Positions 1-64,000 of a stretch of DNA of 64,000 nucleotides are shown in pieces; positions within the stretch are counted from its first letter, which is position 1; the number at the start of each line of letters is the position of its first letter. The notes beneath the pieces were generated by a model. It worked only from the letters and a program-made list of their open reading frames with translations, made no database searches and was not told the DNA's origin. The DNA is from a phage, in NCBI GenBank assembly GCA_025823825.1, contig GCA_025823825.1_4720.1; one strand, 5' to 3'. The translations under genes were made by a program, and so were the position numbers.

Positions 1-3000
1 TTACTTGTAGGCACCGCAATGGGCTTTGATGAGGAAAAGCACCGCTTGCATCGGTTTATTGAACTGTTGCCATAACGTCAATGCCGGATGGAACAGCCAA
101 TCTTCCAGGCCGAGAACAATACCGTAGTTAACGACATTATTAACATCGTTCTCAACGTTGAGTTCGCTGTCCAGGAATTTATCGATTGAACGCAGGGTCT
201 GCATGGCGTTGTCAGCAATAAGCCAAGCTTCATGCGCTTCACGAGCCGCACGCAGCACTGCCTCCAGTTCGCTGATAGTAGCTACCGGTAATTCCTCGCT
301 GGTGAGGTCGTCAGAAACCGTAAACTGGCGATTGATACCGGTGTAGATCCACTGCATCAGTTTCGCTGCTTCCTCGTTCGGGTTGTTACGCGTTGTCGCA
401 TAAGTCGCGCTCACCTTCACGATGTGTGTTTCACCAAGATACGCTTTGGAACCAATGCCTTTACGATCGCTGTCTTTCCACGGTTGTACGGTAGCGACCA
501 TGAGCTTATCCCATTTCTGAATAGGAATACGCTTCAGACCAACAACCGATCCGGCGGATGTTTCGGACTGGTTGCTCTTCCGCACGTCGCTGAGTTCACG
601 ATCGATAGCAACGATTAATTCACGCGTCATGTTACCAAGCATTTTGATTTCACCCAACGCAGCGATGAGCTTCTTCACATCGGTAACAGGTTCACCATCG
701 ATGGTAAGATGACGGATGAAACGTTTCAGAATAATCCGTTCTGCTGCTGGGTTACCGCGACGCGCTTTAGCCAATGCTTGCTGCGTTTCGGCGAACAGCT
801 TATCCCATGGAGCCGTAGCGGCGGTATAGTAACGGTGGTTGGTTTCAATCCAGTTACCGATACGGTTGACCGCGCTCTTAACGGTATCCATGAATCCTTC
901 CATCGCAATTTCGGTAGCTTCGACGTTACCCTGGAAGTTATCAGGACCGATCTCACGTGCCGCTACCAGAATACCTTCCACCGCGCTCACCGCATGACGA
1001 CCGATAGCCAGATTTCGCTGTGCTTCTTCAGCACGCTCAACGAATTCCACTACCGCAGGATCGTCGACGATTTCCGCCTCGGCAACAACACGAGTACCTG
1101 CATCGCCTTCCAGTGTTTCGATGGTGACAACCGGATCGTTTTCACCAGCAACATCCTGATACTCTTCCTGTTTGAGATCGCCATCATCGGCCGCTGCAAC
1201 AGCGGTGAGTATACGAACGGTAACATCGCCGAGTTCTTTTGCAGCGAATCCGTAAACAGTGCATGCGGTCGTTGCAAAGTTCATCAGAGTACGTGTGCGC
1301 TGCGTGACGTAGCGTGCGCCTGATTCGTTTTCCACTTTGTCTAGATCGCGGAGTAACTGCTCGGCCGTCTCCTGAAGTTGAGTAGCTGCTTTCAGGAGGT
1401 CTTCGTCAAACAGTTTCGTTGACGCATCGATCAGCATTTCAACGCTAACGTTGGACGGTACAGCATCATCCTGCTGTTTCATGGCGCTAAGTTCGTCACG
1501 GAACTCACGAATGCCGTTTAACGCATCGTCGATGGAATATCCGAACGCTTTCACGCCTGCCATTCCAAGAGCGGCTTTCATTTCACCTGGATGCTGAACT
1601 TGCTCGCCTTCCTTGCTGTTCTTTAACTCATCGAAATATTTCTTCGACGCGTCCGCAATACGTTTACTGTCTTTAACCGCATTTACGATCTTATCGACAG
1701 ATTTCGAGTCGTTTGCGAGCAGGGTATCCAGTTTATTCCACTCAACGTCAACCTTCTTGGTGTCGCTCGGCGGAGGAAGCAGTTTCATCACTGGTGCTGT
1801 GCGTTGTTCTTTGGTCAGCTTGTTGGCCTTCTCTTCGATTTTTTTCTTATTAACACCAAAGAGATTTTTCAAACGCGCCACGAGGGCTTTTAAGAACTTC
1901 GCGACCGCTTCGTAAACCGACTTCAGAATCTGTTTAAAGCGACCCGGCTGCTTTTCCCCGTCTTCCAGATTGAGATCGCTGTTCAGTGCGACATCAAGCT
2001 GTTTGTACGATTCCATGATGTATTCGTCTTTGATTTCAGGACGAATCTCGAAGCTTTCCATCGGACCTTCAGCCGGACGGAATTCCATTTTCAGTTCGCC
2101 TTGCAGGGTAGGGTCGACAATGGCGATCGCTTCACCCTGACCATCAGCGTTAAAGCGTTCAGCGTAACGAGTACGGCGAACAATAACACTCTTATCCCCA
2201 TCAAGACGACGTACTACCATGGTGCCAGGAATGTACGGTTGTTCTGTTTCAATGACGGTTACATCTGTTTCACCCTCACCGAGAATAACAGATGCACGCT
2301 GTTCAACAACAGGAACATCTAATACACCACGGGCTTCCAGCTCTTGATGAATTTCGAACGACTCTTGTTTCAGATCTTCATCTTCTTCGTTTTCGTCGCC
2401 TTCATCATCGTCACCTTTGGTGTTTTCATCACCCTTGGTGGTTGTGTCGTCGGTGGCACCAGCGTCAGCGTCGGTGTTAGCAGGTTCTTCGGACGCAGGT
2501 TCGGTGGTGTTGTCCTCCGTGGACGACCCGTCAATGTTATCGACATCAACATCACCTTGCAGTTCTGTTTCCTGAGCAACTGCTTCGGCTTTCTGCTCGC
2601 CGGTATTACCATCATTAGCGTCGACAACAGGTTGTTCGTCAGCGACGGTATCTTCAACCTTTTCTACTTTCTCTACGACATGTTTAATCACGGTGACTTT
2701 GATGGGTTCTTCCGTTGTTTTGGTTTCTGGCGTCACCTCGGCTGCCGCAGCAGCTGTTTCAGCAACAGGTTCTGCTTTTTCCGGTTCGACGACATTACCT
2801 TTAACGCCTTCGGTGGTTTCTGCAGGTTGCGCCGTCTGTTCGATTTGTGCCGGATTGGTCGGATCGATGGCGTTAGCCGCATCCTGAATCTTGTTCTTCA
2901 GGTTGTCACGGTCAGCGTTAACGGTCGGGTCATTGGTTACTTTCGGTGCCGGGGTTTCGGTCGGCGCGTTTGCTGGATATGGGTTCTTCGGCTCTTCGCC

Positions 3001-3378
3001 AGGTGCGGTTGGTACCGCGATCAGAACGAACGGTTGAACGTCGTTACCGTCTTCCATGGTTACGCCGCCGTTACTTGGCGTGAAACGAATTCGCAAACTA
3101 CCATCAATAGGACGGGTCACAATAACAGCGCGTACGACATCTTCACCGTTCTCATCCGTGCTACGAATCACACGAACGGCGTCATCAACAGTAGCCCCTT
3201 CCTCGAGCGTATCTGATTCGATCGTCGCTTCGATGCTGTCTGGCCGTGCCGCTGTAGGTAATGCGATCACCTGCTCTTCTTTATCAGTAGAAAGCGTCGC
3301 TTTGACTTCGATCGGTGTATCGCCGCTTTCCAGGTTAAGATGCGACTTACGCATCAGATCAGCTAACGATTTTTTCAT
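1..3378 (-). CDS. large hypothetical protein (1125 aa) with strongly acidic low-complexity central region; probable virion/morphogenesis protein by context
   Basis: Complete ORF, ATG at 3378 preceded by AAGAGGA, TAA at 1-3; D/E-rich stretch (DDDEGDENEEDEDL); no recognisable catalytic motif. Confidence 0.75.
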   Translation of the reverse strand: MKKSLADLMRKSHLNLESGDTPIEVKATLSTDKEEQVIALPTAARPDSIEATIESDTLEEGATVDDAVRVIRSTDENGEDVVRAVIVTRPIDGSLRIRFTPSNGGVTMEDGNDVQPFVLIAVPTAPGEEPKNPYPANAPTETPAPKVTNDPTVNADRDNLKNKIQDAANAIDPTNPAQIEQTAQPAETTEGVKGNVVEPEKAEPVAETAAAAAEVTPETKTTEEPIKVTVIKHVVEKVEKVEDTVADEQPVVDANDGNTGEQKAEAVAQETELQGDVDVDNIDGSSTEDNTTEPASEEPANTDADAGATDDTTTKGDENTKGDDDEGDENEEDEDLKQESFEIHQELEARGVLDVPVVEQRASVILGEGETDVTVIETEQPYIPGTMVVRRLDGDKSVIVRRTRYAERFNADGQGEAIAIVDPTLQGELKMEFRPAEGPMESFEIRPEIKDEYIMESYKQLDVALNSDLNLEDGEKQPGRFKQILKSVYEAVAKFLKALVARLKNLFGVNKKKIEEKANKLTKEQRTAPVMKLLPPPSDTKKVDVEWNKLDTLLANDSKSVDKIVNAVKDSKRIADASKKYFDELKNSKEGEQVQHPGEMKAALGMAGVKAFGYSIDDALNGIREFRDELSAMKQQDDAVPSNVSVEMLIDASTKLFDEDLLKAATQLQETAEQLLRDLDKVENESGARYVTQRTRTLMNFATTACTVYGFAAKELGDVTVRILTAVAAADDGDLKQEEYQDVAGENDPVVTIETLEGDAGTRVVAEAEIVDDPAVVEFVERAEEAQRNLAIGRHAVSAVEGILVAAREIGPDNFQGNVEATEIAMEGFMDTVKSAVNRIGNWIETNHRYYTAATAPWDKLFAETQQALAKARRGNPAAERIILKRFIRHLTIDGEPVTDVKKLIAALGEIKMLGNMTRELIVAIDRELSDVRKSNQSETSAGSVVGLKRIPIQKWDKLMVATVQPWKDSDRKGIGSKAYLGETHIVKVSATYATTRNNPNEEAAKLMQWIYTGINRQFTVSDDLTSEELPVATISELEAVLRAAREAHEAWLIADNAMQTLRSIDKFLDSELNVENDVNNVVNYGIVLGLEDWLFHPALTLWQQFNKPMQAVLFLIKAHCGAYK

Positions 3379-3393
3379 AAAGCGTTATTCCTC

Positions 3394-4500
3394 TTAAAAG
3401 TAATATTTCAGCGCCTCGCGAGAGACATCAAGCATAGCCGCTGTTGAATTCGTAAAGAACTCGGCATAGCCCACAAGCGGCACCTTGATCCACGCGGTAT
3501 ACGCTGTAAGGTATCGAGAAAGGGCTACCATAGCATCATCAGAAGCAGTAGTAACTGACAACTGACCTTGTTGACGATAAACGTCGTTAAGTTTTGCTTG
3601 TAGATTCCCTGCGATTTCGAGTAACTCGTTGGCGTACTTTTTACGATGGTAACTAACCAGCAAATCAACACCCGTATTTACAGACTCGAGTAGCACACCA
3701 ACTTGTTCTAATGTTGGCGTTGTAACCACCATATCCAGTTCAACGGACGGTACATCCTGGACTTCAAACCGTGCAGATTGAATAGCGAGGGACTGTTGAA
3801 TTGAACCAGAACCTGAGGCGGTAACCTGATCGAGTCGTAGCGTACGGTTGCCCAGTAACGTTACGTTGACGAGTTTCGATTCGTTCAGCGTACTGTAGAC
3901 TTTATGCAATAACGTATACGCATCACGGTTAATCACATCGATTAATGCGGTATCCGTCTGTTTTAAGATAATGTCGAGCGCTCTATCTAACGTATTAGCG
4001 AACTGCTTGAAGTCATCACGGAACGACGAAGACAAGAGATATTCAGCGATTGCTAAATTCTGCTTGTATAACGTATTCCCGGTTGTGAAATCGAACCCAA
4101 AACTGTTCCCATACCGTAGGTGCGGAGCCAACGTCGACGAAGCTTCGAAGCTTTGCGCGATGGGTTTCCGACCAACGGCTTTTGTGTAATGACGGCGGAT
4201 GTTGCTGAGTTCGAGTTGTAGTGCGCGACTACGATCGATAAACCGTGCGATAAACGCGGTAATGTTCCGCAACGTTGTCCAGATCGCATCGATGATGGCT
4301 TTGATGATTTTCATCGCAAGCTGATTGTACGATTCCATCGTGAGGAGATCAGCACTTTCTGTGGTATAACCGGTTGCCGGAATACCGCCTGCTTGCTGAT
4401 AAATAAGCTGGTGAATTTGTCGTTGCGTTGCTGTCTCTGGCACAGGTAATGTTTTTAACAAGCTTAACGCTTGAATCTGTCCGTCATAGGTCTGCAGCAT
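3394..4500 (-). CDS. hypothetical protein (368 aa from internal ATG; track start 4542 gives 382 aa)
   Basis: Internal ATG at 4500 has GAGGAA 7 nt upstream and cuts overlap with upstream gene to 17 nt; the ATG at 4542 lacks an RBS. Confidence 0.65.
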   Translation of the reverse strand: MLQTYDGQIQALSLLKTLPVPETATQRQIHQLIYQQAGGIPATGYTTESADLLTMESYNQLAMKIIKAIIDAIWTTLRNITAFIARFIDRSRALQLELSNIRRHYTKAVGRKPIAQSFEASSTLAPHLRYGNSFGFDFTTGNTLYKQNLAIAEYLLSSSFRDDFKQFANTLDRALDIILKQTDTALIDVINRDAYTLLHKVYSTLNESKLVNVTLLGNRTLRLDQVTASGSGSIQQSLAIQSARFEVQDVPSVELDMVVTTPTLEQVGVLLESVNTGVDLLVSYHRKKYANELLEIAGNLQAKLNDVYRQQGQLSVTTASDDAMVALSRYLTAYTAWIKVPLVGYAEFFTNSTAAMLDVSREALKYYF

Positions 4501-5785
4501 TGCTGGTTTCCTCAAGTTCGAGATGCGCGTCAAGATAATCATTAAGACCGTCGATGACGTCGCAGACAGTTAACAGGAATCGGGCAAAAGCAACCGCCTG
4601 GAAGCCGACGACGTTACGCGCGATACCCACACGTTGAACGATAGCGGATGCGGTGGTATCGTCGTTGTCCATCTGTTGTAGCAAACGCTCGTAAGGTTGA
4701 ATCCATTCGTCCTGGTCGGCAAGGCTTGCTTCAAGACAACGTTTAAATTCCAACTGTCGTAGCGTAGACCATAACGTACTTAATGCGTTGATGATCGCGT
4801 TGGTTCCGTCGATAACATCGTTTAACGGTAAGAAACGGAATCCGTCTTTTGCTGATTGGAAAGATACGGCTTCCCACACAACACTGAACTGCGTTCCTGA
4901 TGCGTCTTCGATGTTGTGTAATTTAAGGTAGGAAGCACCAACAGGAACGTCAACGGCCAGATCGTCTGTTCCGGTAGGTGTTAACGGCTTCTCGCATAAC
5001 GCCTCGTTGATGGCCTCGAGAATATTCTCCCAATAGGCTTCGTTTTCCGCAGCGATACCTTCTTTGTTATCCGCTGATGGTGCTTTTAGTAGCTGCATTA
5101 ATAACGGATCAAGTTGACGGTGCCATGCTGCGAGGATTCCTGTGTTCGTTACGATGTTTTCTGCGGTTTGTCGTAAATCAGCAATACTGCTTACCGCACC
5201 GCCTTTCGGATGGAGATATCGCCAGTTGTAGGGAAAGTTCTCCCAGAATGCGTTATCTTCATCGACGTCGTATTCGGAAATATTTTTCAACGCAGCCGCT
5301 TTCTTTAATAACGGCTTCACCTGACGAACGAATCGACGATAACAACGATTACAGGTATCGATCGCGTAGCGGTATAACTCGTTCATGTAAAGCCATAACG
5401 CTCGGGTTGCTTCTTTTGCGGTCTTGTCAAAACTTTCCATGTTCAGACTCATCCCGCTGGAAGTTTCCTCTTCCAGACCCTCGATGATGTGGTTTGGATC
5501 CATCCCCATCCCGGCTGCTGCGGTCGATGCGATATGTTTGATGGTGTTGATATCGCGTTCCTCGACTTCAGCCATGTTTGGGATAATGTCCAGTCTGAGT
5601 TTATTTAATGTTTGAAGGTGTTGTTCACCTTCTTTCATCACCGTGTTTGTTTCGTCGATTGAGTGAAACTGATTCTCAATATTACCGGCATCGAGAATGT
5701 TGCCAGCGATACCGAACGATTCTACAGGTTCATCATCAATCCCTTGAAACAACGATGTCATGGGTTGTTGTAACACGTTTTCCAT
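4484..5785 (-). CDS. hypothetical protein, member of tandem paralog family (433 aa)
   Basis: ATG with AGGAG upstream; shares conserved core (IASTAAAGMGM...EG...A..ALW) with 5935-7224 and 7234-8550. Confidence 0.75.
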   Translation of the reverse strand: MENVLQQPMTSLFQGIDDEPVESFGIAGNILDAGNIENQFHSIDETNTVMKEGEQHLQTLNKLRLDIIPNMAEVEERDINTIKHIASTAAAGMGMDPNHIIEGLEEETSSGMSLNMESFDKTAKEATRALWLYMNELYRYAIDTCNRCYRRFVRQVKPLLKKAAALKNISEYDVDEDNAFWENFPYNWRYLHPKGGAVSSIADLRQTAENIVTNTGILAAWHRQLDPLLMQLLKAPSADNKEGIAAENEAYWENILEAINEALCEKPLTPTGTDDLAVDVPVGASYLKLHNIEDASGTQFSVVWEAVSFQSAKDGFRFLPLNDVIDGTNAIINALSTLWSTLRQLEFKRCLEASLADQDEWIQPYERLLQQMDNDDTTASAIVQRVGIARNVVGFQAVAFARFLLTVCDVIDGLNDYLDAHLELEETSNAADL

Positions 5786-5892
5786 TTGGGACTCCTACGT
5801 AGGAAAATCTTGGCGGGTGATCATGTCCGCCATTTACCTTCTGAACCGTTGATTCAGAAGTCAAAAGATAACCGGATACCAATGCCATAAAA

Positions 5893-5924
5893 CCTTCCTC
5901 CAACCCAACAGGGAAGGAGGAAGG
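5893..5924. repeat. GC-rich extragenic hairpin element (CCTTCCTCC-N14-GGAGGAAGG)
   Basis: 9-bp perfect stem, loop AACCCAACAGGGAA, flanked by GCCATAA...TTATGC; between co-oriented minus genes. Confidence 0.6.
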
Positions 5925-5934
5925 GATATAGTGG

Positions 5935-7224
5935 TTATGCTTTTTCGGTCGCTGCGTTGAAGTATTTCGCTGCAGCAAATACAGCATCCGCATATTGGCG
6001 TATCGAAGCGCGAAGAATCTTGGTTGACAATACCGTACTTAAACGTGCCATTTCAGAAACCGCGCCTACATAAGGACGGATGGTTTCACGATCGGCTTCA
6101 GGCAGCTTGTCAAGCATGTCGCCCCACTTCGTTTTGATTTTCATACCGTTGAGTTTAGCGGTACGCTCCACAGAACCAGCCAAAGCTTCAACCATGTGGA
6201 AATAAGAGGGGTCGATCGTACGGAACACGTTAAGATAGGAAGTCAACGCACCTTTCAGTTCGTTATCGTCTTTGAAAATGTTTGCGTTCTCTATCTCACC
6301 GGTCACCGTCGTCTCGGCTTCAACCCGAATATTTTTCACCAACGTATAGGCTTTAATCGCGTCACGTTCGTTTTCGACGGCGTCGAGACCTTGAATAACG
6401 AAACGTTTCCCACCACTTTCTGGAAAAACAACTTTATTCAGAGCGGATTTGATAGCCAGCAGGTATTTGTCTAAGATAGACGGAAGCAGAGTTAGGTCGG
6501 TGAGGTCTGCGACCTTTTTATTGATATCGGCTACTTGCTTAAACAATGAATCCATCCCGCTTGCGCTTGCAGCGAGTTGTTCGATATGCTTGCTTGCAAA
6601 CATGGCATTCGCTGATTTCGCATTAGGGAACATATTGACCATATTTTCAGTGGGCTTATCCAGTTGTTTGATATGGCGTTCACCTTTATTCACGGCGGTT
6701 GCGATGCCGACAATTTTGTTGTATGCGACGACCAGGTTCTTGAACAGCATCTGGAGCAGTTTGAACAGTTGTTCAGCGATATTTGCAATGATTACCCAGA
6801 CGGCATATAACGCTTGCGCTGCGCGCTCTTTAAAGCCTTCCAGTACAATAGCTTGCCCTTCCACCAAACGATCGTCAGCTTGGAACATGTCTTCATCAGA
6901 CATCCCCAGGTTTGCTGCTGATGTCGAAGCAATCTGACGGATAAAGGCGACGTCGCTTGCACGTGCTTCAGGGATCGTGGGTGCGATCATATACGCTGTA
7001 TCTTCCAGTGTCGCTGATGTACGCACTGCAATCTCAGCCAGTTCGCTGGATTCATCGATTGCCTCGTCGGTACGTTGAATTACCAACTCAACTTCACCCT
7101 CTTCAATTTCTGCGTTAGGATCGTTCTGCTCCGCCGGAATCGTTGCGAGGAGATCTTCAGCACTCAGTAGAGAGAGTTCGAATGCGTTTTTATTGACGTT
7201 GTCAAAAAGAGAAATGCGGGCCAT
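5935..7224 (-). CDS. hypothetical protein, paralog family member with acidic AxE-rich N-terminus (429 aa)
   Basis: ATG with AAGGA RBS; motif SDVAFIRQIASTSAANLGM...VEGQAIVLEGFKERAAQALYAVW aligns with neighbours. Confidence 0.8.
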   Translation of the reverse strand: MARISLFDNVNKNAFELSLLSAEDLLATIPAEQNDPNAEIEEGEVELVIQRTDEAIDESSELAEIAVRTSATLEDTAYMIAPTIPEARASDVAFIRQIASTSAANLGMSDEDMFQADDRLVEGQAIVLEGFKERAAQALYAVWVIIANIAEQLFKLLQMLFKNLVVAYNKIVGIATAVNKGERHIKQLDKPTENMVNMFPNAKSANAMFASKHIEQLAASASGMDSLFKQVADINKKVADLTDLTLLPSILDKYLLAIKSALNKVVFPESGGKRFVIQGLDAVENERDAIKAYTLVKNIRVEAETTVTGEIENANIFKDDNELKGALTSYLNVFRTIDPSYFHMVEALAGSVERTAKLNGMKIKTKWGDMLDKLPEADRETIRPYVGAVSEMARLSTVLSTKILRASIRQYADAVFAAAKYFNAATEKA

Positions 7225-7233
7225 GTTAGTTCC

Positions 7234-8550
7234 TTAACCTTTGGTATAAGCGTTAACGAGAGTATTGATAAATGAAGTCAGTGCGCGAAGATATTGGTAA
7301 GCGAATTGGTTTTCAATGCGGTTCTCTTTACCACAAAGCAGAATCGCGCGCTTAACGAGCTTAGGATAGATCTCGACATACGGTTGGTAGCTTGCGTCAA
7401 AATTCTGCTCGTTGAAGCGTTTCATGGTGATTTCCTGGATACGCTCCATGGTGCGAATTTTATTGCGAGAGAATATCTCAGAGAAAGCACGTCCGCGTTT
7501 TGTTACCATCAACAAATCTTTCGCGAACGTAAGTTGTCGAACGCTACGCAAATCGTCAGGTGTTGGTAGGACGTACGTTTCTGGATCGTTATCCCATTCA
7601 ACATCTTCAACGACAATATCCAAGTCGAGGTAACGTTTAACAGCATCGATGATATTGTCTTTTGACGCATCGAATTCTTTCAAGAAGACTGCACCGTTGA
7701 CGTAGCGGATGCGTTTCCCGGAAACCGTTGGGGTGATAACATCAGCACCTTCCACGGAACCGCGATTTTCCAGTGTCGATTTGACAGCGTGCAAGAAAGA
7801 CAGATAATCAACAGGAAGTTTTTCAACCTTATCTAAATGGAAGTCGATGATGTTTAACCCTAAACCATCAATAACTGAATAACCGTCCGATTTAAGGAAC
7901 ATCTGATTGAAGGTATCAATGTTGCTTTTCAGCGCGTCTACACCACCAACGTTGTTACGGTTAGGGAAAAGCGTCCGCCACTCCGCTTTAAACGCAACTT
8001 CTTTATTTTCCTCGTATTTGCCTTTGGGCATCTGTTCGAGGGCTGCAACGGCTTTCTGAAAATTACGTGTCTCGTCGTAAACAAGACGGGTAAGCTTCTC
8101 GAAAGCTGCTGCCAGTGTCAGGGCAATATCAACAATGATATCCCAGATCTTTTTCATGGCTTTTACAACGGTGTCCTTAAACCCTTCAACAACCAAAGCT
8201 TCTCCAACTTCAACACGATCGGTTGGAGCTAACAATGTTTCAGAGGGTAGACCCAAAGCAATCGATGCGGATTCTTGAACGTTACGAACCAATGCAACGT
8301 CGCTGTAATTAGCCGATTCGATAGTCGGGGCAACATCAAAACTGATTTCCCGTAATGCTTCAACAGCAGGGAAAGCACGATCAAGTGCATCTTCATGTTC
8401 GTCGATTGTTGCCAAACGTAATTCAACACCGTCCGCGTCGATGACCTCAGCTGTCGGTTCCGCAGCAAGCGCCTCAGCAACAATAGGATATTTTTCAAAC
8501 GCCTCAAGGCTGATATCGCCTTGCGACCCAAATAGCGGTATGTGTACCAT
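7234..8550 (-). CDS. hypothetical protein, paralog family member (438 aa from ATG; track start 8574 is TTG)
   Basis: Internal ATG (MVHIPLF) preceded by GGAGA; motif SDVALVRNVQESASIALGL...VEGFKDTVVKAMKKIW parallels 5935-7224. Confidence 0.75.
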   Translation of the reverse strand: MVHIPLFGSQGDISLEAFEKYPIVAEALAAEPTAEVIDADGVELRLATIDEHEDALDRAFPAVEALREISFDVAPTIESANYSDVALVRNVQESASIALGLPSETLLAPTDRVEVGEALVVEGFKDTVVKAMKKIWDIIVDIALTLAAAFEKLTRLVYDETRNFQKAVAALEQMPKGKYEENKEVAFKAEWRTLFPNRNNVGGVDALKSNIDTFNQMFLKSDGYSVIDGLGLNIIDFHLDKVEKLPVDYLSFLHAVKSTLENRGSVEGADVITPTVSGKRIRYVNGAVFLKEFDASKDNIIDAVKRYLDLDIVVEDVEWDNDPETYVLPTPDDLRSVRQLTFAKDLLMVTKRGRAFSEIFSRNKIRTMERIQEITMKRFNEQNFDASYQPYVEIYPKLVKRAILLCGKENRIENQFAYQYLRALTSFINTLVNAYTKG

Positions 8551-8598
8551 GTGTTGTCTCCAGTAATGATTCAAAAGATAAACCTGAGCGGCATAGAA

Positions 8599-8630
8599 CC
8601 CTCTCCCAACCCGTGAGGGAAGGGAGAGGG
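8599..8630. repeat. GC-rich extragenic hairpin element (CCCTCTCCC-AACCCGTGAGGGAA-GGGAGAGGG)
   Basis: 9-bp stem; loop with inner CCC/GGG pairing around GNRA-type GTGA. Confidence 0.6.
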
Positions 8631-8652
8631 AATATGTCAGTTTATTAACTGA

Positions 8653-9984
8653 TTATTTCTGTTCTGCGTCAGCCGGTTTCTCAGCCGTCTGGCCGCCGTA
8701 CTCTTTCAGCATTTTAGCAACGCCATCCAGAACAGCATTACCTGCCTGAACACCGTACTTCATCAGGCTAACCTGCGGGTTGATGTAGCAAGAACGTGCG
8801 TCTTTCAGTGCAGACAGCACGGTTTTAACACGCTGTTTTTCCTGAGCAGAAACTTCGCCTTTCTTAGACAGTTCAGCTTCCATATCGTCGCCGAATTTAA
8901 CGGCGTCTTTGAAGCCCTGGGATTTCTTACCGATGTTACCTTTCGCAGCCAGCAGTTTATCAGCCAGTGCTTCAACACTGTTGATCACCGCAGCCAACTG
9001 GTTCGGGGACAGTACATCAGCTTCCTGTTCCATCGCGGTGATTGCGTTATTACCGCGTTCCCAGGTAACTTTACCGTCGGTGGTTTTGAATCCCCAACCG
9101 TTCGGACCTTTCACATCAGCGATCGCAGGTGCGTTCAGTTTGTCGGTGTACTCAGTATGTGATTTAGACTTAACGAGTTCAACGAATTTATCCGCACGAT
9201 CGTCAGCCGCCTTCATTGCTTTCTCGAAGGTATCTGCGATTTTGCTTGATGCGCCAGCGATATCGGTATCGCCAATGTAACCGGTAACAGTGGTGCCCAG
9301 TTTAACTTTCGCGTTCTTCGGAGAGCCTTTACGTTTGGCGATCATTTCTTTCAGTTTAGCCGCACGCGCTTTCAGTTTGGTTGCACCGTCGAAGATACGA
9401 TCGATGAACTTCACGAAGTTGTCCCAGGTGGATTTCAGGAAGTTCTTAATTGCGGTCCACAGTTTCTGCCACCATTTTTGTTCTTCCAGGAAGATCATGT
9501 TGGTTGCATCGTAACGGGAAGCGGAACCGCCGAAGCTTTCGAAGGACGGCATGGTTTCCGGCAGTTTGAAACCGATAGTACCACACAGACGTTTCAGATT
9601 ACGCATGTGTTCCTGAGCGGTTTGTGCAGACATACCGCCGTCTTTCAGGTAGCTTTCGGTCGCAACAACGGTTTCCGTCAGTTCATCCATGGCTTCGTCC
9701 ATGGCTTCTGCGGTTTCGTCGTCTTTTGCAATTTCGATAACAACGGCATCAACCTGCTCGATATCACCACGAACTTCGATAGCCAGTTCGGTTTCAGCTG
9801 CGGTATCTTCAGCAATTTCAGCACGTTCGGTCAGTTCAGCGACAACGGTTTCATCCGCTGCTGCAGCATCAGCTGCCGGTTCTGCTTCAACGGTTGCCGC
9901 TGCATCCGGATCGATTTCAGCAGCAAGTTGAACCAGCTGTGCGTTAGATGGATTTGCGACAAGACGATCAAAAATAGAAGGCAT
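8653..9984 (-). CDS. hypothetical protein with very acidic Ala/Glu-rich N-terminal third (443 aa); possible distant member of the same family
   Basis: ATG with AAAGGA RBS; N-terminal 100 aa dominated by A/E/D/T; TAA stop at 8653. Confidence 0.75.
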   Translation of the reverse strand: MPSIFDRLVANPSNAQLVQLAAEIDPDAAATVEAEPAADAAAADETVVAELTERAEIAEDTAAETELAIEVRGDIEQVDAVVIEIAKDDETAEAMDEAMDELTETVVATESYLKDGGMSAQTAQEHMRNLKRLCGTIGFKLPETMPSFESFGGSASRYDATNMIFLEEQKWWQKLWTAIKNFLKSTWDNFVKFIDRIFDGATKLKARAAKLKEMIAKRKGSPKNAKVKLGTTVTGYIGDTDIAGASSKIADTFEKAMKAADDRADKFVELVKSKSHTEYTDKLNAPAIADVKGPNGWGFKTTDGKVTWERGNNAITAMEQEADVLSPNQLAAVINSVEALADKLLAAKGNIGKKSQGFKDAVKFGDDMEAELSKKGEVSAQEKQRVKTVLSALKDARSCYINPQVSLMKYGVQAGNAVLDGVAKMLKEYGGQTAEKPADAEQK

Positions 9985-10049
9985 AATTTTGTTTCCTTTA
10001 CAATAAATTGCACATTAGCTAATGCGGCTTAAGTGAACCGTCAGTTCAC

Positions 10050-10580
10050 TTAAAAGCCCTTAAAACCCGGTGCCATAGGTTGCCCAAACACCGCATTCAA
10101 AGTACATATGATGTCCTGGATACCATTGTCCCAATGGAGCCAAGTACGCACCATCTCTTCGTCTGACAACGCGATATAACTCATAAGTTTACCGCTGCTT
10201 TCCAGACGTTGGTGTGAACTTAACGATTGACGATCTGACCAGTTATCAATCAGTTGTCCAGCAATCTGAACGTTTGTGTCTCGTCTACCCGTGTGAATGA
10301 ATCGTAGCGTATCACGGATAAACTCCAGACTGGTGAAGTTCAGATTTGGGTTATGGCTGTTCATTTCCACCCAATCGGTGATGGGGTACATCAAACGATA
10401 AAGGGTAGAAAGAACCTGACGCTCATATTTCCAATCATCGAGAGGAGTACCGTCGACCAAACGCTGATACAAACTAACAACGTCACGATCGTAGTTCTCC
10501 TGGCGTTTTACGCCGTTAACCGGAAATCCAAAGAACCCGGTACCGTATAACGTTAAAGGGACGTCACGAAGTGCACTCAT
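10050..10580 (-). CDS. hypothetical protein (176 aa from internal ATG)
   Basis: Track start 10712 is TTG and would overlap upstream gene by 136 nt; internal ATG at 10580 forms an ATGA overlap with the stop of 10577-11479. Confidence 0.6.
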   Translation of the reverse strand: MSALRDVPLTLYGTGFFGFPVNGVKRQENYDRDVVSLYQRLVDGTPLDDWKYERQVLSTLYRLMYPITDWVEMNSHNPNLNFTSLEFIRDTLRFIHTGRRDTNVQIAGQLIDNWSDRQSLSSHQRLESSGKLMSYIALSDEEMVRTWLHWDNGIQDIICTLNAVFGQPMAPGFKGF

Positions 10581-11479
10581 ACAGCCGCCTCTTCTTTTCG
10601 TTTGATGTCGTAACGAAGTTTCTTCAGCCTGTCTTCGTGATATTCGATCTGCTGCTGGATTTTTGGATCGTTGCCCGCATTCTGTTGCTTTTGCTTCAGT
10701 GACAAAATCCAATACTCCAGCGCTTGGGCTTCTTCTTTGGCTGCTTGTAATGATGCTTCTTCACGTTCGCTGCGCCAGATACGGAAACGGTAAACAAGCG
10801 TGTCGGTTACATCGCCGTTAGCCCACGAACCCATACGCATCGGGTCAGTATTACCCGCATTGTACAATCCGTTACCAACACCGTCTTCATCAGAAACCAC
10901 GACATCCGGGATTTTATCCAATCCAGCAAGGATCTGTTGTTTCTGTCCACATAGCACCTCGGTGGCAACGGCGAAACCGTACATATTGGCGGTCAGGTAA
11001 GCAATCTCGTTTTTGGTGAAGAACTCACCAAGTGCTTTATCACCACCCGGCATGCTTTCGCAGATGACCGTCGCACGAAGCAGCGTACGAGCGTAGCTAA
11101 CGTAGAAGCCCAGAGACTCAACAAGACGTACCAGAGCGGCTTCTTTGAAACTCAGACCGTCAGCAGCAACATCGATTTCCAGGTTTTTGTTAACGCGTTT
11201 AACAATTTCTGGAATCAGATCAACAGCATTACGTAGCGCTAAGTGAACGTTTTCTACCCAGCTTCCAGAGCGAACGCGGGTTAAACGCTGGTGCAGATCC
11301 TTATCAGCAAGTTTCCATAGGGCGCTTTCACCCTTTTGGAGAAGCGAAGCGGATGTCTCGTAGTAAGGAATCGCGGTGTTGTTGATTTCGTCACGGATTG
11401 ATTCGAGTGCGTCAGCAACACCTGTGCGTTTAAAAAGCGGCTTCAAACCGCGAATGAATTCTTTAAAATCAATTGCCAT
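10577..11479 (-). CDS. hypothetical protein (300 aa)
   Basis: ATG with AGGTG upstream; no recognisable motif. Confidence 0.75.
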   Translation of the reverse strand: MAIDFKEFIRGLKPLFKRTGVADALESIRDEINNTAIPYYETSASLLQKGESALWKLADKDLHQRLTRVRSGSWVENVHLALRNAVDLIPEIVKRVNKNLEIDVAADGLSFKEAALVRLVESLGFYVSYARTLLRATVICESMPGGDKALGEFFTKNEIAYLTANMYGFAVATEVLCGQKQQILAGLDKIPDVVVSDEDGVGNGLYNAGNTDPMRMGSWANGDVTDTLVYRFRIWRSEREEASLQAAKEEAQALEYWILSLKQKQQNAGNDPKIQQQIEYHEDRLKKLRYDIKRKEEAAV

Positions 11480-11518
11480 GAGTGAGCACCTATGCTATTT
11501 CGAAACAGGTTGCGAGTG

Positions 11519-12625
11519 TTAACGAATCTGTGGGACGTTTCCGGTACGGAGCGCCTGGAGGATCGTCAGGAGATCGGAACCCGAGGTTGACGAACTGTTG
11601 GATTTTTCCAGTTGCTTGAAGCTTACGGTGGTCCCTTGATCCAAGCTGTGGAAATAGAAGGTCACCATCTCTTCAGCTTCGTCGATGATGATCAACTGCA
11701 TTGCGAGGGCTTCAGCCATGACTTTCTGACGTGTGTTATAGTCAGATAAACGACGTCCGATCTTACGCTCGATGGCTTCCTGGTTAGCCTTAGAGATGAT
11801 ATAGGTGGAGGCGATTGCTCCAGAAGAAGGGATCTTTGTGCTCGCTGCAGCTTTTGCGGCATTGATGCGCGCAGCATTAACAGCCTTGCGGATACCCTCT
11901 TTATCCATACGTGAGATTCGTTTATGCTCACGAACCAGATCGCTAAGCAGGATCATATCGCTCCAGAAAGACAGCTCACCAGCCATCATGCGATGCCAAC
12001 GTGCTCGCCAGGTGTTCTGTGGGCCACCGATCGCTAAAATCGCTGCAAGCACTTCCGCCGGTGAACTCGCGATACGCATGCTGATGTTCAATGGCATTTT
12101 CATCGTTGCCTGACCATCGGTCAGCGTCACGGTTAAGAACTTGCCGGTGACCGCGTTCGCATCTTTGTTCAGCAATTCGATCGCTGCGTCGCTGGCTCCA
12201 ACATCGGTGCTATTTTTTTGTTTCCCCAGCAGGTTGAATCCTTTGTCATCAAGGAAAACAAGGCTTTTGCTATCCGCACTTTCCAGTGCTAATTTGACAG
12301 CCTTATCCATCAGATTAGCGTTACGATTTGGGTTCACACGACCCAGCGTTTTATCGACACTGATATTACCCACCTGCATGATGGTGTTCAACGCCAGTAA
12401 ATAGAACCCGGTATACATGTTTTCAGCGGTGCGCATGCAGTTGCCTAACGCATTGCGTGCGTCGCTATAATACAACTCACGTTCAAAGATCAGCGGTGCG
12501 ATAACGCGTGAAGGTTGTGAGAGTTCAACCAGCGAACCTGGCTGGATAAGTTTATTAACTTCGTAGACTTTAGCGATACCGGACGCAACAACGTTAACAG
12601 CGTCGGCAATTTCTGATGCTACCAT
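11519..12625 (-). CDS. hypothetical protein (368 aa)
   Basis: ATG with AAGGA RBS; start is only about 34 nt from the divergently oriented start at 12660. Confidence 0.75.
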   Translation of the reverse strand: MVASEIADAVNVVASGIAKVYEVNKLIQPGSLVELSQPSRVIAPLIFERELYYSDARNALGNCMRTAENMYTGFYLLALNTIMQVGNISVDKTLGRVNPNRNANLMDKAVKLALESADSKSLVFLDDKGFNLLGKQKNSTDVGASDAAIELLNKDANAVTGKFLTVTLTDGQATMKMPLNISMRIASSPAEVLAAILAIGGPQNTWRARWHRMMAGELSFWSDMILLSDLVREHKRISRMDKEGIRKAVNAARINAAKAAASTKIPSSGAIASTYIISKANQEAIERKIGRRLSDYNTRQKVMAEALAMQLIIIDEAEEMVTFYFHSLDQGTTVSFKQLEKSNSSSTSGSDLLTILQALRTGNVPQIR

Positions 12626-12659
12626 ATTGAAATCCTTATTTACAAATAAAGGAAAGAAA

Positions 12660-13865
12660 ATGTCTAATTACTACGACCAAGCTATTCAAACCATTCAGGA
12701 GAATAATGCGTCGTTAACACCCGAAGCTGTGGAGGCAGCGGGCAATGCGGTGTTATTCACTGATTCGGATTGGGCAATAGCGCGGAAGAATATTCGTACC
12801 AGTGTCGGTCAAGGGACATACGAGGACAGTATCGCCAGACGGTATCGGAATGTGTCACCTATTCCAGGGAACAGCCCGATTCCGATTAACCGCGATCATG
12901 CCGGTATTACCTTCTTTACACGACCTAATTTACATCTTACCGACGCGAACTTAAAACGAGATCGACGTTTGTGGTCGTTACGCACGGATAACCCTAACAG
13001 TATTCAGGCTGTTGTCCGCGACTACTTGGACCCTGTGGGTGCCAGAAAGCGGAACCATCGAGGACGTGCCATCGTCGATGAGCGCAATCCATTCATAAGT
13101 ATACTGACGGACAACCTGACGGATATCAGCGGTTTCAATGACATGGAAATGCAGGTCTATCAGGGCAAACCGGGATTACGCCAAGAAACCGTTGTGATGG
13201 CTGACGGTTCAGTGGATATGTTTCAACCCTATAACCTGAACGCGACGTTCAAGAACATCATGGGTAACCCCATCATGTTCCTTCATTATATTTGGTTGAT
13301 TTACATCGCTGGTGTGCATAATGGCGAACTGACGCCAAGCCCTCAGGCCATCATTGATAATGAGATGGATTACTGGACAAGATGTTATCGTATCATCTTG
13401 GATCCGACTGGGATGTATGTTCGTTATATCTTCGCACCGACCGCGATGTTTCCTGTCGGACTACCGATTGGTAATATGGCCAACTACAGCATCGATAAAC
13501 CCTTCACGCAAGATAACGAACGTATCACTATTCCATACCAAGCGGTTGGTAACAACGCATTTGATGAGATTCTGAAGGATGAATTCAATCGACTTGTCCT
13601 GATGTTCTATTACGGTGAGAACGATACCCGTACGTTCCTTGAAGATGAGGAGTTGGTACCTATCTCACCCTACGAGCGTCGAATCATGTCGTATCGTGTC
13701 GATATGTATCCATTTATTCATCCGTTGACCTCAGAGCTTCTTTGGTTCGTACCCGCTGATGATTACAACGAATTCTATCTGGATCTTGAGCCGTCGGCGT
13801 TACCACCGGATACGTTCAGTCGCGATCTTGTCCGTACCACCATTCCGCAAAATTACGAGGGATAA
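12660..13865 (+). CDS. hypothetical protein (401 aa from ATG; track start 12627 is TTG)
   Basis: ATG preceded by AAAGGAAAG; first gene of a two-gene plus-strand island. Confidence 0.75.
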   Translation: MSNYYDQAIQTIQENNASLTPEAVEAAGNAVLFTDSDWAIARKNIRTSVGQGTYEDSIARRYRNVSPIPGNSPIPINRDHAGITFFTRPNLHLTDANLKRDRRLWSLRTDNPNSIQAVVRDYLDPVGARKRNHRGRAIVDERNPFISILTDNLTDISGFNDMEMQVYQGKPGLRQETVVMADGSVDMFQPYNLNATFKNIMGNPIMFLHYIWLIYIAGVHNGELTPSPQAIIDNEMDYWTRCYRIILDPTGMYVRYIFAPTAMFPVGLPIGNMANYSIDKPFTQDNERITIPYQAVGNNAFDEILKDEFNRLVLMFYYGENDTRTFLEDEELVPISPYERRIMSYRVDMYPFIHPLTSELLWFVPADDYNEFYLDLEPSALPPDTFSRDLVRTTIPQNYEG

Positions 13866-13868
13866 TAA

Positions 13869-16862
13869 ATGAGCGTAACCAACAAAGATCTTGCTGAACA
13901 GCTCAATCGCTATATGCTTTCACCTATTGAAATGCAGGCTGTTGCAAGCGATATGATCCGTTTGGCTTCTGATGGTGAATTAACCCTGGTTGATCCCAGC
14001 TGTCCGTTTGTTTATCTGCTGGAGGTTGCAACGGCGACGGCGGCGAACCAGAACGCGCGGGATGAGTCCCGTGTTCGCGAACTGTATCCAAAACTTGCGA
14101 CCAACTGGAGCCAGCTTTATCGTTGGATGTATGATGAGTCGTACGTTGGACGTTTCGCAATGCCGGGTAAAACGGAAATCATCTATTCGTTAGGGTATCA
14201 GGAAATCCTCGATCGTGCTGTAGAGATTCCCAACACCATCGCCTCCGATGATTTAAGCCGTTCTTACAGCCGTAAGTTAGTGATACCACGTACGACGGCG
14301 TTTACGGTGGCTGGGATGGATTTCGGGTTGCATTATCCCATCGAAATCCAAGTACAAGCGCACGACCAGATACGTGTCGTTTATAACACTGATAACATCA
14401 GCCCATTGCAAACCTTGGAGAGTAACCAAGTTGAGTATGGGGTTGTTCGTGTAAAAGCGGGTAAAGTGTTGGTGATGCGTATCCCGCTGTTCCAGTTTAA
14501 AACGCTGGTAAAAGATGTGCCGTTTAACAGCGTTCACGGGATGAACAGCAGCATTACCTTCGAAGATCAGTTTTACCATTGTCGTGCGTACATGTCGTCG
14601 GATAACGATACCTGGACGGAGATAGCGACAACACACAGTCAGCAGATCTACGATCCGTTAACACCAACTATCGCGTTACAAGTAGAAGGGAACAAACTTA
14701 ACTGGCGTGTTCCTGAAATTTATTTGTCTCAAGGTACGATGGATAAAAGCACCATTCGACTTGAGGTGTTGACGACGAAAGGGAAAATCAGCGTCGACCC
14801 GTCTGATTACGACGTGACCGATTGGAAAGATAACTACATCGATTTGTCACCAAAAGCTGAACAGAAATACAGTGCGCCGCTAAGTGCGTTCAACATTAAA
14901 GGGATTTATAGCGAAGGGGCATTGTCGGGTGGGCGATCTGCGTTAACGTTCGAGGAACAACGTGAACGTGTTATGGCGGGCGTGAACAAAACCAAGGTAC
15001 CGATCACGGGAACGCAGGTAGAGCTGGTGCTTCAAGATGCGGGCTATGGGATGGTGACCACCATCGACAACGTAACCAATCGTTCGTTCCTGGCAACCCG
15101 AGATTTACCGCAATTGAGCGACAGCGTGCCGCAAGCCGGTTCGTTGATGGGGTCTTTCTATACGTCAGCTGCAGCATTGGTGAAAAGTAAGTTTGTCGCT
15201 GATAACGGCGATCGTATTACGATTAAACCTGACTGCCTGTATCGTGACAGTAACGGAAGTATCACACTGTTGTCAGACGATGAAATTGACCGTATTAATG
15301 CAGGCAACTCCGATGCGAAGTTGAACGCGGTAAACAACGCCATGTTGTTTTACAGTCCGTTTCATTACGTATTAGACGCAACAAGCGATTTCGACATACA
15401 TGCTTATTACCTGGATGCCCCTAAGATCGGCACGCAAGCATTCCTCGACGCGAACGAGACAATCCCGTTAACCGCTATGGTGACCGGATACCGTCTGGAT
15501 CGTATCGCCGAAGGATATCGTCTAAGCCTCATTGTAGAAGGTAACGACGCATGGAAAGCGCTCGACGATAAAAACGTGCACATCCAGCTGGGGTTCAATC
15601 CGCGTGGTGAGGGTGATTACGCAACGATGTTAGCATCGCCTACAACCGATGAACAAGGTCGTCGTTTGTTCACTTTCGATATCACCACGAATTATGATTT
15701 TACACGAATCCTGGCCGATGATTCCACGGCGTATGAACCATATATCGCATTGACTTCGTTCTCGATGTATGAATCGACACCGCGGGATTATTGGGCATCA
15801 CTGCAGCAGTATTTGGAAATATTCCATGTGGTGACGGATTACGCGCCGGAAGATGTCGACGGTATCTTACACAGCGCTTCCGATAATTACCTGGTTAAGA
15901 AACTCACGCTTCAAAATGGGTATTGTTTCTACCGTGAACGTCTCACCGCAACCTTTGGTTATGATCTGGATGGTCTTTGGATGCGCTCACGTACGGTGGC
16001 CTCGGAGATTACGTATAAACGTTACACCGAGAACATTCCGTGGGTGTATGATGAAGATATCCCAGCGACGGATGAGACCGGTTCTGTTATCATCGAGCAG
16101 GGTGACGATGGTACGTTGTCGGTTAAATATCTGCATCGTAAAGGTGACCCGAAATTAAACAGTGATGGAAGCCAAGCCTATCGTTACTTGAAAGGCGACA
16201 TCATGAAAGATAATTACGGTAATCCGATCCCCGTCGATGAACGTGAGGTTCTGCGTAACCTGGACATGTTCTTTATTGATGCGTCGTATCTGTTAGCGAA
16301 CGATACAGACGTGATTGAGTATCGTAACGCGATTCCTACGCAGCTTATCGAATGGATCCAGAACGATATCGACACGTTCAGGAATTTCTGTTACGAAGAA
16401 ACAGAGATTTCATTGTATCCTAAGCAATCGCTGGGGTATGTGGATGTTATTGTGGAAAACGGATTGGAAACGACGCTTCCTGCCGCCCTCTCGTTCAACG
16501 TGACACTGTACTTACCAGCTAAGCAATACGCTGACCTGGATTTACGTCAAGTCCTTCAAGCGATGGTATCGAAAGTCATCAATGAATGCTTGACATCCCG
16601 TACAGTAGCTAAAGCAGAAATGATCGCGATGATTCGTGAGGAAGGAGGTGACGACATCCTGAACGTTGAAATCGATGATTTTGGACCAGGTAAGAACCTC
16701 AGTGTTTATACCGCGAAGAACGACGGTGTTCGTTGTGCGGTGAAGAAAGAGCTTTATGTGAAAGCGGATGGTATCTTGTCCGTACGTGAAGCGATCGATG
16801 TAAGTTTTGTGAAACATGCACAAAGCAACAGCACAGCGTTAGCGCAAGGCCTTCGTGTTTAA
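13869..16862 (+). CDS. large hypothetical protein (997 aa)
   Basis: ATG 3 nt after upstream TAA, GAGGGA RBS; no recognised motif. Confidence 0.8.
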   Translation: MSVTNKDLAEQLNRYMLSPIEMQAVASDMIRLASDGELTLVDPSCPFVYLLEVATATAANQNARDESRVRELYPKLATNWSQLYRWMYDESYVGRFAMPGKTEIIYSLGYQEILDRAVEIPNTIASDDLSRSYSRKLVIPRTTAFTVAGMDFGLHYPIEIQVQAHDQIRVVYNTDNISPLQTLESNQVEYGVVRVKAGKVLVMRIPLFQFKTLVKDVPFNSVHGMNSSITFEDQFYHCRAYMSSDNDTWTEIATTHSQQIYDPLTPTIALQVEGNKLNWRVPEIYLSQGTMDKSTIRLEVLTTKGKISVDPSDYDVTDWKDNYIDLSPKAEQKYSAPLSAFNIKGIYSEGALSGGRSALTFEEQRERVMAGVNKTKVPITGTQVELVLQDAGYGMVTTIDNVTNRSFLATRDLPQLSDSVPQAGSLMGSFYTSAAALVKSKFVADNGDRITIKPDCLYRDSNGSITLLSDDEIDRINAGNSDAKLNAVNNAMLFYSPFHYVLDATSDFDIHAYYLDAPKIGTQAFLDANETIPLTAMVTGYRLDRIAEGYRLSLIVEGNDAWKALDDKNVHIQLGFNPRGEGDYATMLASPTTDEQGRRLFTFDITTNYDFTRILADDSTAYEPYIALTSFSMYESTPRDYWASLQQYLEIFHVVTDYAPEDVDGILHSASDNYLVKKLTLQNGYCFYRERLTATFGYDLDGLWMRSRTVASEITYKRYTENIPWVYDEDIPATDETGSVIIEQGDDGTLSVKYLHRKGDPKLNSDGSQAYRYLKGDIMKDNYGNPIPVDEREVLRNLDMFFIDASYLLANDTDVIEYRNAIPTQLIEWIQNDIDTFRNFCYEETEISLYPKQSLGYVDVIVENGLETTLPAALSFNVTLYLPAKQYADLDLRQVLQAMVSKVINECLTSRTVAKAEMIAMIREEGGDDILNVEIDDFGPGKNLSVYTAKNDGVRCAVKKELYVKADGILSVREAIDVSFVKHAQSNSTALAQGLRV

Positions 16863-16883
16863 AACAAAATAGCGTGAGCATAA

Positions 16884-16915
16884 CCCTCCTCCAACCCGTA
16901 AGGGAAGGAGGAGGG
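16884..16915. repeat. GC-rich extragenic hairpin element (CCCTCCTCC-AACCCGTAAGGGAA-GGAGGAGGG)
   Basis: Canonical copy between convergent genes; flanks GCATAA/TATGC extend the palindrome. Confidence 0.65.
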
Positions 16916-16924
16916 AATATGCTG

Positions 16925-19717
16925 TTATCTTACGTTATTGCTATTCTGTTGTTCACTGAACCAACCATACACCTTGAGATCGGTACCGTATTTCAATGCG
17001 ATATACGCATTCAGCGCAGCACAGAACAAAGACGCGAATGCCCATATCAGCGAAGGATCAACATCTTCCGTTACCACTGGGAGAGTATTATCCGGTTCCC
17101 ATGATGGTGAACTGTCCATGAACGTCGCGTACCATCCCCGCCGTTGTTCTTCGGTGGTAAAGTCGCTGTGGGGTTCCAATGCTTCTTTTGCCAGACGTCG
17201 ATATTCGAACATATGCGTTGCTAAAGCCGACGAGTTACCAGATTCGCCTTCATAGTTCGGATCCACCGCATAACAGAGTTCTGTTGAATCTAACAAAGCA
17301 ACCGCCTGTGTGATGCTGTCGGCAGTGCCTGCACCATAGAGCTCGATAGACCGCGAAAGCTTCTCACAGAACGCATTTAACGCGGAAGGATTGGACACCT
17401 GAAGGTCAAGGCCTAATGTCCACGGATAGTTACTGAATACACCCGTAAACCGTGGCATAACACCCAACAGATGCTGTCCGATTACAGCGCGGTTATAAAC
17501 AGCCCTGTTATAGACTTGAAACGCAGCCTCCAAGGCTTGGTTATAATGACGACGAAGTTCGTCACGCGAGTTGCGGAATCTGTTTGCCGCGAGACTCGTG
17601 GCTGCGACGCTACAAACATCGTAATTGGTGGACGAGAGCACAACCTCGTTAAGATCGAACGCTTCCTGTTTCAATGTTCCGCTAACAGCCACCGCTTCGC
17701 TGTTCGCTTTATCGACAACAGTACTCAAAGCGTTGATGTAACGCTTAGCCCGGACTTCCAGCCATTGTGCGATGCCGAGAATATCCACCGCAGCTTTAGC
17801 AAGATCGCGAGCATTCACGATTTCGTTCTTCAACGCCCCTAAATCTTTATTTTCAGGCGATGAGGCTTGTTGACGAATCATGCTGTTCAACATGGTAAGC
17901 AGATTATCCAACTCATGTCCACTGACCTTGTTACGTGCATCGGTAATCGGCCCTTGCAGGAATTTACGGCAACCATCGTTGTATCGAATCAGTTTATCCA
18001 CATCGATAGATTCGTTCGTGGATTCCTTGAACTGATTCTTCAATTCTTCACGGTAATCATGGATTTCACTTGCGAGATTATCGATAGTGATACCGTTATG
18101 TCCAAGAAGAACTTTATTGAAGTTACCTTTCTCGAATGCCAGAGCAAGACCTTCACGAATCTTAGCGAGTTTATCCTGATCGAGTTCACGACCGTTCGAT
18201 AGCTCTTTCACTTCCGAGCTGATTAATGCCGAAACGTTACCCAGATTGTCGGTAACCCCTTTGAACGCTCCCGACCAAATCGTTCCTGCTTCAGCGTATT
18301 TCGCAATGGTCTGAATACCGACGGTGTGCAGCGACGCTAAACGTTTCTTCGTGCCTTCGGTAAGCAGAGCGTCTTTAGCTCGCGTAAGCTGACTGTTATT
18401 AGCTTCTGCCTGCTGAATCGCTGCTTTCGCACTTCCATTACGCCAGCTCTTAACCAGCCAATCAACCAAACGTTTTAGGATATTGACGGTGTATTCCATT
18501 GTCCGCCGTAACGTTTCCCACGCGCTTTCTGCGGTATAGATGCCGTACCCTTCCATCTTCGTTGGGTCAAAGAAACCTTCCTGCATGAGATCAATACGGG
18601 TGTAGCCATCAGCAGCTTCTACTTCCGCCTGGGTTTTATCCCAGAAGTCGTCGCTCTTTGCAGCAACCGCTGTATCTTTAACGTCCAGGATGATCTGACC
18701 AACCGTTTGTGCAAACAGCAAGGCCGCACGTACCGATTGTGCGAACATCCGCTGATATTTGATTCGAACGCATTGCATCTGGGTTAGCAGATTCAGTTGT
18801 GCGATCCCATCCAAGGTGCTATCCTGAGCAAGCCCTTCGGCTTTAGCGATAACCTGTTTTACACGTTCAGCGACATCACCATACTGCTGGCAAACATCCC
18901 GCAGAATACGTGCCGCGAAGACCCCGGTACCGATATAGTTCAATAGGTCTTTTAACGACCATTCGGTCGGACAATCGGTCGGCGCAATAGGGAGTAAGCA
19001 ACCATCACCGTCCATGAATCTCTCTAATGCGCTAATATCCTGATTTTCTACGCTCATGGGGATATCGACATCAGCCGCTTGCAGATCCAGCATCTGTTGT
19101 AGGATGTTGGTATCGGCTTGTACAAGCGTCGCAAGCGCTTGGCTGTGTGCGATTATTGGTAACGCAGGTGACCATACTGCAGCAAGCTTGTCGGCGTGAC
19201 GTTGAATGGCATACCCCATATCCTCGATCACATCGGGATGCTCGATAACCCCCTGAAGCGTTTGATGTAGCTCACCGAGTTGCTGAGACAGATCGACCAT
19301 CATGGTGTTGAAGGTTTCGCCATCCTCTTTGTGGTTGTCCAGACGCTCGAGTTCATGTCGAAGCAATGTGACGAGCTGTCCGTTGCCTTCTTGCTTCAGC
19401 TTGCTTTCCATTAACGTAATGGCTTTATCGACGATCTGACACGCTTCACGAAAACCGGTTGTGGAAGGAAGCTCTGTCCATAACGCCAGCGGTTTACCGT
19501 CAAGGGCTTCCGGCATCGATAACGAAAGCATAGACAGTTGTTGACGTGATACTTGCTGTTCACGGTGTAGTGTTTCTTTTAACGCCAAGAGATCGTCAAG
19601 AAACGCGCCGTTAAGGGTGGTCGTACGCGGTGTTGAATTAATACCGTCAGTTAACGATTCAAGCACCAGGAGACCGTTATCAGCTGAAGAGAGTCCCGCG
19701 GCAAGATATTTGTTCAT
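16925..19717 (-). CDS. large hypothetical protein (930 aa)
   Basis: ATG with upstream ACGGAG; long uninterrupted frame. Confidence 0.8.
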   Translation of the reverse strand: MNKYLAAGLSSADNGLLVLESLTDGINSTPRTTTLNGAFLDDLLALKETLHREQQVSRQQLSMLSLSMPEALDGKPLALWTELPSTTGFREACQIVDKAITLMESKLKQEGNGQLVTLLRHELERLDNHKEDGETFNTMMVDLSQQLGELHQTLQGVIEHPDVIEDMGYAIQRHADKLAAVWSPALPIIAHSQALATLVQADTNILQQMLDLQAADVDIPMSVENQDISALERFMDGDGCLLPIAPTDCPTEWSLKDLLNYIGTGVFAARILRDVCQQYGDVAERVKQVIAKAEGLAQDSTLDGIAQLNLLTQMQCVRIKYQRMFAQSVRAALLFAQTVGQIILDVKDTAVAAKSDDFWDKTQAEVEAADGYTRIDLMQEGFFDPTKMEGYGIYTAESAWETLRRTMEYTVNILKRLVDWLVKSWRNGSAKAAIQQAEANNSQLTRAKDALLTEGTKKRLASLHTVGIQTIAKYAEAGTIWSGAFKGVTDNLGNVSALISSEVKELSNGRELDQDKLAKIREGLALAFEKGNFNKVLLGHNGITIDNLASEIHDYREELKNQFKESTNESIDVDKLIRYNDGCRKFLQGPITDARNKVSGHELDNLLTMLNSMIRQQASSPENKDLGALKNEIVNARDLAKAAVDILGIAQWLEVRAKRYINALSTVVDKANSEAVAVSGTLKQEAFDLNEVVLSSTNYDVCSVAATSLAANRFRNSRDELRRHYNQALEAAFQVYNRAVYNRAVIGQHLLGVMPRFTGVFSNYPWTLGLDLQVSNPSALNAFCEKLSRSIELYGAGTADSITQAVALLDSTELCYAVDPNYEGESGNSSALATHMFEYRRLAKEALEPHSDFTTEEQRRGWYATFMDSSPSWEPDNTLPVVTEDVDPSLIWAFASLFCAALNAYIALKYGTDLKVYGWFSEQQNSNNVR

Positions 19718-19732
19718 AAAACACTCCGTTGG

Positions 19733-19764
19733 CCCAGGGGAAGGTTTTCAGCCTTCCCCTAGGG
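19733..19764. repeat. GC-rich intergenic hairpin (AGGGGAAGG-TTTTCAG-CCTTCCCCT), variant loop
   Basis: Stem of 9-12 bp between 16925-19717 and 19777-22581. Confidence 0.5.
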
Positions 19765-19776
19765 TTATAAACACAA

Positions 19777-22581
19777 TTAAGCTAATTTACCGAAACCGGC
19801 TTTCTGCAGTTTCTCGTTGATCAGTTTTGCTTCCGCGAAAACATAATCACGATACGCAGTCACTAACGCATCCACACGTGAACGCAAGGCTTCTTCGAAG
19901 CTATACCACGCAGCGATTTCACGAATCTGTGCGTTGATATAATCAACGGTTGAGCGAAGCTCGGTTGCGTTTTCTTGCGGGATGGCTTTCACCTGGCGAG
20001 CAACGTCATTTAAACGACGGAACTGCGTTTCGATTTCTTTAAACTTACTGTCGGCAAGTTTGCTGAATTCGTCACCGGAACGTGTAAATAACAGATAGCT
20101 GTTGCCGTCAAGTGCGGTCGCTAACTGCTGAAGTACGTTGGTGTCCGGATACACAGGAGTACCGCTTTGCAATACTTTCTCACCGAATTCCGCGAAGTCC
20201 TTCGGCGGTAAGTGCGCAGACGTTGTCAACTCGTTGAAACGGAAAGTCAGCGAATTGTCATACAGCATCCGGTACGCTTCCATGCCCTGTTTCATGGTAC
20301 CAGCCAGGTTGGCCAGACGCGGAGCAATCTCACCCTCTTTAGCGCGTTTCTGGTCTTCTAACGCCCCTTCCAGTTCTTTACACTGGTCATTCAGATACAC
20401 GATACGATCGGGACGCAGACGACGCATCTCACGAAGAATAGTATCCAGCTTACCTTCCTGGAAATAACCCAACGTTAAAGACGTACACGCTTGCTGAAGA
20501 CGATCGAAGACCGGTAAGGTCACCATCTCCTTACGGATACCATCAACAATCGCAGAAACAGCCGAAAGTTTCTGTTCTGTCGTTAATGGAACATCAGAGA
20601 CCGACTTGCTGGGCGCACCAACAACGTTACGCATTGCGTCGGTATCCTCGGTTTTATCAACCTCTTTACGAACATGCTCATCAGGAACATAAACGTTCGC
20701 ATTACGTTTCGCCTGCTTGATGGCATCGTTGGCCGCTTTTTCGGTGGCTGCTACGCTATCGGCACGTTTCTTCAAGAGTTCAATAATCCAGAGCACCAGA
20801 CGACGAATCGCAGTGTAGGCTGTCGTGATGATGACACCGATAACCGCCATCTTCATGATACCGAACGATTCCATGGTCGGCTCTAACGCCTGGTCGGGCA
20901 TATACCGTTCACGCAGCTCCAGATAGATCTGCTCATCCGGTTTGCTGATCTCGCCACGATGCGAAGTCCGATAGATGGCTTCGTCAATCTCAACAAGATC
21001 TTTGCGTGCCTGACGGTCTGTTTCGGTCAAATAAGCGCAGCCGGATACGTCGTCTTCAAAACTTTCGAACTTAAAGAAATCGACAACCATCTTGGCAAGC
21101 GCCTCTTTCTTAGCAGGATCGAGTGTCTTCGCATCTTCTTTTTGCTTATCCATTTTTTCCTTGAATTTCTCTTTGTAGTCATTCAAGGGTTTTACCGCTC
21201 TTGCTTTCAACGCGTTATAGATAGCTTTCCACTCATCGTTACGTTCGAGGACAATGAAATGGTTTTTGAGTTCGAAAGCGCGATAGCGTGCAACGAGCTG
21301 TTCTACCTGAATATGAGCGAGTTGGATATCCATTAACCAACGCGACATCGCCGAGATCAAACGGCTATAAGCGAACAACGTTTGGTAGGTTAACTTCATG
21401 TATGTTTCATACAGCTCAATATCGCCGCTCTGAATATTGGCTGTTGGATTCATTTCCTTTGTTGCCTTGAAGACCTGTTCTGCTTCTCTCAGCGTCTTTT
21501 CGAACTTAACGTCATTAAACGCAGTGAATGGTTCAGCCAACTCATGCATTTTATCGTGGAGTTCGCGGATCCAAGCTTCCTTGCTGTCGCGGATGGTGTT
21601 TTCATCATGGAGCACGGTTTGATGTTTTCGTACCCATTCTTCCACGATATCAGCAGCGGAAACAATCGGAACGCGATCTGAAATGAGCGGGACGATCGTG
21701 TGAAGCGCCCCGACACATTCTGGCGTGTCCCAGTGTTTCTGGAGTTCATCACGGAAACGGTTAATGTTTTCTAAGGTGGTACCTAAATCAAGGAAAGTGC
21801 CGCCATTATGACTCATCTGTGCAACCAGATCGGCAAATACCTTTTGTTTTTCGATGACAAAAGGAACCATCCGCATAAGCCATTCAGCAGTTGCTTTAGC
21901 CTTTTCTTTCAGGTTCTTATCAGCGATTTCCTTAAGGTTAATCGCGCTACCGTATCCAGCAAGTTCGTTGTAGACGTCGTTAAGCGTCATTTGTTTATCC
22001 AACATTTCTTTGAAACGTGGATAATCTGCACCTAACGCGTCGATGACTTCTTGGATGATGTCGTCTGTGGTAGCGATAAATTTATTTGTGCCGCCGTAAT
22101 GCTTCCAGATTTTCTGCAGCGTCTTCTTAAAGAATTCGAAGACGAATGTCCAGATACGTTTGATGAGTTCCCAGACTTTCTTCGCACCATCGACAAACAG
22201 TTTAGAGACCTTGGCAACGAATCCTTCCTGCACTAACTCAACGCCGTTACGTGATGGGATTTCCGTGAAGAAAGCATCTGGCAGTTGTTTCGGGAACGCA
22301 TCACCAAGACGCATACGCAATTCGGGTACATCGGCACGAGAAATACCACGCGTCGTTAGCTGCTCGTGAAGACGAACGTTTTCTTCACCAGAGGCTACGA
22401 ATTCGTTAACGTCAAATGAAACCAGTTCTTGATCTTCGGTGGTAACGACGCTTGAACCATCGCTGGTTTGGATGTCTTCGTCAGGGAACGCCATGAGCAT
22501 ACCGTGACGCATTTCAACCACTCCGTAATCGGTTGCTAAACCGAATTCGTTGTGATCGGGGGTAATAACTGGGATACTCAT
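19777..22581 (-). CDS. large hypothetical protein (934 aa)
   Basis: ATG preceded by AAGGAGAG; ATGA overlap with stop of 22578-23018. Confidence 0.8.
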   Translation of the reverse strand: MSIPVITPDHNEFGLATDYGVVEMRHGMLMAFPDEDIQTSDGSSVVTTEDQELVSFDVNEFVASGEENVRLHEQLTTRGISRADVPELRMRLGDAFPKQLPDAFFTEIPSRNGVELVQEGFVAKVSKLFVDGAKKVWELIKRIWTFVFEFFKKTLQKIWKHYGGTNKFIATTDDIIQEVIDALGADYPRFKEMLDKQMTLNDVYNELAGYGSAINLKEIADKNLKEKAKATAEWLMRMVPFVIEKQKVFADLVAQMSHNGGTFLDLGTTLENINRFRDELQKHWDTPECVGALHTIVPLISDRVPIVSAADIVEEWVRKHQTVLHDENTIRDSKEAWIRELHDKMHELAEPFTAFNDVKFEKTLREAEQVFKATKEMNPTANIQSGDIELYETYMKLTYQTLFAYSRLISAMSRWLMDIQLAHIQVEQLVARYRAFELKNHFIVLERNDEWKAIYNALKARAVKPLNDYKEKFKEKMDKQKEDAKTLDPAKKEALAKMVVDFFKFESFEDDVSGCAYLTETDRQARKDLVEIDEAIYRTSHRGEISKPDEQIYLELRERYMPDQALEPTMESFGIMKMAVIGVIITTAYTAIRRLVLWIIELLKKRADSVAATEKAANDAIKQAKRNANVYVPDEHVRKEVDKTEDTDAMRNVVGAPSKSVSDVPLTTEQKLSAVSAIVDGIRKEMVTLPVFDRLQQACTSLTLGYFQEGKLDTILREMRRLRPDRIVYLNDQCKELEGALEDQKRAKEGEIAPRLANLAGTMKQGMEAYRMLYDNSLTFRFNELTTSAHLPPKDFAEFGEKVLQSGTPVYPDTNVLQQLATALDGNSYLLFTRSGDEFSKLADSKFKEIETQFRRLNDVARQVKAIPQENATELRSTVDYINAQIREIAAWYSFEEALRSRVDALVTAYRDYVFAEAKLINEKLQKAGFGKLA

Positions 22582-23018
22582 GCATTCTCTCCTTGCAGTG
22601 CGTTAGCGAAAGCCGTTGCAAGTTGCGCAACCAGTTTCGGATCAACGCCTTCGATAACGTCAGGCAGCCCTGCGGTTTCTTGGTCACGAACAGCGGAGGC
22701 TAATAACAGCATGGTTTCAGGTGCGGTCGGCTCATGCACCATGCGGTAACGCAGGCACCAGAAGTAGCGAGCAACGTCTAACGCATCAGCCAGCCCGATA
22801 ACCAGTACCTTGTTCAGCTTATCCAGCCCTTCACGGATTTTAGGGAGATGTTCGCGAACGAAAATGCTATCTGCGGTCAGATCTTCTTTTTCAGCGAATA
22901 CCGGCATGCTGTAACCGGCGATGTAACCAGCGGCAATACTTAACGCGCGGGTCTGTTGTTCGGCTGGGAAGTCACGTACCAGGTCTTTCAGCTGAACGGC
23001 GAAATCAGAAATATTCAT
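22578..23018 (-). CDS. hypothetical protein (146 aa from internal ATG)
   Basis: Internal ATG (MNISDFAV) has AAAGGAA 8 nt upstream and avoids overlap with 23050-24360. Confidence 0.6.
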   Translation of the reverse strand: MNISDFAVQLKDLVRDFPAEQQTRALSIAAGYIAGYSMPVFAEKEDLTADSIFVREHLPKIREGLDKLNKVLVIGLADALDVARYFWCLRYRMVHEPTAPETMLLLASAVRDQETAGLPDVIEGVDPKLVAQLATAFANALQGENA

Positions 23019-23049
23019 GTTAAATTCCTTTATAGTAAAATAGAAGAGA

Positions 23050-24360
23050 TTAAGCGATAATGGAATCAAGAGTCGCTGCGGTTTTGAACAGATCGCTGTT
23101 CATTGTAGAAGAAAGGACTTGCTGAATTTCTTCCTGTTTAACGGCTTTACGAACTCCAGGACGAAGGATAAGCGTAACAATCTGCATAAATGTACGGTTG
23201 TTGTTCATCGCGCTTAACGTTTCATCAATTGTTTTGATGGTATCTAACGTAGTGGAGCGTATGTCGCTAGGGAGGTCACGATCTTTCAGACGTATAATCA
23301 AATCTTGTTTGATTTTTCTGAATCGTTCCATATCGTTGTCATAGATGCTGTATGTCGGATCTAACCAAACTGCAAGCGCCATAGCAGCAACAAATATTGC
23401 CATACCAAGAATATTAACCGAGGTGAAGCTGATCGCTATCAAAATTGTCACGGCTGCATCTTTAATGAAGGAGAGCCAGAACATCGTTTTTGACTTCATG
23501 GAGTTGGTGCCATAAAGTCGAAACATTTTAGCAAGCCCGCTAACGAGATACTCCCCACTGCCGTGACGCGTAGCGAACTGATCGGCCATGAATTCGGAAG
23601 CAACGTCGGTATATCGTCCAGCGTTGTTTACATTTCTTAACTGCATCGCTTTGTTAGACACGTAAACCGTGTACCAGACACTACCGTCGTCTGAATCACT
23701 GATTTTGTCTACGTCGACGTTGGTATCCAACGTTTTGTTTAACGCTTTCGCCAGTTCGATACGTTTTACCTTATCGGTTGTTCCCAACAGTTCGCGCTGC
23801 ACGGTCATGATTGAGGCTTCGACACGAACCGTTTCCGACAATGTTTCAAGGAAGGTAAATGCGTGCCCGATTTCATGCAGCATTATGGCTGCTTTTTCTT
23901 CCGGAAGAAAGGGTTCTGTTGCTGTTAGCAATTCATACGTGATGGCAGAACGAATCTTCAATTCTTCAAAGATACCGTAAACACGACCTTTTTCTAAATC
24001 GACGTAACCGACAGGTGTATCTTTAATCTTCTTAAGGAGCGTAACACCATCAGCACCACGCATCCATAACCGGTGATAGTCTGCCAGGATTGTGTTGTTT
24101 GTCGAAATATCCGGCGGGTATACGTAGGCATTCATCTGACCCATTTTCACGTCGACCGAGAATTCGATGTTCAACCCCGTATAGCGTTTGACCATCTTGG
24201 TTAAATGACCGTCCTTGAAAACGTTTAAAACATCTTTTTTATCCAGTCCCTGTTTGCTTCTGAAGAACTCGGTCATTTCCTTGAACAAGGAACCATCCTG
24301 AAACTTGATGGCCTCCATCGTTAATTCGTCATGACCATACACGCGTTGTAGTAATGACAT
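23050..24360 (-). CDS. putative zinc metallopeptidase-like protein with HExxH motif and C-terminal transmembrane hairpin (436 aa)
   Basis: HEIGH zincin signature (MLHEIGHAF); about 40-residue hydrophobic stretch FWLSFIKDAAVTILIAISFTSVNILGMAIFVAAMALAVWL. Confidence 0.7.
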   Translation of the reverse strand: MSLLQRVYGHDELTMEAIKFQDGSLFKEMTEFFRSKQGLDKKDVLNVFKDGHLTKMVKRYTGLNIEFSVDVKMGQMNAYVYPPDISTNNTILADYHRLWMRGADGVTLLKKIKDTPVGYVDLEKGRVYGIFEELKIRSAITYELLTATEPFLPEEKAAIMLHEIGHAFTFLETLSETVRVEASIMTVQRELLGTTDKVKRIELAKALNKTLDTNVDVDKISDSDDGSVWYTVYVSNKAMQLRNVNNAGRYTDVASEFMADQFATRHGSGEYLVSGLAKMFRLYGTNSMKSKTMFWLSFIKDAAVTILIAISFTSVNILGMAIFVAAMALAVWLDPTYSIYDNDMERFRKIKQDLIIRLKDRDLPSDIRSTTLDTIKTIDETLSAMNNNRTFMQIVTLILRPGVRKAVKQEEIQQVLSSTMNSDLFKTAATLDSIIA

Positions 24361-24372
24361 TGTACACTCTCT

Positions 24373-24390
24373 AAATTTACGTAAATTTAA
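24373..24390. promoter_or_regulatory. perfect 18-bp AT-rich palindrome TAAATTTACGTAAATTTA in divergent intergenic region
   Basis: Self-complementary 18-mer about 13 nt upstream of the 23050-24360 start, inside the 220-nt gap separating it from the PolB-fragment gene. Confidence 0.4.
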
Positions 24391-24581
24391 GGGCTAATGG
24401 ATCGGCTGGCCGCACCAATCACAATGTGTTCGTTGCTATGCAACGGCATTCATAGAAATACCTTTTGACGGTAACATCACCCATCACACCCCAAGCAATA
24501 AGAGTGGTCGGTTAAAAACAACAGAACGTGAGGATGATATAGAAATTCACCTTTTAACACCTATTACGAGTTTAGCAAGCC

Positions 24582-26333
24582 ATGAGCGAACAAGAACGAA
24601 AACCTAAGAAGAAACTGCTCGGTATTCAATGTCGACACATCAGTTATAACGAAGCGAACGATGGCAGCAAGAACGACCTCATGATCGCAAAAGAGATCAT
24701 GTTCTTTGATGACAATACGCAAGCGACGAACCTTCGCTTCTTTGAGAATTACAAACGTCCGTTTTGGGTGACGGTAGAGAGTAAACGTAAGAACAAATAT
24801 AAAAAGGAAAGCGAGAAGCTCTCGCATGTGCGTCGCTACGATGTCCGCCAAAGCGAACTGGTTGAAAAGATCAGCTCGGTACTTTATAAAAGACGTGCTG
24901 ACGATAACACCCGTTTACAGCAGCTTGCACGGAGTCCATACCTCTATGGAACGGACGTTAGCGCCAGCTGTTATTTAAAAACCCAGTACAACACAAAATG
25001 GCCGGAATACGTCGATAAATTACCCGCTTCCATTGCCTGTTTCGATATCGAAACCGACGTTGTCCACGGACACGGTAAGATCGTTTGTATGTCTATTACA
25101 ATGGGATACAATGCGATACTTTGCTATACCAAGGACTTCGTTGGTCATATTCCGAATGCCATTGAGAAAACCCATGAGAAGATTCGATATTACCTGGCCG
25201 AACGTCTGAATACCAAAGAAGATCCCCACGCATTCGAAAAATATCAGTACGATGTTCGAATCGTAGAAAGCCCGGCACAAGCGGTCATCCAATGCATGCA
25301 GAAGGTTCACGAATGGCAGCCGGATTATCTCCTTGGCTGGAATATCGCGTTCGATATTCCGCGTATGCTCCAGGCACTGAACGAGGAAGGGTATCGTCCC
25401 GAGGATGTTTTCTCCGATCCTCGCGTACCACCTAAGTATCGTATTGCTCGCTGGGTGCCACCGAAGACCGACAAGGTATCTGCTTCAGGTCGTAAAACCA
25501 ACCTTACCCTCGAGCAAACCTGGCCGATGTTTTATACGATGGCTACGTATCAGGTTATGGATGCGATGTGTGGTTATAAGTTCGTTCGTTTAGGAAGACC
25601 GGATGAAGGACGCTATTCACTCGATGCGGTATTAGAGCGAAATAAATGCCATACGAAATTAAAAGCAATTCCTGGTACAGAAGGGTTCACGGAGCTCGCC
25701 TGGCACGAAGAGATGCAAACGAACCATCAAATCGACTACGGCGTATATAACCTTTGGGATAACCAGGGTATTGAGGCGTTGGACCAGAAAACAAAAGACT
25801 ATTCGATGACCATCCCTATCCGTTTAGCGGCGTCGGATTTGAAAGATTTCAGTTCTAACCCTAAACGTATCTGCGATAAACTTTTCTTCGTTTATCTTAA
25901 CCGTGGGGAAGTCATGGGATGTACCGCTGACGACATGACCCAGGAAGAAGATAAGTGGGTTATCTCACGAGCTGGACATATCGTCACATTACCATGCGAT
26001 CTCATGGCTGACAACGGCATTCATCTCTTCTGGGATATGCCGAACCTGAGAAGTTATATCCGTCTATTCGTTGCAGACCTTGACATTAGCAGTTCATACC
26101 CAAATGGGCAGATCCTGTTGAATCTATCCAGAGCATGTGTTTTTCGTGAGCTCTCGCGCATTGAGGGCGTCTCTGACTATCAATTCAGGAAGTTAGGTAT
26201 CAACTTTATTACCGGAGGTAAAACGAACGCTGTAGACTTCTGTAGAATCGTTTATAAAGCACCGTCGATGTTTGAACTTTTAGAACATTTCGATGCGACG
26301 CGTCCAAAAGAGGAAGCGCGGACCATCGAATGA
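24582..26333 (+). CDS. family B DNA polymerase N-terminal part: 3'-5' exonuclease domain plus palm motif A; motifs B and C absent (583 aa)
   Basis: Exo I FDIETD, Exo II WNIAFD, Exo III-like YNLWD, motif A-like DLDISSSYP; ORF stops about 75 aa after motif A with no KxxxNSxYG or YGDTDS. Confidence 0.65.
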   Translation: MSEQERKPKKKLLGIQCRHISYNEANDGSKNDLMIAKEIMFFDDNTQATNLRFFENYKRPFWVTVESKRKNKYKKESEKLSHVRRYDVRQSELVEKISSVLYKRRADDNTRLQQLARSPYLYGTDVSASCYLKTQYNTKWPEYVDKLPASIACFDIETDVVHGHGKIVCMSITMGYNAILCYTKDFVGHIPNAIEKTHEKIRYYLAERLNTKEDPHAFEKYQYDVRIVESPAQAVIQCMQKVHEWQPDYLLGWNIAFDIPRMLQALNEEGYRPEDVFSDPRVPPKYRIARWVPPKTDKVSASGRKTNLTLEQTWPMFYTMATYQVMDAMCGYKFVRLGRPDEGRYSLDAVLERNKCHTKLKAIPGTEGFTELAWHEEMQTNHQIDYGVYNLWDNQGIEALDQKTKDYSMTIPIRLAASDLKDFSSNPKRICDKLFFVYLNRGEVMGCTADDMTQEEDKWVISRAGHIVTLPCDLMADNGIHLFWDMPNLRSYIRLFVADLDISSSYPNGQILLNLSRACVFRELSRIEGVSDYQFRKLGINFITGGKTNAVDFCRIVYKAPSMFELLEHFDATRPKEEARTIE

Positions 26334-26359
26334 ATCAAGTATGTTGATCCTCGTTTAAC

Positions 26360-26430
26360 AAAAAAAGAAAACGCATGCGAAGCCCCTCCCCCTGGCGGAA
26401 GCCGGAGGGAGGGGTGGAGGTTTTATGCGT
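26360..26430. terminator. putative bidirectional intrinsic terminator between convergent PolB-fragment gene and 26433-26879
   Basis: Hairpin CCCCTCCC-N16-GGGAGGGG flanked by T-rich tracts on both strands (TTTTATGCGTTTTTAATTATT on plus; GCGTTTTCTTTTTTTG on minus). Confidence 0.6.
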
Positions 26431-26432
26431 TT

Positions 26433-26879
26433 TTAATTATTGCTGCTGGGGTTATCGCCCGGATTATATTCGATGCTGTAGGCGACGTCGCGGTCTGTCG
26501 TATGAACGACAAGCGTGACGGGGAAATCATAATGCGCGGTTTTGTCTCGAACGAACGGGGTAAAGAGATCCGTATAACGTATTAAGTCTTCCCTGGTGTA
26601 ATCGGAAGGGAAGAAGGCATCGATGGTTATTGAATCTTCATAGAGGCGTATGATCAGCTTATCCAGAAGGTTGCTATATTGGTTAGCTGGGGTGACGTTC
26701 AGGTGACAGAAGTCACCGTCTTCTGCTTCTCGCAATACCCATACCGTGGTATCCTGTAACGTATTTTCAAGGATCTCGAAAATGCAGTTTGCTGTAAGTC
26801 TTAGTTTATTTGTTACTTCATGGTTAGGGGAATAATGCTCACGAATGTTTTTCACTGCGTCTTTGATAGAGAAAGTCAT
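26433..26879 (-). CDS. small hypothetical protein, paralog family A (149 aa from internal ATG)
   Basis: Internal ATG (MTFSIKD) with AAAGGAG 9 nt upstream; C-terminal motif HYDFPVTLVVH...EYNPGD shared with 28869, 29394, 28099 and 31238 genes. Confidence 0.6.
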   Translation of the reverse strand: MTFSIKDAVKNIREHYSPNHEVTNKLRLTANCIFEILENTLQDTTVWVLREAEDGDFCHLNVTPANQYSNLLDKLIIRLYEDSITIDAFFPSDYTREDLIRYTDLFTPFVRDKTAHYDFPVTLVVHTTDRDVAYSIEYNPGDNPSSNN

Positions 26880-26892
26880 TGCTGCTGCTCCT

Positions 26893-27186
26893 TTAAAAGA
26901 TATCAAGCCATGAGGATGGAGGAACCAGTTCGCTGGTAAAGTAATCGCCACTGATACCACTATCATCAAAGTGACGTTCGTTGTAACACTGGACGAGCTT
27001 ACCTCCACGTTCTTTCTGATACCATCCAAGGATACTATTAAGACCTCTGTCCACGCATTCGAATGCTTGAGTAATAACATCCTCAACGACGGAGGCTGCC
27101 GTGGGACCATTGAATAGACGATCTAAGCGCTTTTTCATCGATTTGGTTTTCTCGTTCATGATTTCTTTTCCTGTTATAATCGGCAT
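26893..27186 (-). CDS. small hypothetical protein (97 aa)
   Basis: ATG start; RBS candidates inside adjacent hairpin arm (GGAAGGG) or internal AGGAAAAG before a second ATG. Confidence 0.55.
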   Translation of the reverse strand: MPIITGKEIMNEKTKSMKKRLDRLFNGPTAASVVEDVITQAFECVDRGLNSILGWYQKERGGKLVQCYNERHFDDSGISGDYFTSELVPPSSWLDIF

Positions 27187-27190
27187 ACAA

Positions 27191-27222
27191 CCCTTCCCCG
27201 GCCTTGACGGCTAGGGAAGGGG
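27191..27222. repeat. GC-rich extragenic hairpin element, degenerate copy (CCCTTCCCC...GGGAAGGGG)
   Basis: Imperfect stem, flanked by GGCATACAA...CTATGC. Confidence 0.45.
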
Positions 27223-27235
27223 CTATGCTACGTTG

Positions 27236-27634
27236 TTATGCTTCGCAATCAGCTGAAGGCGTCGCGCCTTTCTTACCAGCGATACGCCAAATCCGACACG
27301 CTGGGTAATGGTTAACCTCTAGAGAGCAAGGAATGTTATATTTCTCTTCCAGCGCATAAAGACATTTCGTTAGCTGCTCCAGCGCGTTCTCGTCGTGTCG
27401 TAACGCGTGGTGACCTAATCGATGTTGGTCGTTCTTTATATACGCCTCGAAGAGAACATGTTGGCGATGTACGCTGACGTTTACAGCCTCGAGTATAGCT
27501 TGGTCGAGCATACGACTAAAGCACATCAACGAGTCAGATACGTTTTCTCGCTTAACCAGATCGATCATGGCGGGAATATACGAATGGTCGATGTTATCGA
27601 TGACCGCTTTAGCGACGGAATCAGCAACGTTCAT
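27236..27634 (-). CDS. small hypothetical protein, paralog family B (132 aa from internal ATG; track start is GTG)
   Basis: N-terminus MNVADSVAKAVIDNIDH aligns with MSIVESIVKAVNDNIDH of 27671-28066; shared C-terminal EEKYNIP(C/F)SLEVN. Confidence 0.65.
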   Translation of the reverse strand: MNVADSVAKAVIDNIDHSYIPAMIDLVKRENVSDSLMCFSRMLDQAILEAVNVSVHRQHVLFEAYIKNDQHRLGHHALRHDENALEQLTKCLYALEEKYNIPCSLEVNHYPACRIWRIAGKKGATPSADCEA

Positions 27635-27670
27635 CTTTTTAATCCCTAGTTTGTTATTGATCACGTATAT

Positions 27671-28066
27671 TTACTCTTTGACGTCAGTTGTCGTTTCGAC
27701 ATGCTTCTCACTACTGACGTACCAGAGCAGGTACGTTGGGAAAAGATTGACCTCTAAGCTAAATGGGATATTGTATTTCTCTTCCATTTTGCAGAGATGT
27801 TCTTTAAGTAAATTTCTCGCGTCTCTGTCACCACGAACAGAGTGCCAGTCTAGTTCTTTGTTCTCCTTTACCAGGATCTCTACGATGATACGTTGCTCGT
27901 GAACCTCGGTTTTCACAGCGGCAAGTAAATCGCTGCTATCAAAACGGGTAAAACGAATGTATGAACCAGGTGTTTTTTCTTGTTTAATAATATCGATCAT
28001 GGTAGAAATGCGCGGATGATCGATGTTGTCGTTAACAGCTTTAACGATGGATTCTACAATGCTCAT
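27671..28066 (-). CDS. small hypothetical protein, paralog family B (131 aa)
   Basis: ATG with AAGGA RBS; tandem duplicate of 27236-27634. Confidence 0.7.
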   Translation of the reverse strand: MSIVESIVKAVNDNIDHPRISTMIDIIKQEKTPGSYIRFTRFDSSDLLAAVKTEVHEQRIIVEILVKENKELDWHSVRGDRDARNLLKEHLCKMEEKYNIPFSLEVNLFPTYLLWYVSSEKHVETTTDVKE

Positions 28067-28098
28067 TTTTTATCCTTAATGTTATCGATTTGGAAATA

Positions 28099-28866
28099 TT
28101 ACTTATTTTTGCTTTCTTTATAGACAGTTGTTACCCACGATGGGAAAGCCGGATGGAAACAGAGCGTGAACGTAACTGTCGTATCGTATTTAAACGCACA
28201 GTTCACTAACCGGGTATCTAACGTTTTCCTTAATCCGTCATCATCGTTATCGATGATGGTCATATCTCTTAATATCCCAAGCACGTTAACGCCATCGGGT
28301 GTCTGGGTTACGACAAGTCGTCGTAATGGCCCGCATGTATAGTCACGTACAAATCCTTTCTTCGGGTCCGATACCCTGTTTAACGCATCGTGATTTTTGA
28401 TGAATTCATCGGCGATACAATAGGTTTGTTCCCTTGCTTTATCGGGATCGTATTCTGCTAATAGTTCCTTCGTGTCGAACGTTATCATGTTATTATCATT
28501 CGATTCAGAAGGGAAACATAAAACTAAACGAACAGGGTATTCGTATTGATCTGTTCTTGTTTCGAAAGCATTAGCTAGACACGGCTTGTATGCCTTTGCG
28601 TCGACATTGTCCAAACATGGATGCAATAATGCATGAATAACGGCACCATCGTCAGTTAAACCGAATTCCAGAAATTGTACCCTATCAGTATCCGCTACGG
28701 TTTTCTGAAGGTACGCTTTACCGTTAACAATATCGGTATCCCACATATCGTCGTTTAACGATTCTTCAAACTTATCGAATATATGGTTTACGAGATTGAC
28801 GAGTTCATCAATACGGCACTGTTGGTTGAATTCGATTAATCGTTGAACTTTATCTTTGATAGACAT
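28099..28866 (-). CDS. hypothetical protein, family A-related with internally duplicated motif (255 aa)
   Basis: Contains two copies of the family A strand motif (QYEYPVRLVLCF and KYDTTVTFTLCF). Confidence 0.7.
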   Translation of the reverse strand: MSIKDKVQRLIEFNQQCRIDELVNLVNHIFDKFEESLNDDMWDTDIVNGKAYLQKTVADTDRVQFLEFGLTDDGAVIHALLHPCLDNVDAKAYKPCLANAFETRTDQYEYPVRLVLCFPSESNDNNMITFDTKELLAEYDPDKAREQTYCIADEFIKNHDALNRVSDPKKGFVRDYTCGPLRRLVVTQTPDGVNVLGILRDMTIIDNDDDGLRKTLDTRLVNCAFKYDTTVTFTLCFHPAFPSWVTTVYKESKNK

Positions 28867-28868
28867 GA

Positions 28869-29327
28869 TTACCCATTAGCTCCTTCTTCGTCTGGAGAGT
28901 ATTCCATCGTGTAGAATTCATAACCATCGGAAAACTTGAGTGTTAATGTAATAGGGAAATCGCACGGCATAGCTGATTTCGTAAATGCGTTATTAGCAAC
29001 ATCGGCCAACCGACGTATAGCATCAGTCCCGCTGACGCTGAACGGTAGTTGTATGTTGATAAGGATGCGGTGCTTGTAAACATGGAAAACAACGGTACTG
29101 TCAAGATAAACGCTATGGAACGGTATTGTTGGGATGCGTTCCACGATGGTAAAATACGTCCCGTCATTATCGCTATGTCCCACCGACCAAATATCGGATT
29201 TGCGTAGATTTTGTTTGAGAGATTCGATGCTTCGAGTGACGGTCTCATCAACAGGCGTGACGTAAGTGTCTTTATGCGAGTCGAAAAGTTCGTTGACGTT
29301 AGATTCGAATGAATACATTGTTGCCAT
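28869..29327 (-). CDS. small hypothetical protein, paralog family A (152 aa)
   Basis: ATG with GAGGTAG RBS; C-terminal PCDFPITLTLKFSDGYEFYTMEYSPDEEG. Confidence 0.7.
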   Translation of the reverse strand: MATMYSFESNVNELFDSHKDTYVTPVDETVTRSIESLKQNLRKSDIWSVGHSDNDGTYFTIVERIPTIPFHSVYLDSTVVFHVYKHRILINIQLPFSVSGTDAIRRLADVANNAFTKSAMPCDFPITLTLKFSDGYEFYTMEYSPDEEGANG

Positions 29328-29393
29328 TATTCTACCTCAATGGTTTAACCGATACGTGCCCCACCTAACAAGGGACACGTTATCGTTGATTAA

Positions 29394-29888
29394 TTACTCT
29401 TCTGTGTTTTCATTATCGGGATCGTAGTGGAATTCGAACAGCCCTGAACCGTCGTGTCCGTTGATTGTTAGTATAACGGGCATATCGAATCCTCGGACGC
29501 GCGAATGAAAACATTGTGCTAATTTTAGTTTGGCGTATGCCGCTATTTCATTGACGGCAATACACGACTCACCTGTTATACTCAGTATAACGTCGATACT
29601 AACAACGTTGTCGTGCAACGCAAAACGCCAGCGATCGATACGATTATTATCTTTATCGGTTGTCTCGTTTACGAGATAGACTTTATCGTCAACCGACAAA
29701 GCGGGACTCCAGCAACGATCGTTTATTAAATTCGCCTGGAGTTTTAGTATCGTCTGATCGATAATATCCCAACACGTAACCAGCGTGGTGTCAGGCACTG
29801 AGTAGAGAAGGGCGTGCACTTTATCCTTTATTTTAAGTGCTTCCGCAGGACGTCCGCAAATACCATGCATTTCAACTTTCTTATTCAT
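29394..29888 (-). CDS. small hypothetical protein, paralog family A (164 aa from ATG; track start is GTG)
   Basis: C-terminal GFDMPVILTINGHDGSGLFEFHYDPDNEN matches family A motif. Confidence 0.65.
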   Translation of the reverse strand: MNKKVEMHGICGRPAEALKIKDKVHALLYSVPDTTLVTCWDIIDQTILKLQANLINDRCWSPALSVDDKVYLVNETTDKDNNRIDRWRFALHDNVVSIDVILSITGESCIAVNEIAAYAKLKLAQCFHSRVRGFDMPVILTINGHDGSGLFEFHYDPDNENTEE

Positions 29889-29931
29889 ATTCACTTCTTT
29901 CTTAATCTAAATGTTAGTTGGGGTGGGATGC

Positions 29932-30534
29932 TTACATGCTTTCTAGCATATTGACGATCATGGAACCCATACCGAAACTCGGTCTTTCACCGATGTACTC
30001 AGCAAGCTGGCGATGGACGTCTTTTGGATTTCCTTCTTCACCATCGGCATCGATGTAAACCGAAAAAGAAACCGAATCGGAATCCACGCTGATAACCAGA
30101 CGACGTTCATTGCGTTCCTTGAGCGTGTCGACGATAGATGCTTTCAGTACCGGGATCGCATTCATCGCGTGCAAGATATCTCCATCGGGTTTCGGCAGAT
30201 CGATCTTTTCTTTCAGGTCGATATTGATGTTGGTTACAATTGGGTTGAGGTCGACCTTGACGTAATCGTTAGGGTACATGCGAATAATCGCACGATCGAT
30301 ATCTGAACCGTAAAAGTCAACACGTGGCTTTAACACTTCTTTGTTTGGATCCATGTTTTCATCCATACCCGCCCGCAAGAAACGTTCTACGTTATCCAGT
30401 TCACGATAAACTGACGCTTCGATTTCTTTCAGATAGTTGGCTGCGGTTTCATGTTCTTTACGCAGCTCGTCTTTAAGGAGCTGTACGGTGGTTTCACTGG
30501 AACGAATGCTGTTCGCGAATTGGGTAATTGACAT
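29932..30534 (-). CDS. hypothetical protein (200 aa from internal ATG; track start is TTG)
   Basis: Internal ATG (MSITQF) with AAGGAA 7 nt upstream. Confidence 0.65.
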   Translation of the reverse strand: MSITQFANSIRSSETTVQLLKDELRKEHETAANYLKEIEASVYRELDNVERFLRAGMDENMDPNKEVLKPRVDFYGSDIDRAIIRMYPNDYVKVDLNPIVTNINIDLKEKIDLPKPDGDILHAMNAIPVLKASIVDTLKERNERRLVISVDSDSVSFSVYIDADGEEGNPKDVHRQLAEYIGERPSFGMGSMIVNMLESM

Positions 30535-30637
30535 ATCGAATTCCTTAAATTCTCTTGAGTTCAATTAATGATGAAAAGCTGTAAAAAAAAAAAAGGTGGG
30601 GCGAACCCCACCAAAACGTCAGACACACGCGGGAAAA

Positions 30638-31063
30638 TTAATTCAGTGATGCATATAAGGCATAACGACTGTAGATCTCAACCGCCGGTCCGTTATGCGT
30701 TAACAGACCGTCTCGGCTGTAATACTGGAAAAATGAATAACGTTTGTCGAAGTGATAAACAAAAGCAATGTCTTTGCCGTCAAAACCTGTGATGCGTGGT
30801 CTGTTTTTATCTAGCAATGCTTTGACTTTTAACAGTGTTGCCGCACGTGCTTTAACGTTAGGGATCAAGCCATCACAATCGATATAAACAGTGTAACCTG
30901 TTTCAGATGTTGCGACGGTCGTATTGCGATTGACGCGGAAGATTTTTGTTTCGTATGTACTATCTTCAAGAATTGGGTTTTGTTTTTCGTATTTTCGTTT
31001 ACGCAGAAATTCTACAACGGTGATATAGTTAGCGGTAATATGCCCGGTTATAGCTTGTATCAT
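30638..31063 (-). CDS. small hypothetical protein (141 aa), weak family A resemblance
   Basis: ATG with AAGAGGA RBS. Confidence 0.65.
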   Translation of the reverse strand: MIQAITGHITANYITVVEFLRKRKYEKQNPILEDSTYETKIFRVNRNTTVATSETGYTVYIDCDGLIPNVKARAATLLKVKALLDKNRPRITGFDGKDIAFVYHFDKRYSFFQYYSRDGLLTHNGPAVEIYSRYALYASLN

Positions 31064-31237
31064 CTTGACATCCTCTTATATCGGATTGGTTGCAATTGTC
31101 TTAAATAGATGATAAGATATTTTGCTCTTATCACTAAGGTAATGTAGTCGTGAAATAAACTGCGTTAACAAGAAATAAAAAACAGCATAGAAACCTCCTC
31201 CCCCATCCTTCAAGAGGACGGTGGGAAGAGGGAGAGA

Positions 31238-31639
31238 TTAAATGTCGTGGACGGCAATGCCGTTTAACCAGCAATACAGCTTAACGCGACACGGATACCG
31301 CTTCGTTGCAGCAACCATTTCATCACGTAAACGCTGGTAGATTTCATCCTGGTGTTCACGTTCAATGGGGTAATCAGCCCAACATTCGATCATGACGTCA
31401 CCATTCGTCAGAATCGTCGTACGCATCCTGTCCTGGATACGGCGGTCTTTCCCGGCGTTAGGGAAATACATTCCTTCAGTACGAATAAGGTCGCCGCAGG
31501 GCATGACTAACCATTCGTTCGTTTTGCCGGTATTCTTATAATCCATTACAGCTTGCATTGCGGTGTCAACGCTAAAAGAAACATAATTCCAAACGGATGT
31601 CCAACGATAGATTGCGGGTTGTTCGAGTGTTTCGTTCAT
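31238..31639 (-). CDS. small hypothetical protein (133 aa), family A-like C-terminus
   Basis: ATG with AGGAAAAG RBS; C-terminal RYPCRVKLYCWLNG resembles the family A strand motif. Confidence 0.65.
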   Translation of the reverse strand: MNETLEQPAIYRWTSVWNYVSFSVDTAMQAVMDYKNTGKTNEWLVMPCGDLIRTEGMYFPNAGKDRRIQDRMRTTILTNGDVMIECWADYPIEREHQDEIYQRLRDEMVAATKRYPCRVKLYCWLNGIAVHDI

Positions 31640-31695
31640 GGAGTGCTTTTCCTATTTTTATTTTCTGCACAGGATAAATTCAACGGCATAAAGCC

Positions 31696-31725
31696 CTTCC
31701 CTGCCCTTATATGGGGCGGGAAGAG
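31696..31725. repeat. GC-rich extragenic hairpin element, degenerate copy
   Basis: CCCTTCCCTGCCC...GGGGCGGGAAG with flanks CGGCATAAAG/TTTATG, in the 200-nt gap 31640-31852. Confidence 0.4.
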
Positions 31726-31852
31726 TTTATGACCGCAGTGAGAATCTCTCACGACAAGCTCACGACGATTATCGCATCACCCCGCGAGTGAGGGAGATCA
31801 GGATCACCTCCTACGTCGTAATGACAGCAATCCTGTTACGTCGCCTTAGACG

Positions 31853-32479
31853 TTATGCAAAGCGACGCATGTAACCTGCCAGATAGTTACGCGTATCGAA
31901 GTAGGCAATTTCAGGAATTGCGATATTAAGGTCGATAGCACGGATTTCAACTTGGCGACGGCTTTCATCATAGATCGCATCCATCAGACGCAGTACTGTC
32001 AGGAAAGCCATGCGGGTATGGTAGTCCAGCGGCATGTTATCGATACCGCGATACAGATAACGGTTTGCGTTAAATGCCCCTTCGCTGTTATCTTTCCAGA
32101 TCTTCAGAATATCAGCAAAGGCGGTGCGGAAAACCTCAGGATTATCCACATCCAGTAACGCACGGAAAGCAGACATTAAAGACCGCTGATGACGGATCAA
32201 CGACTGCGGCGTTTGCGGCATGGTCGGACCCATTTCTTCCGCATATTTCTGGAACGGAGCAACCAGGGTTGCGGCACGAGAAGCCACGATAGAAACAGCA
32301 GGCGATTCTTTCACCGCCGGTTTCGCAGGCTTTTCTTCAACAACGGTTTCCTTCTTCTCAACAGCGACCGTTTCCGGCTGTGCTACAACATCACTAACCG
32401 GAGCATCTGCAACGGTGGTTTCTACCGCAGTAATCTCCTCGTCCATTTTTGCAGAACGTTGGTCTTTATTCTTGCTCAT
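31853..32479 (-). CDS. hypothetical protein (208 aa) with Lys/Glu/Pro/Val-rich N-terminal linker
   Basis: ATG with AAAGGAAA RBS. Confidence 0.7.
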   Translation of the reverse strand: MSKNKDQRSAKMDEEITAVETTVADAPVSDVVAQPETVAVEKKETVVEEKPAKPAVKESPAVSIVASRAATLVAPFQKYAEEMGPTMPQTPQSLIRHQRSLMSAFRALLDVDNPEVFRTAFADILKIWKDNSEGAFNANRYLYRGIDNMPLDYHTRMAFLTVLRLMDAIYDESRRQVEIRAIDLNIAIPEIAYFDTRNYLAGYMRRFA

Positions 32480-32504
32480 GTTTATTTCCTTTCATTTAAC
32501 AAGG

Positions 32505-33806
32505 TTAACTAATATAAAGTTCAGGATCGTAAGGCGCTAACGATACACTGGCGTTATGCATTGCTTTCATCATAGTGTTCATGAAAACGTTGTTTACACC
32601 GGTGATCTCTGCCCCGATCGCGTCTGGGGTTGGAGCCATCGCGTTACCGCAACAGGTAGCACAGTATTCCAATGGGCCTGCTTTACAACGTTGAGGATCA
32701 CGTAACTTGATGGTCTGTCCTTCCAAGGAAGCAAGTAATTCAGCATCAATAAGTTTAAGCGCTGCGCCGTCGATCATGTAACGGCCGACAAGCAGCTTAT
32801 CTTTGATATGATCGCGGTTTACCGTGAACAGAATATGTTCGTGGGTACCACAGTCGTCCATCGTGATTTTAAGGTTCTGTGTCGCACGTTGTGATTCTTT
32901 CGCCGTCTGTCCCGCTAAAGCGGTCAGTGCGCCACGTGAGAACGAACCTGCACGTGCACTGTTGTTGTACTCCGCCCAATGGTCGACACGCATCCCTTCA
33001 GCCAGGCTGTGTGTGATAACGTTACGTTTACCAGGGTCAACGAAGTCGGCTTCAACCCCCATCATGATGTGTGTTTTCTTTCGAGTATTACCGAAACTCT
33101 TGCCTGGGTTAATATAGAACCCTTCCGATTCATCACCCTTAAAGGATTCCTTATCCATTTTGGTTAGCGTAGCTTCGAGTTTGATCAGTTCTTCAGGCGT
33201 GAACTTACCTTCCTCTTGTAAGCGTGCTAACTCTTTATCGCGATAGGCAATAATATCATCATCGACCGTTAACGCTTTATCGCTCATCGATGGGACAATT
33301 AAACGGTTGATAGCGGTTAACGCACTAATATTGTTGGTGAATTTCTTCACTTCGCTTGCGTACAGCGGGCCAATAGGACGTTCGTTAGGATCGGGTATCC
33401 CCTCTTCGGGATCGTCCGCTACGCGTGGCGCAATCAGTGATTCCAGTGTACCGCTGGTCAACCGTCCTGCCTGATATTCAATCTGAATACCGAAAGCATC
33501 ATAAAGGACGTACATATTGAACAACGCTTCACCGAAGGTTGTGGTGGTCGTATTCTTAACCGACGGTAGATCACCAGGTGCGAGCTCCAATGGCTCCCAG
33601 AAACTCAACAAGGGTTTTGTTGGCTCGGTTTCCCATTGATGTTCTTCACCGTCGATGGTAACCGTAACGACGTTACCTTGACGATGTAATTTGGGCTGAT
33701 ACTTCTCAGCACCACCTTCCGTAAAAGCAAACGCGTCGTTAATCCATTCAAGATAACGGTAGTGCCCTTCACGCATCGCGTAAAGGAAATATTCACGAGG
33801 TGTCAT
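32505..33806 (-). CDS. hypothetical protein (433 aa) with C-terminal Cys cluster (CKAGPLEYCATCCGN)
   Basis: ATG with AAAGGAG RBS; possible metal-binding cysteines; no named family recognised. Confidence 0.75.
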   Translation of the reverse strand: MTPREYFLYAMREGHYRYLEWINDAFAFTEGGAEKYQPKLHRQGNVVTVTIDGEEHQWETEPTKPLLSFWEPLELAPGDLPSVKNTTTTTFGEALFNMYVLYDAFGIQIEYQAGRLTSGTLESLIAPRVADDPEEGIPDPNERPIGPLYASEVKKFTNNISALTAINRLIVPSMSDKALTVDDDIIAYRDKELARLQEEGKFTPEELIKLEATLTKMDKESFKGDESEGFYINPGKSFGNTRKKTHIMMGVEADFVDPGKRNVITHSLAEGMRVDHWAEYNNSARAGSFSRGALTALAGQTAKESQRATQNLKITMDDCGTHEHILFTVNRDHIKDKLLVGRYMIDGAALKLIDAELLASLEGQTIKLRDPQRCKAGPLEYCATCCGNAMAPTPDAIGAEITGVNNVFMNTMMKAMHNASVSLAPYDPELYIS

Positions 33807-33819
33807 GTAACAACTCCTT

Positions 33820-34692
33820 TTAAACCTGGGTCAGGTCGCCGCGACGTGAAACGAACTCTGATAACGCTCGGGTTGCTTCTTTGGATTCTTCAGCCATCGG
33901 GAAGTTTGCGGTAATAAGTTCTCGTAAGACGGGAATAATTTCATTATCTTCGAGATCAGAAGCTAAAGCGAATGCAATCAGTTCTTGGGTGTATGCATAC
34001 GGTTGCTGGCGTAATGTAGCCAACTGATTCCGACACTGCGCCATCAGCAAGTCTAGTGGAACCGCTATTGTACCCCCTTCATCAATATATTGGCTGAACA
34101 CCGGTGGGAACGCATCGCCGATTACACGAATTCGTCGACGAATATGATCCGGAATCAGGACGTTTTCTTCATCGACGACGTTTTCGCTATCTTTCTCCAG
34201 CTTCTTGGTCAGTACCTCTTGAATACGTGGAAGTAAGCTTGAATGTACGAAACTGATTAACGGTGTTACGTTAACAGCATCAACGCCGTAAATATGATGC
34301 GCGCATTCCGCCAGCGCTTCAGCTGTGGTGTAGTCTTCATCTTCAACGATAGCGAGTAGAAAAGCGGTATCGTCGTGTGTTTCCAGGTCTAATAACGTAG
34401 ACGCCAGTGCATGAAGATATTTCAGGCTATCCAGAGTTAGCTGTCCTTCGTTAATTCGGATCCCGAAGGCAAGCAATTGTTGTTTATAAAGTTCGATACA
34501 TCCGTTTGTTAAAATGATATCTAATTCGTTTAAATCGTATTGTTCCCCAGCACCTGATAACATCGTACTGCAGAACGTTTCCAGTTGTTCGCATTTAAAA
34601 TCTTGGTATAAACGATGCATGCAGTGCTGTAACAGCGTACGCCTTGTTTCAGGGATCTTACCTTCTAACAAAGCCAAGACGGAATCAATCAT
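33820..34692 (-). CDS. hypothetical protein (290 aa from ATG; track start is GTG)
   Basis: ATG preceded by GGAG; first gene of minus-strand operon facing the divergent gap 34693-34788. Confidence 0.7.
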   Translation of the reverse strand: MIDSVLALLEGKIPETRRTLLQHCMHRLYQDFKCEQLETFCSTMLSGAGEQYDLNELDIILTNGCIELYKQQLLAFGIRINEGQLTLDSLKYLHALASTLLDLETHDDTAFLLAIVEDEDYTTAEALAECAHHIYGVDAVNVTPLISFVHSSLLPRIQEVLTKKLEKDSENVVDEENVLIPDHIRRRIRVIGDAFPPVFSQYIDEGGTIAVPLDLLMAQCRNQLATLRQQPYAYTQELIAFALASDLEDNEIIPVLRELITANFPMAEESKEATRALSEFVSRRGDLTQV

Positions 34693-34788
34693 ATCCACTC
34701 CGATGCGGTAAATGTCTACTAGCTCTCATAATCTATTGAAGAAACTACCGGCTTACGCCAACTTAGATTAATCAGGAGTAACCATCCC

Positions 34789-35262
34789 ATGCCAGTTTCA
34801 TCCAAACCAAGAAAAAAATCAGTAGGAAAACCGAAAGCTCAGGAAACAACAGCAATTCGTTGGGACGAGTTACGTGAACCTATCGAAAACTGCGAATTGT
34901 TATTGGGCACCCTGGGTGCGGCTATTTACCAAGCGACGCAGCCCTGTCGTTTACGATTAACCCAAAACAAACGTGATGAGTTCGTTGCGTTATCAACAAG
35001 CACGAATAAAGATCTGACCGAACTTCAAACCGAGTTGACGACGATCAAGAACTCCATTACGCCGATGTACGGTAAAGAAGTCGATGAACAAAGTATTCTG
35101 TTACAGTACAACTACGGGATGTCGTTAATGAACATCCTGGAACGCGCATCCGATATTCTGCGTCCTGACGTTGCACGCCTGAGCCAACTGCGTGTTGAAG
35201 GGATGGAGAACCAGATCCGATTCGCTAACAGTGTTAAATCTCAAGGAGCCACCGAAGCATGA
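34789..35262 (+). CDS. hypothetical protein (157 aa), basic N-terminus
   Basis: ATG with AGGAGT RBS; ATGA overlap with next gene. Confidence 0.7.
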   Translation: MPVSSKPRKKSVGKPKAQETTAIRWDELREPIENCELLLGTLGAAIYQATQPCRLRLTQNKRDEFVALSTSTNKDLTELQTELTTIKNSITPMYGKEVDEQSILLQYNYGMSLMNILERASDILRPDVARLSQLRVEGMENQIRFANSVKSQGATEA

Positions 35263-36944
35263 GCGAACAAGAAAAAGAAGTCGTGACGAATCAGGAAGCC
35301 ACCGAACGTTCAGAGTCGTCCGTTGAAACTACGATTCCGGCAAGTTCCGAGCCGGTTGGTTCCGCACAGCAGGAAAGTAAAGACGAAGTCAGCACGACTA
35401 AAGAAGATGTAGTGGCTCCAGAAGCAACCCGTGAAGAAGAACCATCACATCCACCGCTAATCGATTTCTCGAAGGCGACGATACGTTTCCAATGCGAAGA
35501 CATTCGTCCTAAGAGCCCGAAGAAAACAAAACGCCAGCCGTTGGTGTTACCGTTATATTCTCCGCGTGTACAGACAACGTATTACCGGGAATACATCAAC
35601 GAAGCAATGGATACCGTACAAGCCATTGTCGCTCAACGCGGTAAACCGACAGACGAACAGTTTGATAAATTCAGTAAAGCGGTGGTGCAATCGGTTGCTG
35701 ATGGACAATATCATCCGCGTGGTCCAGCTCACGATCGTGCGTTGGAACGTAAGGGCAGTCAGTGGACTAACGTGCCCGTAGACTCATCGGGTGTTGGTCG
35801 CGTTATTCCTGGCATCCCGCAACCGAACCATATTCCTGATGATGTCGAAGCGCCGCTGACAGGAACCGATGCGATCTATTTTGCCATCCGTAATACGAAA
35901 TCAGGTGCGCCTGCGGTAATGCCGTTATGGCATAGCGGTATTAAGCTGCAGTTTAATCCGCCGTCAAATGAACGTGTTGCAATTATGCACGAACGTATTG
36001 CTCGCGATAAAATCCTGGGTGGACGTGATAGTACCGGCTTCCTGTTTTCGGCAACCTCGATTATCACCATGAAGCACGCAATCGAATTAGCATTAGAATG
36101 CTGCTACATGGCCAACGTACCTAACCTGGATATACAGCGTTTGAAAGACATTATTCCGGTTACCGATGTTCCAGCGTTATTGTTGAACGTGTTGGTAACC
36201 ATGTATCCGTACGGATATCCTTACGTACAGACCTGCTATCAGAATCCAGAAACCTGCGACTATCGTGTCGAAGATACCGTAAGCTTTGCGAAACTCTATC
36301 AAGTTGACAACAGCGCAATAACCAAACGTATGCGACAGATCATGACCGAAGGTCCGGTCATGACAGATGAACTTTTGCGTGAGTATGCAAACGAACTGGG
36401 TGAAACAAACTCCCGTACGCTGGATCTGTCCGACAACGGTTCTGTTATCATTGAGCTTGAAGTACCGAAGATCTCACGACAAATCGCCATGGGCGAACGC
36501 TGGTTAAGCGATACCCTGGAAGATCTGCGTGATATTCTATCGCGTCCGTCAATGACCGAAGAAGAGCGTGATCGTGTTATTCGTGAACGTCAGTTCTATA
36601 GCTGGATGCGTCAGTATGATGCGTGGATCAAATCGATGCACGTGTCAGTAAACGGTACCATGCGTCGTGTAAGCGATGCGGATACAGCAACGGTATTAGC
36701 GCAGCTGTCTCGTGATAGCGATCTTCGTGAACGCTATATCGATGGGTTGATGCAATTCATCGGTGATTCGACGATTGCGCTTGCAGCAATGCCTGCCTGG
36801 AAATGTCCGAAATGTAATGCCGATATTGCTGACAATCTGCGTGACCAGAAATACTACGATCTGATTGCTTTGGATGTACCCCAGCTTTTTTTTACCCTAA
36901 ACTCCGTCCAATCTCTTCAGGAGGGGATGGACGCGGTATTCTAA
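35259..36944 (+). CDS. hypothetical protein (561 aa); U8 slippery tract 17 codons before its stop
   Basis: ATG start coupled to upstream gene; C-terminal region contains CTT TTT TTT ACC (see finding). Confidence 0.8.
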   Translation: MSEQEKEVVTNQEATERSESSVETTIPASSEPVGSAQQESKDEVSTTKEDVVAPEATREEEPSHPPLIDFSKATIRFQCEDIRPKSPKKTKRQPLVLPLYSPRVQTTYYREYINEAMDTVQAIVAQRGKPTDEQFDKFSKAVVQSVADGQYHPRGPAHDRALERKGSQWTNVPVDSSGVGRVIPGIPQPNHIPDDVEAPLTGTDAIYFAIRNTKSGAPAVMPLWHSGIKLQFNPPSNERVAIMHERIARDKILGGRDSTGFLFSATSIITMKHAIELALECCYMANVPNLDIQRLKDIIPVTDVPALLLNVLVTMYPYGYPYVQTCYQNPETCDYRVEDTVSFAKLYQVDNSAITKRMRQIMTEGPVMTDELLREYANELGETNSRTLDLSDNGSVIIELEVPKISRQIAMGERWLSDTLEDLRDILSRPSMTEEERDRVIRERQFYSWMRQYDAWIKSMHVSVNGTMRRVSDADTATVLAQLSRDSDLRERYIDGLMQFIGDSTIALAAMPAWKCPKCNADIADNLRDQKYYDLIALDVPQLFFTLNSVQSLQEGMDAVF

Positions 36945-37006
36945 TCGATCCGCGATACGGGTTACATGACGGACAACTTGTTCGTAATGATGAAAAAATC
37001 TGGGAA

Positions 37007-37366
37007 TTGCTGTTAGCGCGTAAAGGCGATGGTGGCATGAAACTGAACATCGAAATGGGTATTGCGTACGATACCATGTTTGGCTTGTACGATCGTGTTA
37101 ACGACTGGACGCCGTTGAAATGGGTTGCTCAGCACCCCGCTGAAGATCCCTGGGACAGATTAGGGATTAAGCCCTTAATCGAGGATTATGTTCGATTCGG
37201 TATTAAAGAGTTCATGACGTTGGATGCGTTTTTACAAGCACCGTATCCTTACGCGCAAACGGTACTCAAAATCGCACAAGACGAACTGCGGAAACGTAGT
37301 GCGGTACTGGACGACGATGAGGACAAGTTACGACGAGAAGAAGAACGTTTACGAAACGGAAAATAA
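37007..37366 (+). CDS. hypothetical ORF, possibly expressed only as a -1 frameshift extension of 35259-36944
   Basis: Track start is TTG with no RBS; frame is open back to 36845 with no ATG until 37037. Confidence 0.4.
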   Translation: MLLARKGDGGMKLNIEMGIAYDTMFGLYDRVNDWTPLKWVAQHPAEDPWDRLGIKPLIEDYVRFGIKEFMTLDAFLQAPYPYAQTVLKIAQDELRKRSAVLDDDEDKLRREEERLRNGK

Positions 37367-37367
37367 A

Positions 37368-37877
37368 ATGGCGAGATTTACCAGTTTGATTGGGTTGGAT
37401 ATTTGGGAAACACCGGCTGACGTTCGGGTTATTCCTGTCAACACCGTCGGTGTGATGGGACGCGGTCTTGCCAAACAGGCAGCCGATCGCGTCCCCGGTC
37501 TTCTTGAAGCGTACCGTAAGCAATGTCAAGATGGGTTTAAGGTGGGCGAAGTCGTATCGTATCAACACGGCGATAACGATCAACTCACCTACGTGTTGTT
37601 TCCATCAAAATCGGATTGGCGTGAAAGAACACGACGCGAGTATATCGTTAACGGATTACTGGCGTTAAAAGCGTGGTTATTGGAGCTTCAGTTCGAAAGA
37701 GACGGCTTCTCATACCAGCGTCCGGCTGAACCGCTGATTGTCGCAATTCCTCCGGTTGGTTCTGGTTGCGGTAATATCGGTTATGGACAATCTGAAACAA
37801 TCCAGCCTCAATGGGTACGCGCACAAATCAAACAGTATCTTGCCACCGTACCGAACGTTCATTTCTACTTGTTCTAA
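37368..37877 (+). CDS. putative macro-domain (ADP-ribose binding/hydrolase-like) protein (169 aa)
   Basis: ATG 1 nt after upstream TAA; N-terminal VRVIPVNTVGVMGRGLAKQAADR resembles the macro-domain Gly-rich ADP-ribose-binding loop. Confidence 0.5.
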   Translation: MARFTSLIGLDIWETPADVRVIPVNTVGVMGRGLAKQAADRVPGLLEAYRKQCQDGFKVGEVVSYQHGDNDQLTYVLFPSKSDWRERTRREYIVNGLLALKAWLLELQFERDGFSYQRPAEPLIVAIPPVGSGCGNIGYGQSETIQPQWVRAQIKQYLATVPNVHFYLF

Positions 37878-37893
37878 CGCAAAGGTAACATAA

Positions 37894-37925
37894 CCCTCCT
37901 CCTTCCCTCACGGGTTGGAGGAGGG
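37894..37925. repeat. GC-rich extragenic hairpin element, inverted orientation (CCCTCCTCC-TTCCCTCACGGGTT-GGAGGAGGG)
   Basis: Loop is the reverse complement of AACCCGTGAGGGAA; between convergent macro-domain gene and 37943-38317. Confidence 0.6.
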
Positions 37926-37942
37926 CTTATGCTGTTATGCTA

Positions 37943-38317
37943 TTAATGTTCGTTCCAGATGGCATCTTCCGGTGGAACAATAGGATCTTTCTTCGGCATT
38001 GATGGCACTTCATGACGATGCTTACGGAACTGCCTATCAATAACCTCACGAAGCCGGTACGCGTCAACCCAGGTTGATTTATTGAACAGCTCCAACGTCA
38101 CAGTTAATCGTGTTCTTGACATTGAATAGCTTTTCTTCGCAATCAAATTGGGATAATTCAGTTGAGCGAACCACGCACGTATTTGTGCTTCGGTAAAAGC
38201 GATGCTGTAATAACTAAGTTTACCGTCATTAAAATCGTGCGCGTGGGTGTAACGTCCAGCGTAACGCCAGACAAGATGCACATTCAGATCGATCCATGGT
38301 GGGGTGGTATCAGCCAT
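37943..38317 (-). CDS. hypothetical protein (124 aa)
   Basis: ATG with GAGGG RBS. Confidence 0.65.
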   Translation of the reverse strand: MADTTPPWIDLNVHLVWRYAGRYTHAHDFNDGKLSYYSIAFTEAQIRAWFAQLNYPNLIAKKSYSMSRTRLTVTLELFNKSTWVDAYRLREVIDRQFRKHRHEVPSMPKKDPIVPPEDAIWNEH

Positions 38318-38326
38318 GTGTTACCC

Positions 38327-38896
38327 TCAACGATTCTTCATCACTTTACCCAGGCTTTCGATATTATCCCAAAAGCGATTTTTACTTGGCGCATCGCCGA
38401 CGATAACCGACATCAAATCGCGACGTTCACGACTGATGATGCCCTGTGATTTCCAGATCACCATCGTCCAGCAAGCAGCCAGAACGAACAGATGATTAAT
38501 ACTCGGTTTGGTTTGCGCGATGAACGCGAGCCATGCCCAGATACCGGTATATACTATCGTCACTAAAAAGAGCGAGATTGTTGCAACGACAACAACGAAG
38601 TTTTGGACAGCGGGTTGATTCGCGTTATCATGAATAGCGGTAAGATCAGGAAGGTTACCTTCAACTGAACTCGTTTCATCGATTTCCAATTCTTCGATTT
38701 CTTTTCGTGTGTCGGGAGCTAATCCGGCATCATCAAGATGCTTTTTTAACCGCTGTATACTTAATCGTTGACCGATAGGAATGTTGATGTTGTCGTAACT
38801 ATTAAGCGCATCAACCAGGGAGCGCCCGTCAACGAGAACCAAGCTCGCAGTACCCATTGTCTGCGGTTTTATTTTGTAAAGGTCTTTTACTTTCAT
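38327..38896 (-). CDS. hypothetical membrane protein (189 aa), two predicted transmembrane helices
   Basis: ATG with GGAGGTGG RBS; hydrophobic stretches FVVVVATISLFLVTIVYTGIWAWLAFIA and LFVLAACWTMVIW. Confidence 0.65.
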   Translation of the reverse strand: MKVKDLYKIKPQTMGTASLVLVDGRSLVDALNSYDNINIPIGQRLSIQRLKKHLDDAGLAPDTRKEIEELEIDETSSVEGNLPDLTAIHDNANQPAVQNFVVVVATISLFLVTIVYTGIWAWLAFIAQTKPSINHLFVLAACWTMVIWKSQGIISRERRDLMSVIVGDAPSKNRFWDNIESLGKVMKNR

Positions 38897-38917
38897 GTAG
38901 ACACCACCTCCAACGTG

Positions 38918-41530
38918 TTAAGCGTCTGGTGTAAAATCAAAAGGAATGTCCGTACGAATGATATCATAACGTTTTCCTAGGAAATAAAACTCTTCGGGAA
39001 CCTGGCCGGGAATAATGCTATCGCCGATGAACTGCGGATACGCCCAGATGTACTGAGTGAGTCCTTCGAACTTATCCAGGTTATTTGCGTGGTTACCCAT
39101 GATACGTTTCCAGAGTTCGCGTTTATACGGTGTTTTAACATCGAATCCATAAAGCGGTGCAAGATCTTCACCAGGAACAAATCCCAGGTAATAATGGATC
39201 TGACTAACCGGGAAACCAAGCGTATCTCGCGGAATGGTGATCGCTTGCTCAGCCTTGGTGACATGCGTTTCAATAATCCAGTCGTAGCACTCCGAATAGA
39301 ACCGATCGAATTTCTCTGGGTTATACCACGCTTTGGGAAGATTCAGTTTCTCCGTGAACGCGTTCGACATGATCGTCGGCAAGAACGGAAGAACGCCGGT
39401 TTTGATCTGCGTGTATTTCGATTTTACCCGGTTAACCAAATTCCAGCAACTGTATCCTAATTGGTCGTTACAAAACTCAACGTAGAGATCGTAGTCACCA
39501 CCGGATAACGGGTTGTTAATATCACCGATGTCTGCGGCGTATTTGTTGGGATATCGGTTATTGAAAGCCAGTTTGGTTTGGTAATCGTAGATACACGGTT
39601 TGTTGTTCGCTGTATTGATCCACCACCAGGGTTCACCTATTTGCACACAAATGTCCTGGACATGGGGGTAGATGATATCAGCAAACGCGGTTAACACGTC
39701 CCCTAACCACGCCATCGCCTGTTGGTTACATGGAGACAGCAACCAGGACGGTGGTGTATATCCGGTTGCGGCGATGTTTCCTTCCCAATCCTGCTGCGCC
39801 CACTCGAACGGGCATGCTGTACTCATCAATTCGTAACTTAAACTGATGGTGACAGAGAAATGGTGTTTTGCAGCATATGCGGCGAAAGCTTCATGCCACG
39901 CGATACAGGGTGGATTTAATACATCCGTGGTGTTCACCAGTAACTTACCCGCACTTGGCGTCCAGACAGTATCGTAGAAATGCGACATTCCAACATAATG
40001 CACTAATTCATCTTGATACCCCGCATAAACCAGGTTTTCAAATACGCGCTCCGGCGTGATGTTGTAATGGTCATCGTAAGCGGTTATCGCACGAAGTTCG
40101 TGTGGTGTACAATGATGGCGATTAACCGTCATTTCTTGATACACCCCATCGATAGGAAGAATCTCGAGGGTTAAACCGAGGTCGATTGGCGTTTCCAGAT
40201 AGGTCGTTTCAGTCGCATCTTCCTTATAATGTCGAGAACTCATGCTGAACATCAACGACGTTACCGATTCGAGTTCGATAGGCTCGTCAGCATAGAACCC
40301 CGCCATTGCGTCATTGAAATCGATCGTTACGATTGCGCTTCTACCGTCTTCAGAGACATCGGTGGCGTATCGGGTTAATGAGATATACTGACGGCTATCG
40401 TCTTTGTGTACGATGGTTAGAACCGGCGGGTTTTCGGTATCTGCAAAGTTACGCTGATCGCCAGTAAACGTGATCTTCGCTTTAAAGATCAAACCGAATA
40501 ACGACGTCATGGGATCATACGCAATACAACCGTGATCCAGCGTATCCGTTGTCCGCCATTCTATCCCGACCAACCCGTTAGCGGTATGGCATCGCATATA
40601 CGCATTAAGGACCATGTCTTCACTGACAACCGCGAAGTTCTCTGTTGACTGACCGTTGATAATCCAATACATCGGTTGCCAGAGGTTACGCGTACCTTTT
40701 GCGTAGCGGTAGGTTGGTGCGCCTTTAGGGTTGCCATTATTGAGATGGAATACGGCAGTACCTTGATAATGGTCGTTCGTATTAATCGGAACACTGTAAG
40801 CATCACCGAGATCCGTACGTTCGACCTTCGTGACTGTTGCGTTTTCAAATAACCCACGTAGCGCCGGTAAACCGATATCTTCAGGCGCGTTTTCTCGACG
40901 AATCGCATCCGCGATGCGGTGGGCTAAGGCAGGGTAAATGACCTCACCCTGCTGTAGGTTTGCAAGACCTACAAAGCGATCGGGGTCGATGCTAGCAATC
41001 AATAACTCGACATCACCCTTCGTTCTATCGTCGTTAAGATATTTCAGTCCGGTAAGGTCAAGATGCTGAATAAGCGACAACAGGTTGTATTTACGGTTTT
41101 CAACAGTTAGTACAAGATCGCCTGCCCAAACCAAACTTCCCTCATCCGCTGTTACTTTAACGGATTGTCGGCCTGTGGTAGACGTTGTTGTCGTTTTATT
41201 TAATTGTCCTTGTAGGAAGTCGGTTGCGAGGTCAAAGGCAATGCCGTAACGGTCAGCGACCGCTTGCATGATTTCACGTAACTGGGTATCTTCTTCAATG
41301 ATAATCTTGACAGGTATTCCCAAGAACGCTTTAGCGAGGTCTCGTTTAACCAACGAGACGAATACGGATTTGTAGTATCGACTTCCATCTTTCCCTTTAA
41401 AAAGAATGGAGGTTGTTTCGGGTGCCGATAGAACACGTGCAAATTCAACATCGTCGAAAGTAAGAGAAAGTCCGTTTTTCTCGTTGGTTAATCTTAGTAT
41501 TTCATTTTGCGCGGTTTCATGTAACTTCAT
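38918..41530 (-). CDS. putative receptor-binding protein/tailspike (870 aa) with shared N-terminal anchor domain
   Basis: N-terminal 110 aa (RDLAKAFLGIPVKII...ADRYGIAFDL) conserved with N-termini of 47425-47952 and 48108-49862 genes; divergent C-terminal region. Confidence 0.7.
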   Translation of the reverse strand: MKLHETAQNEILRLTNEKNGLSLTFDDVEFARVLSAPETTSILFKGKDGSRYYKSVFVSLVKRDLAKAFLGIPVKIIIEEDTQLREIMQAVADRYGIAFDLATDFLQGQLNKTTTTSTTGRQSVKVTADEGSLVWAGDLVLTVENRKYNLLSLIQHLDLTGLKYLNDDRTKGDVELLIASIDPDRFVGLANLQQGEVIYPALAHRIADAIRRENAPEDIGLPALRGLFENATVTKVERTDLGDAYSVPINTNDHYQGTAVFHLNNGNPKGAPTYRYAKGTRNLWQPMYWIINGQSTENFAVVSEDMVLNAYMRCHTANGLVGIEWRTTDTLDHGCIAYDPMTSLFGLIFKAKITFTGDQRNFADTENPPVLTIVHKDDSRQYISLTRYATDVSEDGRSAIVTIDFNDAMAGFYADEPIELESVTSLMFSMSSRHYKEDATETTYLETPIDLGLTLEILPIDGVYQEMTVNRHHCTPHELRAITAYDDHYNITPERVFENLVYAGYQDELVHYVGMSHFYDTVWTPSAGKLLVNTTDVLNPPCIAWHEAFAAYAAKHHFSVTISLSYELMSTACPFEWAQQDWEGNIAATGYTPPSWLLSPCNQQAMAWLGDVLTAFADIIYPHVQDICVQIGEPWWWINTANNKPCIYDYQTKLAFNNRYPNKYAADIGDINNPLSGGDYDLYVEFCNDQLGYSCWNLVNRVKSKYTQIKTGVLPFLPTIMSNAFTEKLNLPKAWYNPEKFDRFYSECYDWIIETHVTKAEQAITIPRDTLGFPVSQIHYYLGFVPGEDLAPLYGFDVKTPYKRELWKRIMGNHANNLDKFEGLTQYIWAYPQFIGDSIIPGQVPEEFYFLGKRYDIIRTDIPFDFTPDA

Positions 41531-41552
41531 TAAAAACCTCAGCCCTTTAGAA

Positions 41553-42194
41553 TTAGATGTACTGCTTACCGCCCACGAAGGAAGTTAACCAGTTCCCGCT
41601 GACGAGTTGTGATACCCAACCTGGAACGGCTCTACCATTCTGGCTCATGATGTTACCACACCAACCAGGGAATCCGGGACGGATGTAATAGAAAGTTAAA
41701 TTGTAGAGATGGCAATTCCATACCGCAACGTTATGTTTACCAGAAACCGCTTTAAAGATAAACGCGACAGGTAACGGAGACGATAACAATTCGGTCACAG
41801 GGACGGCTGACCAGTTCGCATTCGCGTTCCATGGTTGCCAGGTATGGCTACGCGAGTCACCGTTAACGTTACCGTTGCTACCGCGTCCGCCCGCGTTCCA
41901 CCAAAGCGATGGACTCATGTTCTTAAGTGAGGTAAATTGCTGTGGTGGAATATTCGGAATGATAACAGGGTTGGTACCTTGTCCGTGTTTCTTTTCTTTT
42001 GCGTTCACATAGCCGTTTATCGATTCCAGGTATTTGGTACCAGGATAATTGTTCTGGACTTGTGTCGCAATATCACGAACATCGAACGTCCAGCAGATCA
42101 TGGTGTTGTAGTAAGCATCGGTGTTGTCGTACCATGCGTTACCATCTTGTAAACGTGCGCCACTATTCGGTGTTTTATCTGTGTTTATAGCCAT
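41553..42194 (-). CDS. hypothetical protein (213 aa), paralog of 42306-43022
   Basis: C-terminal IRPGFPGWCGNIMSQNGRAVPGWVSQLVSGNWLTSFVGGKQY nearly identical to neighbour. Confidence 0.7.
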   Translation of the reverse strand: MAINTDKTPNSGARLQDGNAWYDNTDAYYNTMICWTFDVRDIATQVQNNYPGTKYLESINGYVNAKEKKHGQGTNPVIIPNIPPQQFTSLKNMSPSLWWNAGGRGSNGNVNGDSRSHTWQPWNANANWSAVPVTELLSSPLPVAFIFKAVSGKHNVAVWNCHLYNLTFYYIRPGFPGWCGNIMSQNGRAVPGWVSQLVSGNWLTSFVGGKQYI

Positions 42195-42305
42195 AGTGTT
42201 GTCCTATACTGCGATGATTGAGATATCGGATGCCGGATGTGTGTTGCCATCAGGTGGTACGTACAGAAACACCCACAGATAAAACAGTAGCTTCTCTAAC
42301 TTCAA

Positions 42306-43022
42306 TTAAATTGAAGTTAGATATTGTTTACCTCCAACAAACGACGTTAACCAATTACCTGAAACAAGTTGCGATGCCCAGCCAGGCACTGCCCTACCGT
42401 TCTGGCTCATCACGTTACCTGCCCATCCCGGAAAACCCGGTCGGAAAATATATACTTGAATATGTGTTAAAGCGTTATCATTACCACTGCCAACAGCAAC
42501 GTTACGACTCCCAGATGACGGGAAATATTCTTTTAAGAACAGAGGATCGGTTGCTAATAAAGATGCGGGCCAAGGGTTCGCGGATGCATCAACATCGAAT
42601 TCGGTCCATCGCCATTTACGTCCCGTGTCGAACCATGTCGATGTACCACCACCCCTCACGGCAAGATTGCGCGCATCACGGACATTATAAATTGATTCGA
42701 TGTTACGCCATCCACCTTTTGCAGCGTTTGCTGCATAGCAAACCGCATTACCACCATTCTTCTTCTCGTAAACGGTTCGTTTGATATGAACACGGTCGAT
42801 GAACGCTTCACCGTATTTGTTGACGAGCGTTTGTGCGATATCACGAAGATCGTGCATGTGAAAAGCGATGTCTTCGTTATGGAACCATGTTGTCTGGTTC
42901 CAGACGGTACCGTTTGGTTCGGCACACATCGATCGGATATTGTTGCGTTGATTAATCGCGATAAAACCCATTGTATACCTCGTTCCTATTCTCAAAAAGG
43001 AAATTTCATACGATGACGCCAT
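42306..43022 (-). CDS. hypothetical protein (238 aa from internal ATG), paralog of 41553-42194
   Basis: Internal ATG (MASSYEISF); the upstream residues of the track ORF are a translated hairpin element whose arm GGAGGAGC serves as SD. Confidence 0.7.
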   Translation of the reverse strand: MASSYEISFLRIGTRYTMGFIAINQRNNIRSMCAEPNGTVWNQTTWFHNEDIAFHMHDLRDIAQTLVNKYGEAFIDRVHIKRTVYEKKNGGNAVCYAANAAKGGWRNIESIYNVRDARNLAVRGGGTSTWFDTGRKWRWTEFDVDASANPWPASLLATDPLFLKEYFPSSGSRNVAVGSGNDNALTHIQVYIFRPGFPGWAGNVMSQNGRAVPGWASQLVSGNWLTSFVGGKQYLTSI

Positions 43023-43026
43023 AGCA

Positions 43027-43056
43027 GCTCCTCCTTCCCTTACGGGTTGGAGGAGC
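43027..43056. repeat. GC-rich hairpin element whose arm provides the SD of 42306-43022
   Basis: Minus-strand reading GCTCCTCC-AACCCGTAAGGGAA-GGAGGAGC-TGCT-ATG. Confidence 0.6.
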
Positions 43057-43064
43057 ATACTTAA

Positions 43065-43571
43065 TTACTCGCTGATAACCTCAACGGAATTGGGATCAGC
43101 GATCATCGCACGGTCAGTAGAACAATTGAAGAAGACCATGCCGACACCATCGCCGTTCGAGTTCAGGGTTGAACTTACGTAAGACAGGGTTGGTTTATTC
43201 ATGCGGTAGAAGCGTTCGCTGGTAGCGGTATTGAACCCCAGATCAACGTAGTCTTTCACCGTGGTATACAACTGTGTGGATTCGAAAACGGTTACCGGAG
43301 AGTCGACGGTAAACTGACTACCTTCATCCACAACCAGAACTTTATCGTTCCAGATTTCAGTGGTTGAAAACTTCGGTTTCCAATGTTCGAATTCCTGGGT
43401 TGCTCCCCAGCAGGAATACACAGCGAGATTGCTGTTCTTCTCAACCGGTTTCAATCCCACCAGTTGTGTCAGGTCTTTATCCAGGTTCGGTAAGCCTTCC
43501 AGCGTAGCGCACCCACCCAGAGAAAGTACCATCAACATACCAAGAATAATCGCGCAGAGTTTCTTCATCAT
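43065..43571 (-). CDS. putative lipoprotein (168 aa)
   Basis: Signal peptide MMKKLCAIILGMLMVLSLGGC with lipobox-like LGGC. Confidence 0.7.
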   Translation of the reverse strand: MMKKLCAIILGMLMVLSLGGCATLEGLPNLDKDLTQLVGLKPVEKNSNLAVYSCWGATQEFEHWKPKFSTTEIWNDKVLVVDEGSQFTVDSPVTVFESTQLYTTVKDYVDLGFNTATSERFYRMNKPTLSYVSSTLNSNGDGVGMVFFNCSTDRAMIADPNSVEVISE

Positions 43572-43619
43572 TAGATTTCCTTATGTGTTAACGGAAGTGA
43601 CTTCCATAAGGATTGATGA

Positions 43620-44072
43620 TTACTTTTTGAGCGCTTTAAGTTCTTCTTCCAACGCTTCCACTTTTGCCGTAAGCTTCTGTACTTGTTTGATTAATGGAAC
43701 CACCAAACGTTCGTACATAACACCTTCAGCGACGAGTCCGTTAGAAGAAACGATAGCGGGGTCATCTTCTTCGGTTGCATCACGCCAGTGCACGTACTGC
43801 GGTGCGATCTCACCAACCTCTTCAGCAATCAACCCATACCAACCCCAATCCTTGTTGTCTGCTTCACATGTGGAACGATACCAAACAGGACGCATCTCCA
43901 ATACTTTATCCGCTTGTTCATCCGTGATATTCTCGATATCTTTCTTATAGCGACGCGACGACGTTGAACGAAACACATTGTTGATCCCAGAAACAGGACT
44001 GATATACATGTTAGCCCCGCTGGTTGTAGTGCTAATGTCCCATACCGCAAATCCGCCGTTACTCCCATTTTT
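43620..44072 (-). CDS. S74-type intramolecular chaperone-like domain, open frame out of phase (+1) with upstream tail fiber gene; probable frameshift-fused fiber C-terminus or homopolymer artefact
   Basis: SSRRYKKDIENI...WYGLIAEEV...PQYV...YERLVVPLIKQVQKL...LEEELKALKK matches the auto-processing chaperone pattern; frame open from 44072, first ATG only at 44009; A7 run at junction. Confidence 0.55.
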   Translation of the reverse strand, partial: KNGSNGGFAVWDISTTTSGANMYISPVSGINNVFRSTSSRRYKKDIENITDEQADKVLEMRPVWYRSTCEADNKDWGWYGLIAEEVGEIAPQYVHWRDATEEDDPAIVSSNGLVAEGVMYERLVVPLIKQVQKLTAKVEALEEELKALKK

Positions 44073-47000
44073 TTACGATCAATGTGTTGGCAATAATGTC
44101 CAGGTTATTGTCGTAACCGGTTAATTGTCTTTCCGTTACATAACTGGATAGATTGACCGAGTAGTTCTTACTGTTATAACAACGACGCCATCCTGGGCTG
44201 TTGGTACTGCCATTATAGTTGTCGTAGCTATAAATGAACTCGGAGTTGGTTTTCGCACCACTGACGGAAGACGTGGTTGCGGTCGTAACACGGATGGTAT
44301 AGTTTGTCATCCCGAAGCTAACGACCTCGATAACAGCACCAGCCAGAGGGATAATACCGCACTTGGTTTCACTGTCTGGGATGTATGCGCTGTCGGCAGC
44401 TGCGAAGGAGCAACGTGCGACCCAGGCGCGGGTATTGAATGCACCTTGGTTTTGCAACAACGTGATAAACGATGAGGTCGTAATCGAGCTGTTATTATCA
44501 CCGGTGATCAACCAGCCGGTCGGGCATGCGGTTGCGCCAACGTTTTTCGCTGTTAACGTGATGTTCTGCGATCCGTCGAAGGCTACGCCACTGATAGTGC
44601 GCGCAGTCTGCAGTTTCGTCGCCGTTGCTGCGTTCCCTGATGTGTTCTGGTTCCCTGCGGCGTTAACACCCGGCAGATTGATATTCGCACTACCGTCGAA
44701 AGACACCCCACCAATGGTGCGGGCGGTTTTCAGTTTTGTCGCCGTGGCGGCATTACCGGTCGTGTCTTGGTTACCGGTGGTGTTTACCCCAGGTAGGTTG
44801 ATATTGGCCGTTCCGTTAAATGAAACACCACCAATCGTCCGTGCCGTTTGCAACTTCGTTGCGGATGCCGCATTCCCCGTGGTGTTTTGGTTACCTGTTG
44901 TATTCACACCTGGGATACTATCCTTAGATGTGTAGATCTGTGCCCATTCCGACCAGTTCGCATCTGATGCATCACGACGCGAACGTAGGTAAGCTGGAGC
45001 GTGTGCGCCTGAAGTACCTGACCATCCAATAAGGATCTCACCTTCACCTACTGCGGTTGCTCCTTTAAGATGAACAACGTTACCGTAGGCTGTAGGGTAT
45101 CCGTTATTGTACGCTTCATACATCTGGATGCCCGTATTGCTGCCCTGGGTCGCATTAGCTAAAGCGGTGACTCGTCCCATGGAAGCGAGCACGTTAATGC
45201 TAAAGCTAATATCAGTTGTACCATCAAAGGCGACCCCATTAATCTTCCGTGCTGTTTGGAGTTTCGTGGCAGTAGCCGCATTACCAGAGGTACTCTGATT
45301 ACCTGCTTTGTTCACGCCTGGTAAATCAATGTTGGCGGTTCCATCAAAGGACACACCCCCTATGGTTCTCGCCGTCTGAAGTTTTGTTGCTGAACCGGCG
45401 TTTCCGGAAGTGCTTTGATTACCCGCCGCGTTAACACCCGGTAGGTTAATGCTAGCAGAACCATCAAAAGAAACACCACCGATTGTGACAGCCGTTTTCA
45501 ATTTCGTGGCTGTCGCAGCGTTACCCGTTGTATTCTGATTGCCAGCTGCATTGACGCCAGGTAATGCGATATCAGCTGTGCCATCGAACGCGACACCGCC
45601 TATTTTACGGGCGGTTTGTAGCTTGGTTGCTGTAGCGGCATTACCGCTGGTATTTTGCGTACCGGCTTTATTTACACCGGGAAGATCGATGTTAGCAGAA
45701 CCGTCGAAGCTGACGCCACCTATTGTTCTTGCGGTAGCGAGTTTAGTTGCTGTGGTTGCAGCATTACCAGCCTTTAACCATTCGCCCCATGGGCCATCCA
45801 CGCCGTTCCATGAAGCTGTTAAACTACGTACGTAAATATTTCCTGTACGTACGGTGTAACGCTGTGTTCCACCGAATTGCCCAGCTGGGAGCACTTCGAT
45901 GTAACCTACTGCGTTTGCTTCAGGGAAATTGTGGGCAGCATCAGCATTCGTTGACGTTTGTTTGGACCAAATACCCACAGACGCTTCAACCGGACCGTAG
46001 GTATTTAGATTCGCATCGGTGGGAAGCTGTCCTCGGAAACGTCGGAATAATGAAGCTGTTAACCCCAACGTTGTTTGCATCCCTTCAATGCTTGACTGCG
46101 ATAAAAGCGCCCGAGCTGTCGACGTGATAGCCGCTAAAGCAACCTTATCCGTACCGGTAAAATACGGGAATTTGTTTGCTGAAGTTGCTAAACCTGAAAG
46201 GGCGGTCAGTAATGCGTTAAGGGGTTGTTTCCCAGCCAGCGCGTTAGTTACTGTTGTTGCGAAATTAGGGTCGTTGCCTAAAGCTTGAGCCAGCTCATTA
46301 AGCGTATTTAGCGCTTCTGGCGACGAGTCGATCAGTGATGCGATAGCACGCATCACAAATTCCGTGTTGGCGATCTGTTGACTGCTATCGTTATCTGCAG
46401 CCGTAGGTGCTGCTGGGATACCGGTGAACACAGGGTTATTAAGATCTGCCTTGAGAGCGATGAGACGTCTAAGCGCTTCGACATCGACTTTCAGGTTTTC
46501 CCATCCGACGAGATAACCATCACCGGTTGTATGATAACGGTTGTACCAAAAATCACCATTGACACCGAAATAGAATATTCCTTTCTCTTCGTATTGTGGG
46601 CCGGAACTGTTCCGTGATGAGCTAATGTATTTTATTTCGATAAGGCCGTCGAATACCACTCCTGGGATGATTTTATTATTTCCAGCTGGCTGTGATACTT
46701 GGTACATCCCCGGGGTTGCGGCTTTAACCCACGTTAAGAATTCTGTTACTCCGGCGCTACCACTGAAATTCTTAACGTCGGTAAGTATCGCCCCATAACC
46801 GAACATACCGGGTAGAGCAACTCGTCCGCTGGTACGGTCACGAATATTTGATGCGACGACAGGCAGCTGTTTACGAACATTGTTAACCGCCTTAGGTGTG
46901 GCCGATTTTGTCTCGTCATCGCTATCGATGGCGTTGCTCAGGATGGTCAGTCCTCGAGTATTTGTGGTCGCATCAGGAAGAAACGCGTTATCCAACACCT

Positions 47001-47418
47001 TAAGTTGTACAGCGCTCGTGTTACTAACAACGAGATACATCTGACAGTTAAGAACGCTGGATGCACCTTCAGTAGGCACCGGCTTATATCTTTCCGGTGC
47101 GCTGCAAACAGCGATCAGAACACCCTGATCGTCATACAGACCGATTTCACGTACCCAGAATCCACCTTGGTTTACAGGAATAATACCCTCAACAATAATC
47201 CTGGTTGTGTCATCCGTATCGACACGGATATTAGCAACTTCCCCACGATAAACTTCGTGTACGAGCGCTGTTTGACCAACAGCCGGTGTCGGTATCGACC
47301 CGTTACCATCGCCAACAGCAAAATGTGTGATTTTTAGTTTCTCGCCACCAGGAAGTAGTGCGGCGGCGATACGTTCAGCGCCTTTATCGGTAATGACCGT
47401 TTTATATGTTGTACTCAT
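44059..47418 (-). CDS. tail fiber protein (1119 aa) with P2 gpH-like N-terminal domain and tandem 33-aa fiber repeats
   Basis: N-terminus TVITDKGAERIAAAL...ITHFAVGDGNG...GQTALVHEVYRG...GGFWVREIGLYDDQGVLIAV resembles the P2 gpH / lambda Stf fiber N-terminus (from memory); 8-9 repeats of TARTIGGVSFDGSANIxLPGVNxAGNQxTSGNAATATKLQ. Confidence 0.85.
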   Translation of the reverse strand: MSTTYKTVITDKGAERIAAALLPGGEKLKITHFAVGDGNGSIPTPAVGQTALVHEVYRGEVANIRVDTDDTTRIIVEGIIPVNQGGFWVREIGLYDDQGVLIAVCSAPERYKPVPTEGASSVLNCQMYLVVSNTSAVQLKVLDNAFLPDATTNTRGLTILSNAIDSDDETKSATPKAVNNVRKQLPVVASNIRDRTSGRVALPGMFGYGAILTDVKNFSGSAGVTEFLTWVKAATPGMYQVSQPAGNNKIIPGVVFDGLIEIKYISSSRNSSGPQYEEKGIFYFGVNGDFWYNRYHTTGDGYLVGWENLKVDVEALRRLIALKADLNNPVFTGIPAAPTAADNDSSQQIANTEFVMRAIASLIDSSPEALNTLNELAQALGNDPNFATTVTNALAGKQPLNALLTALSGLATSANKFPYFTGTDKVALAAITSTARALLSQSSIEGMQTTLGLTASLFRRFRGQLPTDANLNTYGPVEASVGIWSKQTSTNADAAHNFPEANAVGYIEVLPAGQFGGTQRYTVRTGNIYVRSLTASWNGVDGPWGEWLKAGNAATTATKLATARTIGGVSFDGSANIDLPGVNKAGTQNTSGNAATATKLQTARKIGGVAFDGTADIALPGVNAAGNQNTTGNAATATKLKTAVTIGGVSFDGSASINLPGVNAAGNQSTSGNAGSATKLQTARTIGGVSFDGTANIDLPGVNKAGNQSTSGNAATATKLQTARKINGVAFDGTTDISFSINVLASMGRVTALANATQGSNTGIQMYEAYNNGYPTAYGNVVHLKGATAVGEGEILIGWSGTSGAHAPAYLRSRRDASDANWSEWAQIYTSKDSIPGVNTTGNQNTTGNAASATKLQTARTIGGVSFNGTANINLPGVNTTGNQDTTGNAATATKLKTARTIGGVSFDGSANINLPGVNAAGNQNTSGNAATATKLQTARTISGVAFDGSQNITLTAKNVGATACPTGWLITGDNNSSITTSSFITLLQNQGAFNTRAWVARCSFAAADSAYIPDSETKCGIIPLAGAVIEVVSFGMTNYTIRVTTATTSSVSGAKTNSEFIYSYDNYNGSTNSPGWRRCYNSKNYSVNLSSYVTERQLTGYDNNLDIIANTLIVKKWE
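44540..45760 (-). repeat. in-frame tandem repeats of about 99 bp (33 aa) inside the tail fiber gene, two blocks
   Basis: Repeated peptide unit read in translation; coordinates back-calculated from protein positions, approximate. Confidence 0.7.
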
Positions 47419-47424
47419 GGCGTT

Positions 47425-47952
47425 TTATCCCGGGTAAATAGTGATGGTGTCACCAACGATAGTTGTAGCACCGGCGTAAAGATACGCTGGTGATGCCTCA
47501 CGTTGGTTTGTCACGATAAGATCCAGTCTCCCACGCCAAACCACGGAGGTATTCGCGATGGGAATCGAGATCTTCTTGGAAGTATCGTCACGAAAATTAA
47601 TGGCGGTAGCAAGGGTAACTGAATCAAAATCAACGTCGGGTTCAAAGTTGAATCCGTATTGATCTGAAATAGCTTGAATAACCGCTCTTATGGTTGTTGT
47701 TTCAACCGACTCCAAAACGATTTTTATCGGTATTCCTAGAAATGCTTTCGCGATATCACGTCGTGTGTAAGTGATAAAACTTTCACCACACCACCTTGTT
47801 CCTTCATTTGCTGTGACGATCACTTTTGCCCTGTTAGCACCAGAACTCCCATCCAGGGTTAAAGTGAGATCGGAGTTGCTGAATACACTACCGTTACGTT
47901 GGTTTATCAACGTAATAAGTTCGTCTTTCCATGGTGGGTAAAGTGAACGCAT
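47425..47952 (-). CDS. short protein (175 aa) made mostly of the shared RBP N-terminal anchor domain
   Basis: Internal ATG (MRSLYPPWKDELITLINQRNG) preceded by GGAGGAGGG; aligns with N-termini of 38918 and 48108 genes (RRDIAKAFLGIPIKIV...DQYGFNFE). Confidence 0.65.
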   Translation of the reverse strand: MRSLYPPWKDELITLINQRNGSVFSNSDLTLTLDGSSGANRAKVIVTANEGTRWCGESFITYTRRDIAKAFLGIPIKIVLESVETTTIRAVIQAISDQYGFNFEPDVDFDSVTLATAINFRDDTSKKISIPIANTSVVWRGRLDLIVTNQREASPAYLYAGATTIVGDTITIYPG

Positions 47953-47975
47953 ATGCGCACCCTCCTCCAATAATC

Positions 47976-48020
47976 AAATTAAAATGCAAAACGCCTCGAA
48001 ACCAGGGTGCGATTCGAGGC
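47976..48020 (-). terminator. putative intrinsic terminator (hairpin GCCTCGAA-N12-TTCGAGGC followed by U-rich tract on minus strand)
   Basis: 8-bp stem, then GUUUUGCAUUUUAAUUUG on the minus-strand transcript, downstream of 48108-49862. Confidence 0.4.
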
Positions 48021-48107
48021 AAACGTAAACAGTCTTAACGACCGCATAAAATTCCGCGCATATTACCCCCCCCCCTCGACGAAGCGAGGTAGAGGAGGAT
48101 AACACGA

Positions 48108-49862
48108 TTATGCTGCTACATACCCAGGCCAACGTTCTCTTGGCCAGTTTGTTGCGCCCTGTCCAACGTTGTCCTTACCAGAAGTTACATTACTTACATC
48201 CCAACCACTAAGATCCTGGTTAAATGCGGTGTTGTTACGCATCATGAGGTCGATATTACGTAATGATTGGGTATTCCAGCCGGAAATGTCTTGGTTGAAT
48301 GCCGTGTTGTAAGCAAACATGTTAACAACGTTTTGTAATTTTGAAGTGTTCCAGCCGCTAATATCGCCATTGAACTGCATGTTCGAGAACATACTGCTAG
48401 CATCGATAAGACTATCTGTTTTCCAGTTAACCAGCTTGTTCTCATCAAGTGCGTTGCAACTACTGAACATGTAACTCATGTTGTTAACTTTGGATACATC
48501 CCATTTATCTAACCCGTTACCAACGAACTCGTAACAAGCTTGGAACATCCAGCTCATGTCGGTAACCTGGCACACATTCCATTTGCTAAAGTCGAGGTTG
48601 AGTTTTGCGCATCCGGAGAAAGTTTTATACATACTGGTGATACGACTAACATCCCATTCTTGAATGTTAGGATCATTAAGTATAGATAAGAATTGGAACA
48701 ATCCGTCTAACGACGTCCATTTCTCTGGAATACGGTTTGGTACTGTACGGAGCGATGAAAGGTTATTGGTTGACGGAGAGCGGAACATACCGTTATCCCA
48801 ATTTACGATTTCCGTAATGTTGTACCCACGGATCGTTTGGCGTCCATTACCATTATACACAGACCCTGTTGCAGTTATTGTATATTCGTTTGTATCAGCA
48901 TACGTATATTCAGCCTGTGTAGGCCACTCACCTATTACATCCCTATTCCCATCACCCCAGTCAATGGAAATATCTATCCAACCATCAAGATCTAGGGTAA
49001 CGGTCCCGCCATTGGTCTTCAGGATGTATTTACCTGCATTGTCGGTATAATAACAAACAATCATCGCACCGTACAGGTTACCAATTTGCCAATCATCCTT
49101 TTGAGTTACCGCGATTTGTGCTGTACCACGCTGTAAGAAAAGTACCGTACGGTTCTCGTCAGTCTGTAGTGCGGTTAGTGCTTGAGTCTTATCATCGTCG
49201 GTAATTTCACCGGCTTCCATTAAAGCACTTAACATTCTTTCGAAGTACTCGATAGGCAACTGAGGTCCTACCGACATATCAACTGATGGAACAGTGAGAT
49301 CATCCAATGCTGCTGCCGTTGCGAGGACTAATGATCCCTTGGCGGTGTCTGTTTCTTGGAGGTAACGCAGTCCCGTAATCTGGTACGCTTGAATGATTGT
49401 AATCAGATCCAGTGTATCGTTAATGACCTGTACTTGTAAATGTCCAGACCAAACATAGCTGCTTTCAGCAATCGGTAATTCGACCGACTGAATACCCGAC
49501 GTTTCAAAACTGATCTTCTTATTAAGATCGGCTTCCAGGAAATCAACAGCTAGGTCGAAATTTATACCGTACTTCTCAGCGATGGAATCTACAATGTTCC
49601 TGAAAGCAACATCGGTACTTACGATGAAACGTAACGGGATCCCGGTGAACGCGTTGGCAATATCTCGACGAACATACGTGAGCGACTGCTCGAAGAAATA
49701 AGGACTGTTATCTCCAGGTTTGATGGTTACCTGGCATACTTCAGGATGTTCAGCTGGAATGAAAGATTCGAATTTAACGTCGGTTTCCTTCAACGATAGC
49801 ATGTTCTTCCGGTTTACCAACGCCAGAAGATCAGCTTTCCACCCAGGATAAACTGTAGACAT
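48108..49862 (-). CDS. putative receptor-binding protein (585 aa): shared N-terminal anchor domain plus C-terminal DUF285/BspA-type repeats
   Basis: Internal ATG (MSTVYPGWKADLLALVNRKN) with GGAG RBS; C-terminal repeats ...MFxxxxxFNQDISGWNTxxxxNxxxMF... typical of the Mycoplasma DUF285 / BspA-like family. Confidence 0.7.
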   Translation of the reverse strand: MSTVYPGWKADLLALVNRKNMLSLKETDVKFESFIPAEHPEVCQVTIKPGDNSPYFFEQSLTYVRRDIANAFTGIPLRFIVSTDVAFRNIVDSIAEKYGINFDLAVDFLEADLNKKISFETSGIQSVELPIAESSYVWSGHLQVQVINDTLDLITIIQAYQITGLRYLQETDTAKGSLVLATAAALDDLTVPSVDMSVGPQLPIEYFERMLSALMEAGEITDDDKTQALTALQTDENRTVLFLQRGTAQIAVTQKDDWQIGNLYGAMIVCYYTDNAGKYILKTNGGTVTLDLDGWIDISIDWGDGNRDVIGEWPTQAEYTYADTNEYTITATGSVYNGNGRQTIRGYNITEIVNWDNGMFRSPSTNNLSSLRTVPNRIPEKWTSLDGLFQFLSILNDPNIQEWDVSRITSMYKTFSGCAKLNLDFSKWNVCQVTDMSWMFQACYEFVGNGLDKWDVSKVNNMSYMFSSCNALDENKLVNWKTDSLIDASSMFSNMQFNGDISGWNTSKLQNVVNMFAYNTAFNQDISGWNTQSLRNIDLMMRNNTAFNQDLSGWDVSNVTSGKDNVGQGATNWPRERWPGYVAA

Positions 49863-50063
49863 AAGCACTCCAATCATGGGGGCGAACGCCCCCCATCAGT
49901 TAAATGATCGTTTACGTCGCGTAAGGGTAATATAATTGCTGTGAGCCATATCAGAAGTTCACAACATTCTGAATCATAAGGTTACGTCGTTGGAAACAAA
50001 CCGATACAGATTCTTCATAGAACATTGAGATGATGGAAACCTAATTCGTACCATGAAAGCCGC

Positions 50064-50118
50064 AATAAAAAAAAGAAAAATAGGAAAACGGTGTTCATCC
50101 TTTTAGGGATGAACACCG
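50064..50118 (-). terminator. rho-independent terminator downstream of 50139-50717
   Basis: Perfect 12-bp stem CGGTGTTCATCC/GGATGAACACCG with 6-nt loop, followed on the minus strand by a long U-rich tract. Confidence 0.75.
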
Positions 50119-50138
50119 CGTACCGTTATGTTGAATGC

Positions 50139-50717
50139 TTAGTAAGGAATCAGATCGTTAAGCTTCTCTTCTTCGATAACAAAGAAGTTGTTCTGGTCGT
50201 CTAAATCTGTTAACAAGACTTGCCCGACAGTAAAGCATGTACCACCTTTCTTAGGTGTCCATACCGGCTCGTTCGTTACCTTATCAGGATACCATTTGAA
50301 ACGATTGGTATCCAAGAAGAACGCCGCTTTGTTCTCTTTATCGGTTGAACGATAACTAACCAATGCGGGCCACTCAATCCAGGTATTCGTACACGGTACA
50401 TGTAAAGGGTACCACGCACGCCAACATTTACCTGGTCTGTTAGGATCTATCCAATATTTAGCAAACAATACAGCATCTTTATACTGTTTCTGCATCAGCA
50501 TTTCGAGGACAAGTTCGTTAATTGGTAAACCCGCCTTTTCTTTCGTCACACTAGGAAAACCGACGTACACGTTATTCTTCGACACGGATGATGTAACAAC
50601 ACCGGTAACTAACGGTCTGCTCGGTTTACGTTTCTGTTCTTTCCGACGTGTGTAAAAGAATAGTCCGACAGATACAGCAACAAGTATAATAAACAACACT
50701 ACCTTAATCCAGCTCAT
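50139..50717 (-). CDS. hypothetical membrane-anchored protein (192 aa)
   Basis: ATG in ATGA overlap with upstream gene; N-terminal signal-anchor WIKVVLFIILVAVSVGLFFY followed by basic stretch. Confidence 0.7.
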   Translation of the reverse strand: MSWIKVVLFIILVAVSVGLFFYTRRKEQKRKPSRPLVTGVVTSSVSKNNVYVGFPSVTKEKAGLPINELVLEMLMQKQYKDAVLFAKYWIDPNRPGKCWRAWYPLHVPCTNTWIEWPALVSYRSTDKENKAAFFLDTNRFKWYPDKVTNEPVWTPKKGGTCFTVGQVLLTDLDDQNNFFVIEEEKLNDLIPY

Positions 50718-51463
50718 TCGTCAATTTCTCCTTCTACAAACAGAGTCAATTTGATTTCAGGGTCATAGAACATGGTAATCACACCATCTTGCTCTACTGA
50801 ACGCTGCGCTGTCCATATTAACTGTTCATCCCGAATATCAAATTTATGCCGCTCATCACTCACCACAGCTTCTGCGTCGACGTAATGGTAAACATCGCCG
50901 AGAGGATTCTCAATCCAGCCGCGTACCATCAAACGTTCTTTTTGTTTACGTGTAAAGAAGCGATAAGGATCTTCGCACGTGCGCCACACATCCCCGTTCT
51001 CGTTAACCAGTTCATCATAAACTTTAGAGAGTTCGTCAGGTACCGGAATCAAAATGTTATCCTGATAGTTCGACCAGAAACGACGTACATCTTGGATCAA
51101 CTCATCGTCCTGCAGTTTAATTACCGCGTCACTATAATCGATTTCAACAGTATCGATATCAAGACGGGTAAACGGAAGAGCGTCTAGGTTTATCACAGCG
51201 ACATCGATCCGATCATGATGAATATAAACCCACCCATCAAACCACCTGTAACCATCAGCTTGATATAGCGTTGTGTGGTATCTGACGACGTTGATGTCTT
51301 CGAACGATTCTAATAAGGCTTTAGCTGCTAAAAGCGGCGAAAAGTTCTTTGATTGTCCTGGTTTACGTATTTCTTCTTTGATGAACAATTTACCAAGAGC
51401 TGGATGTTCGATAACAAAACCGCAGGAGAGCATGATGCTTCCTTGATAACGTGCTTCTTGCAT
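50714..51463 (-). CDS. hypothetical protein (249 aa from internal ATG)
   Basis: Internal ATG (MQEARYQ) with GAGGAA 7 nt upstream. Confidence 0.65.
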   Translation of the reverse strand: MQEARYQGSIMLSCGFVIEHPALGKLFIKEEIRKPGQSKNFSPLLAAKALLESFEDINVVRYHTTLYQADGYRWFDGWVYIHHDRIDVAVINLDALPFTRLDIDTVEIDYSDAVIKLQDDELIQDVRRFWSNYQDNILIPVPDELSKVYDELVNENGDVWRTCEDPYRFFTRKQKERLMVRGWIENPLGDVYHYVDAEAVVSDERHKFDIRDEQLIWTAQRSVEQDGVITMFYDPEIKLTLFVEGEIDE

Positions 51464-51638
51464 TTTCCATTCCTCAAACAAATGTGTGTCTTTTACGCGA
51501 CATGATTACTAGTACACAGGTTACTGGATTTCTGTAAAAGTTAATTTTCGTAAACTAAAAGAAAATGTATCCGTGTTTCCTGGTTCTTCCCCTCCACAGC
51601 CTCAGGAAGAGAAGAACCGTTTACTAAGTTGTTATGTA

Positions 51639-51896
51639 TTAAAATGCATTGATTGGATTGTTCAGCGCTTTATCGCGAATTTGAATCGCTGCCAGCATTG
51701 CTTTCTGATACGAATCGTAAGCATCAACAGAAACCGTCATATCAACCAATTTCTCTAATACGGATTCAGCCGCTTTTACGCGGATGCGGAACTTGGTGAT
51801 GACGTTATCTTTGTTACGGTAAACCGTGATGTGGTGCAGCGGCTGGACATTGGTTTTATTCGTTTTAACGGATTTAGTTGCTTTGATCGTTTTCAT
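51639..51896 (-). CDS. small basic hypothetical protein (85 aa)
   Basis: ATG with AAGGAAA RBS. Confidence 0.6.
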   Translation of the reverse strand: MKTIKATKSVKTNKTNVQPLHHITVYRNKDNVITKFRIRVKAAESVLEKLVDMTVSVDAYDSYQKAMLAAIQIRDKALNNPINAF

Positions 51897-51950
51897 GATG
51901 ATTTCCTTCTTTATTAGGATGATTACGTTTAGTCAGTTTAACGGCATAAA

Positions 51951-51975
51951 CCCTTCCTGCCTTACGCAGGAAGGG
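51951..51975. repeat. GC-rich intergenic hairpin (CCCTTCCTGC-CTTAC-GCAGGAAGGG)
   Basis: 10-bp stem, flanked by CGGCATAAA, between 51639-51896 and 51990-52487. Confidence 0.5.
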
Positions 51976-51989
51976 CATACGGATTTGTT

Positions 51990-52487
51990 TTACGTGTGTC
52001 GTCGTTTACCAAAGAAAATGTGGCTGTCTACCACGGTGATATTGGTAGCATGTTTTCTGAAATGCTTAGGGCGAAGATGTTTCGCGTTAAAGAATACGGC
52101 TCCTCGTGTTGGGTCGGCTTTATGGTAAGCCGCAATGTCAGTATAACGTAATGTTGCGACCTCTCGTGCTATTGCTCTTGCTCGCTCAAAAGCAGCATGA
52201 TCGCGTATGACAATACGCCTTTGTTTTGTCCAGGGGAATTGACCTCTCTGCAGTACGACGTCTTTGACGTTCGTAGGGAATCGGTAGTCCATAGATCGAT
52301 TATGTATTAAAAACGCAACGGAGTATTGCCCTTTTACAGATTCGCCTCTGGCTTCCATATACACAGCGCATGCGACGATCTCTTTCCGGCAATCGATTCT
52401 AGGTCCTGCGTTCACCGATGCTTGACTGAACGGTGTGATAAGCAACATAACAAGCCCTAAAATCAACGTGTGTAAAATACCTTGCAT
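51990..52487 (-). CDS. SleB-type cell wall hydrolase (Hydrolase_2 family) with N-terminal signal peptide; endolysin candidate (165 aa)
   Basis: CAVYMEARGESVKGQYSVAFLIHNRS...VLQRGQFPW matches the SleB signature; N-terminal hydrophobic signal LILGLVMLLITPFSQASVNA; ATG with GAGGT RBS. Confidence 0.75.
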   Translation of the reverse strand: MQGILHTLILGLVMLLITPFSQASVNAGPRIDCRKEIVACAVYMEARGESVKGQYSVAFLIHNRSMDYRFPTNVKDVVLQRGQFPWTKQRRIVIRDHAAFERARAIAREVATLRYTDIAAYHKADPTRGAVFFNAKHLRPKHFRKHATNITVVDSHIFFGKRRHT

Positions 52488-52740
52488 CTTAATAACCTCA
52501 CGATAAGGTGCTGTCCACTGGCGTCTTGATAACGCATCCCGTCTATCGGGTTGTTCTATTCAGCGGGCAGCAGGTTAGCGTCAGATGTTTGCCCGACATC
52601 CACGACAGAAATAAACGGTACTGAAAATACGGTCTCCTCTGGTTTGGCAATAAACATAACGTTGGATAACAGAACCCATTTCCCGCATCCAACGCGGTAA
52701 AGGTGTACATCGTTTGAATTCATATAGTTTCTCAAAGATG

Positions 52741-53052
52741 TTAACCTCTACCGTCAAGCCATAGGTTGTATTTATCCCGAAGGTATGGATCACGATAAAT
52801 ACGTCGATAGACTTGATACGGTATAAACTTGCAATGTACGAGTTCGTCGCTTAATTTATGACGTCGCTCCATACCGTTGTGAATACGACGTATCTCCCGG
52901 ATATTAAAGGTTGTTTTATTCAAGAGAATAGACATAATGACGGATCGATGATCCAGATTAAAGATCGCCATTACGCCTCGTATCTCGCGTAAAACAACTT
53001 CTCTATCGACAAGGATGCGATTATTTAACTTAAGATTCTCCGTGATACCCAT
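52741..53052 (-). CDS. hypothetical protein (start uncertain)
   Basis: Track start is GTG and overlaps upstream gene; internal ATGs at 53061/53052; competes with overlapping ORF 52581-52793. Confidence 0.35.
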   Translation of the reverse strand: MGITENLKLNNRILVDREVVLREIRGVMAIFNLDHRSVIMSILLNKTTFNIREIRRIHNGMERRHKLSDELVHCKFIPYQVYRRIYRDPYLRDKYNLWLDGRG

Positions 53053-53401
53053 AACCTTCATCCTCGACACGTCGACACATCGGTAAAAATAAACACCAGC
53101 TTGTTGCACTGAGGATCGCCGTTACGATGATATTTGCGATATCACTCAATCGAGCATCGGCTTGCCACATAACAAGCATAAAAAGAACGTACGCGAACCC
53201 ATACACGACAAACCGTCTGATGTTACGCGTCGACCACGTACAAATATACAAAAGGGGAAGTTGTCCTATAACACAAACGATGGTTCGGATAACGTAATAA
53301 ACGCGTTCCGTCGTTGTTTCAAAATCGATATTCGCTGCAGAAATCCCGATCATTATAAAAGTGAAAATGAAATAGATTTTTGCGTATGTCTTTAAACTCA
53401 T
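53030..53401 (-). CDS. hypothetical integral membrane protein (123 aa), about 4 predicted TM helices
   Basis: Hydrophobic segments IYFIFTFIMIGISAA, VIRTIVCVIGQLPLLYI, FVVYGFAYVLFMLVMW, IIVTAILSATSWCLFL. Confidence 0.6.
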   Translation of the reverse strand: MSLKTYAKIYFIFTFIMIGISAANIDFETTTERVYYVIRTIVCVIGQLPLLYICTWSTRNIRRFVVYGFAYVLFMLVMWQADARLSDIANIIVTAILSATSWCLFLPMCRRVEDEGYGYHGES

Positions 53402-53417
53402 GGCTTTTCTCGTTCGT

Positions 53418-53612
53418 TTATTTGCGTTTTCCTACATTCCTCAACAAGGTAACGATAACGAATACCGCTATCATCAAGAAGACGAACCATAACCCTACGT
53501 TAATTCGGGCGGCTGGTACATCCACCATAAGGAACATCGTCCCACAAAAACCAATTACCATCCATGCTAAGACCATCCCTGTTAATCCCCGTAGTAGCAT
53601 ATGTCCCATCAT
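53418..53612 (-). CDS. holin-like small membrane protein (about 64 aa) with tandem start codons
   Basis: AAGGAG then ATG ATG (MMGHM); two TM segments and basic C-terminal tail RNVGKRK; track start 53651 is TTG. Confidence 0.5.
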   Translation of the reverse strand: MMGHMLLRGLTGMVLAWMVIGFCGTMFLMVDVPAARINVGLWFVFLMIAVFVIVTLLRNVGKRK

Positions 53613-53785
53613 GAACTCCTTCTTACTTTTTCTGATAGAGCGATGATTCAAATTTTAGAAACACCGCTAACGCGAGTGCGATTAATAACGCACGTACCCA
53701 CATACCTCCTTGACAACTGTTGTACAACATAAAGACCAGAGCGATGCCGCCCATATGCAGGCGGCACTTATCGAACAGTGTTGGT

Positions 53786-53995
53786 TTATACATAAGAGAT
53801 CAATCGTTGAGTGATTTTTACTTTGCCTTTACCTGGGCCTTTCTTACAGCGATTCAACAGACGGATACGAGTTCGGGTTACGACGTCGCCATCATAATCA
53901 GCCTGGAACTGTGATAAGAAAGCAGGTTGTATCGGATCGACACCAGGATTGCTATAGAAAGGATTGAGACTTAAAAGAGGGTTAGCTGGAATCAT
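53786..53995 (-). CDS. small hypothetical protein (69 aa)
   Basis: ATG with AAGGA 7 nt upstream. Confidence 0.45.
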   Translation of the reverse strand: MIPANPLLSLNPFYSNPGVDPIQPAFLSQFQADYDGDVVTRTRIRLLNRCKKGPGKGKVKITQRLISYV

Positions 53996-54013
53996 CGTAT
54001 TGTCCTTACTCAG

Positions 54014-54364
54014 TTATTTACCCAGATAGAGGTATTCACCACCCTGAACAACACCGGTTGCTGGATCAACAAGTATACGAACCCGCGCGTAGGTCTTGAA
54101 AGAGGGGTTGAAAACTTCGAAGTCCGCCACTTTCAATTTCACGCTGGGGTTGATTGGGTTCTTAACACCAGGAAGTTCTTTCGGGGTACCGAAGTCAACA
54201 CCGCATTCTTCAAGGTCTGCTGGCGTCATGCTCTCCATGGCCATGTAGATTGTTTTTGCTTTATCGTAAACTTCCGGGCTATCCAGCAATCCCGCCTGCG
54301 CCGAACCGATAACACTACCGAACAGAATAGCAACAGCAACAAACAATTTAGTTAACGTTTTCAT
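54014..54364 (-). CDS. secreted hypothetical protein (116 aa)
   Basis: Signal peptide MKTLTKLFVAVAILFGSVIGSAQA; ATG with AAGGAAA RBS. Confidence 0.65.
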   Translation of the reverse strand: MKTLTKLFVAVAILFGSVIGSAQAGLLDSPEVYDKAKTIYMAMESMTPADLEECGVDFGTPKELPGVKNPINPSVKLKVADFEVFNPSFKTYARVRILVDPATGVVQGGEYLYLGK

Positions 54365-54402
54365 GATCGTTTCCTTAATAACTTAAATAAACCAATTTAG
54401 TA

Positions 54403-54825
54403 TTAACGTACAGCCGCTACGCTGCGAGCGCATGCCTGAATATCATCGGTGTTTACGATGATGGTTTCGTTAAACGCACGAATACGTGCGCGACGTGCTT
54501 CTTTAAGGCTGGCGATTGCGCTAGCAGCTTGATCTGTATTCGCAAGGCTAATAACCGGGATCAAACGCATGTCAGGACTGCAGATATTCAATGCTTGGTA
54601 CACACGTCCATTGATTCCCACGGTATCAGACATCGGATAGTGCGCACGGCATTGAAATTGACCCATGACAACAAGCGAACGATCGGAGATACCAATCTGA
54701 TAACGGCCGTCTTCGCTGTAGGCGTAGCAGTTATTCCCACGAGCCATCCAGTTAGCCTGTGCTTGTGTGCTAACAAAAGCCAGGGTGGTGACGATAGCGA
54801 ATACGATATTTTTGAACAGTTTCAT
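54403..54825 (-). CDS. secreted hypothetical protein (140 aa from internal ATG)
   Basis: Internal ATG gives signal peptide MKLFKNIVFAIVTTLAFVSTQAQA; AAGGA 8 nt upstream. Confidence 0.6.
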   Translation of the reverse strand: MKLFKNIVFAIVTTLAFVSTQAQANWMARGNNCYAYSEDGRYQIGISDRSLVVMGQFQCRAHYPMSDTVGINGRVYQALNICSPDMRLIPVISLANTDQAASAIASLKEARRARIRAFNETIIVNTDDIQACARSVAAVR

Positions 54826-54883
54826 GATAAAGATCCTTATTGAAATAAAATCGGTATAAAGGCCCCCATTTAGGGGGACCTGA

Positions 54884-55201
54884 TTAGTTTGCACGTAAGA
54901 AATGACCCAGAACCGTTACGATTGGAAACAGCCCTGTAACAGTATTATCACCCGAAAACATCATCATTGTTCCGTTAACGGTGATGAAACGGATGTCGGT
55001 TGCGGACCCATCGATAGCGACAAAACGCATCGAGTTCGGTGGAAGGTCCTCAACCACTTCCACGAGGTACTCGCGATTATCAAAGGCTTCTTTAACACGA
55101 CGCATGAAACGAATCAAGGTTCCTTCCGCGTCAGCTTCCAAATGACCTAAGATATCGCGATTATTACGAATAGCAAATACAGCCATTTTAAACATACTCA
55201 T
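54884..55201 (-). CDS. hypothetical protein (105 aa)
   Basis: ATG with AAAGGA RBS. Confidence 0.6.
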   Translation of the reverse strand: MSMFKMAVFAIRNNRDILGHLEADAEGTLIRFMRRVKEAFDNREYLVEVVEDLPPNSMRFVAIDGSATDIRFITVNGTMMMFSGDNTVTGLFPIVTVLGHFLRAN

Positions 55202-55309
55202 CTTGACATCCTTTTATATTGGATTGGTTGCTAATAATTCAAGGTGAAGCTGATTACTGCATTGCTTCACCTAAGTAATATAGCCGTGAAAATTAATGTA
55301 TTAACCCAT

Positions 55310-56263
55310 TCACGCTTTTGCTAAGTAGGGTTGGATCTCATTAATCCGTTTAACCACAACCTCAGGGAAAAGTTTGAGTATTTCATCAGGTGGTATCGTA
55401 CCTTCTGTCCAACGATAGCGTTCGACCATCTCGATGCGTGGACTCCCTCCGACATCAGCGATACGAAAGATACAGGCGATGCCTAAATCGAAGCATACGC
55501 TGTAAATATCTTCCGTACCTCCTTTATCAGCAAGTATTTTCGCAAAATGCTCGTTGTCAGGAAGAATGGCTAAATTACGGATACACCAAACATTACTACC
55601 CATTTCTTCAAGTTTTGGGTAAGTTAAAGTGTGTCCGTATTGTGTTAACCATCGATGACTTTCGAGGTAGAAGTCCTTATCCCCTGGTCGATAACCCAAT
55701 ATCACTCCCGTGTAGAAGAGATTGGGCATATCGAGCAGTTCTCGAATCGTTGGGCCGGTATGCTCCCAGAGACAGATTTGTTTACGGTCTATATCGTAAT
55801 CTGTGACGTTACTCACCTCCCAACTTATCGTAAGTTCATCGGCAACACGCCAACCTAAAGCATGTTCGCCACCAAGCAGATTAACAATGGCCGATATTTC
55901 ATACTTGTCAAATACACCCAAATTACACGGCGGCTGCATCGTACGTAATGGCTCCCACAGCACATTGTAATCATAGAGCAAATGGCGACATAAACTTTTT
56001 GTTAGGGGTGTCTGTTCAGTGAAAAGTGGAAGAATCACCGTATCCAATAACGGGCGTAACGGATGATCGTTCGGTGGTAACGGGGCAGCCAGCCGACCTC
56101 CTTCTTTGGGGTAATCGAGACCAAACCCGTAGCGCTCCGAAATAAGCGCAACCAGCACTTTTGCTACGCGGTTACGTAGCATGCGATGGATATCATCACT
56201 GTAACTGAATTTCGGTTTATTTCCGCAAACGAAGGTGAAGTATCTAGGCGATAGCTTAACCAT
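55310..56263 (-). CDS. hypothetical protein (317 aa from internal ATG; track start is TTG)
   Basis: Internal ATG (MVKLSPRYF) with AAGGAA 6-7 nt upstream, 10 nt after stop of upstream gene. Confidence 0.7.
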   Translation of the reverse strand: MVKLSPRYFTFVCGNKPKFSYSDDIHRMLRNRVAKVLVALISERYGFGLDYPKEGGRLAAPLPPNDHPLRPLLDTVILPLFTEQTPLTKSLCRHLLYDYNVLWEPLRTMQPPCNLGVFDKYEISAIVNLLGGEHALGWRVADELTISWEVSNVTDYDIDRKQICLWEHTGPTIRELLDMPNLFYTGVILGYRPGDKDFYLESHRWLTQYGHTLTYPKLEEMGSNVWCIRNLAILPDNEHFAKILADKGGTEDIYSVCFDLGIACIFRIADVGGSPRIEMVERYRWTEGTIPPDEILKLFPEVVVKRINEIQPYLAKA

Positions 56264-56273
56264 AGTCTTTTCC

Positions 56274-56720
56274 TTAATCCAGATAGTACGTGATGGATAG
56301 GTCTTTTCCATCGAATACAATATCCGTGCAGTCGTGGATGGTCGGTAATACCATTTTTGCTGCTATTGGGACGTATGCTTGCAACTCCATGAAGTTATTC
56401 ATACGGAACGCACGACGTACCATCAGCGGCGTTAGCGTAAACGTTACGCTGACGTTACCGCTTGGGAGCAGGTGCATTATCGCATGTCCATGATCGCACC
56501 AGCAATGGTTTTCGATCCATCCGGTGTAAATCAGAATGTCTTTATCTTCGTCGTAATAAGCAATGCCGGGCTGCTTTAGATGACTAGTGAATCGAGAGGC
56601 TTGCTCGTAGCCTGCACGCAACATTCGAGCAACCAGTCGAGTATTGTTAGCGATTCGATTCTGTTCGTTGGTTTTTGTGGTTTTGAAAATTTCGATACGT
56701 TCTGCTTTTGTAATTTGCAT
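56274..56720 (-). CDS. hypothetical protein (148 aa) with Cys/His cluster (CWCDHGH)
   Basis: Complete ORF; possible metal-binding residues. Confidence 0.65.
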   Translation of the reverse strand: MQITKAERIEIFKTTKTNEQNRIANNTRLVARMLRAGYEQASRFTSHLKQPGIAYYDEDKDILIYTGWIENHCWCDHGHAIMHLLPSGNVSVTFTLTPLMVRRAFRMNNFMELQAYVPIAAKMVLPTIHDCTDIVFDGKDLSITYYLD

Positions 56721-56798
56721 GATTACTGTCCTTTTGAAATATGTTTAGATAAGGAGGATTTACCGGGTATTAAAAAGTTATTTGGTGTGTAATGTTTT

Positions 56799-57398
56799 TT
56801 ACTTAGGTTCCAGTATTGGTCCGAACAACCAGAATGTCAGACGCTGGTAAACCTGTTCGATGACTGCAGCTTCTGTTTGCTCTTCTAGTGCTTTCCCTTT
56901 CTTATGTTGTATTTCTGGCGGGATGTCGCCGTTGTAAACATACTCTGTTGAGAAGTCCCACGCCAGCCGTTTACCGAAAGTGGGTAAGAACACCTCTTCG
57001 AATCGGAACGCTTTCGAATTCCAATGCAACAGCTGATCGGATTCAACACGTAAAGCTTTATTACGTTTGCTTGGCATGTTTCCGAAGTACTGAACGATAG
57101 CTGATTTCATAACCCGATCTGCGAAGTCTTTGGCTTCGGCCTCATCGAGGGGAGGCAGACGATGTGATAGATTCAGCTTGCGTTGTTCAACATCGATCTT
57201 ACGCATCGCTTTAATCAAATCACTAGGAACGATTTTACCCTTATGGCCTTCCTGTCGGTGTATGAAACACCCCTGGAATAACACGCAAAGTTCTTGAGGC
57301 GCGCTACTTTCCATTCGTCCGTAAGCAACGATCACCGAACGACGACGATCAATAACTTCGCGGATAAACCGCGGCTCAGTAATACTCACCACTGTCAT
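56799..57398 (-). CDS. hypothetical protein (199 aa)
   Basis: ATG with AAGAGGG RBS. Confidence 0.7.
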   Translation of the reverse strand: MTVVSITEPRFIREVIDRRRSVIVAYGRMESSAPQELCVLFQGCFIHRQEGHKGKIVPSDLIKAMRKIDVEQRKLNLSHRLPPLDEAEAKDFADRVMKSAIVQYFGNMPSKRNKALRVESDQLLHWNSKAFRFEEVFLPTFGKRLAWDFSTEYVYNGDIPPEIQHKKGKALEEQTEAAVIEQVYQRLTFWLFGPILEPK

Positions 57399-57442
57399 TT
57401 AAAGCCCTCTTTATCTTTTTCCATTTCTCTTTACATAACCAC

Positions 57443-58114
57443 TTAAGACGTTGCCATCTTATCTTCCAGAGACTTCTTCGGTAAACCATGGATAACTCCT
57501 TCCGGGGTTAAGAACACACAGTCTGGATTCTGCGTTCGTGAACGGTCGTCTGGACTGTTCAACGAAAACAGCAATGCAGAAATACCTTTTGTCCGATTTA
57601 ACGTTGCGACGATCACATCAAGCTGTCGTAGCGCATCCGATACCGTTCGATGAGGAACGATTCGCGACTGTTTGAAGCTGGCTAACCGCCAAGTCTCGAA
57701 CAAACAACGCAGTTTAAACACGTCGGACGGAATAGCTGTAGATCCCTGTTCGATAACCTCAACCCGATCAGCTTCAGGATAACCTACAGCAACCGCACTA
57801 AAGTGTCTTACCCCATTATGAAAATCATCGATAGACGCTTCAGCGTATTTACATACCGTACCAGAAACGACCATCACTTTTGCTAAACCGCGATAATTGA
57901 TCGTTAACGGAATACGAAATACGCGTAAAGCATGTTCCGGATTTAATGAGACGTCATTCACTTTCGCAGATACCAGCGCACCTCGTTCATATCGAGCTTT
58001 GAACGGCAGCCCATTATAAACGGGATTGATCACAACGCCCCCTGGGGAGGCGTTAGCGTTAAGATGAGTGTTAAGCCAATCGGATACTTCCTGTCTGCTG
58101 GTTACGATTAACAT
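57443..58114 (-). CDS. hypothetical protein (224 aa from internal ATG)
   Basis: Internal ATG (MLIVTSRQ) has GGAGGA with 7-nt spacing; alternatives at 58129 and 58147. Confidence 0.6.
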   Translation of the reverse strand: MLIVTSRQEVSDWLNTHLNANASPGGVVINPVYNGLPFKARYERGALVSAKVNDVSLNPEHALRVFRIPLTINYRGLAKVMVVSGTVCKYAEASIDDFHNGVRHFSAVAVGYPEADRVEVIEQGSTAIPSDVFKLRCLFETWRLASFKQSRIVPHRTVSDALRQLDVIVATLNRTKGISALLFSLNSPDDRSRTQNPDCVFLTPEGVIHGLPKKSLEDKMATS

Positions 58115-58139
58115 AAAACGGTCCTCCATTTCTTTTCCT

Positions 58140-58790
58140 TCATTCATGACGCATATCTTCCAAATCATCCTTTTGTTTTGTAAATTCTGATTGCTTGCGA
58201 TAAACCGCCCATGCGTCGTATATACCGTTAAAAGTCAAATGACGCGCATTTAAGTTCACGGTGAATTCTTCCACAGAGGCAAAATCCGAACGAAGCATCG
58301 AATGGAAGGTGTCATCTCCAGTGCAGCCTCCGTACCCTTCGCCCTGATAAACCAAAAGCTGGTGGGGTTGGATACGTGCGGCAACCAACGCCGCTTGTGA
58401 TTCGTGGTAAGGTGGCCACGACAGTAGAATAACGTCGTACTGTGAAAGATCGATGTTTGTGTAGTCCGCTTGCTGGATATCATCAATAAACGGATGGGGG
58501 TGTATTGCGATGTCGTACGCGGTAATATCCTCAACACCAAGTTTACGTAACACGTAAGTCAGGTAACCTGTCCCACAACCCAAGTCAGCGATGCGTCGCC
58601 CGTAACAGATGTTCGCTAACTGGAGCGCGGTATCCATGGTTAACAACGACCATCCAACATGCTGGGTATATTCTTCACGGACAATCCATTGTTGATGGTG
58701 CGTCATCGGTTCTAAGATAGCAGCAAGCTGCTGGTACGGCAACGGCATTTTGGTTTCGCCTTGCGTGAGTAATGCAATAACATCGTTCAT
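58140..58790 (-). CDS. class I SAM-dependent methyltransferase (217 aa from internal ATG), possible amino-methyltransferase
   Basis: Motif I IADLGCGTGYL, acidic AYDI after it, then DVILLSWPPYHE resembling the xPPY catalytic motif; internal ATG with AAAGGA RBS; the track N-terminal extension is a translated intergenic hairpin. Confidence 0.65.
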   Translation of the reverse strand: MNDVIALLTQGETKMPLPYQQLAAILEPMTHHQQWIVREEYTQHVGWSLLTMDTALQLANICYGRRIADLGCGTGYLTYVLRKLGVEDITAYDIAIHPHPFIDDIQQADYTNIDLSQYDVILLSWPPYHESQAALVAARIQPHQLLVYQGEGYGGCTGDDTFHSMLRSDFASVEEFTVNLNARHLTFNGIYDAWAVYRKQSEFTKQKDDLEDMRHE

Positions 58791-58814
58791 TCTGTTTCCT
58801 TTTATCGGCATAAG

Positions 58815-58833
58815 CCCTCCCATGCCGGGAGGG
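58815..58833. repeat. GC-rich intergenic hairpin (CCCTCCC-ATGCC-GGGAGGG)
   Basis: 7-bp stem flanked by CGGCATAAG, between 58839-59267 and the methyltransferase start. Confidence 0.45.
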
Positions 58834-58838
58834 TACAA

Positions 58839-59267
58839 TTATTCATTTTCAATAACTTTAAGATTCGGTGTACCAAGCGTTTTCTTCACCAACGCTTCGG
58901 CAACACGTTTCTCGATGAAATCGGTCGCATTGCTTCCGTCTATCGTACGCATGTCGCCACGGAAGTTATTGAAGACCATAAACAAGTCACAACCGTCGAT
59001 AGGTATCGCAAGATCATAACTGACTTGTGATGCCGTGAAATGGACACCCACGACAACGGCGGGAACGAATTTAACCGCTGTGTTATCTCCTTCTTCTCCG
59101 GTTCCGAACGGAAGCTCAACACGATCACCGATAGAGAACTGTGAGACATCATTAATCGCGTGAGTTAGTGCGATTCGTTGCATGTCGGCGATCTTTTCCT
59201 TATTCGCGTCGCAAGGTAGGTCCAAGACTTCTTCCAACGTGAAGAATTTACGATCGAACCAGCTCAT
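58839..59267 (-). CDS. hypothetical protein (142 aa)
   Basis: ATG with AAAGGAG RBS. Confidence 0.65.
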   Translation of the reverse strand: MSWFDRKFFTLEEVLDLPCDANKEKIADMQRIALTHAINDVSQFSIGDRVELPFGTGEEGDNTAVKFVPAVVVGVHFTASQVSYDLAIPIDGCDLFMVFNNFRGDMRTIDGSNATDFIEKRVAEALVKKTLGTPNLKVIENE

Positions 59268-59268
59268 G

Positions 59269-59802
59269 TTAAGCTCCTTTGTGTTTTACGGACGATGTTA
59301 ACCAGGACGATCTTACCGTGAAACCCTCAGACTCGTAGAACGCCTGGGCTTCATCATTGTCGGCGCGAACATCCAGACCGATAGAATGGCCACCGCACTG
59401 GTAAGCGATGTTGCGCGCCTCATTCATCAAGGCATGGCCGATCCCGCGTCCGCGATATTCGGGTTTTACAATAATCGATGTAACGTCATGAATGCCCATA
59501 TGGCTCTCTGTATTCACTTCCAAGAGGCCTACCGGCATCGAAGCGATAGCATCGATCATAACGACCAACATTGCAGTATCTGGTAAACGCTTTTCTAATT
59601 CTAAAGCATCGTACTCGCGTTTTAAATCGGGGATATTCTCAAACATAAACGTGGTAGCCCATGCCTCTGATTCTACATCGTCGAGAATACGGTACAGCTC
59701 ACGAATCTGTCGTTTATGTGGGTAAAGGTGTGGATCGGCAGCCGTTGAGGCGATAACGCAATAGAACGGTCGTTCATTAATAACTACTGTTTTGATGCTC
59801 AT
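59269..59802 (-). CDS. GNAT-family N-acetyltransferase (177 aa)
   Basis: Acetyl-CoA binding motif VKPEYRGRGIGHALM and C-terminal AQAFYESEGF; ATGA overlap with upstream gene. Confidence 0.8.
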   Translation of the reverse strand: MSIKTVVINERPFYCVIASTAADPHLYPHKRQIRELYRILDDVESEAWATTFMFENIPDLKREYDALELEKRLPDTAMLVVMIDAIASMPVGLLEVNTESHMGIHDVTSIIVKPEYRGRGIGHALMNEARNIAYQCGGHSIGLDVRADNDEAQAFYESEGFTVRSSWLTSSVKHKGA

Positions 59803-60305
59803 GCTAAAATTCCCTCATTACCTAACAGTCGATTACGATGACGTCGGTACATTTGACAAAGTGTTGTGATTTGATAATGTTTGTTATAACGTAATTCGAT
59901 ACGTTTTTGCACCTCTTTCCATGAAAGTTTATCGTATTGCCGATAACGATGGATTTCATTTAACATACGAAGACGAGTAGGATCGGTGTTCTTTATCGTC
60001 GTGAGCTTCACACGTTGATATCCACGCTGTAGTCCCGATTCGGAATACGTGACGTCAAACTCATCTTGAATGATGGTAATGATCTCCCGCCACCGACGGT
60101 TCTCGCCGTCACGTAAATGGACAACCCGCGATAAGATATCGTTCCGATTACGATGACTCAGTTTAATGTTAAGCATTGAAGCAATCGCGCTAATTGCTCT
60201 CTGACTCCGTCCTAACGCTTCACCTATTTCTTTCGATGTCATGACGCCCGCGTTTCGGCGTATGAATGCGATTTCGGTTGTTGTGTATTCTTTACCTGCT
60301 GCCAT
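59799..60305 (-). CDS. Myb/SANT-like helix-turn-helix repeat protein, array member A (168 aa)
   Basis: EIGEALGRSQRAISAIASML and W-containing repeats (WREIITIIQDEF, WKEVQKRIELRY) shared with the next five genes. Confidence 0.7.
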   Translation of the reverse strand: MAAGKEYTTTEIAFIRRNAGVMTSKEIGEALGRSQRAISAIASMLNIKLSHRNRNDILSRVVHLRDGENRRWREIITIIQDEFDVTYSESGLQRGYQRVKLTTIKNTDPTRLRMLNEIHRYRQYDKLSWKEVQKRIELRYNKHYQITTLCQMYRRHRNRLLGNEGILA

Positions 60306-60769
60306 TTCTTACCACGTGTGTTATAATAGTAACGCTGACAAAGATGTGTGTGATGATACTCCCGTTTGAACTCGACGCTGATAATGCGAGCAACTTCTCT
60401 CCAGTTAACTCCTTCATGCCGAAGTGCTGTAATACGGTCTGAAATTTTGCACCATTCATCTGGATCGTATCGTCGTAGTTTGAGTCGTCGTATTACGGAG
60501 GCGACACTCGCTCTCGATCGACCAAGATGATTTGACAGTTGTTTAACCGAGTATCTGTGGATATTGTCACGAATATAGGAAATCTCGTTGTCCGTATATG
60601 CCTCATTGGTTCTCGACGAAGGGAACAGCATATACAACTTATTCTTAATCGCGCTTTCTGTGCGTTGAAATACAGAAGCCAGCTCACTAACCGGTGGTCT
60701 GGGTATCTGGTCCGCGTAATACTCGAGGCGCGAGAGTTCCTCATCTGTCCAGCGACGACACTTGCGCAT
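60239..60769 (-). CDS. Myb/SANT-like HTH repeat protein, array member B (176 aa from internal ATG)
   Basis: Internal ATG (MRKCRRWTDEELSRL) with AAGGAG 7 nt upstream; QLSNHLGRSRASVASVIRRL; WREVARIISVEF. Confidence 0.7.
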   Translation of the reverse strand: MRKCRRWTDEELSRLEYYADQIPRPPVSELASVFQRTESAIKNKLYMLFPSSRTNEAYTDNEISYIRDNIHRYSVKQLSNHLGRSRASVASVIRRLKLRRYDPDEWCKISDRITALRHEGVNWREVARIISVEFKREYHHTHLCQRYYYNTRGKKWQQVKNTQQPKSHSYAETRAS

Positions 60770-61244
60770 GGGCAACTCCTTTGTTTTTCGTGTAGTAACA
60801 CCAACGTTGATACAACGCATGTTTATTCGTTGTAATCCCAAATTTAACAACAACGTCGTATGTGATAACATTCCAATTTTGGGTAACGTTAAGTCGTTCC
60901 GCGATAAACGCGATAATCGCTTCCCGTTCTTGCTTGGTTAGCGCACGACGAATTCTATTAAGCCGTATAAACTGACGAACCGAGTCATACGAACGGTTTA
61001 AATCGTACGCAATCTCCCTCAGCGATTTTTGTTTGATTACCGACTTGATGTACGCGCGTTCTTCTTCCGTATACGGTCGATGCTTTTGACGTTGACGTAT
61101 TCCCAAACGTCCCAGACGCGCGTCGATGCTGGCGCGTGTTCGTCCTGTCCGTTGTGCGATTTCATCAATCGTCAGCGACGTGTTCAAATACAGGTGTGTA
61201 ACATCTTTTAACTCATCGTCACACCACGGCCGAGGTCGTCCCAT
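60741..61244 (-). CDS. Myb/SANT-like HTH repeat protein, array member C (167 aa)
   Basis: PWCDDELKD...IDEIAQRTGRTRASIDARLGRL; WNVITYDVVVKF; GAGGGA RBS. Confidence 0.75.
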   Translation of the reverse strand: MGRPRPWCDDELKDVTHLYLNTSLTIDEIAQRTGRTRASIDARLGRLGIRQRQKHRPYTEEERAYIKSVIKQKSLREIAYDLNRSYDSVRQFIRLNRIRRALTKQEREAIIAFIAERLNVTQNWNVITYDVVVKFGITTNKHALYQRWCYYTKNKGVAHAQVSSLDR

Positions 61245-61722
61245 CTTGTATCCCTCTTTTCTTTCTATGATGCCACCAACGCTGATAGACAGCTTGCTTC
61301 GTACGTGTTATGCCAAAATGCGCATTAACCCGTTCAGCAATGTGGTGCCAATCCTGTGTTTCTTCCAACAATGTATCAACGAAGGCTATGAAGATCTTAG
61401 TATCATCCTCACTTAACCGCTTGAAACCATGACGGTGTGCTATCGTTCTAATACTGTTTGGATCTCTGTTTAAATCGCGTGCGAGTTGTTTGTAACTTTT
61501 GTGTTTGCAGTGCACTCTGATGTATTCCAACTCATCGACACTGAAACGTTTATGCGGTTTACGACGTTCAACATTTAAGTACCTCAACCTAGATTCGATT
61601 GCCCCATACGTCGTTTCCATGATTTCCGCGATTTCACGGATTTTTAATTTCGGATGGCGGTGGTACAATTTCAGCAACTGTTCATCGTCCTTACGATTCC
61701 ATCGTCGTACTGGAGGTTTCAC
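61219..61722 (-). CDS. Myb/SANT-like HTH repeat protein, array member D (167 aa, GTG start)
   Basis: GTG preceded by AGGAGA; RWNRKDDEQLLKLY...IREIAEIMETTYGAIESRLRYL; WHHIAERVNAHF. Confidence 0.7.
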   Translation of the reverse strand: MKPPVRRWNRKDDEQLLKLYHRHPKLKIREIAEIMETTYGAIESRLRYLNVERRKPHKRFSVDELEYIRVHCKHKSYKQLARDLNRDPNSIRTIAHRHGFKRLSEDDTKIFIAFVDTLLEETQDWHHIAERVNAHFGITRTKQAVYQRWWHHRKKRGIQDGTTSAVV

Positions 61723-61735
61723 AACGAGATTTCTC

Positions 61736-62203
61736 CTATTCTACGCGTTTTAATGCTTGAGTGTAGTAGAGGGCATGAACACCGCTTAACGTGTAATGGG
61801 TGTTAAATTCGTTATTGATGATATTCTGTATTCTCTCCCAGGTTTTCTTCTCTTTTCTAAGAGTATGTATTCGGTGATAGATCATCTCTCGACGTTGCGC
61901 TTTGCACGCGATAATACCGTAGCGGTAGCAGAGTTTAGCGATCGCATCCACGCTACGATTGAACATTACCGCGGCTTCTTTCACGCTGTGCGTCTTGAGA
62001 TAATCGGCTAACATCACGCGTTCTTCGAAACAACAATAGCGGTGACGCGACGTGAGTTTCCAGCGCTTGCGATTACGGTTAATTCGACCTTGAACCGAAC
62101 CTTCCGTTCGGCCAAGTCGTACCGCAATCTCTTGCATCGGTATACCGTTTCGGTACAGGGTAATCAACATCGCATCTTCTTCGGGTGTCCAGTCCTTGAC
62201 CAT
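61736..62203 (-). CDS. Myb/SANT-like HTH repeat protein, array member E (155 aa)
   Basis: DWTPEEDAMLITLYRNGIPMQEIAVRLGRTEGSVQGRINRNRKRW closely follows the Myb repeat pattern (WTxEED ... W); WERIQNIINNEF. Confidence 0.75.
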   Translation of the reverse strand: MVKDWTPEEDAMLITLYRNGIPMQEIAVRLGRTEGSVQGRINRNRKRWKLTSRHRYCCFEERVMLADYLKTHSVKEAAVMFNRSVDAIAKLCYRYGIIACKAQRREMIYHRIHTLRKEKKTWERIQNIINNEFNTHYTLSGVHALYYTQALKRVE

Positions 62204-62215
62204 AATGCCACCCCA

Positions 62216-64000
<1,785 letters not shown>

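Follow-up and report, generated by a model that had tools for sequence, protein, structure and literature searches.

The 583-aa open reading frame (ORF) at positions 24582..26333 (+) of the 64-kb stretch of phage DNA analysed here (the window) very probably encodes DNAPN, the N-terminal subunit of a heteromeric replicative family B DNA polymerase (PolB) of a Goslar-like nucleus-forming jumbo phage (Chimalliviridae, phiKZ-like), a reading to which we give a probability of about 0.9. The split-polymerase arrangement itself is already known, having been published for Goslar and, in 2012, for the phiKZ-related phages, the latter finding being reportedly that of Cornelissen et al. One later source speaks of the 'split subunit DNA polymerase' of phiKZ (PMC5105663), and a 2026 preprint describes a three-subunit complex of Goslar, DNAPN-DNAPC-Rhc (PMC13648698), with whose DNAPN the present ORF has been equated from the name and the architecture. 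The window comes from a close relative of Escherichia phage Goslar, a chimallivirus, with 96% nucleotide identity at the DNAPN gene; the encoded protein differs from the product of the spliced Goslar gene by 2 aa and ends at an identical stop. Gene, length class, motifs and separation from the partner are those of the split polymerase of the phiKZ-related phages, with no difference in kind.

The gene starts with ATG, was taken from a program-made list of ORFs and is the ortholog of Goslar gp068. The sequence-only reading of this DNA had described a 583-aa ORF with three exonuclease motifs and a polymerase motif A, and all four were found where it had put them, on the plus strand: Exo I (FDIETD, aa 154-159, 25041..25058, with D155 and E157 as catalytic residues), Exo II (NIAFD, aa 254-258, 25341..25355, with N254 and D258) and Exo III (YNLWD, aa 389-393, 25746..25760, with Y389 and D393), each placed by sequence position and alignment, and motif A (DLDISSSYP, aa 499-507, 26076..26102), placed by position and by collinearity with RB69 residues 404-430. 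It had also held that the ORF stops about 75 residues further on without motif B or motif C; the stop codon lies 76 residues past motif A, and both motifs are indeed absent from the ORF. In an alignment of 40 homologs (33-66% identity), residues D155, E157, T158, W253, N254, D258, Y389 and D393 are invariant in 40/40 sequences, as are D499, D501, Y506, P507 and N514 in the region of motif A; judged from this alignment, chance is excluded as the source of the exonuclease and motif A matches. The spacing of motif A (D501-x4-Y506-P507, with N514 at +8) has its counterpart in D411/Y416/N424 of RB69 gp43, and on aligned position D501 corresponds to D411, the metal-binding Asp, and Y506 to Y416. The remaining aa 508-583 (26103..26330, +) form a C-terminal tail that family conservation marks as family-specific, with the consensus '..GINLTGGxxNAxE..'; N549 is invariant and A550 and P561 are conserved in at least 90% of the same 40 homologs.

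The DNAPN family has diverged too far for the Pfam model DNA_pol_B_exo1 to capture it, so that its membership in family B rests on fold, profile and motifs. A match to that model, which had been suggested as a check, is present (PF03104, the only Pfam match of the ORF, aa 147-264, E 0.0083), but its 16 bits fall below the gathering cut-off of 23 bits. PHROG 3011 ('DNA polymerase'), on the other hand, is matched from end to end with E 5.3e-178 (protein 8-576 against profile 5-570 of 576 positions), and together with the typical length this match places the protein among DNAPN of the PHROG 3011 type. The AF2 model has a mean pLDDT of 84, with values of about 85-98 over aa 1-455 (24582..25946, +), the PolB N-terminal domain and 3'-5' exonuclease domain as delimited by the confident model and Foldseek; residues 460-583, with the tail modelled alone, reach 44-79, and in this poorly modelled part the fold of the palm fragment is only tentative. 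Foldseek against the PDB gave RB69 gp43 as the best match (E 4.2e-13 over ~460 columns), followed by T4 gp43, Pol epsilon and E. coli Pol II, and all of the top 50 matches (50/50) are family B polymerases. A profile built from the 40 homologs also matched RB69 gp43 in the PDB (E 4.8e-7) in three collinear stretches: Exo II pairs with 'WNVEsFDIP' of RB69, Exo III pairs with 'YNIID' inside the significant stretch 312-431 / RB69 270-380, and the third stretch, 'hvaDLDvsstYPngevvlNiskett' against RB69 404-430, scores 2.2 bits and by itself is not significant. A stand-alone DnaQ-like 3'-5' exonuclease without motif A, the case that the earlier reading had set against its own proposal, does not fit these data, the protein having an N-terminal domain of ~150 aa, a conserved motif A and a tail, and its fold and profile matches being full family B polymerases that include the N-terminal domain. 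The family B features present are the carboxylates of Exo I-III, the N-terminal and exonuclease fold and motif A (its RB69 stretch being weak alone); motifs B and C, which a complete PolB carries on the same polypeptide, are not among them.

No other ORF of the window supplies the missing polymerase domains, as had been claimed from the letters alone: a six-frame motif scan of the 64 kb found neither motif B nor a DTDS motif C in any open frame >150 codons, and tblastn with the polymerase half of Goslar gave no homolog there either (best E 3.7). One of the two explanations offered earlier, that of two subunits with a gene each, the C-terminal half lying at a distance of over 24 kb, is borne out by Goslar, in which gp244, the DNAPC subunit, carries motif B (KLDNNSLSG) at residue 152 and DTDS at residue 405. 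This 717-aa protein matches Pfam PF20286 (divDNApol) with E 2.4e-204; its gene (174,314-176,467) lies on the other strand than that of gp068 (79,690), at a distance of about 93 kb. The split PolB of phiKZ and the Chimalliviridae can be described by the same pair, an N half (Goslar gp068, PHROG 3011) and a C half (Goslar gp244, PF20286 divDNApol), and the record of 201phi2-1 links Goslar gp244 to 201phi2-1 gp83, phiKZ gp50 and EL gp21. Among 50,697 phage records, 291 contain the N half and 291 the C half, the breakdown by genus being identical for both, and in the records listed for both halves the genes lie tens of kb apart (e.g., ~28 kb in SPFM17 and ~93 kb in Goslar). From the Goslar gene and this 291/291 co-occurrence we infer that the present genome has a DNAPC gene as well, outside the window. 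Two other assignments were considered and rejected. Goslar gp039 ('polymerase', PHROG 2943) shows no PolB motifs and no Pfam match, whereas gp244 matches divDNApol; the segment 'ANCYP' of gp244, taken as a possible second motif A, lacks conservation across nine orthologs, and the position five residues upstream is not an Asp.

According to the proposed mechanism, DNAPN would contribute three parts: the N-terminal domain of PolB, a proofreading 3'-5' exonuclease that is intact, and the first element of the palm, which bears motif A (D501, Y506). DNAPC, transcribed and translated on its own, would bring the fingers with motif B and the thumb, together with motif C (DTDS), the KxY motif and a long insert of helices. 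The two chains would associate non-covalently, and one polymerase active site, presumably composite, would be rebuilt from residues of both. In the DNAPC profile, positions 482-535 align with RB69 705-758 (KKRY; E 4.6e-4) and positions 89-167 with Pol zeta (E 0.0018), and positions 78-147 align with RB69 435-505 weakly (4.3 bits, not significant alone). On these alignments the chain break falls near RB69 residue 430-435, some 20 residues past motif A, its exact position resting on collinearity and invariant columns since the RB69 motif A stretch and the DNAPC 78-147 stretch are individually non-significant. The DNAPN tail (~70 residues) and the DNAPC head (~77 residues, with only F5 and Y12 invariant in the N-terminus of nine sequences), both lacking a counterpart in RB69, would then form the interface, and aa 508-583 of DNAPN may hold the remaining palm fragment together with a docking surface for the C-terminal subunit. 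These lineage-specific extensions may have evolved as an obligate interface. The fuller proposal, in which the active site is truly composite with the extensions as its obligate interface and motif A is a recurrent landing site of introns, both possibly undescribed, is put forward tentatively, and we think it rather doubtful.

The composite site differs from the published view, which has a self-contained RRM-palm polymerase and an accessory exonuclease; a divergent PolB without a fused exonuclease has been described (PMC7824862). On such lines the ORF could be a stand-alone proofreading exonuclease working beside a self-sufficient DNAPC, its motif A-like sequence being a non-catalytic vestige. 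A passage of Iyer et al. was counted in favour of this alternative, as was the observation that aa 1-455 are the only part of DNAPN that AF2 folds confidently. However, the invariance of D499, D501, Y506, P507 and N514 in the 40 homologs is unexpected for a vestige, and in nine diverse DNAPC sequences the part before motif B has no invariant acidic residue (Asp or Glu) that could replace the Asp of motif A. The alignment of DNAPC with RB69, moreover, begins only at about residue 435, past motif A, and the co-occurrence of the two genes also speaks for a two-subunit enzyme, all of which makes an exonuclease-only role very improbable.

A two-subunit replicase is likewise to be preferred over the joining of the halves after expression, by a split intein or by RNA trans-splicing, into a single-chain PolB. 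Split inteins join the halves of some archaeal PolB, and these phages often carry group I introns, one of them in the Goslar copy of the DNAPN gene itself. Additionally, phmmer with the single DNAPN protein against the PDB, which gave no significant match, returned an intein as the best hit (E 0.43); this hit was judged a chance match, being non-significant and located at aa 386-465, in the region of Exo III rather than at the C-terminus. Pfam finds no Hint/intein domain in DNAPN, the tail has neither a conserved junction Cys or Ser nor a TxxH block, the N-terminus of DNAPC lacks an HN-C/S/T junction, and no Rfam family was found in 24000-27000 at E up to 1. The Goslar genes lie on opposite strands at the distance given above, and the 2026 preprint describes subunits of a complex (PMC13648698). 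The DNAPN gene is closed, besides, by its stop codon and a G+C-rich hairpin with T-rich runs flanking it on both strands (26382..26415, between convergent genes, located by folding), which is probably a bidirectional intrinsic terminator ending the DNAPN transcript; the segment 26372-26440 folds with -36.6 kcal/mol (z -4.3), none of 200 shuffles being as stable, although a consensus terminator scan missed the hairpin. With this evidence, the joining of the halves is a still more remote prospect than an exonuclease-only role. At the other end of the gene, the ORF layout leaves an intergenic region of 221 nt (24361..24581) between DNAPN and a divergent gene (23050..24360, -), which presumably holds one or more promoters; a consensus scan of this region found no sigma-70-like site and no overall enrichment.

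The second explanation offered earlier, an intein, intron or frameshift in the window, did not hold: besides the lack of an intein domain and of an Rfam match and the hairpin that follows the stop, the exact 583-aa protein was found in 8 independently assembled contigs, and the listed relatives also end before motif B. A contig that carries the identical protein is, for instance, NODE_3 of ENA ERZ13617233, 233 kb long. DNAPN relatives are mostly 546-640 aa long, with a typical family length of about 560-600 aa, and those listed stop ~71-110 residues past motif A, with P0122 (894 aa) as the exception. P0122 was considered as a fused form and rejected, since its extra 330 residues form an acidic tail of low complexity in which neither motif B nor motif C occurs. 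A contiguous full-length PolB, which the earlier reading had expected to see after the correction of a sequencing error if it was wrong, did not appear in any relative: no fused PolB reaching motif B or C occurs among the 120 listed of 209 matches, nor among the best 150 of 1,609 cluster representatives. An artefact (frameshift, assembly error or unrecognised intron) cutting such a PolB is effectively refuted, for although the RefSeq copy in Goslar is truly truncated (499 aa) by an unrecognised intron and in about 25 of 266 database relatives the gene call breaks off within motif A, such interruptions precede the real stop, and the 8 identical assemblies, the terminator hairpin and convergent gene downstream of the stop, the length of the relatives and the lack of a polymerase-half homolog anywhere in the 64 kb all stand against it.

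The Goslar gene is itself interrupted by an unannotated group I intron of 1,762 nt at Goslar positions 81,187-82,948, which lies inside the motif A codons and carries an HNH/NUMOD1 endonuclease gene. It matches Rfam RF00028 (Intron_gpI) with 44.7 bits and E 1.5e-9, slightly below the gathering score of 50. Since this third group I intron was not recognised, Goslar gp068 stands in RefSeq as a protein of 499 aa; splicing restores the 583-aa product, with the stop unchanged. The window allele, in contrast, has neither the intron nor the homing endonuclease gene: an empty, intron-less homing site lies between codons D499 and L500 (26078..26079, +), as located by the blastn breakpoints against Goslar and the exon junctions, and no homolog of the Goslar intron endonuclease gp069 was found in the window (best E 0.3). 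The motif A codons of the two alleles differ at 14 of 27 nt, and all of the differences are synonymous. Phages of E. coli that are nearly identical carry the gene either with the intron (Goslar) or without it (window), and mobile group I introns may insert into the motif A of DNAPN repeatedly.

Among known polymerases, gp43 of RB69 and T4 resembles DNAPN as the best structural match of its N-terminal and exonuclease domains, with Exo II, Exo III and motif A in collinear order, and resembles DNAPC in the alignments at the fingers and the KKRY region. It differs from DNAPC, where motifs B and C are separated by a long helical insert (PMC7824862). Furthermore, gp43 is one chain of about 900 aa, whereas the PolB of the jumbo phages would be broken ~20 residues past motif A with extensions at both ends, and sequence identity to gp43 is only 13-16%. 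In archaea, split PolB enzymes are found as PolB1 and PolB2 of Methanothermobacter and in Nanoarchaeum equitans, in which the halves are joined by a split intein. They are like DNAPN and DNAPC in that two genes divide the enzyme within its polymerase domain, but they belong to a different lineage, and the protein trans-splicing of N. equitans contrasts with the lack of an intein signature in DNAPN and DNAPC. A phage family B replicase made from two cistrons is also found in the T4-like Aeromonas phages 25 and 44RR, where gene 43 exists as cistrons 43A and 43B, the products of which co-purify and are polymerase-active according to a source citing Petrov et al., 2006 (PMC2988022). Cistrons 43A and 43B are adjacent, with either an untranslated spacer or the gene of a seg homing endonuclease between them, whereas the DNAPN and DNAPC genes lie tens of kb apart and often on opposite strands. 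Additionally, the split of gene 43 is limited to a few phages that have relatives with an intact gene, unlike the DNAPN/DNAPC split, which is fixed across the lineage (291 genomes).

For annotation, the appropriate name of the ORF is N-terminal subunit of the replicase, and labels such as truncated, pseudogenised or hypothetical should be avoided, the absence of motifs B and C from DNAPN being no sign of error; the comparison with Goslar adds a small correction to the RefSeq entry of gp068 (499 aa). If the homing-site reading is true, the pair of alleles would lend itself naturally to studies of intron homing, or of interference competition, within the phage nucleus. What the arrangement means, as already stated in the literature, is that in a whole lineage of viruses an essential replicase can exist as two permanently separate parts, the cut running through the catalytic palm domain and the halves lying tens of kb apart.

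The open reading frame of DNAPN, the N subunit, lies at 24582..26333 (+) and encodes 583 aa; the ORF list and motif positions bear out the sequence-only reading of Exo I (FDIETD, aa 154-159), Exo II (NIAFD, aa 254-258), Exo III (YNLWD, aa 389-393) and motif A (DLDISSSYP, aa 499-507; window 26076-26102), with 76 residues between motif A and the stop codon. The sole megablast match of the window is Escherichia phage vB_EcoM_Goslar (Goslar; 96% identity), a nucleus-forming jumbo phage of 237 kb whose ~55-123.5 kb region is collinear with it and whose gp068, annotated 'DNA polymerase', is the counterpart of DNAPN. Elsewhere in the window, 62529-64000 (-) holds the 3' part of a NAD-dependent DNA ligase gene cut by the right window end (OB fold, zinc finger, HhH and BRCT present, adenylation domain cut off), an ortholog of Goslar gp121 at ~90% identity vs 96% elsewhere; the product of 48108-49877 (-), 589 aa long, combines DUF7941 with DUF285 (BspA-like leucine-rich repeat) and is annotated like gp161, which is located elsewhere in the Goslar genome.

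DNAPN matches PHROG 3011 ('DNA polymerase') end to end (E 5.3e-178), and its family is very divergent, since Pfam DNA_pol_B_exo1 scores just 16 bits, under the Pfam cut-off. A search of 5.8 billion proteins gave 209 homologs, of which the 120 listed span 457-703 aa and lie mostly on contigs of at most 322 kb. In an alignment of 40 homologs (33-66% identity), the exonuclease catalytic residues D155, E157, N254, D258, Y389 and D393 are invariant, as are D499, D501, Y506, P507 and N514 of motif A. The AlphaFold2 model built from this alignment (mean pLDDT 84; 85-98 for aa 1-455 and 44-79 for aa 460-583) has RB69 gp43, a single-chain family B polymerase, as its nearest solved structure (E 4.2e-13, ~460 columns), followed by T4 gp43, Pol epsilon and E. 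coli Pol II, all of them full family B polymerases. The family profile also found RB69 gp43 in the PDB (E 4.8e-7) through three collinear stretches: Exo II ('WNid.FDip' on 'WNVEsFDIP'), Exo III ('YNlfD' on 'YNIID') and motif A, where profile 480-506 ('DLDvsstYPngevvlNis') falls on RB69 404-430, placing D501, Y506 and N514 on RB69 D411, Y416 and N424, a stretch that is collinear but by itself non-significant. Family, invariance, fold and profile matches together indicate that DNAPN is the front part of a family B polymerase, running from its N-terminal domain through the exonuclease domain to the first palm element.

The claim that no other ORF in the window supplies the missing domains held: scanning all six frames of the 64 kb with regular expressions revealed neither motif B nor a Y/F-x-DTDS motif C in open frames >150 codons, and tblastn with Goslar gp244 found no homolog (best E 3.7). 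Beyond the window, the sole other PolB-like gene of Goslar, gp244 (174,314-176,467, -; 717 aa), adjoins the nuclear-shell gene, matches Pfam PF20286 'Divergent Family B DNA polymerase' (E 2.4e-204) and PHROG 2927, and has both motif B (KLDNNSLSG, residue 152) and motif C (DTDS, residue 405). Goslar gp039 ('polymerase', PHROG 2943), lacking PolB motifs, was set aside. The main reading, separately encoded subunits with a distant partner (DNAPC), is thereby supported, the partner being read in Goslar. Among nine diverse DNAPC orthologs (Goslar, 201phi2-1, Ea35-70, SL2, PCH45, SPFM17, Vibrio sm033, OBP and Aeromonas D3), the only invariant residues upstream of motif B are F5, Y12, R73, P96, R122, K126 and Q148; none is acidic, and DNAPC therefore has no motif A of its own. 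Its profile aligns with RB69 705-758 (KKRY and thumb; E 4.6e-4) and, in the region of the fingers and motif B, with Pol zeta and Pol delta; from position 78 there is also a weak alignment with RB69 435-505. In most of eight DNAPC loci (L011-L018), a ~125-140-aa gene lies immediately upstream on the same strand, in agreement with the conserved SH3-fold neighbour of Iyer et al. 2021 (PMC7824862); 201phi2-1 differs in having its upstream gene on the other strand.

Combining the DNAPN motif A alignment with the DNAPC profile alignment, the polymerase chain would be broken at about RB69 residue 430-435, leaving a ~70-residue DNAPN tail and a ~77-residue DNAPC head without RB69 counterpart, which probably form the subunit interface. 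The low pLDDT of aa 460-583 in the isolated DNAPN model would fit a segment whose folding depends on the partner. Sequence comparison thus gives evidence that the exonuclease subunit carries motif A, and with it one half of the metal-binding site, while the partner offers no substitute.

The sequence-only reading had also considered an intron, intein or frameshift. For the window this is rejected: the identical 583-aa DNAPN recurs on 8 contigs from independent assemblies (one of 233 kb), no Rfam family matches 24000-27000, and neither Pfam on DNAPN nor the DNAPN and DNAPC alignments revealed an intein domain or junction residues. A hairpin 49 nt past the stop (-36.6 kcal/mol, z -4.3), with T runs at its sides on either strand, lies between DNAPN and the convergent gene and likewise speaks against it. 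Five small genes convergent with DNAPN (26433-29327, -) include tandem paralogs (27236-27664 and 27671-28066; 38% identity, E 1e-31) and distant relatives (26433-27110 and 28869-29327; 24%, E 2e-4); against Goslar this block shows 78% identity or no match, its flanks 96%.

An intron does, however, occur in the relative Goslar, where a group I intron of 1,762 nt (NC_048170 81,187-82,948, or 7498-9259 of Goslar stretch L001) separates motif A codons D499 and L500 of the DNAPN gene; it contains the HNH/NUMOD1 endonuclease gene gp069 and matches Rfam Intron_gpI at 44.7 bits (E 1.5e-9), narrowly short of the gathering score of 50. Splicing after GAT and before CTC, the intron ending in G, yields a 583-aa protein with the same stop and 2 differences from that of the window; this intron therefore lies within the N-subunit gene and is unrelated to the polymerase split. 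Neither this intron nor exon 2 is in the RefSeq annotation, whose two Intron_gpI features are others, and gp068 is consequently given as 499 aa. The window is the intron-less allele at this site. Of 81 nt differences from the spliced Goslar gene, 25 fall within 90 nt (26022-26111; gene nt 1441-1530), and the nine motif A codons are synonymously altered at 14 of their 27 nt; such clustering resembles a co-conversion tract, or else recoding of the site that the homing endonuclease targets. Gene calls in ~25 of 266 DNAPN relatives stop inside motif A (among them P0042, P0055, P0077, P0080, P0107, P0108, P0112, P0174, P0196, P0220 and P0227), with at least three break points (after ..VAD, ..ADLD and ..DLDV), and P0093, P0105, P0113, P0241 and P0252 end at or just past the conserved 'W-I' of the upstream 'GWIVTLP' motif, a pattern suggestive of mobile elements having inserted repeatedly at two conserved sites across the family. 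The 637-aa P0220 also bears a ~145-aa N-terminal extension, macro (ADP-ribose-binding) domain-like by eye, which could reflect either a genuine fusion or the merging of gene calls.

The separately encoded arrangement appears general. Across 50,697 phage genomes, tblastn located each of the two halves in 291 records, with an identical genus breakdown (Pseudomonas 81, Erwinia 62, Salmonella 24, Vibrio 23, Serratia 21, Aeromonas 20, others). In records listed in both tables, the halves are ~28 kb apart in SPFM17 and Huxley, ~35-36 kb in SL2 and OBP, ~41 kb in 201phi2-1, ~50 kb in Ea35-70 and ~93 kb in Goslar. A contiguous full-length PolB was not recovered: when 1.84 billion cluster representatives were searched exhaustively with the profile, 1,609 matched (609 at E ≤ 1e-30), and none of the best 150 (450-894 aa) reaches motif B. 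The extra length of one long relative, P0122, is a low-complexity acidic tail, not a fusion. In the 176 of 266 collected sequences matching the motif A pattern, a median of ~80 residues (minimum 71) separates motif A from the C-terminus. A stand-alone DnaQ-like nuclease is ruled out by the structure and profile matches to full RB69-type polymerases and by the invariant motif A.

A split family B polymerase of the DNAPN type is already known. Thomas et al. 2016 (PMC5105663), citing a 2012 OBP comparative study, describe the phiKZ 'split subunit DNA polymerase' as recognised ten years after the genome was sequenced. Iyer et al. 2021 (PMC7824862), who defined the divergent PolB found in group 1 jumbo phages, noted that no 3'-5' exonuclease is fused to it, the exonuclease being 'encoded elsewhere'. 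For Goslar, a 2026 preprint (PMC13648698) reports a three-subunit complex of DNAPN, DNAPC and Rhc. In another lineage, Aeromonas phages 25 and 44RR, gene 43 is split as 43A/43B, whose products co-purify and are active (PMC2988022). The additions made here are modest: evidence for the placement of motif A on the exonuclease subunit, a rough position for the break on RB69, and a pair of intron-plus and intron-minus alleles at motif A.

Follow-up and report, generated by a model that had tools for sequence, protein, structure and literature searches.

The gene pair and its slippery sequence

The window, a stretch of 64,000 nucleotides of the phage contig GCA_025823825.1_4720.1, belongs to a relative (about 97%) of the E. 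coli jumbo phage Goslar. The gene pair described in Table 1 corresponds to gp081/gp082 of Goslar and gp77/gp76.4 of phiKZ, and the PhiPA3 counterpart of phiKZ gp76.4 is gp073. A gp77 homologue was present in 159 phage records. On one flank of the pair lie the beta subunit of the virion RNA polymerase and head-associated genes, and on the other flank lies a macro-domain gene, which in the Goslar clade begins 1 nt past the stop codon of the -1 frame. Homologues of phiKZ gp79/gp78 are also among the neighbours.

Table 1. Positions of genes, codons and candidate signals at the locus (numbering of the window)
Feature	Position	Strand	Remarks
0-frame gene encoding the short product (S)	35259..36944	+	561 aa; Goslar gp081 / phiKZ gp77 family, PHROG 4585
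Invariant block of 20 nt, T8 + ACCCTAAACTCC	36886..36905	+	five Goslar-clade genomes compared
Putative slippery heptamer U UUU UUU, X XXY YYZ register	36887..36893	+	within the T8 run 36886-36893
Predicted -1 frame extension	36893..37366	+	157 codons + stop; Goslar gp082 / phiKZ gp76.4 family, PHROG 12109
Candidate stimulatory hairpin UCCGUCC / GGAUGGA, 7 bp	36903..36931	+	starts 9 nt after the heptamer
Second hairpin, 0-frame stop in its loop	36932-36954	+	
0-frame stop TAA, terminates S	36942..36944	+	
TTG, start of the mechanically listed ORF	37007..37009	+	no SD; replaced in close relatives L053, L056, L059
ATG, gp082 start in the Goslar annotation	37037..37039	+	conserved coding sequence upstream

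No function was obtained for either ORF from Pfam, NCBIfam or PHROGs; Pfam and NCBIfam gave no match, and PHROG 4585 and 12109 are unassigned. Sequence searches of the PDB with the proteins were also without a match. Four cysteine residues of the 561-aa protein (C326, C333, C516 and C519) were invariant in five distant homologues. An AlphaFold2 model of this protein, based on a 5-sequence alignment, reached a pLDDT of only 33. In the 157-aa extension a Pro/Gly-rich linker leads into a helical domain of about 130 residues, and the model of the extension was confident at residues 90-157. A fold search with the model of the C-terminal domain gave no match in the PDB, and in BFVD only uncharacterised chimallivirus proteins were found.

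The codons CTT TTT TTT ACC occupy positions 36885-36896, and 16 sense codons separate the heptamer from the 0-frame stop. The initial annotation had noticed an in-frame U UUU UUU 17 codons ahead of the stop of the 561-aa gene, and a -1 frame that stays open over 36845-37366 but offers its first ATG only at 37037. The register at 36887-36893 and the extent of the open frame were both confirmed, and the sole earlier NTG codon is the TTG at 37007. Runs of seven or more T are rarer than expected in the window (15 observed vs 26.9 expected). This under-representation, together with the conservation of the site in distant homologues, argues that the slippery site is not due to chance. Among the five Goslar-clade genomes, which range down to 51% amino acid identity, the 20-nt block is the longest nucleotide-invariant run of the 2.1-kb gene pair.

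Conservation of the site and of the frame relation

About 60 homologous loci from isolates and metagenomes, forming 21 clusters below 45% identity, were compared. The relatives covered include phiKZ, PhiPA3, 201phi2-1, RAY, Goslar and Noxifer. In every complete homologous locus the downstream ORF occupied the -1 frame, was already open ahead of the 0-frame stop and continued for 136-182 codons past it; the +1 frame was soon closed. The comparison of homologues proposed in the initial annotation was thus favourable, as neither the overlapping -1 frame nor the slippery site was lost from these loci, including those of phiKZ, PhiPA3, 201phi2-1, RAY and Noxifer.

The site falls on a conserved Phe-Phe and always reads TTT TTN, with the variants T TTT TTT, T TTT TTC, T TTT TTG, A/G TTT TTT and G TTT TTC, and is mostly U UUU UUU/C. 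The canonical T TTT TTY/G was observed in 17 of the 21 clusters, and the other four retain a tetramer, U_UU.U or U_UU.C. Less favourable to a frameshift are the weaker, non-canonical heptamers of the Noxifer clade, which has G UUU UUC only, and of several clades with A/G UUU UUU. The first Phe codon was TTT in all 21 clusters (P about 10^-7.5, calculated with each genome's own codon usage), and was retained even where the genome prefers TTC about 10:1. The wobble base just before the site was T in 17/21 clusters (P = 7e-6). Site and frame relation are therefore conserved beyond the requirement of the protein sequence. The putative slippery motifs of the family are of the U type for which efficient slippage was measured in E. 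coli, where H_HH.U_UU.Y heptamers were efficient for -1 shifting and the tetramers U_UU.C and U_UU.U ranked second and third (PMC4066793). In phiKZ, pEa54, L051, L052 and others, a -1 stop is located just 4 codons 5' of the site, so entry into the -1 frame must fall within about 15-25 codons. No further shifty motif was found in this interval.

Homopolymers are error-prone and one additional T would fuse both frames. The initial annotation had named a U8 sequencing error as the alternative, i.e. a miscalled homopolymer with a true T9 or T7 and one ORF; a decayed gene, in the form of a frameshifted pseudogene, belongs to the same kind of explanation. However, an identical T8 was shared by Goslar, the window and over 10 other independent assemblies from the clade, and other clades show the same frame relation with T5-T7 runs. 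The same frame offset, with T5-T8, was present in about 60 loci of isolates and metagenomes. Sequencing error is excluded because so many independent assemblies agree, and a decayed gene is contradicted by purifying selection on both frames. Both were ruled out by the comparative data, and practically no weight is left on them.

The main rival is transcriptional slippage (programmed transcriptional realignment), in which RNA polymerase, either that of the host or the phage's own multisubunit enzyme, would stutter on the T run and leave an extra U in some mRNAs. It would yield the same 702-aa fusion with the junction LFF-YPK, and is inseparable from ribosomal slippage on sequence alone. The T8 run of the Goslar clade and the T7-T8 runs of most clusters are in agreement with such stuttering, as is the selected T at the preceding wobble position, which lengthens the run. 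In addition, E. coli genes avoid the heptamer UUUUUUU, and slippage may be the reason (PMC4066793). Run length, however, is not conserved, since the same arrangement was observed with only T5-T6 in 9 of the 21 clusters. These have GAG TTT TTC (Noxifer clade), TCT/GCT TTT TTC or, for PhiPA3 and others, one of ACA/ACG/CTG/GTG followed by TTT TTT. Appreciable slippage of bacterial RNA polymerase takes roughly 9 or more A/T, and runs of T5-T6 are well below this length; runs of 7-8 sometimes suffice for polymerase realignment. The invariant part of the site is a codon-phased UUU UUN, as needed for re-pairing of tRNAs, and not the length of the run. Transcriptional slippage is for these reasons considered unlikely.

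Start codons and coding signal of the downstream ORF

In the databases the downstream ORF is annotated as a gene of its own. If it were expressed independently, whether by termination-reinitiation past the 0-frame stop or from a start codon that is weak or non-canonical, be it TTG 37007, ATG 37037 or a near-cognate triplet close to the stop, the T run would be no more than a by-product of the conserved Phe-Phe. The locus of 201phi2-1 (L043), where a TTG falls on the 0-frame stop, would fit such an arrangement. A positionally conserved start was nevertheless missing. In 40 loci the stretch that leads from the site to the 0-frame stop was free of ATG, GTG and TTG; a start first becomes possible 8-101 codons 3' of the site, at non-homologous positions. 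The distance from the site to the first NTG is 85 codons in phiKZ, about 100-101 in L027/L031 and 58 in pEa54. The annotated N-terminus of the downstream ORF varies in almost every genome, and the products of the gene callers range from 80 to 182 aa.

No good SD was found ahead of 37007 or 37037, whereas most genes of the window have one, and neither a sigma-70 promoter nor a terminator was detected between the two ORFs on the + strand. The initial annotation had described TTG 37007 as a start without an RBS; this was correct, and the TTG is absent even from near-identical genomes. Most likely, TTG 37007 encodes an internal Leu and ATG 37037 an internal Met.

From the 0-frame stop to the first possible start, 104/54/231 substitutions were counted at codon positions 1/2/3. 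The remainder of the -1 ORF gave a similar distribution (479/304/967). The start-less stretches of phiKZ, L027/L031 and pEa54 thus evolve as coding sequence, and the start-less stretch carries the conserved motif G-H-[VI]-x-x-P-x-F-G. Conservation of the -1 frame in phiKZ and Noxifer (VVND..RYSRL) begins right over the 0-frame stop, which speaks against independent expression. In the overlap region the 0-frame wobble position was in excess (49/21/29 substitutions), which indicates that the tail of the short form is also under selection. The -1 frame showed no coding bias in the overlap, a point in favour of independent expression; translation of these 8-17 overlap codons in the -1 frame is suggested by the open frame and the absent start codon. 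Independent initiation, which the initial annotation had listed as a finding that would speak against a frameshift, did not agree with the lack of a conserved start codon and the coding substitution pattern of the start-less stretch. It also leaves unexplained why TTT and not TTC is used in 21/21 clusters and why T precedes it. Independent expression of the downstream ORF is consequently regarded as quite improbable.

A probable ribosomal frameshift and its meaning

The observations comprise a conserved frame relation with a slippery motif, the lack of a conserved start and a -1 stretch that, though start-less, bears a coding signature. The register of the heptamer, the long start-less overlapping -1 ORF and a conservation beyond the need of the protein are the features of X XXY YYZ-class sites, to which the site would belong. 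These features are probably explained by programmed -1 ribosomal frameshifting in a gene that is conserved among the chimalliviruses (nucleus-forming jumbo phages). A ribosome on the gp081/gp77-family gene would meet CU-U UUU UUU-A while its P and A sites are both occupied by tRNA-Phe. Most ribosomes would stay in frame and terminate 16 codons further on, giving the 561-aa short form S with the C-terminal peptide ...FFTLNSVQSLQEGMDAVF. A fraction would slip back one base, where both tRNAs can re-pair perfectly with UUU, and would read YPKLRP... in the -1 frame past the 0-frame stop to position 37366. The resulting long form L would consist of residues 1-545 and the extension, so that the 16-residue tail of S is swapped for the Pro/Gly-rich linker and the helical domain. 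The initial annotation had estimated that a slip adds about 160 residues, close to the 157 computed here for a total of 702 aa. The predicted mass of L is about 78 kDa, with the junction LFF-YPK and the junction tryptic peptide YYDLIALDVPQLFFYPK. LRPISSGGDGR, GILIDPR and YGLHDGQLVR would be peptides of its start-less part. If the slip occurs, gp082 (phiKZ gp76.4, PhiPA3 gp073) would be the C-terminal part of L and no independent gene. We infer a ribosomal origin of the slip, a function for each form and an S:L ratio that is set by the efficiency of the slip. The extra domain may add an interaction surface at a sub-stoichiometric level.

A natural in-frame fusion of the two ORFs, which would have confirmed that the joined protein is functional, was not found; a word-indexed search matched five close relatives only (536-561 aa), and phmmer with the extension against 1.84 billion representatives gave 16 matches, all of 92-158 aa and none a fusion. 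The frameshift signal is unannotated in all relatives examined (phiKZ, PhiPA3, 201phi2-1, RAY and Goslar). No published report of this frameshift was found in the literature on jumbo phages/Chimalliviridae, phiKZ gp77 or gp76.4, and it is not mentioned in a 2016 recoding review, a 2021 comparative-genomics paper or a 2026 jumbo-phage review.

Stimulatory elements were searched for, as suggested in the initial annotation. The candidate hairpin 9 nt downstream of the heptamer in the window has a folding energy of -25.1 kcal/mol (z = -2.5) and ranks in the top 2% by stability among segments of its own gene, but almost no covariation was seen for it in the Goslar clade. Downstream RNA structure was not found family-wide (median percentile about 0.4), nor was an SD-like stimulator upstream of the site found across the family. 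As seen for lambda G/GT, a stimulatory element is not obligatory for this class of -1 frameshift.

The initial annotation had compared the site to the tail chaperone G/GT. The likeness applies to the mechanism and is limited to it, because the gene is not a tail gene. A tail assembly chaperone identity was rejected, as the pair is not situated between tail tube/major tail and tape measure genes, has no homology to chaperone families, and the fold search with the C-terminal domain matched chimallivirus proteins only. In G/GT of lambda and most long-tailed phages, a -1 slip also occurs at a heptamer just ahead of the stop codon that ends the upstream ORF, the second ORF has no start of its own, two products with identical N-termini are made in a fixed ratio, the position is conserved across very divergent phages and a strong stimulatory structure is not required (PMC5009743). 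The upstream part is, however, 545 aa here against about 100 aa, and the heptamer is U UUU UUU instead of G GGA AAG. Overlapping -1 ORFs and a fusion protein made by slippage are also known from OrfA-OrfAB of IS3/IS911, and U_UU.U_UU.C is among the naturally used heptamers (PMC4066793). Unlike the present locus, IS elements usually combine A AAA AAG/A with a pseudoknot or hairpin 3' of it and frequently an SD 5' of it; no such conserved stimulator is seen here, and transposase homology is absent. HIV-1 gag-pol (U UUU UUA) has a U-only slippery heptamer, tRNA-Phe in the P site and a hairpin after a short spacer. The HIV-1 gag-pol signal also works in E. coli. It belongs to a eukaryotic virus, however, and its stem-loop is well defined and supported by covariation, whereas the hairpin here is merely proposed for a single clade. 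E. coli dnaX (tau/gamma) is likewise a case of bacterial -1 frameshifting giving two functional forms with a common N-terminal body, but there the shifted product is the shorter one, and A AAA AAG with strong SD and hairpin stimulators is about 50% efficient.

A more far-reaching and rather doubtful reading is that the site represents an ancient, family-defining recoding, which predates the divergence of the examined chimalliviruses of Pseudomonas, Erwinia, Escherichia, Xanthomonas and other hosts, with an essential S:L ratio that is perhaps tuned during infection. Such tuning might be due to phage ribosome-binding proteins, tRNA supply or, in part, slippage of the phage RNA polymerase, and would make the site a regulatory switch and not a fixed-ratio device. 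Translation of the adjacent macro-domain gene of the Goslar clade could, given its position, be coupled to shifted ribosomes.

The nucleus-like compartment of chimalliviruses has made them a subject of intense study, in which conserved genes of unassigned role are catalogued, tagged, knocked out and modelled ORF by ORF. If the frameshift is real, phiKZ gp76.4, PhiPA3 gp073 and Goslar gp082 would be the C-terminal domain of an isoform of about 700 aa of the neighbouring gene. The annotation of a gene that every examined relative has conserved would thereby be corrected. For both ORFs, the design and reading of knock-outs, GFP fusions, structure predictions and interaction screens would change, and the annotation of the family (the 159 records above) would need a ribosomal-slippage join. 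The site would join the few phage -1 frameshifts that belong neither to mobile elements nor to tail chaperones, and would be a case of a natural U UUU UUU heptamer that is active in bacteria without an obvious stimulator.

Identity of the gene pair and its slippery site

The window and Escherichia phage Goslar, one of the nucleus-forming jumbo phages (chimalliviruses), were 96.9% identical. The two ORFs correspond to Goslar gp081 and gp082; the annotated start of gp082 is the ATG at the position of 37037. Goslar has the same T8 run with the same flanking sequence, and only two substitutions, both synonymous in the -1 frame, separate the two sequences from the 0-frame stop to the gp082 ATG. Relative to Goslar gp081 (554 aa), the acidic low-complexity N-terminal region (35259-35450) has in-frame indels that add up to 21 nt; members of the clade range from 536 to 561 aa. 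Homologues of the large protein were found by tblastn in 159 phage records. The phiKZ homologue is gp77, and the order virion RNAP beta subunit, gp79, gp78, gp77 and small ORF is shared by phiKZ, Noxifer, LucasX and pEa_SNUABM_54 (pEa54).

The codons CTT TTT TTT ACC at 36885-36896 contain the slippery heptamer, and 16 sense codons separate it from the TAA at 36942. An open -1 frame spans 36845-37366, with no ATG before 37037; the sole NTG ahead of that is TTG 37007. This matches the account in the initial annotation, whose interpretation as a -1 programmed frameshift was supported by the comparative data. A -1 slip at the site would fuse residues 1-545 to a 157-residue extension, giving a computed product of 702 aa. 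Runs of T7 or longer are under-represented in the window (15 observed, 26.9 expected).

Features of the probable frameshift region in the window
Feature	Position	Strand	Remark
0-frame gene	35259-36944	+	561 codons
T8 run	36886-36893	+	seen in sequence
Heptamer U UUU UUU	36887-36893	+	X XXY YYZ register
Candidate hairpin, 7 bp	36903-36909 / 36925-36931	+	begins 9 nt downstream of heptamer

A AAA AAA was also observed in frame in the 1119-aa gene 44059-47418 (- strand), two codons before the stop (44059-44074). Beyond it the -1 frame continues without a stop for 79 codons, overlapping ORF 43620-44009 of a different frame; this combination could be due to chance. In the gp080 homologue (34789-35262), A AAA AAA at 34812-34818 (codons 8-10) probably reflects just a Lys-rich N-terminus, the -1 frame being closed 19 codons later.

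Conservation of the frame relation and the motif

Homologous loci from IMG/VR (41), four Goslar-clade contigs (87-51% aa identity) and 16 metagenome loci were compared and grouped into 21 clusters below 45% identity, with PhiPA3 (gp074/gp073), 201phi2-1 and RAY included. Both the slippery site and the overlapping open frame were kept across the 21 clusters. Wherever the end of a locus is complete, the downstream ORF is in the -1 frame, open from 5' of the 0-frame stop and for 136-182 codons past it, and the +1 frame is soon closed. In many lineages the -1 frame is closed by a stop just four codons upstream of the site, so that the shift into it is confined to about 15-25 codons. A sequencing error, including the U8 homopolymer error given as the alternative in the initial annotation, and a pseudogene are both excluded by the many independent assemblies that agree in run and offset, and by the selection acting on each frame; an artefact of either kind is exceedingly improbable.

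The nucleotides at the conserved Phe-Phe are T TTT TTT, T TTT TTC, T TTT TTG, A/G TTT TTT or G TTT TTC. All 21 clusters have TTT as the first Phe codon (joint P ~10^-7.5 from each genome's own codon usage), even though several genomes prefer TTC to TTT 5-10 fold (e.g. TTT:TTC 2:19, 3:24). The codon before it (for Leu, Ile, Val, Thr, Ala or Ser) has T as its wobble base in 17/21 clusters, where 0.33 would be expected (P = 7e-6). In the Goslar clade, the longest invariant nucleotide run of the 2.1-kb gene pair is T8 followed by ACCCTAAACTCC (36886-36905). Efficient -1 shifters measured in E. coli are heptamers H_HH.U_UU.Y, with tetramers U_UU.C and U_UU.U ranking second and third behind A_AA.G, and E. 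coli genes otherwise avoid UUUUUUU (PMC4066793). The motifs of the family are these same U-type motifs.

A recoding event of some kind very probably yields a gp081-gp082 fusion, and -1 ribosomal frameshifting is its likely form. Transcriptional slippage, which would make an identical protein, is the serious rival, the more so as these phages use RNA polymerases of their own. It is nevertheless disfavoured, and considered unlikely, because 9 of the 21 clusters have the same arrangement with only T5-T6.

Translation of the start-less stretch

In 40 non-redundant loci, the -1 frame has no ATG, GTG or TTG from the site up to the 0-frame stop. The first such codon lies 8-101 codons past the site (phiKZ 85, L027, a homologous locus, 101, pEa54 58, window 38) at non-homologous alignment positions, often 3' of a conserved motif G-H-[VI]-x-x-P-x-F-G. 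Gene-caller lengths for the extension protein therefore vary by genome, from 80 to 182 residues. TTG 37007 is lost even in near-identical relatives. As first annotated, it is without a ribosome binding site: an AGGAG-type SD, present at most genes of the window, is absent at both 37007 and 37037. No promoter-like or terminator-like site was found between the ORFs on the + strand.

In 16 pairs of close relatives, substitutions were assigned to codon positions 1/2/3 of the -1 frame. From the 0-frame stop to the first possible start the counts were 104/54/231, and in the rest of the -1 ORF 479/304/967. The same third-position excess in both parts indicates that the start-less stretch is translated in the -1 frame. 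Independent expression of the downstream ORF, by initiation or reinitiation, would leave this coding stretch and the codon-level conservation of the site unaccounted for, and is improbable. In the overlap, from the site to the 0-frame stop, the counts were 49/21/29; because the 0-frame wobble position coincides with -1 position 1, the excess at that position means that the 0 frame dominates. Together with a common pattern of the 0-frame tails, FF-x-L-x-x-x-[RK]-[ILV], this suggests selection on the tail of the short product as well. Read in the -1 frame, the overlap resembles a Pro/Gly-rich linker of variable sequence, and both features fit two functional products.

About 200 nt between gp77 and the small ORF (gp76.4) are left unannotated in phiKZ and pEa54. 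These 'intergenic' gaps of the published annotations (phiKZ locus L004, 3911-4128; pEa_SNUABM_54 locus L006, 3857-4050) are in fact the 5' portion of the -1 ORF, which lacks a start codon. For phiKZ gp76.4 the annotation gives 81 aa, compared to 165 codons of -1 frame from the slip site.

In the region 37364-37877, the likeliest start of the adjacent macro-domain gene is ATG 37368, one base past the TAA (37364-37366) of the -1 ORF. This ATG has a weak SD only, and translation of the gene could be coupled to frameshifted ribosomes. In the Goslar RefSeq record it starts ~50 nt further upstream, overlapping gp082, and other gene callers give the 169-aa version.

Downstream structure, protein features and annotation

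The 72 nt 3' of the heptamer have a folding energy of -25.1 kcal/mol (z = -2.5), among the most stable 2% of windows of the gene, and contain the candidate hairpin. Only one compensatory pair was seen across the clade (alifold). No unusual downstream structure was found across 21 cluster representatives (median percentile ~0.4; Fisher P 0.03-0.2), and no SD-like sequence is present upstream of the site. A stimulatory element is possible in the Goslar clade; on the sequences compared it is not a family feature, as is likewise the case for lambda G/GT. A CUCCGU...AUGGAG-type hairpin was observed 9-10 nt 3' of the heptamer both in the window (36902-36931) and in the homologous loci L027, L028 and L031 (~10 nt). 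The two clades share only ~25% protein identity and build the hairpins from different codon phases, which may reflect convergent RNA-level selection or coincidence.

The protein pair matched no Pfam or NCBIfam family and belongs to PHROG 4585 and PHROG 12109, both annotated as unknown function; no solved structure of any relative was found. Four Cys residues of the large protein (C326, C333 and the C516-P-K-C519 motif; 36234-36257 and 36804-36815) are invariant in five homologues that are 20-26% identical, which points to a structural metal site built by distant pairs and lying ~25 residues upstream of the slip site. The extension is predicted to be helical, confidently in its C-terminal half, and its predicted fold matches only uncharacterised chimallivirus proteins. 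Sequence searches found no natural in-frame fusion of the two ORFs.

No mention of this frameshift was found in the literature searched, which included a review of recoding (2016), a comparative-genomics paper (2021), a review of jumbo phages (2026) and the preprint on the Goslar virion structure (2026) with its supplements, and none of six annotated records inspected had a joined CDS for the pair. The mechanism is already known; the case is new to the literature searched and, judged by sequence comparison, is conserved in every chimallivirus relative examined. The frameshift reading corrects how this conserved pair of genes is annotated.

Follow-up and report, generated by a model that had tools for sequence, protein, structure and literature searches.

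A stand-alone DarG-type macrodomain encoded by a Goslar-like jumbo phage is a probable AdfM-type enzyme acting against DarT2

The macrodomain gene lies in a 64,000-nt stretch of phage DNA (contig GCA_025823825.1_4720.1 of NCBI GenBank assembly GCA_025823825.1; hereafter the window), and the features of its locus are collected in Table 1. The gene is a plus-strand open reading frame running from ATG to TAA, stop codon included, and encodes 169 aa; its ATG at 37368 is one base past the TAA of the upstream co-oriented gene. The string quoted in the original prediction, VRVIPVNTVGVMGRGLAKQAADR, corresponds to residues 19-41 of the protein. Two alternative in-frame ATGs would give longer products, namely 186 aa from 37317, the version called by RefSeq for Goslar gp083, and 217 aa from 37224, the version of NCBI entry P0001 from a Salmonella assembly. 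The N-terminus M-A-x-F is common to the window protein, PhiKZ gp104, PhiPA3 gp108 and a 47%-identical metagenomic homolog, and the last of these starts at the ATG equivalent to 37368. Based on this N-terminal conservation, the starts at 37224 and 37317 were rejected and 37368 is the best-supported start, so the originally predicted coordinates of the reading frame stand as the best gene model. Of the codons in which the gene differs from its Goslar ortholog, 19 are synonymous and 5 non-synonymous; the resulting dN/dS of 0.07 indicates strong purifying selection.

Table 1. Features of the macrodomain locus, with positions in the window.
Feature	Position	Strand	Evidence or remark
Three co-oriented upstream genes (157, 561 and ~109 aa), orthologs of Goslar gp080-gp082	34789..37366	+	
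adfM-type gene, stand-alone DarG2-like macrodomain, ortholog of Goslar gp83	37368..37877	+	Open reading frame, profiles, AlphaFold2/Foldseek, 97% amino acid identity
NTVGVMGRG (codons N25 to G33), conserved Asn and first Gly-rich ADP-ribose-binding loop	37440..37466	+	Alignments
S80-K81-S82-D83-W84 codons; K81 is the catalytic Lys equivalent (Taq K80, PhiKZ K78, TARG1 K84)	37605..37619	+	
Insertion 1 (~residues 112-124)	37701..37739	+	Alignment A2; low model confidence
G131-S-G133-C-G135, second Gly-rich (diphosphate-binding) loop	37758..37772	+	Profile alignment to 5M31, alignment A2
Insertion 2 (~residues 142-149, SETIQPQW), just 3' of the second Gly-rich loop	37791..37814	+	Alignments A1 and A2
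G+C-rich hairpin separating adfM from the convergent leftward gene 37943..38317	37889..37931		MFE -31.1 kcal/mol

Together with the three genes upstream, adfM forms a rightward four-gene block. The orthologs of Goslar gp080-gp082 and gp084-gp085 gave no Pfam matches and hit only PHROGs of unknown function, and no DarT, ART, NADAR or Nudix partner gene adjoining adfM was detected when the six neighbouring proteins were searched against Pfam and PHROGs. The block is kept in L006, a 47%-identical member of the Goslar-like clade found in a public sequencing run, where rightward genes of 150, 536, 119 and 169 aa adjoin leftward RNA-polymerase genes. When seven proteins of the locus were compared by tblastn with the PhiPA3 gp103-119 region and the PhiKZ-like phage KTN4, only the macrodomain was matched, and gene position therefore gives no support for orthology across genera. 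On its downstream side the gene is followed by a hairpin with a folding energy well outside that of shuffled sequences (z = -5.4). Goslar has an annotated terminator at the same site, and a similar sequence follows the gene in L006; the hairpin is a probable bidirectional transcription terminator. The convergent leftward genes past it comprise two small genes of unknown function and then a gene for a virion/tail-type protein (38918..41530). A sigma-70 promoter scan of positions 34500-38400 returned 1 site, against a mean of 6.5 in shuffled sequence, and none upstream of adfM, which carries no information, given that chimalliviruses transcribe with RNA polymerases of their own.

The 3-kb region around adfM is 97.1% identical to Escherichia phage vB_EcoM_Goslar, and the whole window is collinear with Goslar positions ~55,100 to 123,500 at 95-97% identity, save for a few indels and swapped modules. 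Goslar is described as a nucleus-forming jumbo phage of the Chimalliviridae (PMC9891218, PMC9365700). The macrodomain protein itself is 97% identical to Goslar gp83 (gp083, YP_009820768), which is annotated as 'macro domain-containing protein, weakly similar to ORF104 of phiKZ', and none of the five differences between the two (E40D, R54Q, T58K, E69D and H117Q) affects a catalytic residue. In addition, a 99%-identical copy (P0001), encoded on an 809-bp contig, has been entered under Salmonella enterica serovar Muenchen as a hypothetical protein, and a 98%-identical cluster contains 232 member sequences from public sequencing runs, an indication that Goslar-like phages often occur as contaminants or passengers in sequencing data of enterobacteria.

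Elsewhere in the window, several genes differ from their Goslar counterparts. The DNA-polymerase gene is a continuous 583-aa reading frame (24582..26333, +) that covers phrog_3011 end to end, whereas the Goslar gene is split by a 1.78-kb insertion (L002 27186-28968) holding the NUMOD1/HNH endonuclease gp069. The Rfam model for group I introns (RF00028) also has a full-length match in the Goslar insertion, scoring 44.7 bits (E=1.5e-9), slightly less than its gathering score of 50, and the downstream polymerase exon is unannotated in that genome; the window carries the intron-less allele of an intron/homing-endonuclease polymorphism. The tail-fibre gene (44059..47418, -) encodes 1119 aa with a tail-collar N-terminus, and its distal part is only 64-87% identical to Goslar gp090. 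Across a 50-bp gap lies a separate 129-aa reading frame (43620..44009, -). It contains an intramolecular-chaperone domain (Peptidase_S74), aligns with the very C-terminal end of long tail-fibre PHROGs and has a Caudo_TAP tail-fibre-assembly gene as its counterpart in Goslar. This difference looks like a swap of the receptor-binding tip together with its chaperone. A 589-aa protein (48108..49877, -) with an N-terminal DUF7941 and C-terminal DUF285 repeats stands in place of the 1198-aa Goslar tail protein gp092; it shares DUF7941 with the 870-aa protein at 38918..41530, and probably represents a second exchange of a host-range module on a common anchor domain. A 250-aa reading frame (42306..43058, -), with no Pfam or PHROG match, lies within ~720 bp that are absent from Goslar. 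Small leftward genes for proteins of 225, 142, 131, 255 and 152 aa, without family matches, fill 26433..29327 (-), a stretch ~1.3 kb longer than, and patchily similar to, the Goslar gp070-gp074 region; the 142-aa and 131-aa proteins look like tandem paralogs, since they have the N-terminal motif SxVKAVxDNIDH in common. At the right end of the window, a gene for an NAD-dependent DNA ligase (62529..64000, -), with OB, zinc-finger, HhH and BRCT domains, runs off the edge; it is 92.5% identical to the Goslar ligase, and the window lacks Goslar gp120 (708 bp, hypothetical), which in Goslar stands between gp119 and the ligase.

The resemblance to macrodomains, originally noticed from the Gly-rich N-terminal loop, goes well beyond chance in Pfam, NCBIfam, PADLOC and PDB searches. 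The Pfam Macro profile (PF01661) matched above its threshold (E=1e-5; 25.9 bits, gathering cut-off 22), aligning protein residues 23-141 with profile positions 3-113 of 118. The best matches in NCBIfam, PADLOC and the PDB were all to the macrodomain half of DarG: NCBIfam DarG NF048014 matched with E=8.4e-23 and 81.2 bits over profile positions 7-146 of 338, PADLOC DarG matched with E=4.1e-22 over positions 8-143 of 329, and the PDB sequence search was led by the Thermus aquaticus DarG macrodomain (5M31/5M3E, E=5.7e-15), followed by M. tuberculosis DarG (5M3I) and the Thermosipho DarTG fusion (7OMU). A profile built from alignment A1, which comprises the window protein and 12 homologs (13 sequences), matched three DarG entries of the PDB with E-values of 6e-42, 9e-42 and 3e-35, compared with 4e-14 for human TARG1 and 6e-5 for Poa1p.

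Structure prediction gave the same placement. The word-indexed homolog search returned 15 proteins, so the alignment behind the prediction is shallow; the AlphaFold2 model obtained from A1 has a mean pLDDT of 87.3 and a pTM of 0.85, with weak parts only at residues 111-120 (pLDDT 58) and 131-150 (pLDDT 60-79). The model displays the macrodomain fold, a mixed beta-sheet sandwiched by helices. Foldseek comparison with the PDB yielded 218 matches with E<=0.001, and the best 50 of these comprise macrodomains and designed proteins (OSH55 series) that carry a serine hydrolase annotation. The top four (5M31, 5M3E, 5M3I and 7OMU) are all DarG, with TARG1 next. The three isolated DarG macrodomains superimpose with target-normalised TM-scores of 0.86-0.88 and an rmsd of 1.8-2.3 A; the values for 7OMU, a 376-residue DarT-DarG fusion, are 0.33 and 4.9 A. 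By profile and by predicted structure, the window protein is thus a 169-aa stand-alone macrodomain of the DarG type. It is not a DarG antitoxin, though it is like the DarG macrodomain in predicted action: the NCBIfam score lies far below the cut-off of 250 bits for the full-length DarG equivalog, the match is confined to the macrodomain half, and darT is missing from the neighbourhood. The protein is an orphan that corresponds to only the N-terminal 40% of the DarG profiles.

Database labels point to another kind of activity, that of an ADP-ribose-1''-phosphate phosphatase (Poa1p/Appr-1-p type) clearing a by-product of RNA repair or tRNA splicing. The phrog_335 label is that of a phosphatase, the Goslar RefSeq note cites cd02901 Macro_Poa1p_like, and such roles have been discussed for the Macro domains of jumbo phages (Iyer et al. 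2021). However, these labels are inherited names rather than tests. Poa1p is a distant relative by the A1 profile, its Foldseek matches rank 18th or lower with an rmsd above 5 A, which does not place the protein among Poa1p-like macrodomains, and the nearest relative with a characterised function acts as a DNA ADP-ribosyl glycohydrolase (PMC13309987). A phosphatase role is accordingly highly improbable.

The residues on which DarG activity depends were mapped using the T. aquaticus enzyme, whose PDB chain numbering is offset by 10 from that of the mutagenesis study (Jankevicius et al. 2016, PMC5179494). In that study, K80A inactivates TaqDarG, and N22A, K29E and G119E strongly impair it. The alignments place Taq N22 at N25, K29 at R32, T79-K80 at S80-K81 and W83 at W84, and the second loop G117-A-G119-N120-G121 at G131-S-G133-C134-G135; N23 and K78 of PhiKZ AdfM likewise align with N25 and K81. 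N25, K81, W84, G131 and G135 are invariant in homolog alignments A1 and A2. G133 is invariant in A1 and replaced by Ala in PhiKZ gp104 (A2), and G28, M30, G31 and G33 of the first loop are also invariant in A1. The only notable substitution is Cys134 for Taq Asn120, a position occupied by Leu in many homologs; in TaqDarG this Asn hydrogen-bonds ADP-ribose. The catalytic residues of the DarG macrodomain are therefore kept in the window protein, which backs the original prediction of an ADP-ribose hydrolase.

The same residues bear on the nature of the substrate. TARG1 is known mainly as a protein Glu-ADPr hydrolase (PMC5179494), and as the next-best structural and sequence relative after DarG, with the catalytic Lys in common, it raises the possibility that the window protein removes ADP-ribose not from DNA but from proteins, either those of phage or host that host ART toxins have modified or the targets of a phage ADP-ribosyltransferase. 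This is quite unlikely. DarG is favoured over TARG1 by ~28 orders of magnitude with the A1 profile, and W84 is invariant, whereas TARG1 has Ala at the corresponding position, that of Taq W83, which has been proposed to stack on the modified thymine (PMC5179494). Moreover, the PhiKZ ortholog acts on DarT2-modified DNA (PMC13309987), and no ART gene was found among the scanned window genes or in the Goslar annotation of the region.

The PhiKZ ortholog belongs to a family named AdfM (anti-DarT factor macro) by Morgan et al. (2026, Cell Reports, PMC13309987), homologs of which occur in about half of chimalliviruses. Its members include PhiKZ gp104, PhiPA3 gp108, Asesino gp217 and Goslar gp83, and the last is among the four phage sequences aligned with T. 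aquaticus DarG2 in Figure 1B of that study. Purified PhiKZ AdfM takes ADP-ribose off a DarT2-modified oligonucleotide, an activity reduced by the N23A substitution, and PhiKZ AdfM fully rescues E. coli from DarT2 toxicity (PMC13309987). P. aeruginosa isolates carrying DarTG2 restrict PhiKZ AdfM mutants, in which phage DNA is ADP-ribosylated and replication and packaging are impaired, and, when fused to GFP, the AdfM proteins from PhiKZ, PhiPA3 and Asesino localise to the phage nucleus (PMC13309987). In an independent antisense screen, PhiKZ104 was likewise recorded as a macro domain protein, and its knock-down had a mild effect in the standard host, which lacks DarTG (PMC12571901); any benefit of the gene is therefore host-dependent, which fits a counter-defence role. 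The family, its function and its Goslar ortholog are thus already known from the literature, and the enzyme activity, the rescue from DarT2 and the host-range phenotype are published for the PhiKZ ortholog only (PMC13309987).

A BLASTP comparison of the window protein with PhiKZ gp104, translated from the sequence printed in the methods of PMC13309987, gave E=7e-25 and 31% identity over residues 1 to 162 (96% of the length). The window protein combines homology to PhiKZ gp104 with DarG2 macrodomains as its nearest solved and curated relatives, retention of the Asn and Lys, an orphan architecture and a chimallivirus genome, which places it in the AdfM family. Homologs were found by tblastn in 167 phage records, which fall into three groups: Pseudomonas phages like PhiKZ, PhiPA3 and 201phi2-1; jumbo phages of ~220-250 kb infecting Salmonella, E. 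coli or Erwinia (such as SPFM17, SEGD1 and EarlPhillipIV); and phages of ~70-79 kb infecting E. coli and Shigella (such as vB_EcoP_SU10 and SGF2). Kuravirus-like podophages are among the homolog carriers.

The originally proposed reversal of DarT-type ADP-ribosylation is well supported by the characterisation of AdfM as an anti-DarT2 factor of chimalliviruses, with Goslar gp83 listed among its members (PMC13309987). The accompanying alternative, processing of NAD-derived signalling products, gained no specific support. Under this alternative, the protein would hydrolyse or sequester soluble molecules such as O-acetyl-ADP-ribose or the ADPr-based signals of TIR or SIR2 systems; some metagenomic homologs are automatically named 'O-acetyl-ADP-ribose deacetylase', and a general proposal of this kind exists for jumbo-phage Macro domains (Iyer et al. 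2021). However, the catalytic Lys and the Trp are DarG-type features, and the phenotype of the PhiKZ ortholog is explained by DarTG2 alone (PMC13309987), leaving this the least probable of the readings considered. The wide gap between DarG and the other macrodomain subclasses, the DarG-type Trp and the experiments on PhiKZ AdfM together disfavour the phosphatase, the TARG1-like and the NAD-signal readings alike.

What was established here for the window protein (its fold and family, the retained catalytic residues, its orthology to Goslar gp83 and the purifying selection on its gene) points to an AdfM-type orphan antitoxin-like enzyme that strips DarT2-made ADP-ribose from phage DNA, a reading to which a probability of roughly 85% is assigned. 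By analogy with PhiKZ AdfM, the protein would have the same activity, with an E. coli DarT2 as its presumed opponent. E. coli DarTG systems are described as ADP-ribosylating single-stranded DNA (PMC7003065), and in a DarTG2-carrying E. coli the freed DarT2 would modify thymidines of single-stranded phage DNA. The two Gly-rich loops of AdfM would then bind the ADP-ribose, and K81, helped by N25, would cleave the thymidine-ribose bond with W84 placed at the thymine; once the DNA is cleared of ADP-ribose, phage replication and packaging could proceed. Since it has no C-terminal DarT-binding domain and no darT neighbour, AdfM would act purely as an eraser ('orphan antitoxin').

Because the phage is a nucleus-forming chimallivirus with its DNA inside the nucleus, the window protein is probably imported there via the PicA pathway, as suggested by analogy with its relatives. 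The import-recognition segment of PhiKZ AdfM spans aa 77-95 (PMC11087766) and corresponds to window residues 80-98 (SKSDWRERTRREYIVNGLL). The sequence is not conserved between the two, a divergence that is expected for phage-specific import. Several observations nevertheless count against the AdfM reading, namely the ~31% identity to the tested PhiKZ enzyme, the two poorly modelled insertions near the ligand-binding loop, the replacement of N120 by Cys134, the diverged import segment and the weakness of the PhiKZ gp104 knock-down without DarTG.

The two insertions, both of which are low-confidence parts of the model, differ in their distribution. Insertion 1 is located between a long helix and the strand preceding the second Gly-rich loop; it is shorter in PhiKZ and PhiPA3 AdfM and absent from bacterial DarG macrodomains and non-chimallivirus metagenomic homologs (A2), and chimallivirus AdfM proteins may have it as a shared derived character. 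Insertion 2 is confined to a Goslar-like clade consisting of the window protein, P0003, P0004, P0006 and P0007 (A1 and A2). The clade-specific 8-residue insertion 2, the longer insertion 1 and the Cys in place of the ADPr-contacting Asn120 form the basis for a further reading, in which the AdfM of the Goslar clade is more than a PhiKZ-type AdfM in another host. These changes could alter the substrate, for example towards a different DarT2 sequence motif, another ADP-ribosylated base or RNA, or they could serve a Goslar-specific nuclear import or translocation. Such a specialisation is unlikely.

The case of AdfM shows that a phage nucleus is incompletely shielded by its protein shell: to reverse the DNA ADP-ribosylation caused by the host toxin DarT2, chimalliviruses still require an enzyme that is dedicated to this task and concentrated in the nucleus. 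The copy in the window extends the Goslar gp83 allele to a second E. coli phage, 95-97% identical to Goslar, and would offer a convenient E. coli model for the PhiKZ-based mechanism, although it opens no new question.

Among known systems, the strategy of supplying antitoxin activity without the toxin is also described for the orphan NADAR-type antitoxin-like enzymes that T4-like phages use against DarTG1 (PMC11825919) and for an antitoxin mimic of a Vibrio phage (PMC11481870); as described in these reports, however, both factors counter other DarTG systems and belong to phages that are not nucleus-forming. Human TARG1/C6orf130 (4J5S) belongs to the same macrodomain subclass and has its catalytic lysine at the same position, and is set apart from the window protein by weaker similarity and by Ala in place of the Trp. 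The DarG (DarG2) proteins of T. aquaticus, M. tuberculosis and Thermosipho africanus have the same fold, the catalytic Lys, the Asn, the Trp and the GxGxG loop, whereas the window protein is phage-encoded, lacks the C-terminal DarT-binding half and an adjacent darT, and carries two insertions. It departs from PhiKZ and PhiPA3 AdfM in its longer insertion 1, the extra 8-aa insertion 2, a different gene neighbourhood and the lack of their C-terminal PPW(I/M)(D/E)S tail. It resembles these AdfM proteins in being a stand-alone DarG2-like macrodomain of ~160-170 aa from a nucleus-forming jumbo phage, with the conserved Asn and Lys, the MA-F N-terminus and insertion 1.

Follow-up and report, generated by a model that had tools for sequence, protein, structure and literature searches.

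Among the closest described systems are the DUF7941 proteins of the phages Goslar and phiKZ. [quoted passage not shown] Mass spectrometry of CsCl-purified Goslar virions detected gp86, gp91, and gp161, and the estimated copies per virion are ≈4.5 to 4.9 for gp86, gp92, gp93, and gp85, ≈1.2 for gp91, ≈111 for gp161, and ≈577 for gp22, with members beyond the low-copy group ranging from about 100 to 2000; the Goslar baseplate map shows no density for DUF7941 proteins. In phiKZ, gp127 lies at the outer tip of the gp139 spoke (band) in the peripheral baseplate, with one N-terminal domain per star lobe (PMC13250141), as an AlphaFold model docked in a 4.4 Å map (PDB 9xqd). An AlphaFold 3 heterodimer of gp126 and gp127 fits otherwise unexplained density in the phiKZ baseplate (10.64898/2026.04.21.720040). 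The arrangement of a shared anchor with different heads is thus already published for Goslar in this 2026 preprint.

We compared with these systems a stretch of phage DNA of 64,000 nucleotides (GCA_025823825.1; the window), which is 92 to 97% identical to Goslar (family Chimalliviridae), with 97% identity across positions 32001 to 42246 (blastn), and comes from a close relative of this nucleus-forming jumbo phage of E. coli. Three ORFs, all on the minus strand and at the coordinates assigned to them in a sequence-only reading of the window, belong to the DUF7941 family, which is specific to chimalliviruses.

38918..41530, minus strand: 870-aa DUF7941 protein, ortholog of Goslar gp86 (ATG start; Pfam and identity to Goslar)
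47425..47952, minus strand: 175-aa DUF7941 protein, N-terminal domain only, ortholog of Goslar gp91 (Pfam, AF2, Foldseek)
48108..49862, minus strand: 584-aa DUF7941 plus BspA/DUF285 LRR protein, paralog of Goslar gp161 (Pfam, NCBIfam, AF2)
40700..41530, minus strand: full DUF7941 module of the 870-aa protein, comprising N-terminal domain, linker, and C-terminal subdomain (residues 1 to 277; Pfam match)
49413..49862, minus strand: DUF7941 N-terminal domain of the 584-aa protein (residues 1 to 150; AF2/Foldseek)

Two of these genes start at an ATG internal to the mechanical ORF, which opens at a TTG at position 47970 for the 175-aa protein and at 49877 for the 584-aa protein (584 aa plus stop); the internal starts are supported by the lengths of homologs in other genomes, which are 175 and 584 aa.

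The sequence-only reading had proposed that the three proteins share an N-terminal anchor of ≈110 residues and then diverge completely. The N-terminal similarity is indeed statistically significant, with full-length BLASTP comparisons giving E-values of 6e-36 between the 870- and 584-aa proteins (235 aa aligned at 36% identity), 6e-22 for the 870- and 175-aa proteins, and 3e-25 for the 584- and 175-aa proteins. The common domain is, however, closer to 150 residues in size, and although the C-terminal domains are unrelated, the likeness of the 870- and 584-aa proteins continues to about residue 240. The anchor motif likewise holds in part: RRD[IL]A.AF.GIP and YG..F[DE] are present in all three sequences, whereas the YPxWK start is confined, among the three, to the 175- and 584-aa proteins and is absent from the 870-aa protein. 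Scores against Pfam DUF7941 (PF25613) all exceed the gathering threshold of 27 bits (147.8, 61.5, and 76.9 bits for the 870-, 175-, and 584-aa proteins, respectively), and a profile search together with jackhmmer over all six-frame ORFs finds exactly these three carriers in the window. In the 870-aa protein the match extends over residues 2 to 277 and takes in positions 2 to 275 of the 276-position model. Across the 277 cluster representatives of the family, the domain nearly always begins at residue 1, total length ranges from ≈140 to 1537 aa, and the C-termini are DUF285, LRR_5, or unknown. These data support the shared N-terminus as a genuine common assembly module that carries unrelated C-terminal domains.

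Structure models place this domain beside phiKZ gp127. The AF2 model of the 175-aa protein is folded over residues 1 to 150 and disordered over residues 153 to 175 (pLDDT < 50), and that of the 584-aa protein (pLDDT 84.8) has a disordered linker at residues 151 to 173 (pLDDT < 50). Foldseek searches of the PDB match the 175-aa model (E 1e-6, TM 0.57) and the N-terminal domain of the 584-aa model (E 3e-4, TM 0.59) to chain 0 of 9xqd, in each case the single PDB match at E ≤ 0.001, which is PHIKZ127 (phiKZ gp127), matched in its N-terminal domain; this comparison covers the 175- and 584-aa models, with the 870-aa protein assigned by its 36% identity to the 584-aa protein. phiKZ gp127 and gp126 themselves match Pfam DUF7941 (E 1e-27 and 4e-9, respectively), a relationship detected by the Pfam model alone and not by the profile built in this analysis. 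By analogy with the orthologs Goslar gp86 and gp91 and phiKZ gp127, the proteins of the window are probably associated with the virion at the peripheral baseplate. Homology, fold, domain content, conservation, and locus variation derive from the present analysis, and virion presence, copy numbers, and baseplate position from the papers on orthologs.

Each segment of the 870-aa protein is 98 to 99% identical to Goslar gp86, and the protein is conserved end to end within the Goslar lineage. Downstream of DUF7941, Pfam identifies NCTSP_N (PF23844; residues 285 to 450, 42.5 bits) and TIM-barrel_NCTSP (PF23845; residues 476 to 837, 287.3 bits). This module of ≈560 residues (≈285 to 840) matches both gp64 (E 2e-30) and gp65 (E 5e-7) of PDB 9lc0, and tblastn with the whole module retrieves 259 phage records at 80% coverage or more, with 36 to 42% identity to the listed Vequintavirus and Justusliebigvirus records.

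39020..40678, minus strand: N4 gp65/gp64-like N-domain and TIM barrel, homolog of rV5/phi92-type tail proteins (PDB, tblastn)
39977..39991, minus strand: GMSHF motif (residues 514 to 518), corresponding to the GMSHY of N4 gp65, phage alia, and rV5_ev147 (alignments)
38327..38896, minus strand: 189-aa ORF, ortholog of Goslar gp85, downstream of the 870-aa gene and a possible partner of its product

A preprint that links rV5- and phi92-like tail proteins to the NGR glycan receptor reports the GMSHY motif as NGR-associated (10.64898/2026.04.02.716166). In an alignment that includes eight orthologs, this pentapeptide is absent from the 870-aa protein and replaced by GMSHF, which is invariant in the window and all eight orthologs and represents a conservative Tyr-to-Phe change. 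The published genetic screen on Goslar points to the LPS outer core (GluII) and lists no dependence on NGR (nfrA/nfrB/wecB), which argues against an essential NGR requirement; the 870-aa protein therefore has either a different ligand or one that could be dispensed with in that assay. The 189-aa ORF gave no family match, and the estimated copy number of its Goslar ortholog gp85 (≈4.6 per virion) is like that of gp86 (≈4.5) (10.64898/2026.04.21.720040).

The 584-aa protein combines Pfam DUF7941 with DUF285, the latter accompanied by the PARCEL repeat in NCBIfam, and both the repeats and the LRR solenoid fold are those of a BspA-type LRR/DUF285 protein. Its identity to Goslar gp161 is 45.5% across 75% of its length, and coverage stays below 80% in every deposited phage record.

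48111..48797, minus strand: leucine-rich-repeat solenoid of DUF285/PARCEL repeats (residues ≈356 to 584)
48121..50024, no strand assigned: cassette without DNA match to Goslar that replaces Goslar gp92 and gp93 (blastn map of the window against Goslar, Goslar annotation)
50088..50119, minus strand: strong terminator-like hairpin (stem of 13 bp) that lies upstream of the 584-aa gene and marks where the transcription unit of the module begins

Neither gp92 nor gp93 is found in this window, and the 584-aa gene stands at their locus. Four gene arrangements occur here: the 584-aa gene alone; genes for 273-, 1198-, and 584-aa proteins; genes for 215-, 255-, and 584-aa proteins; and genes for 276- and 1198-aa proteins without the 584-aa gene.

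The 175-aa protein, 88% identical to Goslar gp91, is essentially the anchor domain alone, as the sequence-only reading had it, followed by a disordered tail, but the suggestion of a truncated spike does not hold, as homologs in more than 30 clusters keep a length of 175 to 176 aa; Goslar gp23 and phiKZ gp126 are similarly stand-alone members consisting of the N-terminal domain only. A long fiber gene lies next to it.

44059..47418, minus strand: long tail fiber, 1119 aa, with a P2/P1-type collar N-domain and repeats (Pfam Phage_tail_fib, Phage_fiber_2)
43620..44009, minus strand: Peptidase_S74 intramolecular-chaperone domain, split from the fiber ORF by a frameshift (Pfam PF13884)

The fiber/S74 frameshift coincides with a run of seven A at 44068 to 44074 in the window, where six relatives have six. 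The fiber gene opens 6 nt past the 175-aa gene. The same adjacency holds in Goslar and in each of the 11 related loci recovered around the 175-aa gene, with a spacing of 6 to 8 nt throughout. This constant order invites the reading that the 175-aa protein is a dedicated adaptor mounting a horizontally acquired P1/P2-type fiber on the chimallivirus baseplate, and that the 273- to 276-aa DUF7941 protein of relatives likewise mounts the adjoining 1198-aa protein; the genes of the latter pair are always co-present or co-absent, and Goslar virions contain their products in equal numbers (≈4.8 and ≈4.9 copies). We consider it improbable, as the copy estimates are ≈1.2 for gp91 and ≈43 for the fiber gp90, the phiKZ counterpart gp126 has no adjoining fiber gene, and gp92 has a DUF7941 module of its own according to the Goslar preprint (10.64898/2026.04.21.720040); in our hhalign comparison, gp92 matches DUF7941 collinearly but nonsignificantly.

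The best explanation of the data as a whole, to which we give a probability of roughly 80%, is a DUF7941 assembly module that presents different working ends at the peripheral baseplate, where we infer both the mode of assembly and the ligands. The N-terminal domain of ≈150 residues and the disordered linker would constitute the assembly module; the linker, with the C-terminal subdomain if present, would dock on the N-terminal domain of another DUF7941 protein, as the Goslar preprint suggests, and the proteins would link head-to-tail with one another and with the baseplate rim. The 870-aa protein would display a carbohydrate-directed N-domain and TIM barrel, as in N4 gp65/gp64 and rV5/phi92-type proteins, the 584-aa protein would display a BspA-type LRR binding solenoid behind a β-sandwich, and the 175-aa protein would accept a partner's linker while carrying no head. 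Together with the P1/P2-type long fiber of the same unit, these heads may confer several host-surface binding activities. What stands of the earlier proposal is thus a shared anchor with different heads of host-recognition type, here an N4 gp65-like/rV5-type carbohydrate-module TIM barrel and a BspA-type LRR. The heads are not the tailspikes it envisaged, since one head is a TIM barrel and the other an LRR solenoid, with no β-helix or depolymerase fold, nor is the anchor of the CBA120/phi92 type, as Pfam and PHROG gave no T4 gp10-like adaptor or β-helix matches; PDB fold searches with the 175- and 584-aa models return gp127 and LRR proteins only. Within the Goslar lineage the heads are not interchanged on a constant anchor either, and the 870-aa protein is conserved throughout; modularity is seen instead in whole genes that are present or absent and in the 560-aa module, which recurs behind different N-termini in phage families that are unrelated.

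A stricter spike arrangement, in which each protein acts independently, its N-terminal domain docks on equivalent baseplate sites (six per virion), and the paralogs are alternative or parallel occupants, would account for the one phiKZ gp127 N-terminal domain per star lobe at the gp139 band end and for the near-six copies (≈4.5 to 4.9) of Goslar gp86, gp92, gp93, and gp85. The mass-spectrometry numbers of gp86, gp92, and gp93 (≈5) and gp91 (≈1) per virion are indeed easier to reconcile with a small number of fixed sites than with long filaments. We nonetheless find this arrangement doubtful given the head-to-tail contacts predicted by AlphaFold 3, the fit of the gp126–gp127 heterodimer to phiKZ density, the gp22 filaments, the presence of ten Goslar paralogs, and members at ≈100 to 2000 copies (gp161 ≈111, gp22 ≈577), which exceed six sockets. 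Far more remote is the idea that these are nonstructural enzymes or host-surface-modifying factors of infection, with the N-terminus as a localization or regulatory domain. The module to which the TIM barrel of the 870-aa protein belongs is labeled in some records as an EPS depolymerase or a poly-GlcNAc deacetylase, and proteins with BspA-type LRRs are usually found on the surface of cells; this reading is already largely refuted by the detection of gp86, gp91, and gp161 in CsCl-purified Goslar virions, the modeling of gp127 in the phiKZ baseplate, the position of the genes in a late structural cluster beside a tail fiber, and the annotation of PHROG relatives as virion structural proteins. 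A broader reading is offered tentatively: DUF7941 may be a universal socket with which chimalliviruses capture ready-made receptor-binding modules from unrelated phages, the 870-aa protein an NGR-like/poly-N-acetylhexosamine glycan binder or deacetylase drawn from the N4/rV5/phi92 pool, and the 584-aa LRR a second, lineage-specific adhesin; the four locus arrangements might then set host range, and short DUF7941 proteins might pair specifically with the product of the neighboring gene, as gp127 and gp126 do in phiKZ.

Among known systems, the branched tailspikes of CBA120, G7C, and phi92 resemble this locus in that several receptor-binding proteins per virion are joined through N-terminal adaptors, but they show no sequence or fold likeness in the anchor, the heads described here are not trimeric β-helix tailspikes, and a branched hierarchy of T4 gp10-like domains contrasts with the head-to-tail linkage of identical modules proposed for DUF7941. 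The phiKZ fibers gp131, gp133, gp134, and gp135 are likewise paralogs that share an N-terminal docking domain, vary in their C-termini, and attach to a chimallivirus peripheral baseplate; homology to their N-termini was considered and rejected (hhalign probability 0.15%, different PHROGs, and no DUF7941 match in gp131 to gp135). The N4 gp65/gp64 sheath and the rV5/phi92 (gp142-type) tail proteins are homologous to the module of the 870-aa protein over its whole length, including the GMSHY-bearing segment, but there the module is joined to sheath or myovirus N-termini rather than to DUF7941, and domains D3 to D10 of N4 gp65 are lacking from the 870-aa protein. The N4 sheath surrounds a noncontractile tail, whereas the Goslar tail is contractile; because the rV5/phi92 homologs also sit in myoviruses, sheath formation defines the N4 case only. 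phiKZ gp127 and gp126 (PDB 9xqd chain 0; Nat Commun 2026, PMC13250141) differ from the proteins of the window in sequence (15 to 23% identity) and in having no C-terminal binding or enzyme domains, but share the DUF7941 family, the N-terminal fold (Foldseek probability 1.0), and the pairing of a longer member with an adjoining gene for a short member consisting of the N-terminal domain only. Goslar itself differs in its fiber tip and in the chaperone found there (Caudo_TAP versus the S74 type in the window), but belongs to the same genus-level lineage and has the same DUF7941 architecture of N-terminal domain, disordered linker, and optional C-terminal subdomain, with CBM, GH, or LRR domains.

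All three ORFs are found on the minus strand as a sequence-only reading had described them, and full-length BLASTP confirms their common N-terminus.

38918-41530, minus strand: 870-aa protein, ortholog of Goslar gp86
47425-47952, minus strand: 175-aa protein, ortholog of Goslar gp91
48108-49862, minus strand: 584-aa protein, paralog of Goslar gp161

The E values are 6e-36 for the 870-aa and 584-aa pair (36% identity over 235 residues), 6e-22 for the 870-aa and 175-aa pair and 3e-25 for the 584-aa and 175-aa pair. The common region spans ~150 residues and reaches ~240 in the 870-aa and 584-aa pair, past which nothing is shared among the three proteins; alignment of these N-termini with those of Goslar-like relatives reveals 12 invariant positions. 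Each of the three scores above the gathering threshold of Pfam DUF7941 (PF25613), and in PHROG the related proteins carry the annotation "virion structural protein." A profile search and jackhmmer on all six-frame ORFs found no fourth carrier of the domain in the window.

A sequence search of the PDB with the profile of this domain gave no match, and a fold search alone returned one. The AlphaFold2 model of the 175-aa protein (pLDDT 76.7) is folded over residues 1-150, followed by a disordered tail, and its sole significant Foldseek match in the PDB is 9xqd chain 0 (E 1e-6, probability 1.0, TM 0.51/0.57), identified by sequence as PHIKZ127. An independent model of the 584-aa protein (pLDDT 84.8), with a disordered linker at residues 151-173, has the same single match for its N-terminal domain (E 3e-4). 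phiKZ gp127 (E 1.2e-27) and its neighbor gp126 (E 4.4e-9) are also DUF7941 proteins, and in the phiKZ atlas (PMC13250141) each star-lobe complex bears one gp127, at the end of the band formed by five gp139 dimers. A phmmer comparison of phiKZ gp26, 27, 28, 128, 130, 139, 157 and others with the window ORFs gave only a weak match of gp126 to the 870-aa protein (E 7e-4); the phiKZ baseplate partners either have diverged too far or have their genes elsewhere. We also considered homology of the shared domain to the N-termini of the phiKZ fibers gp131/133/134/135, which form a hetero-hexameric fiber base in that phage, and rejected it (hhalign probability 0.15%, no DUF7941 match in gp131-135, different PHROGs).

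An exhaustive profile search retrieved 277 cluster representatives of the DUF7941 family, in which the domain starts at residue 1 almost always and total length ranges from ~140 to 1537 residues. Among ten long members whose C-termini were scanned, five carry DUF285, one LRR_5, and four are unassigned; a search of the literature gave no paper that treats DUF285 as a receptor-binding protein of phages. Besides the 584-aa protein with its LRR domain, a second DUF7941-DUF285 paralog of 480-484 aa (Goslar gp161) is present elsewhere in the Goslar-like genomes. Other jumbo phages carry DUF7941 paralogs in tandem arrays: in Salmonella phage pSal-SNUABM-04 (L016, 4451-15581), ~13 tandem "putative virion structural protein" genes follow an EPS depolymerase gene, and at least six match the DUF7941 profile, revealing large paralog arrays in other jumbo phage genera.

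The 870-aa protein has the following Pfam domains.

Residues 2-277: DUF7941
Residues 285-450: NCTSP_N
Residues 476-837: TIM-barrel_NCTSP

This protein matches the solved subunits of the noncontractile sheath of N4, gp64 (E 2e-30) and gp65 (E 5e-7), the latter being the N4 receptor-binding protein. Full-length homologs of the segment 285-840 are present in about 260 phage records, annotated as tail fiber, baseplate protein with EPS depolymerase activity, or noncontractile tail sheath; among the listed records, those of rV5-like (Vequintavirus) and phi92-like (Justusliebigvirus) phages are 36-42% identical over the module. These latter homologs have a different and shorter N-terminus of ~130 residues, whereas the 870-aa protein has 284 residues there that hold DUF7941. 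A 2026 preprint (10.64898/2026.04.02.716166) connects this very segment, in gp65 and in the myovirus proteins, with NGR glycan use and reports an invariant GMSHY motif; the aligned residues are GMSHF in the window protein, in Goslar gp86 and in seven other orthologs. A second preprint identifies the LPS outer-core GluII as the Goslar receptor in E. coli K-12, and NGR genes were not recovered in Goslar's screen. The sequence homology is strong, but with a Tyr-to-Phe change in the motif and a Goslar screen without NGR genes, the idea that the 870-aa protein binds NGR stands as a lead rather than a result. The protein is conserved end to end, with the TIM barrel among its most conserved segments. 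Directly after its gene lies a 189-aa ORF (38327-38896, minus strand), the ortholog of Goslar gp85, for which no family match was found.

The only megablast match of the window is Escherichia phage vB_EcoM_Goslar, a nucleus-forming member of the Chimalliviridae with a jumbo genome of 237 kb; 32001-42246 is 97% identical to it. The segment 42247-42967 is an insertion relative to Goslar that holds a second copy of the 213-aa-type gene, and the fiber distal end and chaperone differ from those of Goslar. The segment 48121-50024, with the 584-aa gene, has no DNA match in Goslar and sits where Goslar has gp92 (1198 aa) and gp93 (276 aa).

Gene order at the locus, read from the 192-aa gene onward (protein lengths in residues; L005-L019, related phage loci)
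584/175/fiber: window, L005-L010
273/1198/584/175/fiber: L011, L014, L019
215/255/584/175/fiber: L012, L013
276/1198/175/fiber: Goslar

Modularity in the Goslar lineage shows in gene content. Among the compared loci, the 273/276-aa and 1198-aa genes are always gained or lost jointly, and the 175-aa gene always directly precedes the fiber gene. The 584-aa protein varies most in its linker/helical part and its β-sandwich, and no deposited phage record covering ≥80% of it was found. Between the 192-aa and 584-aa genes, a terminator-like hairpin (50088-50119, minus strand; 13-bp stem, T-rich tail) is the strongest such site in 37800-50400 and marks a putative boundary of transcription, located at the margin of the variable cassette.

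The 213-aa (41553-42194) and 250-aa (42306-43058) ORFs, both on the minus strand, are paralogs (E 5e-35) with nearly identical last ~50 residues (…RPGFPGW.GN.MSQNGRAVPGW.SQLVSGNWLTSFVGGKQY) and no match in Pfam, PHROG, NCBIfam or PDB. The 250-aa copy is the one inserted relative to Goslar; relatives carry one or two copies, and L012 and L013 have a further copy after a shortened 215-aa DUF7941 gene. A perfect palindrome at 42295-42321 (12-bp stem, TCTAACTTCAAT TAA ATTGAAGTTAGA) overlaps the stop of the 250-aa gene near the edge (42247) of the insertion.

The Goslar virion is the subject of an April 2026 bioRxiv preprint (10.64898/2026.04.21.720040), which describes DUF7941 as defining "a Chimalliviridae-specific family," with gp22, 23, 31, 33, 34, 86, 91, 92, 93 and 161 as its Goslar members. 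That study predicts head-to-tail oligomers, in which the linker and C-terminal subdomain of one protomer lie on the N-terminal domain of the next, and reports gp22 filaments in negative stain. In phiKZ, it places a gp126-gp127 heterodimer in baseplate density that had lacked an explanation, and for host recognition it puts forward a "fiber cloud" anchored on the baseplate. It assigns gp92 to the family on structural grounds; the gp92 N-terminus aligns collinearly with our DUF7941 profile, not significantly (probability 1.6%).

Estimated copies per Goslar virion (Table S4 of 10.64898/2026.04.21.720040)
gp22: ~577
gp85: ~4.6
gp86: ~4.5
gp87 (213 aa): ~19
gp88: ~737
gp90 (fiber): ~43
gp91: ~1.2
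gp92: ~4.9
gp93: ~4.8
gp161: ~111

The values for gp85 and gp86 suggest that the 189-aa ORF is a 1:1 partner of the 870-aa protein.

The best-supported reading is that the DUF7941 N-terminal module would attach these proteins to the peripheral baseplate, to one another or to both, with the C-terminal domains contacting the host surface. The earlier proposal of a common anchor with different heads and several specificities is essentially right; its tailspike/CBA120 framing is wrong. A fixed socket on the baseplate, as originally pictured, is kept alive for gp86-, gp92- and gp93-type members, each estimated at ~5 copies, which would fit one per baseplate sextant, but the abundant paralogs need a chain. 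Nor is the 175-aa protein a truncated spike, because its length is constant at 175-176 aa in >30 clusters, down to 61% identity. Its gene invariably adjoins the fiber gene, which suggests an adaptor for the long fiber, although the Goslar copy estimates of gp91 and gp90 (1.2 versus 43) speak against this. By analogy with phiKZ gp126, the 175-aa protein would accept a neighbor's linker.

The fiber ORF itself (44059-47418) has an A7 run just before its end (44068-44074, minus strand), and the chaperone domain is a separate 129-aa ORF (43620-44009) in a different frame. Six related loci (L005-L010) have A6 at that place and a single ORF of 967-1265 aa running into the Peptidase_S74 intramolecular-chaperone domain; the A7 reflects either a genuine frameshift or a mistake in sequencing or assembling the homopolymer. 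Just after the fiber gene, a 168-aa ORF (43065-43571, minus strand) carries a lipoprotein-type signal, MMKKLCAIILGMLMVLSLGGC. The orthologous gp88 of Goslar is among the most abundant unmodeled virion-associated proteins (10.64898/2026.04.21.720040), and ~737 copies is odd for a lipoprotein; gp88 may belong to the virion or may be membrane contamination in the preparation.

How nucleus-forming jumbo phages recognize their hosts is still poorly understood. Their genomes are shielded and so withstand many bacterial defenses, which makes such phages interesting for therapy. The locus shows that Goslar-like phages differ naturally in their set of DUF7941 heads, and one head is tied to a receptor-binding module that has been studied well (N4 gp65 and the NGR-linked rV5/phi92 proteins); it therefore yields concrete, testable candidates for host-range determinants and engineering.

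The system is of a known kind, described in Goslar itself, and with the general principle already in print for both Goslar and phiKZ, the present work is an incremental advance. The window contributes one new paralog and one new arrangement at a variable locus; our own addition is to connect gp86-type proteins explicitly with the N4/rV5/phi92 module. The 175-aa protein resembles phiKZ gp126: both consist of the N-terminal domain only, and the gp126 gene adjoins that of a longer member.
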